A stretch of 32,000 nt of DNA. Source: Ralstonia insidiosa. GTDB taxonomy: Bacteria; Pseudomonadota; Gammaproteobacteria; Burkholderiales; Burkholderiaceae. The position numbers were made by a program, and so were the translations under genes. The notes under the pieces are model-generated. The model saw nothing but the letters and a program-made list of their open reading frames with translations, was not told the DNA's origin and made no database searches. The DNA lies in the NCBI RefSeq assembly GCF_008801405.1, contig NZ_VZPV01000001.1, forward strand, positions 2,220,115-2,252,114, given 5' to 3'. Shown here piece after piece: positions 1 to 32,000 of this stretch. Every line of letters begins with the position of its first letter. Within the stretch, counting starts at the first letter, position 1.

Positions 1-733
1 GCTCCTGCATTAGATCGAGCCCCCGGTCGCGTTGCCCAAGGACGTAGCTCTCAGGCACCGATACCTGGTCGAAGGACAATTCGCATTGCCCCTGCAGCCG
101 GCCCAGGACCGGCATCTCCCGCTCGATGCGAAAGCCCGCTGCGTCGGTGGGCACCACAATCATTGAAAAGGCGTGTTCCGGAGCGGCCTCCTGCCGGGTA
201 CGTGCCACGACCGTGACGAAGGTAGCTTGTGCGGCCCGGGAGATGTACCACTTGCGGCCTTCGACGATCCACTTGCCGCTGGTCAGCTCGGCACGGGTCT
301 GCATCGTCGCCGGCACCGATCCTGCGGCATCCGGCTCCGACATGCCGTAAGCGCCGATGCCGCTCCCCTCCACCAACGGCGTGAGGAAACGCTCGCGGAC
401 AGCAGCGCTGCCGTGCCGGCGCAGCATATGTACGTCCAGCGTGGTACGACTGCCGAAGATCGCAGGCCCGTATTCCGAACGGCCTTCCTGTTCGGCAACC
501 GGCAGGTATTCAGCCAGCGAGGCAATCTTGCCGCCGTGGTCAGCAGGATAGAACAGGCCCCATAGCCCAGCCTCCCGCGCGGTATGCGCCAGCTCAGCCA
601 TTTTTGCGGCGGCCTGGGCATCGCCCTGGGCCAGTACCGGCTCGCTCGGCACGATGAGGTCGTCGGTGAAGGTCTTGACGGCATCGGCCAGCGACTGCGC
701 CGGCATGCCGAGATGGAGTGGGAGGGCGGACAA
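1..733 (-). CDS. Acyl-CoA dehydrogenase, N-terminal and middle part. The gene continues past the left edge of the window.
   Basis: My own translation of the minus strand from TTG at 733 (AGGAGA 5 nt upstream; alternative ATG at 706) stays open to position 1. It reads ...FYPADHGG...GAYGMSEPDAAGS...GKWIVEGRKWYIS...MIVVPTDAAGFRIER..., which is typical of ACAD N-terminal and beta-barrel domains. It is absent from the ORF track because it has no stop inside the window. Confidence 0.75.
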   Translation of the reverse strand, partial: MSALPLHLGMPAQSLADAVKTFTDDLIVPSEPVLAQGDAQAAAKMAELAHTAREAGLWGLFYPADHGGKIASLAEYLPVAEQEGRSEYGPAIFGSRTTLDVHMLRRHGSAAVRERFLTPLVEGSGIGAYGMSEPDAAGSVPATMQTRAELTSGKWIVEGRKWYISRAAQATFVTVVARTRQEAAPEHAFSMIVVPTDAAGFRIEREMPVLGRLQGQCELSFDQVSVPESYVLGQRDRGLDLMQE

Positions 734-750
734 TGTCTTCTCCTGCGCGA

Positions 751-2412
751 TCAATGGGATATCCCGATGCCGAGTTCGAGAAACGCAACTTCCGCAGCTA
801 GCAGTTTCTTGTCCACCTTGCCGGCGGGTGTGAGTGGGAAGCGGCGCATGTAGCGCAGGTACTCGGGAAGCTTGTTGGTTTCCAGCCCCTTGCTGCGCAG
901 GTAACCAGAGATCTCGGCCAATGCCGGACGCGCCACGCCGTCGCGCATCGTCAAGCACAAGCACACGCGCTGCCCTAGGTCGGGATCGGGCACCGGCACG
1001 CAGGCCGCGCTCACTACGTCCGGGTAGGCGGTGGCGAGGTTCTCGATCTGGACCGTGCTGATGTTCGCGCCACCACGAATGATGATGTCCTTCTTACGTC
1101 CGGCCAGCGCTAGCCGGCCGTCGGCATCGATAAAGCCAAGGTCGCCGGTATGGACCCAGCCCTCTGCATCACGATACTTCGCGTCAAGTTCCGGTGCATT
1201 GACGTACTGCATCGGAGACATCGGGCCGCGGGCAGTGATCTCTCCCACCTCGCCGTCCTGTACCGCCCGCCCAGACGCATCGACGATCCGAATGTCGCAG
1301 ACGGCGGGGTTGGGGCGGCCCACGCTTCTGAAAATGACGTCGGCCTCGTCCTCCAGCGTGTTGTGGCAATTGACGCCGTCGGCGGAACCGTAGAGGCTGA
1401 TGAAGCGGCAATCGAAAGCATTGATGCAGCGGCGGATGCTGGCTTGATCGATGACCGCCCCGCCTGAAACCAGTGCAGTCAGACTGGACTTGTCAATGCC
1501 GGCCAGCATGGGGTCGGCGGCCATACGTTGCAGCATGGTCGGCACACCGAGAACATGTGTCGGCTTGAAAGCCGAGATCGCCTCGATCGCCTGCGTCGCC
1601 TCGAATTTCGGCAACAGTGCAACCGATCCACCTAGCCAGCACAACACGCCAAAGGTTGCCGTCGAGCCGAAGGCAGAGCCGAGTGGCACAAGATACAGGC
1701 CGCGAAACGACTCGCCGTCGGGGTGCAGTCGCTGTAAAAAACGCCCGCGGCCGCCCAGCAGTGCATTGTGGGAATACGCCACAAGCTTGGGTTCCGACTC
1801 GGTGCCGGACGAAACGAGGAAACGCACGGGATCGTCGGGGCTGACCGGAGGTAAGTCTTGGGGGGCGATGGGTTGTGTTTGCAGCAGGTGATCCAGACCA
1901 TGCCAGCCCTCACGGGCGCTGCCATCGATGATCAGCACGCGTAGCGACAAGACGGTAGGCCGCAGCGATTCGATGAGCTGACACATATCAAGCTCGCCGT
2001 AAGATGGCGTCACAATCACCGCCCGCGCCTGGCAGCGTTTGAGCAGCGATTCGATGTCGAGCCGACCCCGCCCTGGCGGGAAAGGGGCAACCACCGCACC
2101 GAGTGCCGCCGCCGCCAGATCGATGGCGCAACTGTGCCAGGTGTTCGGCAACTGGTAAGCCACCACGTCGCCAGCGACGATGCCGCGCGCTTTCAGGCCA
2201 GCTGCCAGCCGCAGCGTTCCGTCGAGCAGTTCACCGTAGCTCACGCTGCCAGCAGGCGACAGCACAGCAGTTTTGCTGGGATTGCATTCGGCATGCTGAC
2301 GGAACATCTCAAAAACAGAGCGGTTCGGGTACAGGCCCCGCCGCGCCCATTCGCGGCGCAGGCCGCCAGGAACCAGATCGATGATGCCGGCAGCGTTCAT
2401 TGAAAGCTCCAA
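751..2412 (-). CDS. AMP-dependent adenylating enzyme / acyl- or aryl-CoA synthetase (ANL superfamily, EntE/DhbE-like). Candidate thioacid-cassette ligase.
   Basis: 553-aa ORF with ANL core motifs: SSGTESEPK (A3), YGSADG, HTGDLG, GRKKDIIIRGGANIS, and C-terminal PLTPAGKVDKKLL. Its start overlaps the stop of the upstream CoA-transferase gene. Confidence 0.85.
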   Translation of the reverse strand: MELSMNAAGIIDLVPGGLRREWARRGLYPNRSVFEMFRQHAECNPSKTAVLSPAGSVSYGELLDGTLRLAAGLKARGIVAGDVVAYQLPNTWHSCAIDLAAAALGAVVAPFPPGRGRLDIESLLKRCQARAVIVTPSYGELDMCQLIESLRPTVLSLRVLIIDGSAREGWHGLDHLLQTQPIAPQDLPPVSPDDPVRFLVSSGTESEPKLVAYSHNALLGGRGRFLQRLHPDGESFRGLYLVPLGSAFGSTATFGVLCWLGGSVALLPKFEATQAIEAISAFKPTHVLGVPTMLQRMAADPMLAGIDKSSLTALVSGGAVIDQASIRRCINAFDCRFISLYGSADGVNCHNTLEDEADVIFRSVGRPNPAVCDIRIVDASGRAVQDGEVGEITARGPMSPMQYVNAPELDAKYRDAEGWVHTGDLGFIDADGRLALAGRKKDIIIRGGANISTVQIENLATAYPDVVSAACVPVPDPDLGQRVCLCLTMRDGVARPALAEISGYLRSKGLETNKLPEYLRYMRRFPLTPAGKVDKKLLAAEVAFLELGIGISH

Positions 2413-4265
2413 GGAGAATTGACGCGCGTATAAGACCCGGGCACCAGGCCGGCAGCCAACCGGGGGTTGTCACGCAGTTCGCTCAAGTCATCCGGCGCGA
2501 GTGAGGCGGGAATACCGAGTGGTTCGAGCACGGCGAGCCATTCCGATGCAGTTTTCGACGACAACGCCTCGGGCAGACGGGCATGCAGTTCTGTTGCAGA
2601 TACGTCCCTACTGAGGCCGGCGGCGCCTGCTAGGGCAGCCATCGTCCGCGCATCCGGGCAATCGAGCGCGAGCCAGCCTTGGCGCGTCGGGTAGACCGCT
2701 TGCAAGACGCTGTCCGACGGCAGTGTTTCCCGCGAATGGAGCAGTGCATCCAAATCCTCAGTGCAAAGCAGGCTTGCCGCGCCCAGCAGCGACGACTCCA
2801 TGCGCAGTCCTGCAGGCAGCAACGATCGGCTCAGTAGCGCAGCGGTCACGCCTTGCGCGGCGACGGCTCCGCCCAGTACATCCAGCACGGTGAAAAGCGA
2901 TCCACCATCGGTGTGGGAGGCGCGGGCGATCTTGTGTGCGATACCGGAATAAGCCTGCACCACGAAATCGGTGCCGGGCAACGCCTGCTCGCCATCACCC
3001 CAGCCACCGGCGTATGCATACACCAGAGCCGGATTGATGCGCCGTAAATCTGCCGAATCGAGTTGCAATGCAGCGGCTTTGCCGGGCGCCCAGTTGTGCA
3101 GGAACACGTCTGCCTCTCTCGCAAGTGCGTGAATCTCGGCACGGCCATGCGCTGCCTTGATGTCGATCTCGCGCACGATTTTCGATCGGTTGAGGGCATC
3201 GAAGCGGGCGGATACACCCTCGGCTATTGGCGGTACGCCGCGCAACGGATCGCCGCCCGGAGGCTCGATGCGGATCACGGTCGCGCCGAGCATTGCCAGC
3301 AGATGGCCGGCCAGCGGCCCCTGGATGCGACGGCAGGATTCAATAACCGTCATGCCGGATAAAGGAAGCGGGCCGGTGGCGCGGTTCGAGCCATAAGGCG
3401 CGGACTCGCCTGTCTCGCTCGTGAAAGCCCATGGCCCTCGCCGCCATAGCGGATGTGCATCGATGTCCGCAGCGCGCTCTTGTAGCGAGCGCACCGGGCA
3501 GATTGCCACACCGGTATGCGCGCAGACCTCGGCGATCCGTGCATAGGGCAGACGCGCTAGCGCGTCAATCAGTGTGGCGGGCAGCGGGGCGACGGCCTTG
3601 GCGTAACGCAGCAGAAAACCATTCCAGCCCTTGCCCGCGCTTTCCATGTCGACGCCGATTTCTGACCAGAATGAGCGCCAAGGCGGCGCATCGAGCGTTT
3701 CCAGTTCGAACACCACGCCGTCGGCCGATACGAAGGGCGGCCGCTCTGTCGTCGAACTGCTGCCGGGCAGGATTTTCTCGGGCGATTCCAACGCGGTTGC
3801 GCCAGCCAGATACTGCCCAACTGCGAGCATGCCCGCCGACGCCAAAGAGGTCGAAACCCGTTCGCAGGGCACGCCTCGCCGCATCCCAAGAGCACAAGCT
3901 AGCGCCCCCTGCAGTGCTAGCGTCGCTGCCAGCGTTGAGACATAGTTCACACCTAGCGGCTGCATTCGCCCGCTGGCACGCCCGTGCACAGACATCAGGC
4001 CACATGCCGCCTGCAAAGTGAATTCGGTGGTTGCCGCCGCGCTGTCGGGCCAGCCGCTTATCTCACACGTAATGGGCGACGCATCGGGAAGCAGCAAGCC
4101 AAAGGACAGGCTGTGCCCACATTCCCATACCCGCGGCGCTATCTGTGCCATGCCCAGAACCACGCTCTGATAGTCGAGCGAAGAAGTGAGCGGCCCAAAC
4201 AGAGGGCTAGCGGTTGCCGGCAATCCTGTGATCGTGCAATGAGGTAGAAGCGGCCGCTGCTTCAT
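2397..4265 (-). CDS. Type III CoA-transferase family protein (CaiB/BaiF-like), unusually long, with a degenerate N-terminal half.
   Basis: 622-aa ORF. The C-terminal half begins LSGMTVIESCRRIQGPLAGHLLAMLGATVIRIEPPGGDPLR, the hallmark N-terminal motif of family III CoA-transferases. Its ATG overlaps the stop of the sulfur-carrier gene (ATGA). Confidence 0.8.
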   Translation of the reverse strand: MKQRPLLPHCTITGLPATASPLFGPLTSSLDYQSVVLGMAQIAPRVWECGHSLSFGLLLPDASPITCEISGWPDSAAATTEFTLQAACGLMSVHGRASGRMQPLGVNYVSTLAATLALQGALACALGMRRGVPCERVSTSLASAGMLAVGQYLAGATALESPEKILPGSSSTTERPPFVSADGVVFELETLDAPPWRSFWSEIGVDMESAGKGWNGFLLRYAKAVAPLPATLIDALARLPYARIAEVCAHTGVAICPVRSLQERAADIDAHPLWRRGPWAFTSETGESAPYGSNRATGPLPLSGMTVIESCRRIQGPLAGHLLAMLGATVIRIEPPGGDPLRGVPPIAEGVSARFDALNRSKIVREIDIKAAHGRAEIHALAREADVFLHNWAPGKAAALQLDSADLRRINPALVYAYAGGWGDGEQALPGTDFVVQAYSGIAHKIARASHTDGGSLFTVLDVLGGAVAAQGVTAALLSRSLLPAGLRMESSLLGAASLLCTEDLDALLHSRETLPSDSVLQAVYPTRQGWLALDCPDARTMAALAGAAGLSRDVSATELHARLPEALSSKTASEWLAVLEPLGIPASLAPDDLSELRDNPRLAAGLVPGSYTRVNSPWSFQ

Positions 4266-4582
4266 CTCGCGTGCTCCCTGCTTGCCTGCGTCAAGCGAAT
4301 CGCACGGCTCGACCCGCCAGCGACCGCAGGTAAGATCGTGACAGAGTCGCCTTCGCGCACAGCAGCGTCCAGTTCGCCGGAGAAGCGGATGTCGCTGTCA
4401 TTGACGTAGATATTCACGAAGCGGTGTAGCTGGCCGTCCTGCATCAGCCGTTGCTGGATGCCGGGGTGATAGCGTTCCAGATGCGCAATGATGTCGCGGA
4501 TCGTCGCTCCGCTCGCTTCAACGCGCTTCCGATCGTTAGTCAGCGGGCGCAAGAGGGTGGGGATATGAACGATGATGGTCAT
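4262..4582 (-). CDS. ThiS/MoaD/CysO-family sulfur carrier protein with a 16-residue extension after the GG motif.
   Basis: 106 aa. ...LHRFVNIYVNDSDIRFSGELDAAVREGDSVTILPAVAGG closely resembles CysO/QbsE-type carriers as I remember them. The GG is followed by SSRAIRLTQASREHAR. Start and stop both overlap neighbouring genes. Confidence 0.8.
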   Translation of the reverse strand: MTIIVHIPTLLRPLTNDRKRVEASGATIRDIIAHLERYHPGIQQRLMQDGQLHRFVNIYVNDSDIRFSGELDAAVREGDSVTILPAVAGGSSRAIRLTQASREHAR

Positions 4583-5046
4583 GACATTTCCTTCTCCGGG
4601 GTCGGAGTGGGGGAGGCAATTGAGTGTGGCGGGACGTAGTGATCAACCGTCCTGATCGATTCTTCGACGACGCAGCCTTCGAAGATGCGAAAACTGCGAA
4701 CGGCCTGTTCGCACGCAGCGTCGGTGGAGACAATGACGTAATGCGCGTGCGGCTCGGCGGCGCAGGCAATGTCGTCCCGGCTTGGATAAGCATCCGAACT
4801 GGTATGCGAGTGGTAGAGCACGAGCGGCTCTTCGCCACGCTCTTCCATCTCTTTCCAGAGGCGGAGTTGTTCGAGCGAATCGAAGCGGAAGGCTTCGGAC
4901 GATTGCGCAGCATTGCGCATCGAGATCAGCCGCATGGGGCGATTCGAGCCAACCGGGCCGGCAATGACGCCGCAGGTTTCGAGTGGGTGGTCCTGCCTGG
5001 CCTGCGCCAGCATGGCGTCGATGAGTTCGGCGAGAATAACAAGCAC
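4579..5046 (-). CDS. JAMM/MPN+ metalloprotease (Mec+/QbsD-like), predicted to unmask the carrier GG terminus.
   Basis: 155 aa with ETCG (catalytic Glu) and HSHTSSDAYPSRDD, which is the complete H-x-H-x7-S-x2-D JAMM zinc motif. Confidence 0.85.
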   Translation of the reverse strand: MLVILAELIDAMLAQARQDHPLETCGVIAGPVGSNRPMRLISMRNAAQSSEAFRFDSLEQLRLWKEMEERGEEPLVLYHSHTSSDAYPSRDDIACAAEPHAHYVIVSTDAACEQAVRSFRIFEGCVVEESIRTVDHYVPPHSIASPTPTPEKEMS

Positions 5047-5061
5047 CTTATCCTCCTTCGC

Positions 5062-6231
5062 TCAATAGCCTGGCAGCGAGGGATCAACTTCTTTGATCCA
5101 CGCGAGAATGCCGCCATCTAGGTTCCAGAGCCGGGTAAAGCCCTGTTTTTGCAGCGCTAACAGAACTTGGCGGGAGCGCGCGCCGGATTTGCAGTGCAGG
5201 ACAATTGGGGCGTTTCGATCAAGCTGCGAAGCGAACTCCGGCAACATTGCCCGGTCCTTAGGAATGTGTTGTGCCCCGGGGATGCGCACGATGTCCCATT
5301 CGGTTGCTTCGCGCACGTCGATCAATTGGAAGTTGTCGCCGCGATCCTGCCAGCGCTTGAGTTCGGGCGCGCTGATGGAGGGGGGCTCAGCATCTTGATC
5401 GCTCTGACGGCGCAGGCCGCAGAACGCTTGGTAGTCTGTTAGCGCAGCAATCGGCATGCGCTTTGGATCGCGTCGCAGCGGAATGAAGCGATAGCTCATG
5501 TCTAGCGCATCGTAGACAGCGAGCCGGCCCAGCAAAGTATCGCCCAGGCCTGTGATGAGCTTTACCGCCTCCGTGGCCATCATCGCGCCAATCGACGCGC
5601 ACAGGATGCCGAGCACGCCGCCTTCAGAGCAGGACGGAGCAAGTTCGGGCGGCGGTGGCTCAGGGTACAGATCTCGATAGTTGAGCCCGGCGTCGTCTGG
5701 TGCTTGCTCCCAGAACACCGAGGCCTGCCCCTCGAAGCGGAAGATGGAGCCCCAGACATAGGGCTTGCCTGCCAGCACGCAGGCATCATTGACCAGATAG
5801 CGGGTCGCAAAATTGTCGGTGCCATCGACAACCAAGTCGTACCCACCGAAGATGGACAGCGCATTCGACGCGTCCAGCCTATCCATGTATAGCTGGACTT
5901 TGACGTAGGGATTGATGTCGTGGATCGAGTCGCGCGCGCTTTCCGCCTTCGGCTTGCCCAAGTCGGCAACGCCGTGAATGACTTGCCGCTGCAGGTTTGA
6001 CTCGTCCACCACGTCGAAATCGACGATACCTATCGTGCCGACGCCGGCGGCCGCAAGGTACAGCAAAACTGGCGACCCTAGGCCACCCGCGCCAACGACC
6101 AGCACTCTGCTGCTCTTCAAGCGTTTCTGCCCATCGAGACCCACGTCGGGCAACAGCAGATGCCGGCTATAGCGACTGATTTCCGCCGCGCTCAAGTTCG
6201 CCGACGGTTCTACCAAAGGGAGCAGCTTCAT
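5062..6231 (-). CDS. moeZ: MoeB/ThiF-type adenylyltransferase fused to a rhodanese domain (MoeZ/QbsC-like sulfur-carrier activating enzyme).
   Basis: The track ORF runs to 6363. I trimmed it to the ATG at 6231 (MKLLPLVEPSANLSAAEISRYSRHLLLPDVG, AGGGGG upstream), which matches the usual MoeZ N-terminus. It has the GAGGLGSP nucleotide loop and a C-terminal rhodanese active site HCKSGARS. Confidence 0.9.
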   Translation of the reverse strand: MKLLPLVEPSANLSAAEISRYSRHLLLPDVGLDGQKRLKSSRVLVVGAGGLGSPVLLYLAAAGVGTIGIVDFDVVDESNLQRQVIHGVADLGKPKAESARDSIHDINPYVKVQLYMDRLDASNALSIFGGYDLVVDGTDNFATRYLVNDACVLAGKPYVWGSIFRFEGQASVFWEQAPDDAGLNYRDLYPEPPPPELAPSCSEGGVLGILCASIGAMMATEAVKLITGLGDTLLGRLAVYDALDMSYRFIPLRRDPKRMPIAALTDYQAFCGLRRQSDQDAEPPSISAPELKRWQDRGDNFQLIDVREATEWDIVRIPGAQHIPKDRAMLPEFASQLDRNAPIVLHCKSGARSRQVLLALQKQGFTRLWNLDGGILAWIKEVDPSLPGY

Positions 6232-6235
6232 CGCA

Positions 6236-6433
6236 CTACCCCCTACGCTCATTAATCGAACACAGACAGTCGTCTCCCTGTCCGTGAAGCGGCATGACCG
6301 ACAGTGAGCGCGTTGTATAGAAAGCGTAGCCATGCCACACCGCCAGCGCGGTGATGGCGGCAACGTTGAAGCAGCGCATTACAAGGAAAAACTGGGCGAG
6401 TCGAGACAACTCGCGCCTGGTAGCGAACGGCAT
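6236..6433 (-). CDS. Hypothetical 65-aa protein, a possible first gene or leader of the sulfur-relay operon.
   Basis: ATG at 6433 is preceded by AGGAG with a 7-nt spacer. The stop TAG lies 4 nt before the moeZ-like ATG. GC3 is about 68% by my count. There is one hydrophobic segment (FFLVMRCFNVAAITALAVWHGYAFY) and a Cys-containing tail (GDDCLCSINERRG). I recognise no family. Confidence 0.3.
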   Translation of the reverse strand: MPFATRRELSRLAQFFLVMRCFNVAAITALAVWHGYAFYTTRSLSVMPLHGQGDDCLCSINERRG

Positions 6434-6629
6434 GGTGCAGCTCCTGATCAAAGGGGAACGTATCGGGTGCGCAGCGATGGACCGCGCCTGGCATGCAGCG
6501 AGCAGCGGTCATGTCGCCAAGGGCACGGCCCGGCGTATTCAGTGCATCAACCCGACGGACGTCCCGTTGGATTTATGCTTGCTCTCCGGCAATGAACACC
6601 GGCGGAGCAAGGCCATAGGCGTGCGACGG

Positions 6630-6652
6630 CGTGCCGCTCAAGCAGCGGCACG
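6630..6652 (-). terminator. GC-rich stem-loop after the DUF2946 gene (possible attenuator or terminator, no U-tract).
   Basis: CGTGCCGCT-caagc-AGCGGCACG: a perfect 9-bp stem with a 5-nt loop, about 15 nt downstream of the DUF2946 stop. Confidence 0.3.
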
Positions 6653-6666
6653 AACGCCAGCAGCGA

Positions 6667-7062
6667 TCAGGAAAGCGATGGAGGAGCGCGGGATTGCGGC
6701 GCGGCCCAAACAAACAGCGGGCGCGGCGACTGGTAGTAGAGCACGGGCCGCATGGGCGTCCCGTTCAGAAGGGGAAGATGGAATTCAGCCGCAGGAGGAA
6801 GTCCCACCGCTCCTGCATGCGTGAAGCAGAAAGGGCAATGTTCGGTCGGTATGGACTTGGCAGGCGCGGAGGACGTGCTGCTTTGCTCGCCCTCGACCTT
6901 GATCAGCCTGGAGCCCTTGACCGAGCAAACCTGGACCCACAAGTCATCGGCCCCCTTGGTGGCAGACAGCGCGAAAGAAATGAACGGCGCAAGCGCCGCC
7001 AGCAGGACCGCAAAACATACGATCCAAGTGGCAACGTAGCGTGTGTCCCGGTTCATTTCCAT
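6667..7062 (-). CDS. DUF2946-family exported protein (HCPFC motif), a family commonly found next to metal-related TonB-dependent receptors.
   Basis: 131 aa with an N-terminal signal/TM segment (VATWIVCFAVLLAALAPFISFALSA), ...WVQVCSVKG... and EHCPFC. This matches my memory of the DUF2946 signature. Confidence 0.65.
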   Translation of the reverse strand: MEMNRDTRYVATWIVCFAVLLAALAPFISFALSATKGADDLWVQVCSVKGSRLIKVEGEQSSTSSAPAKSIPTEHCPFCFTHAGAVGLPPAAEFHLPLLNGTPMRPVLYYQSPRPLFVWAAPQSRAPPSLS

Positions 7063-7434
7063 ATGATTATTTTATCATCGGCGTCATGCAGTCGAGCGAA
7101 AACCTTGCTGTCTCACATGCGCAAGTTGAGCCGACGATCGGTGACGAAGATGCCGTCAAGTTAATAGCTGGGATGCTGCAGATGATCTAGTGACAAATTG
7201 CCGCGGGGAAAAGAATGGGATCTGTTTTTACTGGCCCAATTTTATTCCCCACGTCTTCATGCTGCATATCGCCAAACGAATGTGGGTCATGACTTGCTGT
7301 GCTAATCGACCGATGATTTGAGTTGCCTCTCCCATATGGTGTGGGGCAATAGCCTGTTGGCCGTATTTGAGTCAGCGCGTTCACGCGTGCCATGTGCTCG
7401 CGTTCATGAGACGGCGTTGCTGCGATCTTCCTGC

Positions 7435-9540
7435 CTAAAAATTCCAGACAATACCTGCACGCAGCGTGCGGGGCTCGGCCGGGTGGATGTGGTGGTCATT
7501 GATGCCTGTGGCCACGCCATTGGCATCCAGCGGTGATGCTTCGCCCTTGAGCAAAGAGGCATAGTAATAGTCGATGTCGTTCACTTTCTTGTTGAGCGCG
7601 TTCAGCACCTCAACAAACACGCGCACGTTCTTCTGCACCCGGTAGCCGAGCTTGAGGTTGACCAGGAACGACGATGCAGAACGTACGCTGTTGTCTTCCA
7701 CCAGCGGGCGTGGGCCGAAGTAACGCAGGCGCGCGCCCAGTGTCCAGCGTTCGTGCGCCCACGAGACGCCGGCCGATGCGGTGGTCTGGATGGCTTCGGG
7801 AATGTAGTCGCCTACCGGATTGCTGTCGCGAAAGCGGGCGCGCGAGAAAGCCGCATCCGCATCCAGGATCAGCTCCGGCAGCGGTGTGTAGTACGCGGCC
7901 AATTCCACGCCAGTGCGGCGGCTGGGCCGGCTTGGCTCAGTGGTGCCCGTGTCGCCCGAGAAGACAAGCTCGGAGCCAATGTCCAGCCGCCACAACGATG
8001 CGGAAAGCTGCAGGTTGGGTGCGAGCTCCCGCGTGCGCACGCCGATCTCGTAGCCGGTGGCGGGTACCAGCACTGACACCTTCTGCACAGGGTCTCCGCT
8101 CACGGGGTCGACGGTGGTGGTCGCGCCGCGCACGTCGTTGCTGTGATAACCCCGGCCCCAGTTCATGAACACATCGGTGCGCGCCGTGGGCGACAGCACC
8201 ACGCTTAGCTTGGGGCTGACGATGTGGTCAGACCCGCTGCCCGAATTGAGCGGGTTGCTGCTGGCCACGTTGTACCAAAACTGGTCTGCCCGCACGCCAG
8301 CAATGGTGCGTAACCACGGGAGCCACTGCGTGCTGTTGCGCAGGTAGAGCGCGGTGCTGGTTTCGTTCACGGTGTCGCTGCGCACCAGTGCGTAGGGCTG
8401 GCGTGCCTCCGTGTTGCTGAGGCTGATCGGGTCGAGCCGGTCAAACCGAGTTTGCGAGCCGAACTCGGTTTCGCTCTCGCGCCCTGCCAATGTCCCCAGC
8501 CACGTGCGTGACGCATTCACACCCGTGGTGACCCGGTTCTCGAACTGCTCGAACTGGTCTCCCTGCACGGGGTTGTTGAGCGCATAGGTGAAGTCGGAGA
8601 ACAGCTGCAATCGGCTCTTGATGACGTACGCATTGGCCTTGAGCTGTCCGTCGGCTAGGGGGCGCAACCAGTCGACCGACAGGCTGTAGCGCGAGGCGGC
8701 CCCACCATCGGTCGGGTCGATGGCGCCAAAGCGCGAGATGAGTCCTTCGTTGATGGCGCGCAGCGGCACTTGGTCGGTCGACTGCCACGCGTTCTTGTAC
8801 GCCATGCCGGTGATGCTTACACGCTCGCCGCCGCCCAGCGGTACGGTGTAGCGCAGCACACCGTTGAGCTTGTGCACGCCCTCGGGCACCGTCCACGGGC
8901 CGTTCTCGCCCAGCCACTCGAAGCCGTAAAGCAGCGTGCCGGGGCCGACGGTGTTGGCGTTGGCCAGCAGGCCGCGCCGGTAGTTGTGCTCACCCAGTTC
9001 GAACTGCGCAATACCCTGCGGCAGGCGGTCGACATAGTCGATGCGTACCGCGCCGGCAGCGGAAAAGTCGCCTTCTTCCGCAAAGTAAGTGCCTTTCTTA
9101 TAGGCAATGCCGCTGACCAGCTCGGGGATGACGAAGTTGAGATCGGTGTAGCCCTGACCATGCGCGTTCGTGCGCATGTTGACCGGCATGCCGGCCACGG
9201 TGGTGGCCAGGTCTGTGCCGTGGTCGAGGTTGAAGCCGCGCAGGAAGTACTGGTTGGCTTTGCCGTCGCCGCTGTGCTGGGTGACGATCAGGCCTGGTAC
9301 CGTCTCCAGCAGTTCGCCCGGTCGCAGCAGGGGCCGGTTCTCCAGTTGGGCGCGCGGCACGTAGCCCTGGTTGGCCGCCTCACCCGTGGCCGCAGCGGTG
9401 GCTGCAGAGCCGCTGACGGTGGTGGCCTCCAATTGCACCTCGGGCTGTTGCACGCCGCCCGCATGGGCAGCACCTGAATGCACCAGGGCATAGCCCAGCC
9501 CCCACAGCGCTCCGATCGACCACGCCTGACTCGCACGCAT
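7435..9540 (-). CDS. TonB-dependent outer-membrane receptor (metallophore or metal uptake).
   Basis: 701 aa with a signal peptide ending AHA, plug-domain motifs (LLETVPGLIVTQHSGDGKANQYFLRGF), a long beta-barrel, and a C-terminal aromatic residue (...LRAGIVWNF). GGGAG RBS upstream. Confidence 0.9.
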   Translation of the reverse strand: MRASQAWSIGALWGLGYALVHSGAAHAGGVQQPEVQLEATTVSGSAATAAATGEAANQGYVPRAQLENRPLLRPGELLETVPGLIVTQHSGDGKANQYFLRGFNLDHGTDLATTVAGMPVNMRTNAHGQGYTDLNFVIPELVSGIAYKKGTYFAEEGDFSAAGAVRIDYVDRLPQGIAQFELGEHNYRRGLLANANTVGPGTLLYGFEWLGENGPWTVPEGVHKLNGVLRYTVPLGGGERVSITGMAYKNAWQSTDQVPLRAINEGLISRFGAIDPTDGGAASRYSLSVDWLRPLADGQLKANAYVIKSRLQLFSDFTYALNNPVQGDQFEQFENRVTTGVNASRTWLGTLAGRESETEFGSQTRFDRLDPISLSNTEARQPYALVRSDTVNETSTALYLRNSTQWLPWLRTIAGVRADQFWYNVASSNPLNSGSGSDHIVSPKLSVVLSPTARTDVFMNWGRGYHSNDVRGATTTVDPVSGDPVQKVSVLVPATGYEIGVRTRELAPNLQLSASLWRLDIGSELVFSGDTGTTEPSRPSRRTGVELAAYYTPLPELILDADAAFSRARFRDSNPVGDYIPEAIQTTASAGVSWAHERWTLGARLRYFGPRPLVEDNSVRSASSFLVNLKLGYRVQKNVRVFVEVLNALNKKVNDIDYYYASLLKGEASPLDANGVATGINDHHIHPAEPRTLRAGIVWNF

Positions 9541-9569
9541 CCACCCACTCCCTGACGCTTGATATTTGT

Positions 9570-9596
9570 GTATGAAGATTTATGCAAACTTCATAC
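9570..9596 (-). promoter_or_regulatory. NikR-type operator (GTATGA-N15-TCATAC) overlapping a putative promoter of the TonB-dependent receptor gene.
   Basis: Perfect inverted repeat GTATGAAG...CTTCATAC, 30-56 nt upstream of the receptor ATG and directly downstream of nikR. On the minus strand, TTGCAT (9606-9601), a 16-17 nt spacer and CATAAA/ATAAAT (about 9584-9578) put the -10 inside the operator. The E. coli nik operator as I remember it is GTATGA-N16-TCATAC. Confidence 0.7.
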
Positions 9597-9637
9597 CAAC
9601 ATGCAAGTTTGGCGTCACATGCTTGCCAGTGATGGGC

Positions 9638-10081
9638 TCAATGCGGGTGATGGTGGTGGTGCCCGTGGTCGTCCGGGGTGCCCGAGGTCATGATCAGGTT
9701 GAGCTGGCCTTGCTTGACGCCGCGCTCGCTGCTTATGGCATCGGCCAGACGGCGCACGGCACTGGCAGGCCCACGCAGGATGACGGTCTCGATGCAGTGC
9801 TCATCATCCAGATGCGCGTGCATGGTGGACACCGTCAGGCCGTGGTGGGCGTGCTGGATGCGCGTCAGCCGCTCAGCCAACTCACGCTCGTGGTGGTTGT
9901 AGATGTACGACAGGTTGGCCACGCAGGGGCCATCTTCGTTGTGCGATTCTCGCCAGCGGTCCAGGTGCACGCGCAGGAGGTCGCGTACCGCTTCCGAGCG
10001 GTTGGCGTAACCGTGCTCCGCCATCAGCCGGTCAAACTCGGCGGCCAGCGCATCGTCCAGAGAGATCGTGAAGCGTTCCAT
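9638..10081 (-). CDS. nikR: Nickel-responsive regulator NikR (ribbon-helix-helix plus ACT-like metal-binding domain) with a His-rich tail.
   Basis: 147 aa. MERFTISLDDALAAEFDRLMAEHGYANRSEAVRDLLR is the canonical NikR RHH N-terminus. It has conserved His/Cys in the C-domain (HHERELA..., HAHLDDEHCIE) and a DDHGHHHHHPH C-terminus. Confidence 0.9.
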   Translation of the reverse strand: MERFTISLDDALAAEFDRLMAEHGYANRSEAVRDLLRVHLDRWRESHNEDGPCVANLSYIYNHHERELAERLTRIQHAHHGLTVSTMHAHLDDEHCIETVILRGPASAVRRLADAISSERGVKQGQLNLIMTSGTPDDHGHHHHHPH

Positions 10082-10300
10082 AGTGGGGCATCAAGGCACC
10101 CGCTTTGTGCATTGCCCGGGGGTGGGCTAGGCAGGGCAGGCAAGTGGTTCGATTGTACTGAGCAGATACGCCCGCGCACGCGAGTGGAGTTCTTATGGGA
10201 GCTTGTACCGATCTATCGGGATAGTGGACTTTCAAAAGTCCATCACACATGATAACTATTCTTATCGCAATAGCTGCATTGAAGCACTAAACTGCCTTCT

Positions 10301-12001
10301 ATGAAAACGCGTCTGCTTCCCGTTCATCCCTCGGTCGACACCCCACCTGATTTCCCCGACACCGCCGAACTGGCGGCGCTGCGTGCCTGGCATGCTGGTT
10401 TGTCCACCCGCGAAGCCGTTGAGCGGTACCTGGGCGAGCGCCGGGTGCCAGGGCAGTCCTCGCGCAGCGTGCTCAGCCGCATCCGGCTCCAGCTCGCCAC
10501 GTTTGCGCGCCAGCGGCAGCGCGAGGACCTGGCGGTACTGTTTGAGATACCAGCGGCTGAGCGCGCCAAACAGGGCAGGGCGGCTGACCAGGCGATCGAA
10601 CTGCTTCGCACGCTGCCGCTGCCAGCCCCGCTGATCAGCGATGACGTGGAACGATGGCTGGACGCGCGCGCCGTCGCCGCACTGCGGGCCGTCGGCATCG
10701 ACACCCTGGCGGATCTGACCGTCCGCGTGCCGCGCCGGCGTCGTTGGTGGGCGGCCATTCCTGGGCTGGGGCAGGCTGGTGCGCGGCGGATCGAGGCGTT
10801 CTTTGCCGAACACCCGCGATTGACCGAGCGTGCCCGGGCGCTGATCGCTGCACAGGTCCGCGGTGTGGTGGTGCCCTGGGAGCAATTGCGGCTGCCGCAC
10901 GAAGTCGACGGCTCGCAAGGGCAATTCCGTGCGCCGCGCGCGACCTGCGTGCTCACTGCCGACAACGACTACGAGGCCGTCCAGGCCTGGCTTTCCCTAC
11001 ACGAATCCCCCGCAACCCAGCGGGCGTACCGCAAAGAAGCCGAGCGCTTGATGTTGTGGGCGATCGTCGAACGCGGTCGGCCGCTATCGTCACTGACCAC
11101 CGAGGATGCAATCGCCTACCGTGGCTTCCTGCGTCGACCAACGCCGCGAGAACGCTGGGTCGGGCCGGCACGCCCGCGCACATCCGTCGAGTGGCGGCCA
11201 TTCACGGACGGGTTGTCTGCGCGCTCGGTCGCCTACGCGTTGTCCGTGTTGGGGGCCATGTTCCGGTGGCTGATTCAGCAGCGCTACATGCTGGCCAACC
11301 CGTTCGCTGGCGTCAAGGTGCGCGGCGGCGGCAGGACTGCCGCGCTGGATGCCTCGCATGCATTTAGCGACGGCGAATGGGCGCTCGTGCGCACGATTGC
11401 CGACGGTTTGGAGTGGTCCTACGGCTGGGAAGCACCCGCCGCACAGCGGCTGCGTTTTGTATTGGATTTTGGCTATGCAACGGGCCTGCGGGCGAGCGAA
11501 CTCGTTTCTTCCAAGCTCGGTGACGTCGAAACGGATCGGCAGGGCGATCACTGGCTGAACCTGGTGGGGAAGGGGAGCCGCGCCGGCAAGGTCGCGCTGC
11601 CGCCGCTCGCGTGTTCGGCTATCGACCGCTACCTAGTAGAGCGCGGGCTGCCCGTCACGCGGTCGCGCTGGAACCCGAAGACGCCGCTGGTTGGTGGCTT
11701 GGGGTTGGATCCTGGCGGCGGGATTACGGGAACGCGGTTGTGGAGTGTGGTGCGGCGGTTTTTTGAGACCGCCGCCGATGTCATCGAGAACGACCATGCA
11801 GTAATGGCTGAGAAGCTACGCAAGGCCAGCCCACACTGGATGCGGCATACGCATGCCACTCACGCACTCGCGCGCGGTGCGGAACTGACCACCGTGCGGG
11901 ATAACCTGCGGCACGCGTCCATCTCGACGACGTCGATCTATCTGCATGGTGACGACGTGAAGCGGGCTCGGCAGATCAATGCGGCTTTTGCGGCAGAATG
12001 A
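10301..12001 (+). CDS. Tyrosine recombinase / phage-type integrase with a long (about 200 aa) N-terminal extension containing a helix-hairpin-helix-like segment.
   Basis: 566 aa. Catalytic region: ATGLRASEL (Arg I), HWMRHTHATHAL (H-x-x-R), LRHASISTTSIYLH (nucleophile Tyr). The N-terminal IPGLGQAGARRIEAFF is HhH-like. No clear SD at the ATG. Confidence 0.85.
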   Translation: MKTRLLPVHPSVDTPPDFPDTAELAALRAWHAGLSTREAVERYLGERRVPGQSSRSVLSRIRLQLATFARQRQREDLAVLFEIPAAERAKQGRAADQAIELLRTLPLPAPLISDDVERWLDARAVAALRAVGIDTLADLTVRVPRRRRWWAAIPGLGQAGARRIEAFFAEHPRLTERARALIAAQVRGVVVPWEQLRLPHEVDGSQGQFRAPRATCVLTADNDYEAVQAWLSLHESPATQRAYRKEAERLMLWAIVERGRPLSSLTTEDAIAYRGFLRRPTPRERWVGPARPRTSVEWRPFTDGLSARSVAYALSVLGAMFRWLIQQRYMLANPFAGVKVRGGGRTAALDASHAFSDGEWALVRTIADGLEWSYGWEAPAAQRLRFVLDFGYATGLRASELVSSKLGDVETDRQGDHWLNLVGKGSRAGKVALPPLACSAIDRYLVERGLPVTRSRWNPKTPLVGGLGLDPGGGITGTRLWSVVRRFFETAADVIENDHAVMAEKLRKASPHWMRHTHATHALARGAELTTVRDNLRHASISTTSIYLHGDDVKRARQINAAFAAE

Positions 12002-12051
12002 AATCAAGGCCGCAATGGCCCGAAAGCCATTACCAATGGAGTCCGACCGTT

Positions 12052-12441
12052 ATGAAGCCGACCTTCCAGGAGCGCCAAGAACTTAGAAGTCAGTTTGCCA
12101 ACGATGTCGACAGGATGGTGCTTTGCTTGCAAGCGACTGCCGTCACCGCCACAGATGATGAAGTCGTCCAGGCTTGGGCTGAGTACTCCGACGACAACCG
12201 TGCTGGTTGGCTAACTCTTCCAGAAAGTGATGAGACCTTACGCCAGCTTCTGATCAAGTATTTGACAATAACAAGGACACGACTCGTTTGGCGCGTCACC
12301 GGCGTCGAAGCAACGGACGGGACCGGCGATTTCATCGTCCCGCTGCCATCGGAACTGCTTGAACAGTTGGGGTGGCAAATCGGCGAGGAATTGGCGCTTG
12401 AACAAGTTGAACCCGGCACCGTGCGGTTGCGACGCACCTAG
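12052..12441 (+). CDS. Hypothetical protein with a C-terminal AbrB/MazE/SpoVT-like (swapped-hairpin) segment.
   Basis: The track ORF starts at 11998. The ATG at 12052 has GGAG upstream. The C-terminus DFIVPLPSELLEQLGWQIGEELALEQVEPGTVRLRR resembles SpoVT/AbrB antitoxin-like DNA-binding domains. GC is lower than the flanks. Confidence 0.5.
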   Translation: MKPTFQERQELRSQFANDVDRMVLCLQATAVTATDDEVVQAWAEYSDDNRAGWLTLPESDETLRQLLIKYLTITRTRLVWRVTGVEATDGTGDFIVPLPSELLEQLGWQIGEELALEQVEPGTVRLRRT

Positions 12442-12675
12442 GCAGTGTCTCCGCGGCGCGGGGAAGGTCAAAAGTGGTTACGGACAGTCTTAACAGAATC
12501 GTGTCCCTAAAGGAACTCAACGATATTGGGGCACGCAACGCAGGTACCAAATGGCACAAGCGGTCGAATCTGACATTACGACGTAGGGTTCCGTTGGAAA
12601 GTGGCGAATTTCGACCCATCTTTCCGTTGGAGCGGTGTGTTTGCGTCACATCTCGGCCCTGCCTTTTTACTACGA

Positions 12676-12703
12676 AACGCGTGTAATTTGCATTATGTTA
12701 AAT
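12676..12703 (+). repeat. dif-like site, prophage attL (AACGCGTGTAA-TTTGCA-TTATGTTAAAT).
   Basis: The last 11 nt are identical to the XerD arm of E. coli dif (TTATGTTAAAT). The XerC-arm position partly matches GGTGCGCATAA (6/11). The 17 nt at 12687-12703 are repeated exactly at 21888-21904. Confidence 0.7.
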
Positions 12704-12726
12704 CACGACGCAAATTGTGGGCGCGT

Positions 12727-12972
12727 CTACAACAGGCGCTGCGTGCAATCCAGGCACGCGCGGAACCGGCAACCGCGTGACCGGCAACACATCAGCAAGT
12801 CCAGCACCTCCCTCTTCGAAACGCCTGCATCGAGCAGGCGTTTTTTCTTCTTCTCGATCTTCCTGTAGTAGCGCCTACGCGGCGCGTCTTGGATGCCACG
12901 GCGCAGATGCCGGATGTGCCAATAAAGGTTCCGGATCTCGCGCGCCAGCGCCCGCTTTTCATCGTCAGACAC
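12727..12972 (-). CDS. Hypothetical 81-aa basic protein (uncertain).
   Basis: GTG start with AGGGG upstream and high GC3 (about 80% by my count). The helical basic sequence MSDDEKRALAREIRNLYWHIRHLRR... However, it runs antisense through the plus-strand terminator and the phage-form repressor tail. Confidence 0.35.
   Translation of the reverse strand: MSDDEKRALAREIRNLYWHIRHLRRGIQDAPRRRYYRKIEKKKKRLLDAGVSKREVLDLLMCCRSRGCRFRACLDCTQRLL
12820..12850 (+). terminator. Rho-independent terminator on the plus strand.
   Basis: AACGCCTGC-atcga-GCAGGCGTT followed by TTTTTTCTTCTTC. It lies about 40 nt after the TGA (12778-12780) that would end the repressor ORF in the circularised phage. Confidence 0.6.
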
Positions 12973-13020
12973 TTCGCCCCTGCGTGTTATCTTTACGCAA
13001 CACTAGCAATGGGGTGCGCG

Positions 13021-13518
13021 ATGCGCAACATCAACCTGTGGACGATTTTGATCTGCCTTGCCGGCGGCCTATACGTCTACGAGTACTACCCGCGAAACGG
13101 CGCCAAGATCGAAATTGCCATCCCGGCAGTCACCCATCAGGAACCGGCCGTAGCACCTGCACCTGAGCCGCCAAAGCCCGCACCAGTAGTCAACACACAG
13201 CCCACATACACGCCACCGCCACCAGCACCGGCGCAGCCACAGCAATCGGGCAGCATCGATCCGTGGACGGCCGAGCTAGCGCGCCAAGCTGACGCCCGCA
13301 TCGCACGCCAACGCGGCGAGTGGGCAGCGCAAGACCGGCAAGCCGCCCAGGTACAGGCAGCGCAAGCAAACGCCGCTGCAGCAACCTGCATCGGTCTACG
13401 GCAAGAGAAAGAGGGAATTTTGGCGAGCCAACGCCACGGTGGGACGGCTCAATGGATGAACTATCTGAACGACCGGTTCCACACCGTCTCAGACGCGCTG
13501 TATCGCAACCGCTGCTGA
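13021..13518 (+). CDS. Hypothetical membrane-anchored protein with a proline-rich linker (prophage accessory).
   Basis: Trimmed from the 12889 track start to the ATG at 13021: MRNINLWTILICLAGGLYVYEYY (N-terminal TM), then PAPEPPKPAPV...PPPPAPAQPQQ and a Gln/Ala-rich C-domain. Weak RBS. Confidence 0.5.
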   Translation: MRNINLWTILICLAGGLYVYEYYPRNGAKIEIAIPAVTHQEPAVAPAPEPPKPAPVVNTQPTYTPPPPAPAQPQQSGSIDPWTAELARQADARIARQRGEWAAQDRQAAQVQAAQANAAAATCIGLRQEKEGILASQRHGGTAQWMNYLNDRFHTVSDALYRNRC

Positions 13519-13771
13519 AAATCCCAGCTGGAGATCCACACGATGGTTTTTGAAGGCCCGCGCCAGGACTAGCTTTGCTGGCGATTTTTCCTGCAGGAGA
13601 AAAGCGGGCTTGCAAGAGAGGGGGTGTTTGGATGTGGGCAGCCTTGTATGTACCTACCTGGTCGTACCCGCTGCTCGGTCCCGCCAGCCGCACTGGCCGT
13701 GCGACAACCGCCAGAGATCCCGCCCACGCCCCACCTCTACCGCCTGGTCATGGGCGCGGACACTCCCGACG

Positions 13772-13975
13772 CTAGTCCATATCGATCACGTCATCGATCG
13801 AGTGCAACGAGATCACCAAGCGCAGGCGCGACACCCCACGCTCCTTCATCGCACGCTCTATCAACTCCTCAAGCGTCACCGACCAAGCATCAGAGCCCCA
13901 CGAGGTGTCAGCCAAAATCGAAAAGCGGTCAGGCACGCCACCAGGAACCTCGTTGATTCGCGTCAGATCCAGCAT
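13772..13975 (-). CDS. Hypothetical 67-aa acidic protein, third gene of the prophage accessory operon.
   Basis: The ATG lies 1 nt after the stop of the upstream ORF, with GAGG upstream. I recognise no family. Confidence 0.5.
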   Translation of the reverse strand: MLDLTRINEVPGGVPDRFSILADTSWGSDAWSVTLEELIERAMKERGVSRLRLVISLHSIDDVIDMD

Positions 13976-13976
13976 C

Positions 13977-14537
13977 TCAGCCTCGCAAGACTTTTTTCGT
14001 TACGCGCTTACGCGTAACAGGTTTGACAGCAACTTCACCACTGCCGACCTTGCCATAGACCTGCAGCAGCTCGATCTTGTAGTTATCAATCGCCGCACGA
14101 GCTGAGACCAGCTCACGCGCCAACTGCTCAATCTCCCGCTCAGCATCAACGTTCTTATCGAGCTGAACAGACAACTCGTAACGCACGCGAAACAACTCGT
14201 CGCAAACCTCAGCCAAATGATCGTTCTCACGGTCGCGCCCGTTCAAATAGCCTTCCAGCTCATCAATACGCTTACGAGCCTCCACCAGCTCAGCACGCAA
14301 CCATTCCACCTCGAGGCGGCACTCATCGTAGGCATCAACGTCGGAAAGCATTTCCGTTACAGTCATGCACTTAGTAACGGATTTAGCCTCAACCGGCTGC
14401 TGAGCCTTGCGACGAGCTCGAAACGCTGCCTGCCGCTCTGCATTGCTCATCGCGTGCGCCTTGCGCGGACGACCACGGCCACGCTTCTGCTCTACACCAG
14501 CCAGCTCGCCAGTCACGTTATCCGTTACGTCACGCAT
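13977..14537 (-). CDS. Hypothetical 186-aa protein with an AT-hook-like GRGRPRK motif and a long coiled-coil region.
   Basis: The track ORF extends to 14624. I trimmed it to the ATG at 14537 (MRDVTDNVTGELAG...), 1 nt after the upstream ORF stop. KRGRGRPRKAH is followed by heptad-like LRAELVEARKRIDELEGYL...EIEQLARELVSARAAIDNYKIELL. Confidence 0.6.
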   Translation of the reverse strand: MRDVTDNVTGELAGVEQKRGRGRPRKAHAMSNAERQAAFRARRKAQQPVEAKSVTKCMTVTEMLSDVDAYDECRLEVEWLRAELVEARKRIDELEGYLNGRDRENDHLAEVCDELFRVRYELSVQLDKNVDAEREIEQLARELVSARAAIDNYKIELLQVYGKVGSGEVAVKPVTRKRVTKKVLRG

Positions 14538-14538
14538 A

Positions 14539-14733
14539 TCAACCCCACACCTTGACTGCAACGACGCAGAGCACCAGAAGGCTCGCAACACCGCCCCACA
14601 GCGCAACCTTAAGGCGCAGCGCACGACGACGACAGTCCTCCAGGAACATCTCCCGAATCTCCGGGATCGCCATCAGCTCAGACTCCGTATAAACCGGCCC
14701 GGAAACAACGGAATTATTCGTTACGTCACGCAT
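14539..14733 (-). CDS. Hypothetical 64-aa protein with a C-terminal transmembrane helix, first gene of the accessory operon.
   Basis: GGGAGG RBS 5 nt upstream of the ATG. MRDVTNNSVV... shares its first residues and a 22-bp DNA stretch with the next ORF. C-terminal LWGGVASLLVLCVVAVKVWG. Confidence 0.6.
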   Translation of the reverse strand: MRDVTNNSVVSGPVYTESELMAIPEIREMFLEDCRRRALRLKVALWGGVASLLVLCVVAVKVWG

Positions 14734-14758
14734 ATTCGCCTCCCGATCTGATGAATCT

Positions 14759-14787
14759 ATTTTACGTTACTCGTAACGGATATTCAA
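14759..14787 (-). promoter_or_regulatory. Near-consensus sigma70 promoter (TTGAAT-N17-TAAAAT) with a CGTTAC-GA-GTAACG palindrome filling the spacer.
   Basis: The minus strand reads TTGAAT atccgttacgagtaacg TAAAAT, about 25 nt upstream of the 64-aa ORF ATG, in the AT-richer gap between that ORF and the zot stop. Confidence 0.55.
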
Positions 14788-14817
14788 TTACTGTTACACT
14801 TTTCCCCGTAACGAAAA

Positions 14818-16161
14818 TTACCCATGTGACCAATGCTGCGTTCCGTCGTACGCAGCACTGCGCCGGATATGCCGCGGCGGCGCGGCATCGTCCGGGATGT
14901 TCGTAATGCTCGGCGGCAGATCCACGACGCCACGACCCATCACCTGGTCATCCTGGGCGGGCCAACCCTCCGGGCCAAAGTCCTGCACACGCTCATCGCG
15001 TGCGCTGCGCAAATCAGCGCCAGACATCGCACGCACACCCTCGACCTGCTTCTCCGGCACCTTGCCGTAAATATCGATGGGCCACATCGTCACGACGATG
15101 CGCCGCTCTCCCTTCGCCAGGATGACGTGCTGGCCGTACTGCGACTCCTGCACCTTCCAACCCAGCTCCTCCACGGTCGCGGCCGACAGTCGCTCACGCA
15201 CGCGTGATGAGTCGTCATACCAAGCGACCAGCACGTCGGCCTGGCCACGAGCACGTGCCCACCCTTCCAGGCGCGGCCGGTACTTCTTCGCCAGACCAGC
15301 AATGAAATCGTCGTCCTCCGGCGCTGGCTTCGGATCCGCAGCTTTCGCGGCCGGAGCTGCGGGAACCTTCTCAGCACCGGCCACCGGCGGCGTGCTCGAG
15401 CTCGTGACACTCGTTGTGACCACGTGCTTTTCCTCCGGCTTGGACCCAACCAAACCACCGCCCTTGAACAGGTACACGAGATAGCCGATAGCACCGAACG
15501 CAACCAAGGCGAAGAGCGGGATCCACACCCGGAAGGCCTTGGTCTTGAAAATATTCGCAGCACTGTCTTCCAGCGTATCGGTGTTCGTCGTGCCGTCGGT
15601 ATGGCTCTTGTAGAGACCGAAGTACTTTTCCTCGTACTCCCCGGACCCGTCCGACACCTTCTCGAAGCGATCCCCCTTCTGCCCCTTCACCTTCTTGTAG
15701 ACGGTCCACTTGAACTCGTTCGGCTTGCCGACCACGTCCTTCTTCTGGAACACATATTTCCGGTCGATACGACGCTTCCAGATGTTGTGCACGTCGTTCA
15801 GATCCTGCCCCATCAAGATAATGTCGATGCCGTCGTGACCGTGCTGCGTCACGAACTTCGTCATCGGCTTGTCCAGCGGCTTGAAGCTCGACGGCCAGTA
15901 ATCCTGCGCCTCGTCCAACACGTAGAGCGCATCCTTCACGACGTGCTCATAGAGACGCGGCATATCCTCGTCACCGATGCACTTCACCAGCTCGCGCACG
16001 CGCTCTACATCAACGCCGGTGAGCTCGGCAGCCATCTCCATGTTGAAGCCATCGACATTGGTGACAACATGCCGCCCCTTGATGATCGCTTCGAGGATCC
16101 ACTTCACAACGGCCGTGTACGATTTACCCGCACGCGGCAGACCTTCAAAGAAATTGATCAT
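14818..16161 (-). CDS. Zot-like / pI-family phage assembly ATPase.
   Basis: Trimmed from 16296 to the ATG at 16161, 4 nt after the pVI-like stop. MINFFEGLPRAGKSY is the P-loop Walker A typical of the Zot/pI N-terminus. There is a DEAQ Walker B-like motif and a central TM segment (VWIPLFALVAFGAIGYLVYLF). Confidence 0.9.
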   Translation of the reverse strand: MINFFEGLPRAGKSYTAVVKWILEAIIKGRHVVTNVDGFNMEMAAELTGVDVERVRELVKCIGDEDMPRLYEHVVKDALYVLDEAQDYWPSSFKPLDKPMTKFVTQHGHDGIDIILMGQDLNDVHNIWKRRIDRKYVFQKKDVVGKPNEFKWTVYKKVKGQKGDRFEKVSDGSGEYEEKYFGLYKSHTDGTTNTDTLEDSAANIFKTKAFRVWIPLFALVAFGAIGYLVYLFKGGGLVGSKPEEKHVVTTSVTSSSTPPVAGAEKVPAAPAAKAADPKPAPEDDDFIAGLAKKYRPRLEGWARARGQADVLVAWYDDSSRVRERLSAATVEELGWKVQESQYGQHVILAKGERRIVVTMWPIDIYGKVPEKQVEGVRAMSGADLRSARDERVQDFGPEGWPAQDDQVMGRGVVDLPPSITNIPDDAAPPRHIRRSAAYDGTQHWSHG

Positions 16162-16165
16162 GGTG

Positions 16166-16498
16166 TCACCACTGGCCGAGCGTAAAGAGCTTGCGCACGA
16201 ACAGCCGGAACGCCACAGCACCCCCGAGCATCGCCAAGCCCTGCGGGATGTTGAAAACCGAAACGAAGTACAGGATGTCGCTGCCCATCTGACCAATCAG
16301 CGACTGCAACGAGTACTGCGTAAGGAACTGAGGCGCCGGAGCCGCAGCGATCAACGAGGCAACTGCCGACAGGAACAGATCGAAGGCGGCAATCGCAAGG
16401 TCGATGGTGATGTCCCACATCGCCTGGAACACCGCGACAAAGACTTTCCCGAACCACGCCAGGACAGAAGACAGGGCATTGATGATGGCATCAAACAT
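16166..16498 (-). CDS. pVI-like minor coat / membrane protein.
   Basis: 110 aa, strongly hydrophobic, positioned between the pIII-like and pI genes as in Ff and RSS-type phages. Confidence 0.6.
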   Translation of the reverse strand: MFDAIINALSSVLAWFGKVFVAVFQAMWDITIDLAIAAFDLFLSAVASLIAAAPAPQFLTQYSLQSLIGQMGSDILYFVSVFNIPQGLAMLGGAVAFRLFVRKLFTLGQW

Positions 16499-16510
16499 CG
16501 CTCAGCCCCC

Positions 16511-18082
16511 TCACAGAAAGGCAATCGCAAACGCGGCAAAGGCAGCGGCCGCGAGCACCGCATACCCGGCAATCTGATACGCCAATGAAGCTGACGAGCT
16601 GCAGAAGATCGGCCCCAACGCAATCGACGGTGTCCAATCCGTCTGAGGCACGACCCACTGCGGACAAGTACCAGACGCATTCACGGTAAAAAAGCCCTGC
16701 ACACCTGCCCCAATGGCAGAAGCCTTCACGGTGTTAGCAAAAGCGTTGAGCACATCTCCAAACGTCTTCGTCTTCTTGTCGTACAGCTTGATGTCCGGAC
16801 TCACGAGCGTAGCCGTCGTCGGTTGCGGCTTGTCCTGCTGATTCGCCGGGTTGCCACCAGTTGCGGGCGGCGCTTGATCGGTCGTCGTCGTCGTCGTGGT
16901 GGTCGTGCTGCCGTCCGGATTCGTGACCGTTGTCGACGTCGATGTTGTTATCGTGGTCTGCCCCTCAACAGGGTTAGTCCGATCGTTGGTGCCCGTCACC
17001 GTGGTGGTCTTGGTCGTGGTGTTCGTCGTCGTCGTCTTGCTGCCATCGGCGTTGACCTTAGTAGACGAATCCGTCGAGGGCGCCGTCGTCACAGTTGCGG
17101 ACGGGCACGACGTGCTATTCACCGCGCAACCGTTGTTCGTCCAGCTAGAACCGCCAGTAGAAAACGACACGCCGAAGCCAGTGCGCGAATCGCTATACAG
17201 GCCATAACACGGGTCAGAGGTAGACCCATCGGTGAGAGCCAGCGTCGGCCCACAGTTCATATCGTTGTAGATCGACGGCCACGAGTCAGGATGCGCCTTG
17301 ATGGCACCCTGAATCTGCGCATCAGTAGCAGCCTGCTTCGGCGCAGACGGATCAGGAGAACACGCAGACCCACTATTCACATAACCAGTGGCGCAGGCGC
17401 CCGTTTGGTTCGCCCTGCTATACGGATAAAAATCCAAATCGCTCTTTAGAATTTTTGCAGTGCCGGTGTACGTACCATCACCATTGGCAACCACACCACC
17501 GTACTGATACCAAGTACTCGGCATGCTCGCCCTGCACGCAGCATCCGGACTATCGCCATACCCGCTGCCGCCACCAGCGCTGCCCCAATTGCAAAACCAC
17601 TGATGCCCGTTAAACCCTACGTCACCCGCGCTGGCAGACAACGCAGGCGCAACTACCTGCCCGTTGCTATCAAGCGAAACATCACCACCAAGGCGATTCA
17701 TCAACGTCACCAAAGCAACGCCGCCGATGATGCCCCCACGAATGGCCGTCATGCCAACCGAAGCCATCACATCACCCGCCACCGCAGCAGTGCCCACGGC
17801 AGGAATGGCGACAGCAGCAACGCCCACAGCCGCAACACCAACGGTGATCGGTATCAGCACGTTCATCACGTTGTTGGACGGCGGTTGCGGCACACCATTA
17901 CCGCTCTGTCTCGCTGACACATCGACGCCCACACTATTGCCCTGAATGCACATCTGCCCGGGCATCGTGCACCCACCGTAACCCACTGCCGCGCGCGCCG
18001 AACCAGCCATCAATACGCCAGCGATCAGAAACACGCACGCCAAGTCGAGCAAAAACTCCGCAAACCTCAGACGCTTGTCCAT
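16511..18082 (-). CDS. pIII-like minor coat / host-adsorption protein.
   Basis: 523 aa with a signal peptide (...MAGSARA), Cys-containing N-terminal domains, Thr/Gly-rich linkers (TTTTNTTTKTTTVTGT; STTTTTTTTTDQ) and a C-terminal membrane anchor (YAVLAAAAFAAFAIAFL). It sits after the coat gene. Confidence 0.7.
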   Translation of the reverse strand: MDKRLRFAEFLLDLACVFLIAGVLMAGSARAAVGYGGCTMPGQMCIQGNSVGVDVSARQSGNGVPQPPSNNVMNVLIPITVGVAAVGVAAVAIPAVGTAAVAGDVMASVGMTAIRGGIIGGVALVTLMNRLGGDVSLDSNGQVVAPALSASAGDVGFNGHQWFCNWGSAGGGSGYGDSPDAACRASMPSTWYQYGGVVANGDGTYTGTAKILKSDLDFYPYSRANQTGACATGYVNSGSACSPDPSAPKQAATDAQIQGAIKAHPDSWPSIYNDMNCGPTLALTDGSTSDPCYGLYSDSRTGFGVSFSTGGSSWTNNGCAVNSTSCPSATVTTAPSTDSSTKVNADGSKTTTTNTTTKTTTVTGTNDRTNPVEGQTTITTSTSTTVTNPDGSTTTTTTTTTDQAPPATGGNPANQQDKPQPTTATLVSPDIKLYDKKTKTFGDVLNAFANTVKASAIGAGVQGFFTVNASGTCPQWVVPQTDWTPSIALGPIFCSSSASLAYQIAGYAVLAAAAFAAFAIAFL

Positions 18083-18085
18083 CGC

Positions 18086-18163
18086 TCAGCCCTCACTCAA
18101 CCCACGAACAGCAGCAACACCGCACGCAGCGCCCAACAGGAAATACGCCAGCAACCAGAACAT
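18086..18163 (-). CDS. Possible 25-aa hydrophobic peptide (pVII/pIX-like minor coat candidate), below the ORF-track size cutoff.
   Basis: My translation is MFWLLAYFLLGAACGVAAVRGLSEG. AGGGGG lies 4 nt upstream of the ATG, and the stop is 3 nt before the pIII-like ATG. Confidence 0.35.
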   Translation of the reverse strand: MFWLLAYFLLGAACGVAAVRGLSEG

Positions 18164-18232
18164 GGGACCCCCTAAACCGTTAACCAAAAACGGCCCGCAC
18201 AAGGCGAGCCGTCCGCACTGCAATGCGACCAA

Positions 18233-18454
18233 TCAGCGGAAGAAGCCGACCAGCTTGTTGACGGCCCACTTCGTCACGTTCGGCACGATCTTCACCGCAC
18301 CCATCGAAACGATCCCGGCACTCACAGTACCGATGGCCACCGCCGAAATGATGCTCGACAGGTCCGGACCAGTTGCCTGCGCCATCGCTGCACCAGCCGC
18401 ACCAACCGTCAACGTGAGACCCACTGCGATCTTGTTGCCCAAATTGCCCTTCAT
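18233..18454 (-). CDS. Major coat protein (pVIII-like) precursor.
   Basis: 73 aa with a signal peptide ending AMA-QA. The mature protein is about 48 aa, with an acidic/neutral N-terminus, a hydrophobic core and a basic C-terminus (KWAVNKLVGFFR). Confidence 0.75.
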   Translation of the reverse strand: MKGNLGNKIAVGLTLTVGAAGAAMAQATGPDLSSIISAVAIGTVSAGIVSMGAVKIVPNVTKWAVNKLVGFFR

Positions 18455-18463
18455 GATTGACTC

Positions 18464-18712
18464 CTAGTCATTGAACATGGCGACCAAACGACCGATTGCG
18501 TAGCCCACCAAGTAGGACGCCGCCACCAGCCCAAATGCCGTCACAAACACTGTCGCCAAATCTGCCTGCGACGGAACCTGCATCCACGTGTAGAACGTGG
18601 TCGCGTTCTGGAACTCCCCAGGCGTCAGCATCAGGTACCCCTGACACGCCTGCGGCGCATCGTTGGTCACCGTCAACGCGCCGCCGTCGGCGACCAGAAC
18701 GCACTGAGCCAT
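18464..18712 (-). CDS. Small phage membrane protein (82 aa).
   Basis: C-terminal TM (VFVTAFGLVAASYLVGYAIGRLV). Tightly packed between the ssDNA-binding and coat genes; its start overlaps the upstream stop. Confidence 0.5.
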   Translation of the reverse strand: MAQCVLVADGGALTVTNDAPQACQGYLMLTPGEFQNATTFYTWMQVPSQADLATVFVTAFGLVAASYLVGYAIGRLVAMFND

Positions 18713-19038
18713 TACGCTTCCACCACGTCGAGCACGTGATCGACCGGCACGATGGTTTCCACCTCGCCTGTGTCCTTGTTCTTAAACTGATACGGCTTGC
18801 GCTGATAACCGCCCAGGCTGCACAACACCGTCACTTCGTCGCCCTTCTCACCGAGCTTCTGTTTGGCGCGCACCTCAACCACCTGCGGACGGCTGTAAGC
18901 GTCCGGCGCGGGCGTGATGATTCGCGTGTACCGCGTGCCATCGAACGAACGCATCTGCTCAATGCGGCCACGAACCATCACCTGCATGGGCTTAATGGAA
19001 GCGGGCTTCTGTGCACCCGGTGTGTTTTCCTGAGACAT
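18712..19038 (-). CDS. Probable ssDNA-binding protein (pV-like), called by position and size.
   Basis: 108 aa, immediately downstream of the Rep gene as in inoviruses. Basic, beta-rich-looking sequence. No motif-level proof. Confidence 0.5.
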   Translation of the reverse strand: MSQENTPGAQKPASIKPMQVMVRGRIEQMRSFDGTRYTRIITPAPDAYSRPQVVEVRAKQKLGEKGDEVTVLCSLGGYQRKPYQFKNKDTGEVETIVPVDHVLDVVEA

Positions 19039-19047
19039 GACTGCTCC

Positions 19048-20238
19048 TTACGCGGCAAGCCGCAACGTTTCCCGGCTCACTTGCAATTCCTCGCGGTTGC
19101 GCGCCGGGAGATGGCACAGCCGTGGGTCCGTCCGTACCGGACTGAAATCGTGGGGAAGTACGCCGCCGTTGGCGACGACCACCACATCGGTGCCGCGCCA
19201 GGACACGCCGGCATCCTCAAGCTGCTTGCGGTTCCGGTAGAACACCGTCCTAGCGAAATGCTCACGCGTTACCTCGTCACCCAGCGTGCACAGCGAAGAC
19301 CAGAAGCCATACAGCCGAGTACCAGTCGAATCGCCATACACACCCTTGAGGCGGTGAAGCACCGCCCTGCTCTCTCTCACCGTCGTCATCGCTTGCTTCC
19401 CCTCGCGCAGGAGCTTCTCGATCTCGGTGTCAAAGACGCCCTCCAGATACGCGTCCGTCACCTCATCCACTCGCGGATGCTTCCCAAAGTCGTACTGGAG
19501 CTTGTCGCTATGCACTTCCACCTCGGCGCGCAGGCGGTTCTCCGCCAGGCGCAGGAGCGCTGCAACCTTGCGCTCGGCCAGCACACGGCTACGTTCCTCG
19601 TCGTGCCCGTGACGATGCTTGAACACCTGCGAGAAAAAGCCCCGCAGGCGGCCACGGTCATGCACCTGGAACTCGGTGCCCTTGTGATAGAACTTGACCG
19701 TAGTGGTCTTGCCCGCGAAGTACACCGCCATGGAGTACTTCGCTGCGCCCTTCTGCCGGCGCGGAAAGCTGATGAGCTGCAGGCCGTCGAAGAACTCCTT
19801 GCACGCAGCCTTCGAGAGCCGATAGACCGATGCCACGTCAACGCGATGCACGGTCCACCAGTCGGCCACCGGCAAATCGGTCTGCAACAGATCCTCGACC
19901 AGAGCGACGAAGTCGCGGCACGCCTGCAAGAAATTCGCGGGCCCACCGTAGACGTTGTGGCCGTGCTTGATCTTGTGCACCGACGCTTCGATGAGGATGT
20001 ACGGGTCACACGGCACCAGCTCGGGACGGCCGTTCTTATTGACTACCCACTCCTCGTTCTTCGGGATCACCGAGATGCGTGAATCCCAGGAGCCGAGCAG
20101 CTCGCCCGTGAACAGCTCATAGAGGATTTCGCCGCTGGCGCAGTCCAAGCCAGAACGCAACAGGCACTGCCGTTTGATGCGCTCAACCACGGCGTTGCCA
20201 AGGTACGGAGAGCGCAACCGGACGGTGTCGTAGGCCAT
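19048..20238 (-). CDS. Rolling-circle replication initiation protein (pII / phage CRI family).
   Basis: 396 aa. Its position at the head of the structural module, and regions such as YILIEASVHKIKHGHNVYGG, are consistent with filamentous-phage Rep proteins. The start overlaps the upstream stop (ATGA). Confidence 0.75.
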   Translation of the reverse strand: MAYDTVRLRSPYLGNAVVERIKRQCLLRSGLDCASGEILYELFTGELLGSWDSRISVIPKNEEWVVNKNGRPELVPCDPYILIEASVHKIKHGHNVYGGPANFLQACRDFVALVEDLLQTDLPVADWWTVHRVDVASVYRLSKAACKEFFDGLQLISFPRRQKGAAKYSMAVYFAGKTTTVKFYHKGTEFQVHDRGRLRGFFSQVFKHRHGHDEERSRVLAERKVAALLRLAENRLRAEVEVHSDKLQYDFGKHPRVDEVTDAYLEGVFDTEIEKLLREGKQAMTTVRESRAVLHRLKGVYGDSTGTRLYGFWSSLCTLGDEVTREHFARTVFYRNRKQLEDAGVSWRGTDVVVVANGGVLPHDFSPVRTDPRLCHLPARNREELQVSRETLRLAA

Positions 20239-20630
20239 CAGAACCCCTCGCCAGAATCCGAGGAATTCCCGAAATCGGGACTGTCAGGCGGTGCTACCAC
20301 GCCCGCCTGACAAAAAGCAGCCTCGCTGCGCGAGGCCAAAAACTCGGCTTCCGCAGCGTCAGAAAGTGCTGCATTCACGTCATCAAGGGACAGAGAACCA
20401 CGACGAGCGGCCACACGGCCGCCCGATGCGTTGCGATAGGCTTGCTCCGACGCACGCGCACGGCGCGCGGCCGCTTTCTGCTCGAGCAACTCACGCAGCC
20501 AGACTGGCATCGTCTGACCTGCAGCCGCTGACGCAACCGGAATGACACGCCCAGCGCGGCGGGCCGCGCCCTCCGGGGCGGCGCCGGCGCGCAGGGCGGC
20601 AGAACTCGACTGAGATTGGCCGCCCTTCAT
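20238..20630 (-). CDS. Hypothetical phage protein (130 aa, Ala/Arg-rich).
   Basis: Translationally coupled at both ends (ATGA overlaps) within the phage early operon. Confidence 0.45.
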   Translation of the reverse strand: MKGGQSQSSSAALRAGAAPEGAARRAGRVIPVASAAAGQTMPVWLRELLEQKAAARRARASEQAYRNASGGRVAARRGSLSLDDVNAALSDAAEAEFLASRSEAAFCQAGVVAPPDSPDFGNSSDSGEGF

Positions 20631-21037
20631 TGCCCGTTCTCCAAACGCGAGTCCTGCATGCGGCGAAAAACGTCCGCGAGCAGATCCTTGTCGGTCGGCT
20701 GGCCCTCTTCGTCCAGTTCGCCGCCCTCGTCCAGGTAGTCTTCAATCGCTTCCTGCAGATCGACCTCATACGCATCAGCCATCGCTGCATTGGCCTCATC
20801 CAGCTCGGCGCGCAGATAGTCGACTCGCTCGCGCAGCGCCTCGGCAACAGCGCACAAATGGTTGTAGCGCGCCATGACCTCGTCGCGCTCCTCTTCCGTC
20901 CAGGCACCGATGCGCAACCCGTCGTTCGCCTCAAGGCCCTCTTCAAAGGCCTCATTGATCAGGTCAGCAAATTCCTCGAGCTTGTCCTCGCCAGCAGCGA
21001 TGATCTCTTCCAGCTCGCGCAGGTTGTAGTCGCTCAT
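20627..21037 (-). CDS. Hypothetical highly acidic phage protein (136 aa).
   Basis: Glu/Asp-rich helical sequence in an operon context. I recognise no family. Confidence 0.5.
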   Translation of the reverse strand: MSDYNLRELEEIIAAGEDKLEEFADLINEAFEEGLEANDGLRIGAWTEEERDEVMARYNHLCAVAEALRERVDYLRAELDEANAAMADAYEVDLQEAIEDYLDEGGELDEEGQPTDKDLLADVFRRMQDSRLENGQ

Positions 21038-21393
21038 CGGGCACCCCGCTGTGCAGCGCGGTACTTACTCGCAAAGCGCTCCAGCTCGAGACGGCGAGCA
21101 ACACGAGGAGAAACGTACGCGACGAGCTGGAAAGCGTCTGACACAACAGCACGCACCGCGCGCACGGGCAAAGAGACAATGACCAGCAACAGCACGGCGT
21201 ACACACACGACACCATGCGCACCCACCACAAGAAAGTGATGACGGCAGTGACGCCGCTGAAATCGATGTAGGCGAGTAGCCAGATCGCGTCGCGCGCGGG
21301 GCTGATTGAAGCGGCGAGCAGCGAAAGCGCCGTCGCGCAGAGGAAAAGAGGGATGCGACTACGGACGAAACCGTCCACCAGCTGGCTTTCCAT
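21034..21393 (-). CDS. Hypothetical phage membrane protein (119 aa, 2-3 TM).
   Basis: AGGGGG RBS. Hydrophobic segments IPLFLCATALSLLAASI and VTAVITFLWWVRMVSCVYAVLLLVIV. First gene transcribed leftward from the operator region. Confidence 0.5.
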   Translation of the reverse strand: MESQLVDGFVRSRIPLFLCATALSLLAASISPARDAIWLLAYIDFSGVTAVITFLWWVRMVSCVYAVLLLVIVSLPVRAVRAVVSDAFQLVAYVSPRVARRLELERFASKYRAAQRGAR

Positions 21394-21435
21394 CGTTTAC
21401 CCCCTGCCCGGTTAACCGGTTATATTTCGCTTGAA

Positions 21436-21484
21436 ATCTCAGGCGAGATTCATCTCGGGTGAGATTAAATATCTCGGGTGAGAT
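21436..21484. promoter_or_regulatory. Three tandem palindromic operators ATCTC-N4-GAGAT in the divergent control region of the prophage.
   Basis: ATCTCAGGCGAGAT (21436-21449), ATCTCGGGTGAGAT (21452-21465) and ATCTCGGGTGAGAT (21471-21484). Centre-to-centre spacing is 16 and 19 bp. They lie between the leftward early operon and the rightward repressor gene. A 12-bp palindrome CCGGTTAACCGG sits nearby at 21408-21419. Confidence 0.65.
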
Positions 21485-21510
21485 GTTGTCAAGGCAGATG
21501 GAGGCAACAG

Positions 21511-21906
21511 ATGAAAAGCACGAAGTACCTGGACGCCGTCAAGCAGGCACACCAGCTCAAGAACGACACGGCCCTAGCAGACCTGCTGGGCGTAGGTCAG
21601 AACACCGTTAGCCAATGGCGTAACGGAAAACGATTCATGGATAACGAAATGTGCCTGAAGCTCGCACAGGCCCTGGACATGCAGGACCCCATGCCGATCA
21701 TCATGGCCGCGGATATGGACCGAGCTGAGCGCGCTGGTCAGCGGTCGCTATGGGAAGTTTTTTCACCGAGGATGGCGCATAGCGGCCTGGTCGCCCTCCT
21801 CGTCGCGCTGCTGGCCAGTGTCACAAATTTTGCGACACCCTCACCCGCCGAAGCCGCGCCGTTGAGCCATTCGTCGGCCCCTAACACTTTGCATTATGTT
21901 AAATAA
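21511..21906 (+). CDS. Phage repressor-like HTH (XRE/Cro-CI type) protein with a C-terminal hydrophobic segment. Its 3' end lies in the dif-like attR.
   Basis: ATG at 21511 with GGAGG 6 nt upstream (the track start is 21478). The HTH is DTALADLLGVGQNTVSQWRNGKRFM. The final codons L-H-Y-V-K-stop are encoded by the dif-like repeat, and the TAA straddles the repeat/chromosome junction. Confidence 0.8.
   Translation: MKSTKYLDAVKQAHQLKNDTALADLLGVGQNTVSQWRNGKRFMDNEMCLKLAQALDMQDPMPIIMAADMDRAERAGQRSLWEVFSPRMAHSGLVALLVALLASVTNFATPSPAEAAPLSHSSAPNTLHYVK
21877..21904 (+). repeat. dif-like site, prophage attR (GCCCCTAACAC-TTTGCA-TTATGTTAAAT).
   Basis: The central region and XerD arm are identical to attL. 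The XerC-arm position is phage-derived and unlike dif consensus. Confidence 0.7.
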
Positions 21907-21944
21907 AATACGGACCAGCATCGCCGATCCCAACCCGTTCTTGA

Positions 21945-22283
21945 CTAAGCCTTCTTCAAAAACTCCGGCTTGAGCAGATAGCTCACCCCATCGATCTTGC
22001 AATCGATCGGATGGTCGCCCGAGACAAAGCGGATGTTCTTGATCTTGGTGCCGGCCTTGAGCGTGCCCGACCCGCCCTTGAGCTTCAGGTCTTTGACCAG
22101 CGTGGCTGCATCGCCAACGTTCAGGACATTGCCGTTGCTGTCCTTGATCACGAGCTCGGCTTCCACTTCGACTTCCTGCGCTGCCGGGTTCCACTCGTGC
22201 GCGCAATCTGGGCAGATGAAGAGTTCGCCATCCTGGTAGGTGTTTTCAGAGGCGCATAGCGGACAAGCTGGAATGGCGGACAT
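21945..22283 (-). CDS. yjdM: YjdM/PhnA-family zinc-ribbon protein.
   Basis: Trimmed to the ATG at 22283. MSAIPACPLCASENTYQDGELFICPDCAHEW...GDHPIDCKIDGVSYLLKPEFLKKA matches the PhnA/YjdM architecture at about 112 aa. Confidence 0.85.
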   Translation of the reverse strand: MSAIPACPLCASENTYQDGELFICPDCAHEWNPAAQEVEVEAELVIKDSNGNVLNVGDAATLVKDLKLKGGSGTLKAGTKIKNIRFVSGDHPIDCKIDGVSYLLKPEFLKKA

Positions 22284-22359
22284 ATCGATCGAGTTGCGTG
22301 AAATTGGCGAAACGGGCCGCACTATAGCAGCCGTGATGCCGCCCAACGGTTGATGATCG

Positions 22360-23244
22360 TCACGCCAGGGTGCCGAGCACACCCATGAAGTTGCAAAGCG
22401 CCGCACTCTGCGCCTGTGCCCGCCAGAGCAAATGGACTTCCACCGCCAGCGGCAACCAATCCACCCGCTTGAACACCACGCCGGGCGGGTTCATGCGCTG
22501 GATGCTGTCCTGCATGACGGCCACCCCCAGGCCCGCACCGACCAGCCCCAGAATGATCGAGATCTGCGGCGCCTCGAACTGGATATCCGGACGGAATCCG
22601 CTCGATTCGCACGCCTCCAGCAGCCGCACGCGCCCCGCCGGGTTGAGTGCCTTGGGAAACGCGATCCACGGCAGGCCGTCCAGGTCTTGCGGCGTCACCG
22701 TGGGCCGAGCGGCCAGCGGATGGTCTTCGGCCATCGCCAGCACAAACGGCTCGCGCGTCAGCAGGCGGCTGGCCAGGGTGCCATCGGGTTTTGGCGGGTT
22801 GTAGACGAAGCCGACGTCGATCGCTGAACGCTCCAGCGCCTCGGCTTGTTCGCCGGAGCGCATGGTCGACAGCTTCAGGTTCACACGCGGATACGCCGCC
22901 CGGAACTGCCGCAGGGCAACCGGCAGCCGTCCACTGTGGACCACTCCTTCGCAGTAGCCGATGCCGAGCGTGCAGGCCTCTCCCCTGCCCGCCTGGCGCG
23001 CCTGCTCTTCCACCCGTTCGGCTTGGGCGAGCAGGTTGCGAGCCTCCAGGAGGAAATCCCGGCCGGCGGTGGTCAGCCGCACACGCTGCTTGACGCGCTC
23101 GAACAGTTGCAGCCCGAGGTGGTCTTCCAACTGGCGGATCTGGCGTGAGAGCGGCGATTGCGAGATGTGCAGCCGCTCAGCAGCACGCCCAACGTTTTCC
23201 GTCTCCGCCACGGCGACGAAATACCGGAGCTGTTGCAGTTCCAT
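22360..23244 (-). CDS. LysR-family transcriptional regulator.
   Basis: MELQQLRYFVAVAETENVGRAAERLHISQSPLSRQIRQLEDHLGLQLFER is a canonical LysR wHTH. 294 aa, divergent from the MFS gene. Confidence 0.9.
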   Translation of the reverse strand: MELQQLRYFVAVAETENVGRAAERLHISQSPLSRQIRQLEDHLGLQLFERVKQRVRLTTAGRDFLLEARNLLAQAERVEEQARQAGRGEACTLGIGYCEGVVHSGRLPVALRQFRAAYPRVNLKLSTMRSGEQAEALERSAIDVGFVYNPPKPDGTLASRLLTREPFVLAMAEDHPLAARPTVTPQDLDGLPWIAFPKALNPAGRVRLLEACESSGFRPDIQFEAPQISIILGLVGAGLGVAVMQDSIQRMNPPGVVFKRVDWLPLAVEVHLLWRAQAQSAALCNFMGVLGTLA

Positions 23245-23355
23245 GGTAAGTCCTACGATGCATCAAGTCTGACAAATTCAGTCTTGGACAGCATTATATG
23301 GTCGGCCATAGAGTCAACGCATCGCGACTTCGCACCGATTGCGAAAGGACTTGAC

Positions 23356-24606
23356 ATGGATACCACCACACATCGGCCCAGCCTGACGCCGCATCTGACG
23401 ATTCCCCAGGGCATTCTGCTGACCACGCTCGTCTTGCTGAGCGCATCCGGCCTGGTTGCCTCGGACATCAACCTGCCGGGCATGCCGCTCGCTGCCCAGG
23501 CGCTGGATGCCCCCATCACAGCCTTGCAGCAAACCTTCAGTGTGTACGTGATTGGGCTGGCGGTCGCGCAAGCGCTGTATGGCGCGCTGTCGGACACCTA
23601 CGGGCGCCGGCGCCTGGTGATCGGCGGCATGGCGGTCTATGCGCTGGCGTCGATCGCCTGTGCGCTGGCGCCCAGCGTGGCGCTGTTCGGCCTGGCGCGC
23701 GTGTTCCAGGCGCTCGGCGCCGGGGCCGGCATGGTGATCGGCCGCGCCATCATCGGCGACATCTTCGATGCCAAGCGGGCCGCGCGCATCTTCACCACCA
23801 TCATGCCGATCGTCGGGGCATCTCCCGCACTGGCGCCGCTGGTGGGCGGCTATTTGACGGACTACGTCTCGTGGCGCGCGCCTTTCCTGCTGACGGCCGC
23901 CCTGGGCGTCGCGGCAGTCGTGCTGATGCTGCTCTATATCCCAGAGACCATGCCCCAGGCGCGCCGGCAGCGCAGCGCGTTCGTGACGTTCCGCAATTAC
24001 CCGATGCTGCTGCGTCAGCCGCGCTTCTGGACGTACGCGCTCAACCTGTGCGTCGCCTATGCGGCCTACCTCGGCTATCTGGCGGCGTCACCCGTGATTC
24101 TTGAACACATGGGGCTGGGGCCCAAGGCCGCCAGCACGTGCTACATCAGCCTGTCGGTCACGTACATCTTCAGCAACCTAGTGTCGCGGCATTTTGCGGG
24201 CCGGTATGCGCTCGATCGGCTGCTTGGCGTTGGCTATGCATTCTTTGCGCTTGGCGCAGTGTGCCTGGTCGGCGTAGCGCTGGTTGGCGTGAGCACGCCC
24301 TGGCCGGTGATCTTTGCCATCTCCATCATCACGCTGGCCAATGGCGTGCTGATACCGCTGTCGTTTGCGGGCGGTGTGACGAGCTTTCCGTCCACGGCGG
24401 GTGCCGCCTCGGGCCTGATGGGGGCGATGCACCTGGCCGCCGGATCGGCAGCCATCTACATGGTTGCCGCATTGCCGGGCACCGTTTCCGCACTGGCGGC
24501 ATTTGTTGCCTGCGTAGCCGCTTTCGGATGCATCGCATTTCCGCTTTCGCTGCGCCTGGCACGGCAATCCGAAGAGGTGCCGGCGATAACCTGCGCCGCA
24601 CGCTGA
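23356..24606 (+). CDS. MFS transporter, Bcr/CflA-like drug-efflux subfamily.
   Basis: Trimmed from 23158 to the ATG at 23356 (AAAGGA RBS). About 12 hydrophobic segments, with the MFS motif GALSDTYGRRRLVIGG between TM2 and TM3. Confidence 0.85.
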   Translation: MDTTTHRPSLTPHLTIPQGILLTTLVLLSASGLVASDINLPGMPLAAQALDAPITALQQTFSVYVIGLAVAQALYGALSDTYGRRRLVIGGMAVYALASIACALAPSVALFGLARVFQALGAGAGMVIGRAIIGDIFDAKRAARIFTTIMPIVGASPALAPLVGGYLTDYVSWRAPFLLTAALGVAAVVLMLLYIPETMPQARRQRSAFVTFRNYPMLLRQPRFWTYALNLCVAYAAYLGYLAASPVILEHMGLGPKAASTCYISLSVTYIFSNLVSRHFAGRYALDRLLGVGYAFFALGAVCLVGVALVGVSTPWPVIFAISIITLANGVLIPLSFAGGVTSFPSTAGAASGLMGAMHLAAGSAAIYMVAALPGTVSALAAFVACVAAFGCIAFPLSLRLARQSEEVPAITCAAR

Positions 24607-24693
24607 GCCAGCATCACCGCGCAATCATCTTGTTGGCATCGCCCTTCGGTATCATCCCGTCTTCAACGTTTTTACCCGATCTGGGAGGTCATC

Positions 24694-25041
24694 ATGGGCG
24701 AAGCCAAACGACGCGGCACGCAAGCCGAACGCGTTACCCAAGCGAAATCCCGGCTGGACGCGCTGCGTCCTGAAAAGCTGGTCTGCGGCGCCTGCCAGAC
24801 CGCCTTCACCGAGTTTGAAGGAATGGAGCCGCGCGACATGCCCGGCATCCACGCCATCTTTGGCGGCGAATGCCCGAACTGCGGCGAGAGCGTGATCTCG
24901 TTCAACGGCGAGCCCGAAGCCGTGGCCGCCGCCATGCTGGCCTATCAGGACGCCATGGAAGACGCCAAGCTCGGCGCGCAGACGCAGGAGGGCAAACACG
25001 TGCCGTACGTGGACGAAGAAGACAAGCCCACACAACATTGA
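24694..25041 (+). CDS. Hypothetical protein with a CxxC...CxxC zinc-ribbon-like motif.
   Basis: 115 aa with CGACQ...CPNCG. GGGAGG-like sequence upstream. Confidence 0.5.
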   Translation: MGEAKRRGTQAERVTQAKSRLDALRPEKLVCGACQTAFTEFEGMEPRDMPGIHAIFGGECPNCGESVISFNGEPEAVAAAMLAYQDAMEDAKLGAQTQEGKHVPYVDEEDKPTQH

Positions 25042-25055
25042 GCACCGAGCCCGCC

Positions 25056-25265
25056 ATGCAAGACACCCCGGTGCACCGCTACCGCCACTACAAGGGCGGC
25101 GAATACGAATGGCTGTGCGAGGCCACGTACGAGCCGGATCCCTCCATCAAGATGACGGTCTATCGCGCTGCCAACGGCACGATATGGACGCGCCCGTCGA
25201 CGATGTTCCACGAGATGGTGGAAGTCGACGGCCGTCAGGTGCCGCGTTTCGCGCGCATCGACTGA
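25056..25265 (+). CDS. DUF1653-family small protein.
   Basis: Trimmed to the ATG at 25056. HRYRHYKGGEYEWLCEATYE...VYRAANGTIWTRPSTMFHEMVEVDGRQVPRFARI matches my memory of the DUF1653 signature. Confidence 0.7.
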   Translation: MQDTPVHRYRHYKGGEYEWLCEATYEPDPSIKMTVYRAANGTIWTRPSTMFHEMVEVDGRQVPRFARID

Positions 25266-26138
25266 ATGACGAGCGATAGCGTTTCAGTACGAGCGGGCCT
25301 GCGGGCCCGCTTCACATATTGGCGCGACCTGACCGGTGTCTGGGCTGCCCGCCATGGCCAACTGGCGGCGGGGCTGCACGAGTTTGTCGTCTTCGGCATC
25401 AAGCAGGCGTGGGCCTGTCTGTTTGGCGGGTTGATGGTCGCCCTGCTGATCGGTACACACCTCTGGTATCCGGCCGATGCGCCAATTGCCCGGTACGACG
25501 CGCTAACGATTGCCGCGGTCATCATTCAGATCACCCTGCTTTGGCTGAAGCTGGAAACGTGGGATGAAGCCAAGGTGATCCTGATGTTCCACGTGGCTGG
25601 CACGGGCATGGAGGTGTTCAAGACAGCCGTCGGCTCGTGGATCTATCCGGAGGCTTCGGTGTTGCGCATTGGTGGCGTGCCGCTGTTTACCGGCTTCATG
25701 TATGCCGCGGTGGGCAGCTATATCGCGCGGGCGTGGCGCGAGTTTGATCTGCGGTTCTCGCACCATCCGCCGCTGGTGGTCACTGCCCTGCTCTCGCTGG
25801 GTATCTACGCCAACTTTTTCCTGCACCACTACTGGTGGGATGTGCGCTACGTGCTGATGGCGCTGATTGCCGTGGCGTTCCGCCGCTGCTGGATTCATTT
25901 CCGCATTGATCGCGAGCACCGGCGCATGCCGTTCCTGCTCGGCTTCACGCTGGTGGCGCTGTTCATCTGGCTGGCAGAAAACATCGGCACATTCACACGC
26001 ACCTGGCTCTACCCGAACCAGTTGCAGGGCTGGGAAATGGTGTCGATCGCCAAGCTTGGCGCGTGGTTCCTGCTGACCATCATGAGCTACGTCATGGTGA
26101 CGCTGGTCAACCCGCCGCGGCCCGTTGAGGGTGCTTGA
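25266..26138 (+). CDS. DUF817-like integral membrane protein.
   Basis: 290 aa, multi-TM. EFVVFGIKQAWACLFGGLMVALLI resembles the DUF817 N-terminal motif (from memory). The ATG directly abuts the upstream stop (TGAATG). Confidence 0.6.
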   Translation: MTSDSVSVRAGLRARFTYWRDLTGVWAARHGQLAAGLHEFVVFGIKQAWACLFGGLMVALLIGTHLWYPADAPIARYDALTIAAVIIQITLLWLKLETWDEAKVILMFHVAGTGMEVFKTAVGSWIYPEASVLRIGGVPLFTGFMYAAVGSYIARAWREFDLRFSHHPPLVVTALLSLGIYANFFLHHYWWDVRYVLMALIAVAFRRCWIHFRIDREHRRMPFLLGFTLVALFIWLAENIGTFTRTWLYPNQLQGWEMVSIAKLGAWFLLTIMSYVMVTLVNPPRPVEGA

Positions 26139-26631
26139 GATCAGCCTGTTCAGCGGGTGCCCGATCGCGCAGTTCGAACGTCACGCGCACACGGCGTGAG
26201 AACTGCAGGTAAACGCCGCAGGTCAGCAACATCGCCACGGCCACCACCACGCCGTCGATCACGGTGGTGCGCGCACCGGCAACGCCGCCCGCCATCAGCA
26301 TCAGCCCGATCATCGGGGGCAGCAGCGCCATGTGCACGATCGTGGCCAACCGGAACGCGCTATCGTGCGTAGTGGCCAACACCAGCACCGTGACGCACGA
26401 GATCAGATAAAGCAGCGTGGTCAGGTTGACCGCCCCACTGCCCGGCGTGTTGGCATCGAAGAGATCAGCGCCGGCCAACTGCAGCGCATCGACCGACAAG
26501 CCCTGCCAGAACACCCACGTTGGCCCCGCGATGGCAATAGCCAGCACCCACGGCAGCCAGCCGGCAATGCCATACAGCGGATGGTGTTCTGCTTCGATCG
26601 GGTCAATGTCGACCCAGCGATGCGTCAGCAT
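26107..26631 (-). CDS. Hypothetical integral membrane protein (possibly DUF2569-like).
   Basis: ATG at 26631 with GGGGG upstream. About 4-5 TM segments. Its 3' end overlaps the convergent DUF817 gene by 32 nt. Confidence 0.5.
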   Translation of the reverse strand: MLTHRWVDIDPIEAEHHPLYGIAGWLPWVLAIAIAGPTWVFWQGLSVDALQLAGADLFDANTPGSGAVNLTTLLYLISCVTVLVLATTHDSAFRLATIVHMALLPPMIGLMLMAGGVAGARTTVIDGVVVAVAMLLTCGVYLQFSRRVRVTFELRDRAPAEQADLKHPQRAAAG

Positions 26632-26963
26632 GATGCACCCCCAAAACAATGCGCGCCCGTTCTGGTAACGGGTGACTTCTGCAGGTGCCCGGCGGCACCC
26701 GCTTTCCCTCCTTCCAGCTTAGTGCTTGCCGCAATGCAAGCAAGCCGTCACCACTTGGTGGAAACCACGATCACGTTGCCGCACACGGCAGGCAGGCGCG
26801 ATCAAAAGTGTGGAAATTGGTACCGACGTGTCAGGTATCGCATGCCTGGGCGACCAACCTGCATAGCTCGCGTCCGAGCGGGTGGCCGTGCCGCTTGTGC
26901 CCGCTCTCTCGGATGCGCCTGCCAATACCGTTCATCGGACGGAACCCCACCAGGAGGTGTTGC

Positions 26964-27419
26964 ATGCAACGAGAACTGTTCTCCCCGACGGCCCTGCAGA
27001 AAGCTGGGCAAGCCATCGTCTTCTATACCGTCGCACTGATTTTTCTGGGGTACGGTGCCTACAAGTTCACGGCGGTCGAGGCTGAGGCCATCTATCCGCT
27101 GACCAGCAATAGCCCGCTGTTTTCCTGGCTCTATAGCGTGCTCAGCAAGCAAGGGGTGTCCAACCTGATCGGCGTGGCCGAAATTGCGCTGGCGCTGGCC
27201 ATGCTGTGGCGCGGCCACTGGCGCGTGCGCTTGGCCGGCAGCCTGGGGATCGCTGGCGCGCTGTTGAGCACGCTGTCGTTTCTCATTACCACGCCGGGCA
27301 TTGGTCTTGATGGGTTCATCATCAAGGACGCCGTCTTGCTGGGTGGCGCGCTCTGGGCAGCCGGCGCTGCGTGGCAATCCGGCTTGGTGCATCCGCGCCA
27401 ATCCGGCGCGCTGGCTTAG
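26964..27419 (+). CDS. DUF417 (YkgB-like) inner-membrane protein.
   Basis: Trimmed from 26685 to the ATG at 26964 (AGGAGG, 6-nt spacer). FLGYGAYKFTAVEAEAIYPLTSNSPLFSWLY is typical of DUF417. Confidence 0.75.
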   Translation: MQRELFSPTALQKAGQAIVFYTVALIFLGYGAYKFTAVEAEAIYPLTSNSPLFSWLYSVLSKQGVSNLIGVAEIALALAMLWRGHWRVRLAGSLGIAGALLSTLSFLITTPGIGLDGFIIKDAVLLGGALWAAGAAWQSGLVHPRQSGALA

Positions 27420-27420
27420 C

Positions 27421-27954
27421 CTATCGACGGAAAAGGCGCGGGCGATCCGGGTCGTATAGCGGGTCGGGCGTGATCTGCGTGAGCTGCAGCACGCCGGCCG
27501 GATCAAAGTAGAAATGCATCAGCGATGGCCAGACGTCGTCCGACTTGAAACGGTATGACCAGACGAGCCGGTCCATGCGGGGGAAATACGCCGTTTCGAC
27601 CGGCTTGCCAAAGTGCCGCAGCACGTCGTCCTGGGTCCAGGTGCCGATCTTCGCCTGGGCAAACTCAAGGCTGCGCAGCACCTGCTTGAAGTCGATCAGC
27701 TTGCCGCTGGCATCGAAGTCCGCCGCGTAGGTGAACTGGCCATAGGGCTGCGTGGGATACAGCCAGCGCGTGCCGCCATCCAGCGGGTAGGACTCACGCG
27801 GCGGGCCAAACTGTGCCTGCACCGCAGATTGATCACTGCCGACCAGGCGCTGCCCCTTCGTCACTGGGGATTCCAACGCGGCACACCCTGCCAGCGTGGC
27901 CACCATCATGATCGCCGCCAGCCAACGCATTGCGCGCATGACAACCGCCTCCAT
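27421..27954 (-). CDS. Lipoprotein, BamE/SmpA-OmlA-like.
   Basis: Lipobox MVATLAGC near the N-terminus; the true start is probably the internal Met at 27939 or 27930. Contains GTWTQDDVLRHFGKP, a BamE-like motif. Confidence 0.65.
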   Translation of the reverse strand: MEAVVMRAMRWLAAIMMVATLAGCAALESPVTKGQRLVGSDQSAVQAQFGPPRESYPLDGGTRWLYPTQPYGQFTYAADFDASGKLIDFKQVLRSLEFAQAKIGTWTQDDVLRHFGKPVETAYFPRMDRLVWSYRFKSDDVWPSLMHFYFDPAGVLQLTQITPDPLYDPDRPRLFRR

Positions 27955-27995
27955 CCTGTCTTTCGAGGGTGGACAGTGTAGCGCTGGCCAGCGGT

Positions 27996-28697
27996 TCAGC
28001 GTGCAAGCAACGGTGCAATGTCGAGGTGTGCAGCAGCAAGGCGTGCATCTGCTTGCGGCAGACGCGGAATGGTGCCCAGATGCGGCGCCCCGATCCAGCG
28101 ACGCAGGGTGGTGACGTTATCGTCCAGACCAGCCATGGCCGGGTCGACCACGTTGCCAACCCAGCCCGCCAGGTGCAGTCCGCGCGCGGCGATCGCCTCG
28201 GCGGTCAGCGCTGCATGGTTCAGGCACCCCAGGCGCAGCCCGACCACCAGCACCACCGGCAGGCCCAGTGCCACGGCCATCTCTGCCGTATCAAAATCGT
28301 CGGACAGCGGCACGCGAAAGCCGCCTACGCCCTCCACCACGACCGCGTCGGTCAGCGACTTGGCCTGCACGAATGCATCGAGAATGGGCGGCAGCGCAAT
28401 CGTTACGCCCTCGCGCGCAGCCGCCAAGTGCGGCGACATCGGTGCATCCAGCAGCCACGGGCAAATCGTTGCCAGCGGCAGATCCACCGAAGCGGCGGCG
28501 CGTAGCTGCTCGATGTCTTCATTCGTGCGCGTTGGCGCGCCGGTGCAGTTGCCAAGCAAAGTTCCCGCCGCAATCGGCTTGAGGCCGGCGCTGCGGTAGC
28601 CGGCATCGGCCAACTTGGTCAGCAATGCGGCACTGACCAGCGTCTTGCCGATCTCGGTATCGGTGCCGGTCACGAAACAGTCGAAGCGCGGTGGCAT
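27996..28697 (-). CDS. bioD: Dethiobiotin synthetase.
   Basis: [13 protein letters not shown]-loop, 233 aa. The ATG is 1 nt after the bioF stop. Confidence 0.9.
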
Positions 28698-28698
28698 A

Positions 28699-29949
28699 TC
28701 AAGCAGCCTTGGCAGGCGAGTGCAGCGATTGGCCGGCCGCTTCCAGCGCCTGTGCCAACCGTTCGATGTCGTCGTCAGTATGCGCGGCCGACAGCGTGAT
28801 GCGCAGTCGGGCCGTGCCCACCGGCACCGTCGGCGGGCGGATGGCGGCGATGCGGATACCTTCGCGCTCCAGTGCGGCAGCCAGTTCCAGTGCAGGCGCG
28901 TTCTCTCCGATCACGATGGGTTGAATGGCCGTGGGCGATGGCATCCACTGCCAGCCGAAGCGGGCCGCCAAGCGCTGCGCATGCGCGCTCCATACGGCGA
29001 TATGGCGGTTCAGGCGCGCACGGCGTTCGGCGCCTTCCTCGCTCGCAATCACGTCCAGCGCGGCTTCCACGGCGCAAGCGATTGCCGGTGGCGTGGCCGT
29101 CGTGAAGATATAGGTGCGTGCGCGCTGGACCAGCCAGTCGATCACCATGCGGTGCGCCACGATGGCCGCGCCCGCGCCTCCCGCTGCCTTGCCGAATGTG
29201 CCGACGTAGACGAGACGCTCCGAATGCAGCCCGAAGTGCGACAACACACCCGCGCCGTTCTCGCCGAGCACGCCCAGACCATGCGCATCGTCCACGATGA
29301 GCCAGGCGTCGTAGCGCTCAGCCAGCGCGAGCAGTTCAGGCAGCGGCGCGATGTCGCCGTCCATGCTGAACACGCCATCGGCCACGATCAGCTTGTTGCG
29401 GCTCTTGCTTGCGGCCAGTTGCGCTTCCAGCGCAGCCAGATCGGCATGGGGATAGACCAAGACCTGCGCCCGCGAAAGCCGCGCGCCGTCGATGAGCGAG
29501 GCGTGGTTTAGCGCGTCGGAGAAGATCGTGCAGTCTTGGGCCGGCTGGATGCCGCCAGACTGCGCCAAGGCACTCACCACGGCCAGGTTGGCCATATAGC
29601 CGGTGCAGAACTCCAGCGCATCCGCCTCGGGAATGTGCGGTGCCTGCAGCGCCGCCATGCGCGCCTCCAGGCGTGCGTGCGCAATCGAATGGCCACTGAC
29701 CAGAGACGATGCTCCGCTGCCGAAACCGTACTGGCGTATGCCCTCCACCACCGCTTCGCCCAGGGCGGGATGCGCTGCGAGGCCCAGGTAGTCATTGCCG
29801 CAGAAGCCGAGGATGTCGCGCGGTTCCCCACCCGGCACGCTGATGCGCTGGCTGCGGTCGGTCGGGCTATACGCGGTGCGGCGCACGCGACGCAAGTGGG
29901 CGGCGTCAATGGCGTCCAGGCCTGCCTGCAGGTCGTCAAGCAATCGCAT
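28699..29949 (-). CDS. bioF: 8-amino-7-oxononanoate synthase.
   Basis: Trimmed to the ATG at 29949 (AGGAGA upstream). PLP enzyme motifs: [22 protein letters not shown] (Lys for PLP). Confidence 0.9.
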
Positions 29950-31360
29950 AGGTTTCTCCTTCGTACGCATCGCCAGCATGGGCGAGCGTGTCTTCCAGGG
30001 TTTGCAGCGTGCGCTCGACCAGGGTGTCGGTTTCTGCGTCAGTCAACACGTAGGGCGGCAACAGATAGACGGTGTTGCCAATCGGGCGCAGCAGCAGGCC
30101 GTGCGTGCGTGCAGTCAGCGCAAAGCGTTCGGCAAAGCGCGCGCCGGCCACGTCGGGGTGCACGTCAAACGCGGTGATCATCCCGGTCTGCCGCAGATGC
30201 GCGAATCGTGCGTCGTGCGACAGCGGCGCCAGCCCCTGTGCGATGCGCGCGGCGGTTACGCGGTTGCGGGCGAATACGTCCTCCTCCGCAAAAAGATCCA
30301 GCGTGGCAAGTGCTGCACGGCAGGCCAGCGGATTGCCCGTGTACGAGTGCGAATGCAGGAAGCTGCGCACCGGCGCATCGTCGTTGAACGCGTTGTAGAT
30401 GGCATCGCGCGACAGCACGATCGACAGCGGCAGATACCCCCCACTGATGCCCTTGGACAGGCACAGCAGATCGGGCCACACGCCAGCCTGCTCGCACGCG
30501 AAGAAGGTGCCGGTGCGGCCGCAGCCGACGGCAATCTCGTCCGCAATCCAGTGCACGCCAAACGCGTCGCACAGCGCACGCACGCCGCGCAGGTAGCTCA
30601 CGTCGTGCATGGCCATGCCGGCGGCGCACTGCACCAGCGGCTCAATGATGACGGCGGCGATCGTGCCAGCGTTGGCGCTCAGGCAATCGCGCAACGCGGC
30701 CAGCGCGCGCTCCGCCACGTCGGCGGCGGTTTCGCCCGGACCGACCAAACGTGCGTCAGGTGACGGCACACGGTGCGATTGCAGGATCAGCGGGTCATAC
30801 GCATCGCGGAAAATCGCCACATCCGTCACGCCCAGTGCGCCAAGCGTTTCACCGTGGTAGCCGTGTTCCAGGCAGATGAAGCGGTTGCGCGCGCCCTGCC
30901 CCGCGTTCCGATGAGCATGGAAACTCATCTTGAGTGCGATTTCCACCGCGGATGCGCCATCCGAGCCGAAGAAGCTGTGGCCGAGCGCTCCGCCCGTCAG
31001 GTCAATCAAGCGCTCCGCCAACTCCACTGCCGGGCGGTGCGTGGCGCCGGCCAGCATCACGTGCTCCAGCGAATCGAGCTGTGTCTTGAGCGCCGCATTG
31101 ATATGCGGATTGGCGTGACCGAACAGGTTGACCCACCACGAGCTGGTGCCGTCCAGATAGCGCTTGCCGTCAAAGTCGATCAGCCATGACCCCTGGCCAC
31201 GTGCGATGGGCAGCGGCGGCATGGCATCGAGCCGTGCGTTTTGCGTGCACGGGTGCCAGACGGCCGCACGGCTGCGCGCTTGCCACGCCGTGTTGGCCGA
31301 GCGGGCACCTTGCGCGCCATGAACCGACGCGGCCGACACGGGGATGGGGGGATACGCCAT
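29936..31360 (-). CDS. bioA: Adenosylmethionine-8-amino-7-oxononanoate aminotransferase.
   Basis: Trimmed to the ATG at 31360 (GGAGG upstream). Class III aminotransferase motifs: [35 protein letters not shown]. The stop overlaps the bioF start. Confidence 0.9.
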
Positions 31361-31727
31361 ACGAACCTCCAAGTAGCGACGCCGGCCCCGAGGTGTTGCA
31401 GAACGGAACCGGCACATGGCGGCGTATGGTAGGCGGCTTGCTGGTCAATCAACAAGCGGACAGATCAACGCTTTTTGCTGCAAAAATTACCGACAAAGCA
31501 CGATGAAGCCATGTTTTTCGGCAAAACGTCGGCGGTCTTGTGGCGATCTTTGCGCAAAAAATTTTTCGGAAAAATGCGAGCGAGCGCTTTTTTCGTCACC
31601 TACGGGGCAGCCCGCACATCAGGCGCGGGTGATATTCAGAATGTACTGAAAGTATCGCGCGCATCATTGCTCAGCTCTAGGGATAACCCTATACTCGGGA
31701 AAACCCTAGAGAACGAGAGAAAACATC

Positions 31728-31895
31728 ATGATCCAGCAAGCCTATTACACCCCGAAGTTCGCCGGCCAAGCCCAAGCTCAAGCCGCTCGCCGCCCGTCGC
31801 TGCTGCGCGCAGTCATCAACTATTTCCGCAAGGGTTGGGATGACAACCTGGCGTACGCTGAAGTGGTTGGCAAGTCGGGTTCGTACCTCGGCTAA
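31728..31895 (+). CDS. Possible 55-aa small protein (below the ORF-track cutoff).
   Basis: My translation is MIQQAYYTPKFAGQAQAQAARRPSLLRAVINYFRKGWDDNLAYAEVVGKSGSYLG. GAGAGA lies upstream and a terminator follows about 45 nt later. Confidence 0.4.
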   Translation: MIQQAYYTPKFAGQAQAQAARRPSLLRAVINYFRKGWDDNLAYAEVVGKSGSYLG

Positions 31896-31938
31896 GCCCC
31901 GCGGCTGAACTTTCAGCCCAGCCGCAAAGGCACATCGC

Positions 31939-31973
31939 AAAAAAATGGCGCATTGGCGCCGTTTTTGTTTTTT
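31939..31973 (+). terminator. Rho-independent (bidirectional-looking) terminator.
   Basis: AAAAAAATGGCGC-attg-GCGCCGTTTTTGTTTTTT: an A-run and a T-run flank a GC stem. Confidence 0.55.
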
Positions 31974-32000
31974 GCAGCAGCGTGCTGGCTCACGCGATCG

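Follow-up and report, generated by a model that had tools for sequence, protein, structure and literature searches.

Positions 1-10081 of the window, the 32,000-nucleotide stretch of Ralstonia insidiosa DNA that was analysed, appear to hold two neighbouring yet separable metal-acquisition modules of a genomic island. The preferred reading is a copper-starvation-induced system for a PDTC-like thiocarboxylate chalkophore, lying beside an independent nickel-repressed receptor; we give it a probability of roughly 0.58, a figure that covers both modules and the proposed copper mechanism together. The thioacid pathway of this island is one already catalogued, and its leader gene suggests copper control instead of nickel.

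Gene content of the island

Pfam and the gene calls yield nine real genes at 1-10081, all on the minus strand (Table 1), and the gene content, motifs, synteny, module boundaries and operator conservation are established in this analysis. The source sequence corresponds to R. insidiosa CP016022. An earlier sequence-only reading had proposed a profile check of its domain assignments; Pfam recovered these domains, and the described motifs GAGGLGSP, HCKSGARS and HSH-x7-S-x2-D were confirmed. That reading had counted ten co-directional genes. Their direction stands and the count becomes nine, the tenth being a 65-aa ORF at 6236-6433 that was rejected: its frame differs from that of moeZ, and its homologs are confined to R. 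insidiosa. The ThiF and Rhodanese ORF, first delimited as 5062-6363, starts at 6231, where an ATG follows a GGGGG ribosome-binding site, and yields a product of 389 aa. The gap after the DUF2946 gene is therefore 435 nt and not the 233 given earlier, which had counted from 6433, while the 372 bp on its other side was correct. The AMP-binding ORF was first delimited as 751-2412; with an ATG at 2400, the most likely ligase start, it matches the deposited ANJ72420.1 exactly. This start implies a third 4-nt ATGA overlap at 2397-2400 in place of the 16-nt overlap formerly placed at 2397-2412, and the ATGA overlaps at 4579-4582 and 4262-4265 were confirmed. The acyl-CoA dehydrogenase (ACAD) start is uncertain (754, 733 or 706), and the full gene encodes 397-404 aa in loci L001/L002. 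The tyrosine recombinase marks one edge of the metal island, and a second integrase lies left of the window, past PCuAC (locus L001, 20392-21423).

Table 1. Features of the two modules and their surroundings, in window coordinates
Feature	Coordinates	Strand	Basis and remarks
Acyl-CoA dehydrogenase (ACAD, PdtO-like)	1..754	-	Pfam Acyl-CoA_dh_N/M (1-706); C-terminal part cut by window edge
ANL acyl-CoA synthetase/ligase (PdtJ / PtmA3-like)	751..2400	-	Pfam AMP-binding + AMP-binding_C; ANJ72420.1
Two-domain type III CoA-transferase (PdtI / PtmU4-like)	2397..4265	-	Pfam CoA_transf_3, two stretches, 622 aa; ANJ72421.1
ThiS/MoaD-like sulfur carrier (PdtH/QbsE-like)	4262..4582	-	Pfam ThiS; GG masked by 16-residue tail
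JAMM/MPN+ metalloprotease (PdtG/QbsD-like)	4579..5046	-	Pfam Prok-JAB 1.9e-28; HSH-x7-S-x2-D motif
MoeZ-type E1 adenylyltransferase + rhodanese (PdtF/QbsC-like)	5062..6231	-	Pfam ThiF + Rhodanese
cruR-moeZ leader, 435 nt	6232..6666	-	Candidate copper-dependent premature-termination site
Putative CruR-type (DUF2946) copper-responsive upstream ORF	6667..7062	-	PF11162; heads thioacid operon
TBDR1-cruR intergenic region, 372 bp	7063..7434	-	UBA689 homology stops at 7435
TBDR1 (ANJ72427.1), TonB-dependent receptor	7435..9540	-	Plug + TonB barrel domains
Predicted NikR operator GTATGA-N15-TCATAC	9570..9596		Perfect palindrome; extended form TGGTATGA...TCATAC
nikR (ANJ72428.1), nickel-responsive ribbon-helix-helix repressor, His-rich tail	9638..10081	-	Pfam RHH_1 + NikR_C
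DUF3701-type tyrosine recombinase	10301..12001	+	Pfam DUF3701 + Phage_integrase; one edge of metal island

The nikR-TBDR1 module and its boundary

NikR scores 181 bits against NCBIfam NF002815 (cut-off 83) and shares 43% identity with E. coli NikR, including the conserved columns H76, H87, H89 and C95. The perfect palindrome previously noticed in front of the TonB receptor was verified at 9570-9596. It is the sole match in 32 kb, where 0.01 is expected by chance, and ends 29 nt upstream of the TBDR1 start codon; the same N15 palindrome lies in the nikR-TBDR intergenic region of loci L096, L097/98 and L099. TBDR1 is predicted to be a NikR-repressed outer-membrane importer of nickel or a nickel complex, in which case Ni-bound NikR would occupy the operator and switch the receptor off.

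Orthologs of TBDR1 occur in Ralstonia and Cupriavidus at 77-91% identity, and the NikR box has decayed next to those where nikR is absent. With a perfect box, the nikR-box-TBDR1 arrangement was found in four contexts, three of them free of thioacid genes: Cupriavidus, a metagenomic Burkholderiales contig and Ralstonia sp. UBA689. Homology to the last (86% identity) stops exactly at the TBDR1 stop codon (7435). Judged by these comparisons of sequence, nikR-box-TBDR1 (7435-10160, 2.7 kb) is an independent, self-contained two-gene module, and NikR appears to govern only the adjacent receptor. Nickel control of the thioacid system, first proposed for uptake and possibly for synthesis, is not supported, given the separate existence of nikR-TBDR1 elsewhere and the absence of nikR from all of the approximately 80-85 other thioacid loci examined.

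The promoter of cruR itself is likely to lie in the intergenic region that follows. A conserved block and a -10-like TA(A/G)AAT beside the cruR start are common to the window and locus L088, the closest relative of the thioacid operon, which lacks TBDR1 upstream yet shares sequence just upstream of cruR. No intrinsic terminator was predicted between TBDR1 and cruR (7063-7434), and since all genes are also co-directional, Ni-controlled read-through into cruR is possible. Additionally, a weak NikR-like palindrome (N17, 2 mismatches) at 7061-7089 overlaps the cruR start; its spacing is wrong and it is not kept in L088.

The thioacid operon and its probable copper-type leader

The earlier identification of a thioacid cassette, formed by the ANL ligase and the two-domain CoA-transferase, with a dedicated MoeZ/JAMM/ThiS-like relay is supported by Pfam and NCBIfam domains and by pdtFGHIJ synteny. 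MoeZ matches NF005902 end to end (residues 2-389) at 622.7 bits, just under the equivalog cut-off of 647. The carrier terminates in ...AVAGG-SSRAIRLTQASREHAR, 16 residues past GG, and the JAMM protease is predicted to trim this tail, exposing GG; tails of different sequence are also present in R. solanacearum and L088, and F113 PdtH has none. The CoA-transferase is 55-57% identical to Pseudomonas clusters built at 90% identity, F113 PdtI being a member of one, the ligase 62-74% identical to proteobacterial homologs, and ACAD 51-59% identical to the gene after pdtJ in Pseudomonas loci. The core from MoeZ to P376 is kept in about 50 proteobacterial loci. The proposed likeness of the CoA-transferase/ligase pair to thioacid-cassette enzymes held up: Dong et al. 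2018 (PMC6006322) catalogue the exact pair, ANJ72421.1/ANJ72420.1, in their 'thioacid group', with ANJ72421.1 in row 33 of Supplementary Data 2. PdtFGHIJ-like neighbourhoods in Ralstonia were reported already in 2006. The statement that no NikR-controlled thioacid pathway had been characterised remains valid for the regulation and fails for the novelty of the cassette.

Past position 1, the operon runs on through genes for an MFS exporter, a GH88-like protein, the periplasmic protein P154, a second TonB receptor (TBDR2) and PCuAC, and from moeZ through TBDR2 the spacing is at most 34 nt throughout. At 124 bits, P154 clears the cut-off (50) of NCBIfam NF033672, the profile for a 'copper uptake system-associated protein', and the PCuAC domain match has a value of 5.6e-35. 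TBDR2 is conserved and travels with the thioacid genes; DUF2946, P154 and TBDR2 were found together in 11-12 distinct genomes. The receptor adjoining nikR had been taken for that of the thioacid operon, and scaffold genes had been suggested as possibly lying left of the window. The conserved partner is TBDR2 instead, and inspection of the genes left of position 1 revealed copper-uptake genes in place of scaffold genes.

The DUF2946 protein, earlier regarded as an accessory, matches PF11162 with 72.6 bits (cut-off 23.7). Its CXXC motif (76-79) is separated by 45 residues from RAPP (125-128), which lies three residues short of the stop. B. pertussis CruR (Bp2923), which has been experimentally dissected and acts via a long intergenic region, has the identical CXXC/RAPP geometry, and long intergenic regions are typical downstream of cruR homologs (PMC9426467, PMC12914433), CruR function having been demonstrated in this one organism only. 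By this geometry the gene is probably a CruR-type copper-responsive leader ORF heading the biosynthetic operon. cruR lies directly upstream of moeZ, as first gene, in six Burkholderiales lineages, the adjacency being seen in R. solanacearum, Rugamonas, B. alba, Paracidovorax and L088, and the equivalent cruR-moeZ region in relatives spans 168-435 nt. The leader contains a hairpin followed by a U-run at 6396-6414 (-14.1 kcal/mol, z = -2.96) and a local C>G stretch at 6386-6506, as well as the non-conserved 65-aa ORF.

The copper and nickel responses, the structure of the product and the metal it binds are what we infer from these observations, drawing for the second module on the B. pertussis CruR work and on Qbs and Ptm enzymology. 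A single operon would extend from 7062 to beyond position 1, comprising cruR, the leader, moeZ, the JAMM, carrier, CoA-transferase, ligase and ACAD genes, and then those outside. When copper is scarce, the ribosome would stall at the C-terminal RAPP of nascent CruR, blocking termination in the leader and turning the operon on; available copper, sensed by CXXC, would lift the stall, and transcription would stop in the leader. JAMM would remove the 16-residue tail of the carrier, whose exposed GG would be adenylated and then thiocarboxylated by MoeZ. The ligase would form an acyl-CoA from a carboxylic acid out of primary metabolism, most likely dipicolinate-like, which the two-domain CoA-transferase would convert into the thiocarboxylic acid. 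The PDTC-like chelator would leave the cell through the MFS protein, and its copper complex would be re-imported by TBDR2, the metal then passing to the periplasmic protein and PCuAC.

It is unlikely that the locus is simply an iron siderophore cluster of the PDTC type known from Pseudomonas, its copper-associated genes being bystanders or reflecting a side specificity. Synteny and 50-73% identity with F113 pdtFGHIJ-ON favour this reading, as do the description of PDTC in Pseudomonas as a secondary (iron) siderophore that binds many metals and the Fur-like boxes immediately before moeZ in cruR-less lineages (Thauera, Pelagibacterium). However, no Fur box was found in the 21.9-kb island, where the best match (6/19 mismatches) is at chance level, the PdtC activator is absent, and the operon has cruR at its head and the NF033672 protein and PCuAC at its end. 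Still less likely is control of the whole block by NikR, with the thiocarboxylate as a nickel-scavenging metallophore imported by the NikR-boxed TBDR1. Its discrete two-gene arrangement in contexts mostly free of thioacid genes, with homology ending at the receptor's stop codon, speaks against this model, as do the nikR-free thioacid loci and the operon's own copper-type leader ORF and conserved receptor TBDR2. On its side are the tight binding of Ni(II) by PDTC-type ligands, the shared direction of nikR, TBDR1, cruR and the biosynthetic genes in one island between integrases, the lack of a predicted intrinsic terminator after TBDR1, and the site at 7061-7089, although the latter is wrongly spaced and not conserved in L088.

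It is most doubtful that the thioacid has a non-metal role, as a thioplatensimycin-like antibiotic or a thioester intermediate, or that the relay serves another pathway with metal genes merely co-clustered. Antibiotic clusters (PTM/PTN, yatakemycin) also hold thioacid cassettes, and actinomycetes have CoAT-ligase-ACAD-MFS-P376 sets that lack TonB receptors, but here the tight gene spacing ties the biosynthetic genes to the exporter, the TonB receptor and the periplasmic copper proteins, and the same synteny is repeated across many proteobacteria.

Comparison with known systems

The NikR operator before a TonB receptor gene recalls the NikR-regulated nickel transporters FrpB4/FecA3 of Helicobacter pylori and the predicted ones Daro_3944, Rgel01002199 and Bll6948. 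Betaproteobacterial NikR-TonB cases have thus been predicted before; unlike in the listed NikR-TonB transporters, nikR of R. insidiosa lies immediately upstream of TBDR1 in the same direction. The E. coli NikR operator has N16 spacing, compared with N15 here.

With the thioquinolobactin genes (qbs; QbsC/D/E) of P. fluorescens, the locus shares a MoeZ-like E1, a JAMM protease, a carrier extended past GG and ligase and CoA-transferase homologs; in 2007 Godert et al. reportedly found that the JAMM protease unmasks the qbs carrier by trimming. It differs in lacking kynurenine/xanthurenate scaffold genes, in a tail of 16 residues rather than 2, and in its regulation. As in PtmA3/PtmU4 of thioplatensimycin, the ANL acyl-CoA synthetase adjoins a two-domain type III CoA-transferase, whereas the sulfur-carrier relay of R. 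insidiosa lies in the same operon and its setting is metallophore transport, not antibiotic. The published identity of about 36% applies to PtmU4 versus pdt OrfI, not to the window proteins (Dong et al. 2018, PMC6006322).

The pdt cluster of P. ogarae F113 has the same order, MoeZ(PdtF)-JAMM(G)-ThiS(H)-CoA-transferase(I)-ligase(J), after which come ACAD(O), MFS(N) and a GH88-like protein of 360-376 aa; identities lie at 51-73%, a TonB receptor is in the cluster, and dedicated scaffold-forming genes are absent. In contrast, R. insidiosa lacks PdtC (AraC activator), PdtE, PdtL (804 aa), PdtM (aminotransferase fusion) and PdtP (methyltransferase), so its product need not be PDTC, and it has the putative CruR-type copper leader at the head, the NF033672 protein, PCuAC and a masked carrier GG.

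B. pertussis CruR-CrtA/BfrG is similar in having DUF2946 as first gene, CXXC-45-RAPP and a long intergenic region next and, by gene context, a TonB receptor and PCuAC-type genes in the operon and no Fur box. Published surveys uncovered no endogenous metallophore cluster accompanying CruR-regulated receptors (PMC9426467, PMC12914433). Unlike CruR-CrtA/BfrG, the R. insidiosa operon has no PepSY_TM gene, and its leader precedes a six-gene biosynthetic block.

The thioacid operon and its extent

At the core of the locus, a two-domain type III CoA-transferase (ANJ72421.1, with two CoA_transf_3 stretches in a protein of 622 aa) lies within 2 genes of an ANL acyl-CoA synthetase, namely its neighbour ANJ72420.1, in which Pfam identifies AMP-binding and AMP-binding_C domains and whose gene shares a 4-nt ATGA overlap with that of the transferase. 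Dong et al. (2018; PMC6006322) delineated a "thioacid group" of 175 PtmU4 homologs in a sequence-similarity network, and the very pair found in the window belongs to it (Supplementary Data 2, row 33), which bears out the thioacid cassette originally proposed for this DNA. Since the pair was listed there, and since PdtF-G-H-I-J neighbourhoods of Ralstonia, Nitrosomonas, Nitrosospira and Hahella had earlier been interpreted as putative siderophore pathways by Iyer, Burroughs and Aravind (2006), the cassette itself is not new; what sets the locus apart within an already known pathway type is its predicted regulation and its transport genes. A literature search found no paper tying a thiocarboxylate pathway to CruR, chalkophores or NikR, and the supplements of the two papers on CruR and CrtA of Bordetella pertussis (PMC9426467 and PMC12914433) mention neither ThiF, CoA-transferase nor Ralstonia.

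The domains named in the sequence-only reading were all recovered by Pfam, including Acyl-CoA_dh, AMP-binding, the two-stretch CoA_transf_3, ThiS, Prok-JAB, ThiF with Rhodanese, DUF2946, Plug with TonB barrel, and RHH with NikR_C. The motifs GAGGLGSP, HCKSGARS and HSH-x7-S-x2-D, the masked carrier tail (AVAGG plus 16 residues) and the ATGA overlaps are likewise real, and the NCBIfam MoeZ model scores 622.7 bits over the full length of the window protein, slightly under its cut-off. The gene map was amended in several places. The tenth of the ten genes originally counted is a 65-aa ORF without conservation, judged spurious; moeZ, which encodes the MoeZ-type E1 and rhodanese protein, begins at 6231 and not at 6433, a position in another frame, so that the gap after the DUF2946 gene is 435 nt; and the ligase most likely starts at the ATG at 2400, matching the deposited ANJ72420.1, which turns a supposed 16-nt overlap into a third ATGA overlap.

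According to the gene map of L001, the 21.9-kb island locus on chromosome CP016022.1 (L001 position = 14266 - x for window position x), position 1 cuts a larger same-strand unit, and the operon reaches past the window. From moeZ to TBDR2, the second TonB receptor, every junction is an overlap or a gap of at most 34 nt, and the gene for the copper chaperone PCuAC is the last of the operon. Scaffold-forming genes, once suggested to lie left of the window, are absent from the L001 locus, where MFS, P376, P154, TBDR2 and PCuAC genes stand instead. This absence fits a precursor supplied by primary metabolism, an origin that Iyer, Burroughs and Aravind (2006) proposed in the case of PDTC. P376 matched no Pfam or NCBIfam family and gave a distant match to GH88 unsaturated-glucuronyl hydrolase (4e-12).

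At the island, no convincing flanking repeats of att type and no tRNA target were found. The prophage to its right coincides with a strongly negative GC skew (13-21 kb) and is missing from L002, an otherwise syntenic metagenomic copy.

Features in the window and immediately left of it
Feature	Position	Strand	Remark
PCuAC copper chaperone	left of 1	-	followed by second integrase
TBDR2, TonB receptor	left of 1	-	
P154	L001:17067-17531	-	154 aa, secreted
P376	left of 1	-	376 aa
MFS transporter	left of 1	-	
Acyl-CoA dehydrogenase (ACAD)	across 1	-	remainder left of 1
moeZ	5062-6231	-	
Spurious ORF	6236-6433	-	65 aa
cruR (DUF2946)	6667-7062	-	
Weak NikR-like palindrome	7061-7089		N17 spacing
TBDR1, TonB receptor	7435-9540	-	
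Perfect NikR palindrome	9570-9596		N15 spacing
nikR	9638-10081	-	
147-aa ORF	11998-12441		right after DUF3701 integrase, at integrase/prophage junction; C-terminus weakly similar to MazE antitoxin (match obtained with the 129-aa product of the L001 gene call)
Filamentous (inovirus-like) prophage, integrated	12500-21000		
Zot-family protein, prophage	14818-16296	-	
G2P-type replication protein, prophage	19048-20238	-	
LysR regulator, MFS transporter, DUF817 protein	22360-26138		
bioD-like (AAA_26), bioF-like (Aminotran_1_2), bioA-like (Aminotran_3)	27996-31417		biotin synthesis; ordinary chromosome past the prophage

A CruR-type leader and putative copper-uptake genes

The DUF2946 protein (PF11162, 72.6 bits against a gathering score of 23.7) had been taken for an accessory protein; instead, it is encoded by the first gene before moeZ and has the geometry of a CruR-type leader. 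Its CXXC (76-79) and RAPP (125-128) are separated by exactly 45 residues, with 3 residues from RAPP to the stop, a geometry identical to that reported for Bp2923/CruR of Bordetella pertussis. A hydrophobic stretch, WIVCFAVLLAALAPFISFALSA, is visible and may be part of an N-terminal export signal. In Bordetella pertussis, the CXXC of the nascent chain senses copper and the ribosome stalled at RAPP is released, so that Rho can terminate transcription within a long intergenic region and the downstream operon is switched off. CruR homologs have been described as the first genes of copper-related operons, with long spacers after them. The cruR-moeZ spacer is 435 nt long in the window and 168-394 nt in relatives. 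In the window it includes a hairpin with a U-run and a stretch in which C moderately exceeds G; Rfam at gathering thresholds detected no riboswitch or known RNA in the leaders.

Conservation was assessed in 80 loci of species-representative genomes, each centred on a CoA-transferase homolog, to which R. solanacearum, P. ogarae F113 and a close relative from a metagenome were added; every island protein served as a query against the whole set. A CruR-type gene lies directly 5' of moeZ in R. solanacearum, Rugamonas fusca, Burkholderia alba, Paracidovorax anthurii and L088, a metagenomic locus and the closest relative of the operon, and precedes TBDR2-P154-moeZ in Acidovorax. All of these leaders carry CXXC, 42-45 residues, R(A/G)PP and then 3 residues. 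DUF2946 variants ending in PRASP adjoin TBDR2-P154 in several Pseudomonas loci (putida and morbosilactucae groups), and one Pseudomonas arrangement places such a gene before an AraC gene and moeZ. R. solanacearum also holds, 3' of TBDR2 (L086/L087:19819-21881), a second DUF2946 gene without a clear RAPP, which stands in front of genes for a 353-aa protein and a redoxin/AhpC-TSA protein, an arrangement that resembles published copper-related CruR operons.

Additional copper markers are found behind the biosynthetic genes. P154 matches NCBIfam NF033672, "copper uptake system-associated protein", with 124 bits against a cut-off of 50, and in the loci compared it invariably occurs together with DUF2946 and a strong TBDR2 ortholog. 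P154 and its homologs have a signal peptide in common, the motifs W-x-Q-x3-GGRALL and C-x-GD are conserved among them, and the C-terminal tail is frequently rich in His. TBDR2, unlike TBDR1, the receptor next to nikR, sits inside the tightly packed operon, and orthologs 40-49% identical accompany the core in Burkholderiales, Nitrosospira/Nitrosovibrio and some Pseudomonas. When TBDR2 was considered as a possible member of the CrtA family of copper transporters, which have an invariant histidine in the binding site, a PDB profile search returned generic TonB receptors only, YncD, PqqU and Fiu being the best (1e-15 to 1e-17). The cruR-proximal part of the 372-nt spacer between TBDR1 and cruR is common to L088, which has no TBDR1 upstream, suggesting that cruR keeps its own promoter.

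The core of MoeZ, JAMM, ThiS, CoA-transferase, ligase, ACAD and MFS genes, mostly with P376, is kept in about 50 proteobacterial loci. It is strikingly frequent both in Nitrosomonas, Nitrosospira and Nitrosovibrio (L007-L030, L045, L049, L052) and in methanotrophs (Methylobacter and Methylococcales in L010 and L021, and the Methylosinus protein P0011); these ammonia oxidisers and methanotrophs have a high copper demand through AMO and pMMO. In Nitrosospira, the TBDR2 ortholog lies immediately 5' of moeZ, and DUF2946 and P154 were not seen within 10 kb. Many actinomycete loci (L056-L085; Streptomyces, Micromonospora, Pseudonocardiaceae) contain a five-gene set of CoA-transferase, ligase, ACAD, MFS and P376 without a local MoeZ/JAMM/ThiS relay, with PCuAC-like ORFs nearby in L074, L075 and L079.

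We infer the entire regulation and chemistry of the locus from several sources: the stall and termination steps from the CruR work, the JAMM, MoeZ and ligase/CoA-transferase steps from Qbs and Ptm enzymology, and export and import from gene content. When copper is scarce, the ribosome would stall on the RAPP of CruR and transcription would pass through the leader; when copper is present, the stall would be relieved and transcription would end there. The JAMM protease would cut the 16-residue tail off the carrier, MoeZ would adenylate and thiocarboxylate the exposed GG, the ligase would form an acyl-CoA, and the two-domain CoA-transferase would turn this into the thioacid. The MFS protein would export the chelator, TBDR2 would import its Cu complex, and P154 and PCuAC would receive the metal.

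The nikR-TBDR1 module and the choice of metal

The window NikR combines an RHH domain with NikR_C by Pfam and matches the NCBIfam equivalog NF002815 with 181 bits against a cut-off of 83; the columns of the nickel ligands H76/H87/H89/C95 are kept in an alignment to E. coli NikR. The palindrome GTATGA-N15-TCATAC reported from sequence was upheld and occurs nowhere else in the 32 kb (chance expectation 0.01), and this perfect operator ends 29 nt 5' of the TBDR1 ATG and is kept in four contexts. TBDR1 orthologs are 77-91% identical across Ralstonia and Cupriavidus. In Cupriavidus (L096), a metagenomic Burkholderiales contig (L097/98) and Ralstonia sp. UBA689 (L099), nikR homologs 82-95% identical lie directly 5' of TBDR1-type receptors, with the perfect palindrome in the spacer between them and unrelated genes downstream. 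At the DNA level, the R. insidiosa and UBA689 sequences are homologous (86%) over a stretch that begins 79 bp before nikR and stops precisely with the TBDR1 stop codon. The palindrome has decayed in TBDR1 orthologs without nikR (R. mannitolilytica, R. pseudosolanacearum and C. necator pHG1).

Conversely, nikR was found in no locus of the thioacid set other than R. insidiosa, and cruR and moeZ are without a NikR site of N15 spacing; no further NikR box with ≤1 mismatch occurs elsewhere in the island or in a relevant position in 90 other loci. Recurrence without thioacid genes and the end of homology at the TBDR1 stop indicate that the box belongs to a 2.7-kb two-gene module. On this comparative evidence the NikR box is genuine but the property of the neighbouring nikR-TBDR1 module, a caution for the original claim, and the proposed link between nickel regulation and the cassette was not borne out, the forward and reverse comparative tests being in agreement. 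Ni-NikR would repress TBDR1 separately from the thioacid operon. On the Cupriavidus necator H16 megaplasmid pHG1 (L091/L092), a TBDR1 ortholog (81% identity) is located some 4 kb away from hoxJ and the nickel permease gene hoxN, which fits a nickel role of the receptor family apart from any thioacid pathway; the ortholog adjoins integrases, and both nikR and an intact NikR box are absent. NikR-regulated TonB nickel transporters, predicted betaproteobacterial cases included, are an established class according to a 2024 paper.

Control of the whole operon by NikR, as in the original nickel-metallophore reading, is less likely than copper gating. Read-through is conceivable, as no intrinsic terminator is predicted after TBDR1, and GCATGA-N17-TCATAT, a palindrome weakly resembling the NikR operator, covers the cruR start and a -10-like TAAAAT and is the one site through which NikR could conceivably act on the operon directly; it has 2 mismatches and the wrong spacing, is not kept in L088 and is probably due to chance, and the comparative evidence argues against a functional NikR-operon link. 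A dual Cu/Ni metallophore, in which the CruR leader gates synthesis by copper and NikR controls import by TBDR1 of the Ni complex of the same chelator, possibly adding read-through into cruR, is improbable; if true, it would be the first endogenous small-molecule ligand pathway under CruR control.

An iron-siderophore role as in Pseudomonas is less likely than the copper reading, and neither a Fur box nor PdtC is present at the R. insidiosa locus to speak for it: no Fur box within 3 mismatches occurs in the window, and the best match in the whole island, with 6/19 mismatches, is at chance level. The scan itself works, because it recovered Fur-like boxes before moeZ in other lineages. Fur-like boxes with 3-4 mismatches of 19 are at L041:7937 (Thauera), L043:3448 (Pelagibacterium) and L047:3385 (Arenicella), the former two immediately 5' of moeZ, and all three lineages are without cruR. 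The same thioacid core thus seems to be iron-regulated in the Fur-boxed lineages and copper-gated in Burkholderiales. The thioacid is unlikely to serve a purpose unrelated to metals, because export, receptor and chaperone genes are coupled to biosynthesis.

Relation to known metallophore systems

Thiocarboxylate metallophores such as PDTC and thioquinolobactin have so far been treated as Pseudomonas iron siderophores. Here, the same biosynthetic core has a predicted copper-sensing leader ORF in front and putative copper-uptake proteins behind. This arrangement is shared by R. solanacearum, a plant pathogen, and by several further Burkholderiales, and in some Pseudomonas it occurs with DUF2946 leaders of variant form. 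A 2026 study of CruR-regulated CrtA transporters could identify no endogenous metallophore clusters for them; if the prediction holds, the locus provides a concrete metallophore candidate for CruR-regulated TonB copper transporters, and a candidate chalkophore outside the methanobactin and diisonitrile classes. Through the exchange of short regulatory modules, a single chelator pathway might then come under Fe (Fur), Cu (CruR) and possibly Ni control.

A close known counterpart is the pdt cluster. In F113 it is ordered pdtK (receptor), pdtP (methyltransferase), pdtE (MFS), pdtL (804 aa), pdtM (849 aa, with an aminotransferase domain), F, G, H, I, J, O (ACAD) and N (MFS), and a P376 homolog is also present. 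The AraC activator gene pdtC and pdtE, pdtL, pdtM and pdtP are all present in F113, unlike in R. insidiosa, where none occurs in L001. The product in R. insidiosa may be a thioacid chelator of PDTC type and need not be PDTC itself. R. insidiosa has the same F-G-H-I-J order with O, N and P376, and its F-J, O and N proteins are 51-73% identical, and P376 39-47%, to those of Pseudomonas loci that include the 90%-identity cluster holding F113 PdtI.

Follow-up and report, generated by a model that had tools for sequence, protein, structure and literature searches.

A putative autorepressor and its array of GTAAC palindromes in a filamentous prophage of Ralstonia insidiosa

Why should a short stretch of a phage genome, lying beside an assembly gene and coding for small proteins, carry the same five-base word again and again? 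The question is raised by a filamentous, Ralstonia-type, dif-flanked prophage within a window of 32,000 nucleotides of Ralstonia insidiosa DNA (GCF_008801405.1, NZ_VZPV01000001.1:2220115-2252114; the window is the whole of this stretch, and positions are counted from its first letter). Next to the assembly gene zot (14818-16296) stand three minus-strand open reading frames (ORFs) of 64 aa (14539-14733), 186 aa (13977-14537) and 67 aa (13772-13975) with one nucleotide between each, a tight coupling that an earlier note on this DNA had described correctly. The note also characterised the outer two products well, as a transmembrane protein (the 64-aa ORF has a C-terminal hydrophobic segment) and an acidic protein (the 67-aa ORF has a pI of 4.5). 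The start of the 186-aa ORF is an internal ATG of a mechanical ORF of 215 aa, and it is this MRDVT start that all homologues use. Searches of Pfam, NCBIfam and PADLOC gave no meaningful match to toxin-antitoxin or defence families for any of the three ORFs, the 186-aa ORF yielding coiled-coil noise only, and family searches with the 67-aa ORF were without a match.

The pentamer GTTAC/GTAAC occurs eleven times, at 13999, 14014, 14178, 14356, 14374, 14524, 14720, 14766, 14773, 14793 and 14808, against 1.09 ± 0.99 expected in 13990-14820, and nine of these copies, all within 13772-14820, extend to the hexamer CGTTAC/GTAACG. Both totals agree with the earlier note, which had placed one copy a base too low (14807 for 14808). 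When counted, as the note had suggested, against shuffled controls (here dinucleotide-preserving shuffles of 13772-14820), the nine hexamers compare with 0.45 ± 0.66 expected and a shuffle maximum of five; none of 5,000 shuffles reached nine, and any hexamer whatever did so in 3 of 1,000. The density of the hexamer is 10.8 per kb in the module and 0.23 per kb in the remaining window. Could such an excess be a side-product of coding constraint, through repeated Val-Thr and a 22-bp duplication, with no function at the DNA level? Five of the eleven pentamers do encode Val-Thr in the 186-aa ORF and one more in the 64-aa ORF, and two copies stem from the single duplication; yet eight hexamers remain when the duplicate is counted once, still far beyond the shuffles, and four copies are in the promoter, outside any coding sequence. 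Furthermore, the Val-Thr dipeptides are spelled with GTA or GTT, as the note had observed, in six of seven cases in the 186-aa and 64-aa ORFs but in one of 26 in the other genes of the window; islands of SVT/VVT are conserved within an otherwise hypervariable region of the protein; and synonymous switches inside the gene match switches in the promoter sites. We therefore regard a mere coding by-product as extremely improbable, and the comparative sequence data already contradict it.

The sites form an array that overlaps the protein's own promoter, with two palindromes and a half-site within 14714-14813, and that continues through its gene. A promoter scan identified TTGAAT-17-TAAAAT on the minus strand (14787..14759), its -35 hexamer (14782..14787) being conserved in the alignment of related loci and its -10 hexamer (14759..14764) giving a half-site its A-rich outer flank. 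The predicted core operator, the palindrome CGTTAC-N2-GTAACG (14765..14778), lies in the promoter spacer; the earlier note had recognised it there, within a near-consensus promoter, and its claim that the palindrome exactly fills the spacer is a slight overstatement, because it takes 14 of the 17 bases and abuts the -10. Directly 5' of the -35 is a predicted upstream operator, CGTTAC-N10-GTAAC (14793..14813), starting about 5 nt past the zot stop codon. The 22-bp direct repeat was found where the note had placed it, its two copies being 95% identical and each comprising a start codon, the MRDVT codons and a half-site GTAACG: copy 1 (14518..14539, half-site 14523-14528) opens the 186-aa ORF and copy 2 (14714..14735, half-site 14719-14724) the 64-aa ORF. 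Copy 2 is, judging by the relatives, the original promoter-proximal head, since in most of them it directly precedes the DNA-binding gene. Two inverted repeats farther into the gene, likewise noticed before, are present as a predicted in-gene operator, CCGTTAC-N13-GTAACGG (14354..14380), read as S-V-T ... T-V-T, and a predicted end-of-gene operator, GTTACGCG-N4-CGCGTAAC followed by an A-run (13998..14018), which encodes PVTRKRVTKK. Between these stands a single half-site, CGTTAC on the coding strand (14178..14183), which has no partner and whose role here is uncertain. All of these elements are on the minus strand.

The search in other inoviruses that the earlier note proposed reveals that the 186-aa gene and its site array recur in some 40 related loci. 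In these the TTGAAT-17-TAAAAT promoter has CGTTAC-N2-GTAACG between its two hexamers and another palindrome before the -35; codons 4-5 contain a half-site, and further palindromes stand within the gene, read as Ser-Val-Thr-Val-Thr. All 24 of the close loci, and more distant relatives too, have the cluster at the same positions, among proteins that are just 45-63% identical and differ by many coiled-coil indels. The upstream operator, with N9-N10 spacing, keeps its place in nearly all homologous loci, the core operator (N1-N2) is kept in about 30, and an equivalent of the in-gene palindrome (N1 or N13) is found in most long relatives as well as in the four short relatives with an SVTVT linker whose site was read (L067, L070, L072 and L080). 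In the L007-L010 group a full N5 palindrome stands at the distance matching the lone half-site (+353/+364), and in many relatives palindromes of the N9-N10 class, flanked by GTAACGAAAAA, stand at the gene end. Taken with its flank, the half-site has the consensus WTTTYCGTTAC, its A/T tract pointing outward, and half-site pairs no more than 30 bp apart are convergent in 87 cases, divergent in 10 and direct in 9, with position-specific spacer classes. The range of these spacers, from 1 to 13 bp, is unusual for a simple dimer. Within phage genomes the hexamer is concentrated in the module (11 of 11 copies in RS603, 7 of 8 in p12J, 15 of 20 in RSS30), and Rs551, RSM1 and RSM3, which are without the gene, have none in 7.9-9 kb. 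In PE226, where the promoter head remains and the DNA-binding domain is gone, the core operator shows decay to GTAAT. Conservation of the cluster in homologous loci, its absence from gene-less phages and its co-variation with a residue of the protein (below) support three proposals of the note: that selection acts on the motif as DNA, that it is an operator in a strong promoter, and that the AT-hook and coiled-coil protein is the best candidate for its binder.

The three-ORF operon of the earlier note does not survive this comparison. The 64-aa ORF, which sits between the promoter head and the 186-aa gene, has a homologue in one other locus only (L004); L011 has an unrelated 59-aa ORF at that spot, in PE226 the promoter head is fused to a different 60-aa membrane-type ORF, and other phages have a different small ORF there or none. 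The 67-aa ORF, after the gene, is found in one other contig only (L006/L028, 98.5% identity). To judge from these distributions, the former is a lineage-specific insertion, the latter is sporadic cargo outside the conserved module, and the conserved unit is a promoter with one gene.

The product of that gene (13977..14537, minus strand; PHROG 9651, E 1.5e-45, and 23279, E 1.3e-44) is a candidate DNA-binding protein. Its AlphaFold2 model (pLDDT 80.8) has a disordered arm with an AT-hook-like RGRGRPRK, a short basic helix at 32-46 (NAERQAAFRARRK), a 20-residue linker with SVT/TVT, a long helix of 94 residues at 67-160 (coiled coil) and a basic tail. The AT-hook profile PF02178 is borderline, scoring 16.2 bits with the whole protein and 18.1 with the N-terminal fragment for a cut-off of 17.4; apart from this there was no match to Pfam DNA-binding families, and a PDB sequence search found none. 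A bZIP protein was considered and rejected, as the basic helix is split from the coiled coil by the non-helical linker and short relatives are entirely without a coiled coil. With centromere-binding partition systems of the ParR, ParG or omega type the module shares an array of repeated sites over the protein's own promoter, but no gene for a ParA, ParM or TubZ partner NTPase lies beside it in the window or in relatives, where its neighbours are Zot and small ORFs.

The note had recognised no described system. As to the gene this needs correction, for it belongs to a known family that includes phiRSS1 ORF10, RS603 ORF11 and p12J ORF8 (E 1e-33, 2e-37 and 1e-45, respectively, by tblastn onto the 186-aa ORF), and tblastn to 39 Ralstonia inovirus records supports its membership. 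The verdict stands in that the family is still uncharacterised: its members are handled in the literature as unknown ORFs (PMC4471427, PMC5608472), and in the literature searched no motif, operator or DNA binding was found described for these three. They are 52-63% identical to the 186-aa protein over its N-terminal two thirds and, as here, come straight after zot with the same promoter and the same GTAAC array; a position directly downstream of zot and a separate promoter are common to p12J, RS603, RSS1, PE226 and the window. The window's copy differs in its p12J-like short C-terminus, at 186 aa, in having the 64-aa ORF between itself and its promoter, and in the 67-aa ORF behind it. The verdict is qualified also by a distant link of the N-terminal module to the plasmid regulators RepB-RCR_reg and RHH. 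The 47-residue module is homologous to short plasmid and inovirus proteins (hhalign 98.5%, E 1.6e-15) and belongs to a family whose 1,328 protein clusters come from small plasmids and other inoviruses, with relatives on small mobilisable plasmids, a 295-kb conjugative plasmid, Aeromonas inoviruses and Paraburkholderia plasmids. Among 109 sampled members, seven match RepB-RCR_reg (PF10723; best E 1.7e-07) and three match RHH families, and other distant relatives score 13-15 bits with PF10723, below its gathering score of 21. The 186-aa protein itself had no PF10723 match at E up to 1, nor its N-terminal 70 residues at E up to 10. The model of a short relative has an extended segment (45-51) and then two helices (52-67 and 76-94), in place of the one long helix of the 186-aa protein, and Foldseek found no PDB match to it with E < 1.

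What ties this protein to the sites is residue 32, in the short basic helix, which is Asn where the half-site is GTAAC and Gly or Gln where it is GTGAC. Across loci that are not phylogenetically independent, paired half-sites number 314 GTWAC to 51 GTSAC with Asn32 proteins and 22 to 38 with Gly32 or Gln32 proteins, and the half-site has switched in at least five separate lineages (L020, L077/78, L067/L080, L072 and L091, and the Gln32 loci L081/L090). In the Gly32 variant L020, CGTCAC-gc-GTGAC replaces the core operator, and L070, which belongs to the short plasmid subfamily and has Asn32, uses GTTAC/GTAAC only. Sites inside the gene switch synonymously together with those of the promoter, GTT ACG GTA ACG becoming GTC ACA GTG ACA in the Gly32 relatives L067, L072 and L080. 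Gly32 loci often have hybrid sites, and the residue-to-base code is not one-to-one because Pro32 relatives also use GTAAC. From this co-variation and the synonymous in-gene switch it follows that the 186-aa protein is most likely its own autorepressor, and we infer that it probably binds, sequence-specifically, the GTAAC palindromes in its own promoter and gene.

The N-terminal module, an RGRP minor-groove arm with the short basic helix, would read a half-site of about 10 bp, GTAACG(G/A)AAA, Asn32 contacting the central A of GTAAC. Half-sites would work in convergent pairs, 1, 2, 5, 9-10 or 13 bp apart according to position, and the long coiled coil would make the protein at least a dimer, whose two flexible DNA-binding arms may reach across the varied spacings. 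Binding would shut the promoter off, since pairs lie in the sigma-70 spacer and upstream of the -35, with a half-site at codons 4-5. The pairs within and at the end of the gene may be auxiliary operators that could allow looping, or alternatively roadblocks to transcription from the zot operon and from this promoter, which on the circular phage genome heads for the intergenic and replication region. Both smaller ORFs would be passengers, the 64-aa one having been inserted downstream of the promoter head and the 67-aa one downstream of the gene. As to its role, the protein may control the dosage of the double-stranded replicative form, through expression of downstream replication functions or through episome maintenance, in analogy to CopG/RepB-type regulators of rolling-circle plasmids. 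In p12J, RS603 and PE226 the gene for rolling-circle replication comes directly after the module; a copy-control role is nevertheless not general, because the replication gene is away from the module in the window and RSS-type phages, and on the small plasmid L070 the gene is downstream of rep.

Might the motif instead be bound by a host protein or another phage regulator, the 186-aa protein being unrelated to it? The prophage does have a separate XRE-type repressor gene (21478-21906). The motif, however, tracks the 186-aa gene across differing repressors and replication modules (RSS-type phages, the RSM-type hybrid RS603, p12J and this phage), accompanies its homologues in Aeromonas inoviruses, small plasmids and Paraburkholderia plasmids, is missing from gene-less Ralstonia inoviruses and co-varies with residue 32, and RSS1 has the module without the ORF13 repressor (PMC4471427); another binder is thus quite improbable. 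It is also improbable that the motifs work as hairpin stems in single-stranded viral DNA or mRNA (a packaging signal, minus-strand origin or RNA structure) rather than as duplex protein sites. As single-stranded DNA the 831-nt module is more stable than its shuffles (z = -5.7, 20 shuffles), with RNA parameters z is -4.5 against -0.06 to -2.1 in five other prophage segments, about half of the excess is lost when the eleven pentamers are permuted, and the end-of-gene site makes an 8-bp stem with a 4-nt loop. But added stability is expected from many mutually complementary copies, spacers of 1-2 nt are too short for loops, most spacers are not self-complementary, and stems measure just 5-6 bp; relatives with direct repeats (GTTACtGTTAC, GTGACtGTGAC) also speak against hairpins, as does the same layout on a replicon that is double-stranded, a large conjugative plasmid, and hairpins leave the co-variation with a protein residue unexplained.

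A different purpose for the same binder deserves more weight, though we consider it unlikely: a centromere-like or anchoring complex over the array of about 1 kb, serving inheritance of the replicative form or episome as a single-protein stability module like pSK1 Par or KfrA. Consistent with this, the model joins a long coiled coil to a DNA-binding head, the sites are numerous over gene and flank, beyond a promoter operator, and the gene stands alone, is predicted to regulate itself and has no constant target downstream. Relatives occur on small mobilisable plasmids and the 295-kb conjugative plasmid, and gene-bearing RSS-type genomes have been deposited as free plasmids (pJTPS1, 6.6 kb; CP099581.1). 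Rs551, RSM1 and RSM3, without the gene, encode a resolvase-type recombinase, that of Rs551 having been shown to mediate integration, and RS603, never found integrated, carries the gene (PMC5608472). Yet a partner NTPase is absent, partition should be needless for a multicopy replicative form, short relatives without the coiled coil keep the same site layout, and the gene also occurs in some integrative phages, such as this dif-flanked prophage and RSS0.

Autorepression, the reading we prefer, can be extended into a bolder and still doubtful proposal: that the arm-plus-helix represents an unrecognised DNA-binding domain family where the third base of GTNAC depends on residue 32 and every member has an operator in its SVTVT linker codons, and that in Ralstonia its fusion to a coiled coil, with sites multiplied over about 1 kb, may have produced a self-assembling nucleoprotein domain on the replicative form, one that sets the copy number or stability of the episome. 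If so, it may sway the persistence of virulence-modifying phages as plasmids or prophages; a role in copy-number or episome-stability control would likewise bear on why some phages persist as plasmids. Ralstonia filamentous phages (RSS1, RSS0, RSM, p12J) either increase or reduce virulence in a major plant pathogen and are being engineered into delivery vehicles (PMC4471427, PMC11323561). The 186-aa gene is among the most widely shared of their accessory genes, with no function proposed before, and the present analysis supplies this previously function-less family with a putative operator sequence, a candidate recognition residue, a strong, probably autoregulated promoter and a set of cis-sites, and links it to a large, still uncharacterised family of plasmid and inovirus proteins. 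Promoter and operator together may serve as an off-the-shelf cassette for regulated expression, phage engineers may find a natural place for inserts between the promoter and the gene, and the co-variation of residue 32 with base 3 may offer an experimental handle on a possibly new DNA-recognition module.

Among known systems, the RepB-RCR_reg (PF10723) and CopG-type RHH repressors of rolling-circle plasmids are, as proposed here, small autoregulated regulators with promoter-overlapping operators. Rolling-circle replication is common to their replicons and to this type of phage, and in distant relatives the GRP...AERQ..YRAR arm and helix and a V-T-V strand-like segment fall within the matched part of the profile. 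The 186-aa protein lacks a PF10723 or RHH match, however, has one 94-residue helix in place of the two of RHH proteins, and has predicted operators inside its gene as well. Single-protein stability factors such as pSK1 Par and KfrA of IncP plasmids combine a DNA-binding head with a long coiled coil, have no partner ATPase and are autoregulated through repeats at their own promoter. The 186-aa protein resembles them in head, coiled coil and missing ATPase; their heads are winged-helix or HTH domains, they have their repeats in front of the gene instead of within it, and PDB searches detected no similarity of sequence or fold. An AT-hook or GRP arm (PF02178), such as the GRPR minor-groove arm of the Hin recombinase, recalls the RGRGRPRK motif and the A/T-rich tract on the outer side of the half-site, with the difference that specificity here would be for a defined GTAAC core and not for AT-rich DNA generally. 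Finally, lac O2 within lacZ and gal OI within galE are auxiliary intragenic operators that act by DNA looping, and the window similarly combines a predicted promoter operator with a second, 150-200 bp downstream, in coding sequence. In the window, unlike in lac and gal, the putative intragenic operator is in the repressor's own gene, where it is read as the conserved peptide SVTVT, and long forms of the gene hold several.

The region 13772-14820 of the minus strand appears to be a real self-referential autoregulatory unit, in which a promoter, a 186-aa gene (ORF186, 13977-14537) of a widespread, unstudied family and an array of GTAAC/GTTAC sites belong together. On re-calling, the three ORFs of the earlier note and their 1-nt gaps (a 67-aa ORF at 13772-13975, ORF186, and the 64-aa ORF64 at 14539-14733) were confirmed, as was its count of nine CGTTAC/GTAACG hexamers. 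In 5000 dinucleotide-preserving shuffles of 13772-14820 this hexamer is expected 0.45 ± 0.66 times and never reaches nine, and any hexamer at all does so in just 3 of 1000. The related pentamer GTTAC/GTAAC is similarly enriched (11 seen against 1.09 expected), and hexamer density falls from 10.8 per kb in the module to 0.23 per kb in the remaining window. A promoter scan of 13400-15000 returned a single sigma-70-like match, the proposed minus-strand TTGAAT-17-TAAAAT (14787..14759). The CGTTAC-N2-GTAACG palindrome at 14765-14778, said to fill the promoter spacer exactly, does lie within it and abuts the -10 element, occupying 14 of the 17 spacer bases rather than all of them. The 22-bp direct repeat (14518-14539 and 14714-14735) was confirmed, and the suspicion of unusual Val-Thr codons was borne out: GTA/GTT-AC spells 6 of 7 such pairs in ORF186 and ORF64 against 1 of 26 in the rest of the window's genes, phage and host alike. 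An Rfam search of 12000-15500 returned nothing relevant.

Related loci, for which the earlier note had proposed to search other inoviruses, carry the same arrangement. Among 24 close loci and about 20 more distant ones, each oriented on the gene, the hexamer cluster was found in all 24 close loci at the same relative positions, with promoter regions that align almost base for base as aattttCGTTACg-N8-tGTAACa-gtaaTTGAAT-atcCGTTACgaGTAACG-TAAAAT-(about 25 nt with GGAGG)-ATGcgtgacGTAACGgataac. Sites within the gene are nearly always convergent CGTTAC-Nx-GTAACG pairs whose spacer is fixed by position (near +155 it is 1 or 13, near +355, +400 and +500 it is 5, and at the gene end it is 9-10), and the half-site extends to aaaWtYCGTTAC = GTAACG(G/A)AAA, its A-tract facing outward. 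When the family's proteins are aligned, the coiled coil proves hypervariable and indel-rich, yet SVT, SVTVT and VVT islands within it are conserved and coincide exactly with the translated sites; these islands and the codon bias show that selection acts on the DNA, as had been suggested. The hexamer is absent (0 copies) from the 7.9-9.0 kb genomes of Rs551, RSM1 and RSM3, Ralstonia inoviruses without the gene, and lies mostly inside the module in RS603 (11/11), p12J (7/8) and RSS30 (15/20): the site array depends on the presence of the gene. PE226 (locus L082) has kept the promoter and first 12 codons (MRDVTDNVTGEL) and lost the DNA-binding part: its ORF8 (L082 4056-4318), which overlaps the Rep start, fuses this promoter-RBS-ATG-MRDVT head to an unrelated 60-aa membrane-type ORF, the downstream sites are absent, and one half of the core operator has decayed to GTAAT.

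An AF2 model of ORF186 (50-sequence alignment, mean pLDDT 80.8) predicts a disordered arm containing RGRGRPRK (residues 1-31), a short helix (residues 32-46, NAERQAAFRARRK), a linker of 20 residues, a single helix (residues 67-160) and a basic tail thereafter, as would suit a DNA-reading head joined to a long oligomerising helix. Half-sites resembling PAR/CRE bZIP sites, and the presence of a basic helix and a coiled coil, had prompted a bZIP reading, which was discarded because the two elements are not contiguous in the model. PDB sequence searches with long-family and short-family profiles gave coiled-coil noise or nothing. Residue 32, in the short basic helix, co-varies with the sites, as its rare natural variants show. 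Paired half-sites beside 31 distinct Asn32 proteins are 314 GTWAC versus 51 GTSAC, and those beside Gly32 or Gln32 proteins 22 versus 38, an odds ratio of 10.6 between loci that are phylogenetically non-independent. The switch recurs in several separate lineages: the Cupriavidus-type locus L020, with the promoter site CGTCAC-gc-GTGAC; L077/L078; L067/L080, relatives from Aeromonas inoviruses; L072, a relative on a mobilisable plasmid, together with L091; and the Gln32 relatives L081/L090. The short plasmid subfamily also includes an Asn32 protein, L070, whose sites are exclusively GTTAC/GTAAC. The in-gene palindrome of L067, L072 and L080 retains S/N-V-T-V-T, spelled GTC ACA GTG AC to match their promoter operators. 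Hybrid sites are frequent in Gly32 loci, consistent with relaxed specificity, and Pro32 relatives have GTAAC sites. The ORF186 protein is the likely binder of the motif.

Candidate operators overlap the strong promoter, and auxiliary ones follow 150-550 bp downstream in the transcribed region. The protein would repress its own promoter, with looping or roadblocks at the downstream operators reinforcing repression, and would limit transcription that heads, on the circular genome, for the intergenic and replication region. Rep is the next gene downstream of the module in p12J, RS603 and PE226, and lies further away in the window phage and RSS types. The main functional rival is a partition or anchoring role of the pSK1 Par or KfrA-like kind. 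The motifs might instead act as hairpin stems, and the predicted fold of the module lends this some support, being unusually stable (z = -5.7 as ssDNA, -4.5 with RNA parameters), with the motif copies accounting for roughly half of the excess. Stems cannot explain the 1-2-nt spacers, the direct-repeat arrangements, the sites on large conjugative plasmids or the co-variation of protein and site; this reading was rejected on the spacer lengths and the direct repeats. An 18-nt inverted repeat inside ORF186 (14196-14213 and 14399-14416, 89% complementary), pairing the basic-helix codons (RARRKAQ) with LAEVCDEL codons 185 nt downstream, adds to the stability of the fold. A link to the Ralstonia methylation motif GTWWAC was also dropped: the 5-mer GTTAC has just one T/A pair at its centre and so does not match.

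The small ORFs flanking ORF186 are far rarer. ORF64 has a homologue in L004 (Ralstonia sp. LMG 32965) only and the 67-aa ORF in one metagenomic viral contig only, and in most relatives the DNA-binding gene directly follows the promoter head. The 22-bp direct repeat is thus the scar, or the handle, of ORF64's insertion behind this head, which explains why both ORFs begin MRDVT; the head may be kept in both copies because of its half-site. The site behind the head behaves as a cargo insertion hot spot. In another related locus (L011, 3700-4000) an unrelated 59-aa ORF precedes the DNA-binding gene at the same spot as ORF64, and the promoter and MRDVTDN head are reused for other small ORFs in PE226 and L011. 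After the module lies a conserved non-coding element (13600-13775, minus), present in p12J, RS603, RSS1, RSS30, L004, L006, L011, L013 and L050, with a core, GGCGGGACCGAGCAGCGGGTA, that is invariant and a short hairpin before it, CGCAC-ggcca-GTGCG, that shows one compensatory pair, in RSS-type phages. Taken whole, the element folds no more stably than shuffles (z = +1.85), and Rfam has no match for it. Because the phages sharing it differ in their Rep proteins, it could depend on the host, for example as a minus-strand origin.

ORF calls with domain and PHROG matches place the module in a minus-strand filamentous (inovirus) prophage, comprising a replication initiator (19048-20238), ssDNA-binding protein (18712-19038), coat proteins, a pIII-like protein (16511-18082), a pVI-like protein (16166-16498) and Zot/pI (14818-16296), followed by the three ORFs of the module region. 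Among known phages, nearly all that resemble the window at the DNA level are Ralstonia inoviruses, and the similarity peaks over the module region at 13600-14838, where the best matches are p12J, RS603, RSS30, PE226 and many YO prophages; shared by otherwise different phages, the module is thus a mosaic unit. A dif-like site occurs twice in direct orientation (12687-12703 and 21888-21904), each copy containing the same exact 17-mer TTTGCATTATGTTAAAT with its XerD arm TTATGTTAAAT. The copies flank the prophage (~9.2 kb), the right one within the 3' end of an XRE-type repressor ORF (21478-21906; cf. phiRSS0 ORF13). This suggests integration via XerCD/dif, which would put the true left end at ~12.7 kb and not at an integrase. 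Outside the left copy, 10301-12441 contains a 566-aa tyrosine integrase (DUF3701 + Phage_integrase) and, overlapping it, a 147-aa ORF that weakly matches SpoVT/AbrB (MazE_antitoxin), next to host nikR-like and TonB-receptor genes; this region may belong to an integrative element of its own or neighbour the inovirus, and YO188_1, a 34-kb predicted prophage, carries a homologue of the integrase. The Rep and ssDNA-binding-protein region (18720-20535) matches records named 'Lentisphaerae phage WC36-1' and 'Phage WC36-1-filamentous' at 85% identity across 1.8 kb, a host label that looks doubtful because the phage is otherwise Ralstonia-type and Ralstonia is a common contaminant.

ORF186 matches PHROG 9651 and 23279, neither with known function, and by BLAST its homologues are p12J ORF8, RS603 ORF11 and phiRSS1/RSS0 ORF10 (GenBank numbering). 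RSS ORF10 and ORF11 have been listed as 'two unknown ORFs' inserted beside the assembly module (Yamada-group review, PMC4471427), and this extra ORF has been noted as common to RS603 and RSS phages and missing from Rs551 (PMC5608472); the literature searched held no description of the gene's function or its motif. The review calls the RS603 gene 'RSS1-ORF11-like', but GenBank numbers the RSS1 homologue ORF10. RSS1 ORF11 (143 aa; L087 5723-6154) is unrelated to ORF186. Relatives in the databases come from Ralstonia and Cupriavidus and from a small number of plasmids of Paraburkholderia and Caballeronia, and no precomputed Pfam domain is recorded for any of them; NCBIfam and PADLOC gave nothing meaningful for the three ORFs and their neighbours, and a contig scan with a single protein found two loci, its peptide patterns being too specific.

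The N-terminal domain is modular and far more widespread than the Ralstonia phages. The first 47 residues of the long Ralstonia family are homologous to short proteins of 85-100 aa (hhalign probability 98.5%, E 1.6e-15), whose profile gathers 1,328 clusters at 50% identity. Two of the sampled contexts are plasmids, one of 3.4 kb with Rep+Mob and one with MobC/relaxase, and a third is an inovirus prophage of Aeromonas in which the gene once more follows Zot immediately. On a 295-kb conjugative plasmid of Paraburkholderia, also sampled, the same palindromes stand at the promoter, inside the gene and at its end. Across the wider family Pro is commonest at the Asn32-equivalent position (27 of 87 parsed), and several members have long N-terminal extensions. 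Among 109 diverse members, seven match Pfam RepB-RCR_reg (best E 1.7e-07), three match RHH families and four are fused to an H-NS C-terminal domain; ORF186 itself, searched whole and as an N-terminal fragment, matches none of these. The model of a short relative runs extended segment, helix, helix, and Foldseek found nothing in the PDB with E < 1. The module offers a concrete, testable recognition hypothesis that goes beyond a motif count. As a lead, and with no claim of family membership, ORF186 may work much as CopG/RepB-type plasmid autorepressors do; in kind, the system is a plasmid/phage autorepressor with operator arrays and not a new category.

What the first reader, a model, noticed from the sequence alone, without database searches (positions are those of the whole stretch)
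21511..21906. Integration rewrites the C-terminus of the phage repressor and separates it from its terminator
The repressor ORF ends ...L-H-Y-V-K-stop. The last five codons are the dif-like repeat, and the TAA is formed from the final T of the repeat plus two chromosomal bases.

Joining attR to attL, as in the circular phage, keeps the frame open. It would continue from 12704 for 25 more codons (SRRKLWARLQQALRAIQARAEPATA) to the TGA at 12778-12780. That is followed about 40 nt later by a strong plus-strand terminator at 12820-12850.

The episomal repressor would thus be 156 aa with a basic amphipathic tail and a proper terminator. The prophage form is 131 aa and reads into host DNA toward the convergent yjdM. 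From memory, RSS0-type Ralstonia inoviruses carry attP inside a repressor ORF (ORF13), so there is a precedent, but it needs checking. The functional difference between the two isoforms could be a lysogeny or superinfection switch.

Complication: an 81-aa minus-strand ORF (12727-12972) with high GC3 overlaps this tail and the terminator.
Basis: partly seen in the sequence, partly recalled or inferred. Interest (0 to 1): 0.7.

Follow-up and report, generated by a model that had tools for sequence, protein, structure and literature searches.

The report
Phage repressor gene split by integration
A filamentous prophage of Ralstonia insidiosa carries its chromosomal attachment site inside its own repressor gene, so integration removes the repressor's last 25 residues and its terminator; this was already described for the related phage RSS0, and its functional consequence has not been tested.

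Summary
A 17-nt exact repeat (dif central region plus XerD arm) bounds a 9,201-bp inovirus prophage. The repressor ORF ends ...LHYVK-TAA at attR. Joining attR to attL gives a 156-aa protein followed by a strong terminator.

The episomal form is real. Phage RSS0 ORF13 is a 156-aa homologue with the same tail and terminator. A circular 7.3-kb metagenomic phage contig carries the intact junction. Across 120 relatives, tail-bearing forms (152-156 aa) sit on phage-sized contigs and tail-less forms (128-134 aa) sit on chromosomes.

The phenomenon is already published. Yamada 2013 reports attP inside RSS0 ORF13, truncation from 156 to 130 aa on integration at dif, and the same two-isoform hypothesis. 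The best-known analogue is mycobacteriophage integration-dependent immunity.

New here:
- The module is conserved across Burkholderiales inoviruses, with the XerD arm read in all three frames and the tail frame always restored.
- The "complicating" 81-aa antisense ORF is a real phage gene (phrog_27692). It accounts for much of the conservation of the tail's last residues.
- The first 8 tail codons lie outside that gene and show their own purifying selection.

Verdict: a new member of a known kind. Function of the two isoforms is untested.

The parts
12687..12703 (+). attL core: dif central region (TTTGCA) plus XerD arm (TTATGTTAAAT). The candidate host XerC arm lies just to the left (AACGCGTGTAA, 12676-12686).
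   Evidence: Exact 17-nt repeat; the arm occurs only twice in the window; the same layout is seen in prophages L004-L013.
21888..21904 (+). attR core, embedded in the last five codons and the first base of the stop of the prophage repressor gene.
12704..21887 (.). Body of the inovirus prophage (circular form 9,201 bp). Main genes are on the minus strand: Rep (Phage_CRI), ssDNA-binding protein, capsid, a 523-aa gene in the position of the receptor-binding protein (no family match), DUF2523, Zot. No recombinase was found among the ORFs searched.
   Evidence: Pfam and PHROG hits; called genes of L018; strongly negative GC skew and lower GC than the flanks.
21511..21906 (+). Prophage form of the repressor gene: 131 aa, with an N-terminal HTH_3 / CI-repressor-type domain and a hydrophobic helix at 91-109. 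The stop TAA is made from the repeat's final T plus two host bases.
   Evidence: identical protein WP_064803419.1 in Ralstonia insidiosa.
12703..12780 (+). Detached 3' exon-like piece of the repressor gene: 25 codons (SRRKLWARLQQALRAIQARAEPATA) plus TGA. It is translated only when attR and attL are joined.
   Evidence: Homologous tail in RSS0, L003 and 17+ database proteins. Plus-frame purifying selection on the first 8 codons.
12818..12854 (+). Intrinsic terminator of the episomal repressor transcript. It lies inside the coding sequence of the minus-strand 81-aa gene.
   Evidence: conserved in RSS0, L003-L013 and other loci.
12727..12972 (-). 81-aa phage gene of unknown function (phrog_27692). 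It is basic with a Cys-rich C-terminus (CCRxxxCRxxxCLDC). It converges on the repressor gene in the circular form and overlaps its last 18 codons in the codon-aligned antisense frame.
   Evidence: PHROG E = 2e-40; conserved as far as Paraburkholderia; pN/pS 0.21 in the overlap; annotated as WP_231973201.1.
21436..21484 (.). Three copies of the palindromic 14-mer ATCTCGGGTGAGAT, between the repressor gene and the divergent phage genes. These are candidate operators.
   Evidence: family D7. Their function is inferred.
21945..22283 (-). Host yjdM/phnA-like gene, convergent with the truncated repressor gene.
   Evidence: Pfam; gene calls of L018.

Best explanation
The window holds a dif-integrated inovirus prophage of Ralstonia insidiosa whose attachment site lies inside the 3' part of its own XRE/CI-type repressor gene, as in phage RSS0.

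In the circular replicative form the gene encodes 156 aa: an HTH domain, a hydrophobic helix, a linker that contains attP, and a basic amphipathic C-terminal helix. It ends at an intrinsic terminator. There it converges on, and overlaps by 18 codons, a small phage gene (phrog_27692) on the other strand.

Host Xer recombination at dif (inferred) moves the last 25 codons, the terminator and the convergent gene to the opposite end of the prophage. The lysogen therefore makes a 131-aa repressor that stops at a TAA built from the last base of dif plus host DNA.

My preferred functional reading is inferred by analogy and not shown. This is an integration-dependent switch. The truncated form is the stable immunity repressor of the lysogen. 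The full-length form, or its convergently overlapped transcript, is attenuated or has a different role while the phage replicates as an episome.
For: Shown:
- Exact att repeat and frame continuity.
- 156-aa homologues in isolated phages RSS0 and RSS20.
- Intact junction in the circular contig L003.
- Of 17 tail-bearing relatives, 16 lie on contigs under 10 kb. Of 103 tail-less relatives, 72 lie on contigs over 10 kb, up to 3.98 Mb (Fisher p = 6e-7).
- Prophages in Ralstonia, Cupriavidus, Paraburkholderia and Herbaspirillum have the truncated ORF at attR; the tail after attL was seen in the Ralstonia and Cupriavidus loci.
- The XerD arm is read in all three frames in different phages. The arm-to-tail spacing is 31, 30 or 29 nt accordingly, so the tail frame is always restored within one phage.
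- The only mismatched junctions found are L079/L080, a junction with another element's tail piece, and L038, read the same way.
- The 8 tail codons outside the antisense gene give pN/pS 0.46 in the repressor frame, against 1.08 to 2.81 in the other frames.
- The terminator is strong at attL and absent after attR.
- No recombinase was found among the prophage ORFs searched.
- In L009, attL keeps the phage-type arm (TTATGTCAAAT) and attR has the host-type arm. This places the crossover left of arm position 7, as expected for an exchange on the XerC side.

Literature:
- RSS0 attP lies within ORF13, with truncation from 156 to 130 aa on integration at dif. The RSS0 lysogen is immune to RSS0 (PMC3816273; PMC4471427).
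- In BPs-type mycobacteriophages the truncated repressor is the active one (PMC4557955).
Against: - No experiment or dataset here shows that the two isoforms differ in activity or stability.
- In the 16-codon overlap the antisense gene is the more constrained reading (pN/pS 0.21 against 0.74). The last 8 tail codons are unconstrained in the repressor frame (1.42), so no conserved C-terminal degradation tag is evident.
- The AlphaFold model gives the tail only pLDDT of about 55-60 and shows no confident contact with the HTH domain.
- No empty attB and no episomal copy of this particular phage was found.
- Dependence on XerCD is inferred from the sequence of the site and the absence of a recombinase among the ORFs searched. 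A DUF3701 tyrosine recombinase gene lies just outside attL.
Confidence: 0.9

Rival explanations
1. The 25-codon continuation is a by-product with no function of its own. The functional repressor ends near the att site. The open frame and the conserved tail sequence exist only because the DNA encodes the C-terminus of the real minus-strand gene (phrog_27692), read in the stop-poor, codon-aligned antisense frame of a GC-rich genome.
For: In the overlap the minus frame is clearly more constrained (pN/pS 0.21 against 0.74). The last 8 tail codons give 1.42 in the plus frame. Many substitutions are synonymous for the minus gene and non-synonymous for the tail. The minus ORF is a recognised phage family and its Cys motif is conserved as far as Paraburkholderia.
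Against: The first 8 tail codons (SRRKLWAR) lie outside the minus ORF. They still show plus-frame purifying selection, including CGC-AGA and CGA-AGG arginine codon swaps (pN/pS 0.46 with pS 0.68; other frames at or above 1.08). Three different entry frames into the XerD arm are each compensated by a 31, 30 or 29-nt spacing. Out-of-frame junctions were seen only at L079/L080, where the neighbour is another element's tail piece, and at L038, read the same way.
Confidence: 0.15
2. The prophage was integrated not by host XerCD at dif but by the DUF3701-type tyrosine recombinase encoded immediately left of attL (10301-12001). The repeat would then be that enzyme's att core.
For: A Phage_integrase-family gene lies about 700 bp from attL. 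XerCD dependence was not tested.
Against: The repeat consists of a dif-type central region plus a perfect XerD arm identical to the E. coli arm (own knowledge of the dif consensus). The recombinase gene lies outside the repeats and would not be carried by the circular phage. Homologous prophages in R. thomasii and R. mannitolilytica have the same att layout with LysR, AraC and MFS genes on that side and no such integrase. RSS0 was mapped to the dif site (PMC3816273). The central region co-varies between phage and host (TTTGCA, TTTATC, TGTATC, TTTGTG).
Confidence: 0.04
3. The 131-aa gene is a decayed remnant in a defective prophage. The truncation would then be damage, not a designed state.
For: Truncated genes at prophage ends are often decay products.
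Against: The truncation point is exactly the att core in dozens of independent prophages (endings ..YVK..LC or ..IMLN by frame). The HTH domain is intact and modelled at pLDDT above 90. The Rep, ssDNA-binding, capsid, DUF2523 and Zot genes are present as intact ORFs. The identical 131-aa protein is indexed in 79 blocks of the assembly collection.
Confidence: 0.03

Closest known systems
Ralstonia phage RSS0 ORF13/attP module (Restivirus; Yamada 2013, Askora & Yamada 2015)
   Same: The repressor is homologous (63% identity, both 156 aa). The dif-like attP sits at the same position in the ORF, and the tail motif and downstream terminator are the same. Integration at dif shortens the protein (156 to 130 aa in RSS0, 156 to 131 aa here). 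Neither phage encodes a recombinase.
   Different: The phage backbone differs: 9.2 kb with a Phage_CRI-type Rep, and only the repressor region is similar to RSS phages at the DNA level (76-79%). The host species differs (R. insidiosa), as does the dif central region (TTTGCA against TTTATC). The XerD arm is read in a different frame (..LHYVK.. against ..ILCKI..). Here the stop comes from host bases after dif; in RSS0-type prophages it is the TAA inside the host's XerD arm.
Integration-dependent immunity of mycobacteriophages BPs, Brujita and clusters G, I, N, P (Broussard et al. 2013; Villanueva et al. 2015)
   Same: attP lies inside the repressor ORF. The prophage makes a C-terminally shorter repressor (136 to 103 aa there, 156 to 131 aa here). 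The repressor is transcribed divergently from the early or lytic genes across an operator region.
   Different: The repressors are not homologous. Those phages are tailed dsDNA phages with their own tyrosine integrase next to the repressor gene. There the full-length form carries an ssrA-like degradation tag and the activity difference has been shown experimentally. Here the host Xer system is used, the C-terminal residues are not conserved in the repressor frame, and nothing has been tested.
IMEX elements that exploit XerCD at dif (CTXphi, VGJphi, TLCphi, Xanthomonas Cf1c/XacF1)
   Same: A filamentous phage with no recombinase found, flanked by dif-like repeats, with the crossover on the XerC side of the site.
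   Different: In the window phage, attP has a perfect XerD arm, a central region fully identical to the host's, and a poor XerC arm that doubles as coding sequence. To my knowledge attP is not described as lying inside the repressor gene in the Vibrio or Xanthomonas phages (own knowledge, not checked here).

Membership tests
RSS0-type ORF13/attP repressor module | Protein homologous to RSS0 ORF13 over its full length | tested here: met
   P0036 (RSS0_0013): E = 4e-50, 63% identity, 100% coverage of the reconstructed 156-aa protein. Alignment A1. phrog_638, E = 6e-40.
RSS0-type ORF13/attP repressor module | dif-like attP located inside the 3' part of the ORF | tested here: met
   The core repeat covers codons 127-131. 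It sits at the same alignment position as TTATGTAAAAT in RSS0.
RSS0-type ORF13/attP repressor module | Integration creates a new stop and removes about 25 C-terminal residues | tested here: met
   131 aa against 156 aa. Published for RSS0 as 130 against 156 aa (PMC3816273). R. nicotianae proteins P0059 and P0064 are 130 aa and end ..FILC.
RSS0-type ORF13/attP repressor module | Confers immunity or represses phage genes | not testable with these tools
   Supported only by an HTH_3 / Phage_CI_repr domain and three palindromic repeats upstream.
IMEX (Xer-exploiting integrative element) | No self-encoded integrase or recombinase | tested here: met
   Eleven prophage ORFs were searched with Pfam and/or PHROGs, and the precomputed Pfam hits of all called genes in L018 were inspected. 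None is a recombinase. ORFs shorter than about 60 aa were not all searched.
IMEX (Xer-exploiting integrative element) | att site made of dif-type XerC arm, 6-bp central region and XerD arm, integrated at the chromosomal dif | tested here: inconclusive
   The XerD arm is perfect and the central region is shared. The XerC arm at attL (AACGCGTGTAA) matches the E. coli arm at only 6 of 11 positions. No empty attB was recovered. The GC-skew sign change across the site is weak in a 32-kb window.
IMEX (Xer-exploiting integrative element) | Integration depends on XerC/XerD | not testable with these tools
   Inferred from the site, and from the literature on RSS0, where it is also inferred (PMC3816273).
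Integration-dependent immunity (BPs type) | attP within the repressor ORF, with a shorter prophage-encoded form | tested here: met
Integration-dependent immunity (BPs type) | ssrA-like C-terminal degradation tag on the viral form | tested here: not met
   The tail ends ..EPATA..EPAPA or ..KTAPC, with no LAA-type ending. The last 8 codons give pN/pS 1.42 in the repressor frame. This does not exclude another instability determinant.
Integration-dependent immunity (BPs type) | Phage-encoded integrase adjacent to the repressor gene | tested here: not met
   No integrase lies within 12704-21887.
Integration-dependent immunity (BPs type) | Short form active and stable, long form inactive | not testable with these tools
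   Needs protein stability and repression assays.

The most novel reading that the evidence does not exclude
A host-Xer-driven counterpart of integration-dependent immunity may be conserved across Burkholderiales inoviruses. In the episome the repressor carries a selected basic helical tail, and its transcript converges on and overlaps the phrog_27692 gene. Recombination at dif removes the tail and the terminator and uncouples the two convergent genes in one step. Chromosomal integration would then itself set the switch between productive replication and silent, immune lysogeny. The XerD arm is translated in any of three frames, and frame-2 phages carry the single arm change (TTATGTAAAAT) that avoids an in-frame TAA. 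This would show long-term co-adaptation of a recombination site with a coding sequence.
Probability: 0.4. Interest if true: 0.65.

Novelty: new member of a known kind. Interest (0 to 1): 0.42.

Why it matters
Inoviruses shape virulence and biofilm behaviour in Ralstonia and related bacteria. How they choose between chronic production and silent lysogeny is poorly understood.

A repressor whose length is set by whether the genome is integrated would be a simple built-in sensor of integration state, as shown for some mycobacteriophages. Here it would be operated by the host's own chromosome-dimer resolution system.

The idea was proposed for RSS0 in 2013 but never tested in print, as far as the searched literature shows. 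This window, together with the family-wide pattern found here, shows the arrangement is widespread and under selection, and it defines clean constructs for testing it.

There is also a practical point. Annotation pipelines call the 131-aa prophage form and miss the detached 25-codon piece.

Tried and rejected
- Exact-pattern scans for this phage's attB, attP, attL and attR (WRYAM-core-MAMRWMSS) found nothing in metagenome contigs or viral contigs.
- A broader attP-type pattern (YTTTGCATTATGTTAAATC) in metagenome contigs gave 31 hits. All were unrelated AT-rich sequences with no repressor ORF. No empty site and no episomal copy of this exact phage was therefore recovered.
- I first took the conserved tail sequence as evidence that the tail is functional. 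The pN/pS comparison showed that much of this conservation belongs to the antisense gene, so I replaced that argument with the test on the non-overlapped spacer and the frame-compensation test.
- I first thought the third codon positions of the two strands coincide. Recounting coordinates showed the codons are fully aligned, with plus position 1 opposite minus position 3.
- RSS0 seemed to have the antisense ORF out of frame. That traces to one extra T in the hairpin loop of the RSS0 record, which also contains ambiguous bases. A related RSS-type contig (L026) lacks it, so I did not use it as evidence.
- The AlphaFold model was too uncertain beyond residue 90 to say what the tail contacts, and I ran no fold search on it.
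- A literature search for a follow-up to "Tasaka et al., in preparation" found nothing.

Full report
**1. The observation**

- The 17-mer TTTGCATTATGTTAAAT occurs at 12687-12703 and 21888-21904, 9201 nt apart.
- Its last 11 bases are the canonical XerD arm of dif. In the 32-kb window, allowing one mismatch, this arm occurs only at these two places, against 0.03 expected.
- The ORF 21511-21906 (+) gives 131 aa ending ...NTLHYVK, followed by TAA. The T of the stop is the last base of the repeat.
- Continuing from the same repeat at attL keeps the frame open for SRRKLWARLQQALRAIQARAEPATA, up to TGA at 12778-12780, for 156 aa in total.
- A hairpin at 12818-12844 followed by a T-run folds at -17.9 kcal/mol (z = -5.1).
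- After attR the plus strand has no comparable structure (-3.1 kcal/mol, z = +0.8). The only terminator-like hairpin there is on the minus strand downstream of yjdM, and its fold is no more stable than shuffled sequence.

**2. What the element is**

The region between the repeats is an inovirus. On the minus strand it carries:

- a Phage_CRI-type replication protein;
- an ssDNA-binding protein (phrog_8473);
- a 73-aa inovirus capsid protein;
- a 523-aa ORF with no family match, in the position of the receptor-binding protein;
- a DUF2523 protein and a Zot-type assembly ATPase.

The HTH repressor is transcribed divergently, across three copies of the palindrome ATCTCGGGTGAGAT. None of the prophage ORFs searched is a recombinase.

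An exact protein look-up places the window in Ralstonia insidiosa, chromosome CP016022.1. The prophage has lower GC and a strongly negative GC skew relative to both flanks.

**3. Is the 156-aa form real?**

Four independent lines say yes.

(a) Isolated phages RSS0 and RSS20 encode a 156-aa ORF13. It is 61-63% identical to the reconstruction. Its tail reads ...ILCKIARRLRERLQQALRAVQTSPKTAPC and is followed by the same GAAACGCCTGC...GCAGGCGTTTTT terminator.

(b) A 7,346-nt JGI contig with a 127-nt terminal overlap, hence circular, carries the uninterrupted junction. Its 156-aa ORF ends ...SLHYVKSRRRLWARLQQALRAIQARAEPAPA.

(c) Of the 120 relatives listed by the protein search:
- 17 carry the tail motif. 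They are 142-156 aa long (median 155), and 16 of them lie on contigs under 10 kb.
- 103 lack it. Their modal lengths are 129, 131 and 133 aa, and 72 lie on contigs over 10 kb, up to 3.98 Mb.
- The association is significant (Fisher p = 6e-7).

(d) Prophages in R. thomasii, R. mannitolilytica, R. mojiangensis, Cupriavidus, Paraburkholderia and Herbaspirillum all have the truncated ORF ending in the XerD arm at attR. In the Ralstonia and Cupriavidus loci the tail-coding piece directly follows the arm at attL.

**4. The att site in three reading frames**

In different phages the repressor enters the XerD arm at codon position 3, 1 or 2.

- Position 3 gives ..LHYVKS.., as in the window.
- Position 1 gives ..ILCKIA.., as in RSS0.
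- Position 2 gives ..LMLNRR...

The distance from the arm to the conserved RLQQ motif is 31, 30 or 29 nt respectively. The same tail frame is therefore restored every time.

Frame-2 phages carry TTATGTAAAAT instead of TTATGTTAAAT. That is the one change that avoids an in-frame TAA. Their prophage forms end ..LC, at the TGT TAA supplied by the host arm.

In Cupriavidus laharis (L009), attL keeps the phage-type arm (TTATGTCAAAT) and attR has the host-type arm. The crossover therefore lies left of arm position 7, as expected for an exchange on the XerC side.

Two mismatched junctions were found. In L079/L080 (protein P0033, 180 aa) the neighbour is the tail piece of a different element, while that phage's own attL tail matches its frame. 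L038 also mismatches (arm entered at codon position 1, 29-nt tail spacing), and I read it the same way without having checked its neighbour.

**5. The "complication"**

The minus-strand ORF 12727-12972 is a real gene.

- It matches phrog_27692 (E = 2e-40).
- It is annotated in R. insidiosa as WP_231973201.1, in a 41-member cluster.
- It is conserved as ...AREIRxLYWHIRxLRRGxQDAxRRRYYRKIxKKKKRLLxAGVSKREVLDLLMCCRSRGCRFRACLDCTQRLL, and its Cys motif persists in Paraburkholderia.

In the circular phage it converges on the repressor gene. It overlaps the repressor's last 18 codons in the fully codon-aligned antisense frame; its TAG stop is the antisense of a tail Leu codon, CTA. The repressor's terminator hairpin lies inside its coding sequence.

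Nei-Gojobori counts over 15 distinct sequences gave these pN/pS values for the 16 shared codons:

| Region | Minus-strand gene | Repressor tail (plus frame) |
|---|---|---|
| All 16 shared codons | 0.21 | 0.74 |
| First 8 (QQALRAIQ) | 0.09 | 0.23 |
| Last 8 tail codons | 0.29 | 1.42 |

Much of the tail's apparent conservation is therefore imposed by the other strand. The extreme C-terminus of the repressor is not conserved as protein.

The 8 codons between the arm and the end of the minus gene (SRRKLWAR) are a different case. They give pN/pS 0.46 with pS 0.68 in the repressor frame, including CGC/AGA and CGA/AGG arginine swaps. Every other frame of the same DNA gives 1.08 to 2.81.

Together with the frame compensation in section 4, this shows that the tail is translated and selected, at least through its basic amphipathic part.

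**6. Structure**

An AlphaFold model built from a 19-sequence alignment shows:

- a confident HTH domain (residues 1-89, pLDDT above 90);
- a low-confidence hydrophobic helix (93-105);
- a disordered linker (106-125) that contains the XerC-like arm and the central region;
- a C-terminal helix (126-149, pLDDT about 55-60) that begins at the att-encoded LHYVK.

The 19-residue segment 91-109 has a mean Kyte-Doolittle hydropathy of 1.83. The tail carries six K/R residues against one D/E. The model is too uncertain to say what the tail touches.

**7. Mechanism**

Shown:
- the architecture;
- the two gene products and their lengths;
- the loss of the terminator on integration;
- the physical separation of the two convergent genes on integration.

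Inferred:
- recombination by host XerCD at dif. This rests on the nature of the site, the absence of a recombinase among the ORFs searched, co-variation of the central region with the host (TTTGCA, TTTATC, TGTATC, TTTGTG), and the RSS0 mapping in the literature;
- a functional difference between the two isoforms.

My preferred model is integration-dependent control. The truncated form would be the lysogen's stable immunity repressor. This is consistent with the RSS0 lysogen being immune to RSS0. The full-length form, and/or convergent transcription into phrog_27692, would attenuate repression while the genome is episomal. I put about 0.4 on a real functional difference of this kind. The structural statement itself I hold at about 0.9.

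**8. Comparison with what is known**

Yamada (2013, PMC3816273) already states that attP lies within ORF13 of RSS0 and that integration at dif creates a new stop, shortening ORF13 from 156 to 130 aa. The paper also suggests that the free and prophage forms may act differently, citing unpublished work. Askora and Yamada (2015, PMC4471427) repeat the attP-in-ORF13 statement. I found no later experimental follow-up.

The established functional analogue is integration-dependent immunity in mycobacteriophage BPs and its relatives, where gp33 goes from 136 to 103 aa (PMC4557955). Three things differ here:
- the repressors are not homologous;
- there is no phage integrase;
- there is no recognisable ssrA-like tag.

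The window is thus a new member, in R. insidiosa and on a different phage backbone, of a known arrangement.

Three things appear to go beyond the literature I could read:
- the family-wide distribution of the module;
- the three-frame use of the XerD arm with compensating spacing;
- the overlapping convergent gene and its effect on tail evolution.

**9. Verdict**

- Observation: confirmed.
- Interpretation: supported structurally; unproven functionally.
- Novelty: new member of a known kind.
- Interest: moderate.

Noticed in passing
window 18719-20534 (Rep and ssDNA-binding genes): Four GenBank records share 1.8 kb at 84.9% identity with this Ralstonia insidiosa inovirus: 'Lentisphaerae phage WC36-1' (OL791267), 'Inoviridae phage WC36-1' (ON698679), 'Phage WC36-1' (OR402836) and 'Phage WC36-1-filamentous' (PP701473). 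A phage attributed to a deep-sea Lentisphaerae host therefore looks like a Ralstonia-type inovirus. Ralstonia is a common reagent contaminant (own knowledge).
   Followed up: no
window 10301-12441: A 566-aa DUF3701 + Phage_integrase tyrosine recombinase and an overlapping 147-aa gene with a weak (sub-threshold) MazE_antitoxin match lie immediately left of attL. The corresponding side of homologous prophages in R. thomasii and R. mannitolilytica has LysR, AraC and MFS genes instead. This may be part of another element lodged next to dif. The XerC arm here (AACGCGTGTAA) is also less canonical than in those genomes (..GCGCATAA).
   Followed up: partly
window 21781-21837 (repressor residues 91-109): The repressor family has a conserved hydrophobic segment, SGLVALLVALLASVTNFAT, with a mean Kyte-Doolittle hydropathy of 1.83 over 19 residues. 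It is long enough to be a membrane helix or a buried oligomerisation helix, and AlphaFold confidence is low there. A membrane-tethered inovirus repressor would be unusual.
   Followed up: partly
L080 8395-8560 and L079 7435-7600: In these contigs the truncated repressor at attR abuts the tail piece and terminator of a different IMEX. This produces a frame-shifted 180-aa fusion ORF (P0033, and similarly P0029). It is evidence for stacked or decayed elements at dif, and a source of misleading 'long' repressor annotations.
   Followed up: yes
window 14518-14539 and 14714-14735: A 22-nt direct repeat, TTATYCGTTACGTCACGCATAT (95% identical, 196 nt apart), lies near the start of the minus-strand ORF 13977-14624, downstream of zot on that strand (family D10). 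Its purpose is unknown; it could be a replication or packaging signal.
   Followed up: no
L001 (RSS0, NC_019548) about 6400-6660: The RSS0 reference sequence contains ambiguous bases. It also has one extra T in the terminator loop relative to a related RSS-type contig (L026), which puts the phrog_27692 homologue out of frame. This is possibly a sequencing error in the reference record.
   Followed up: partly
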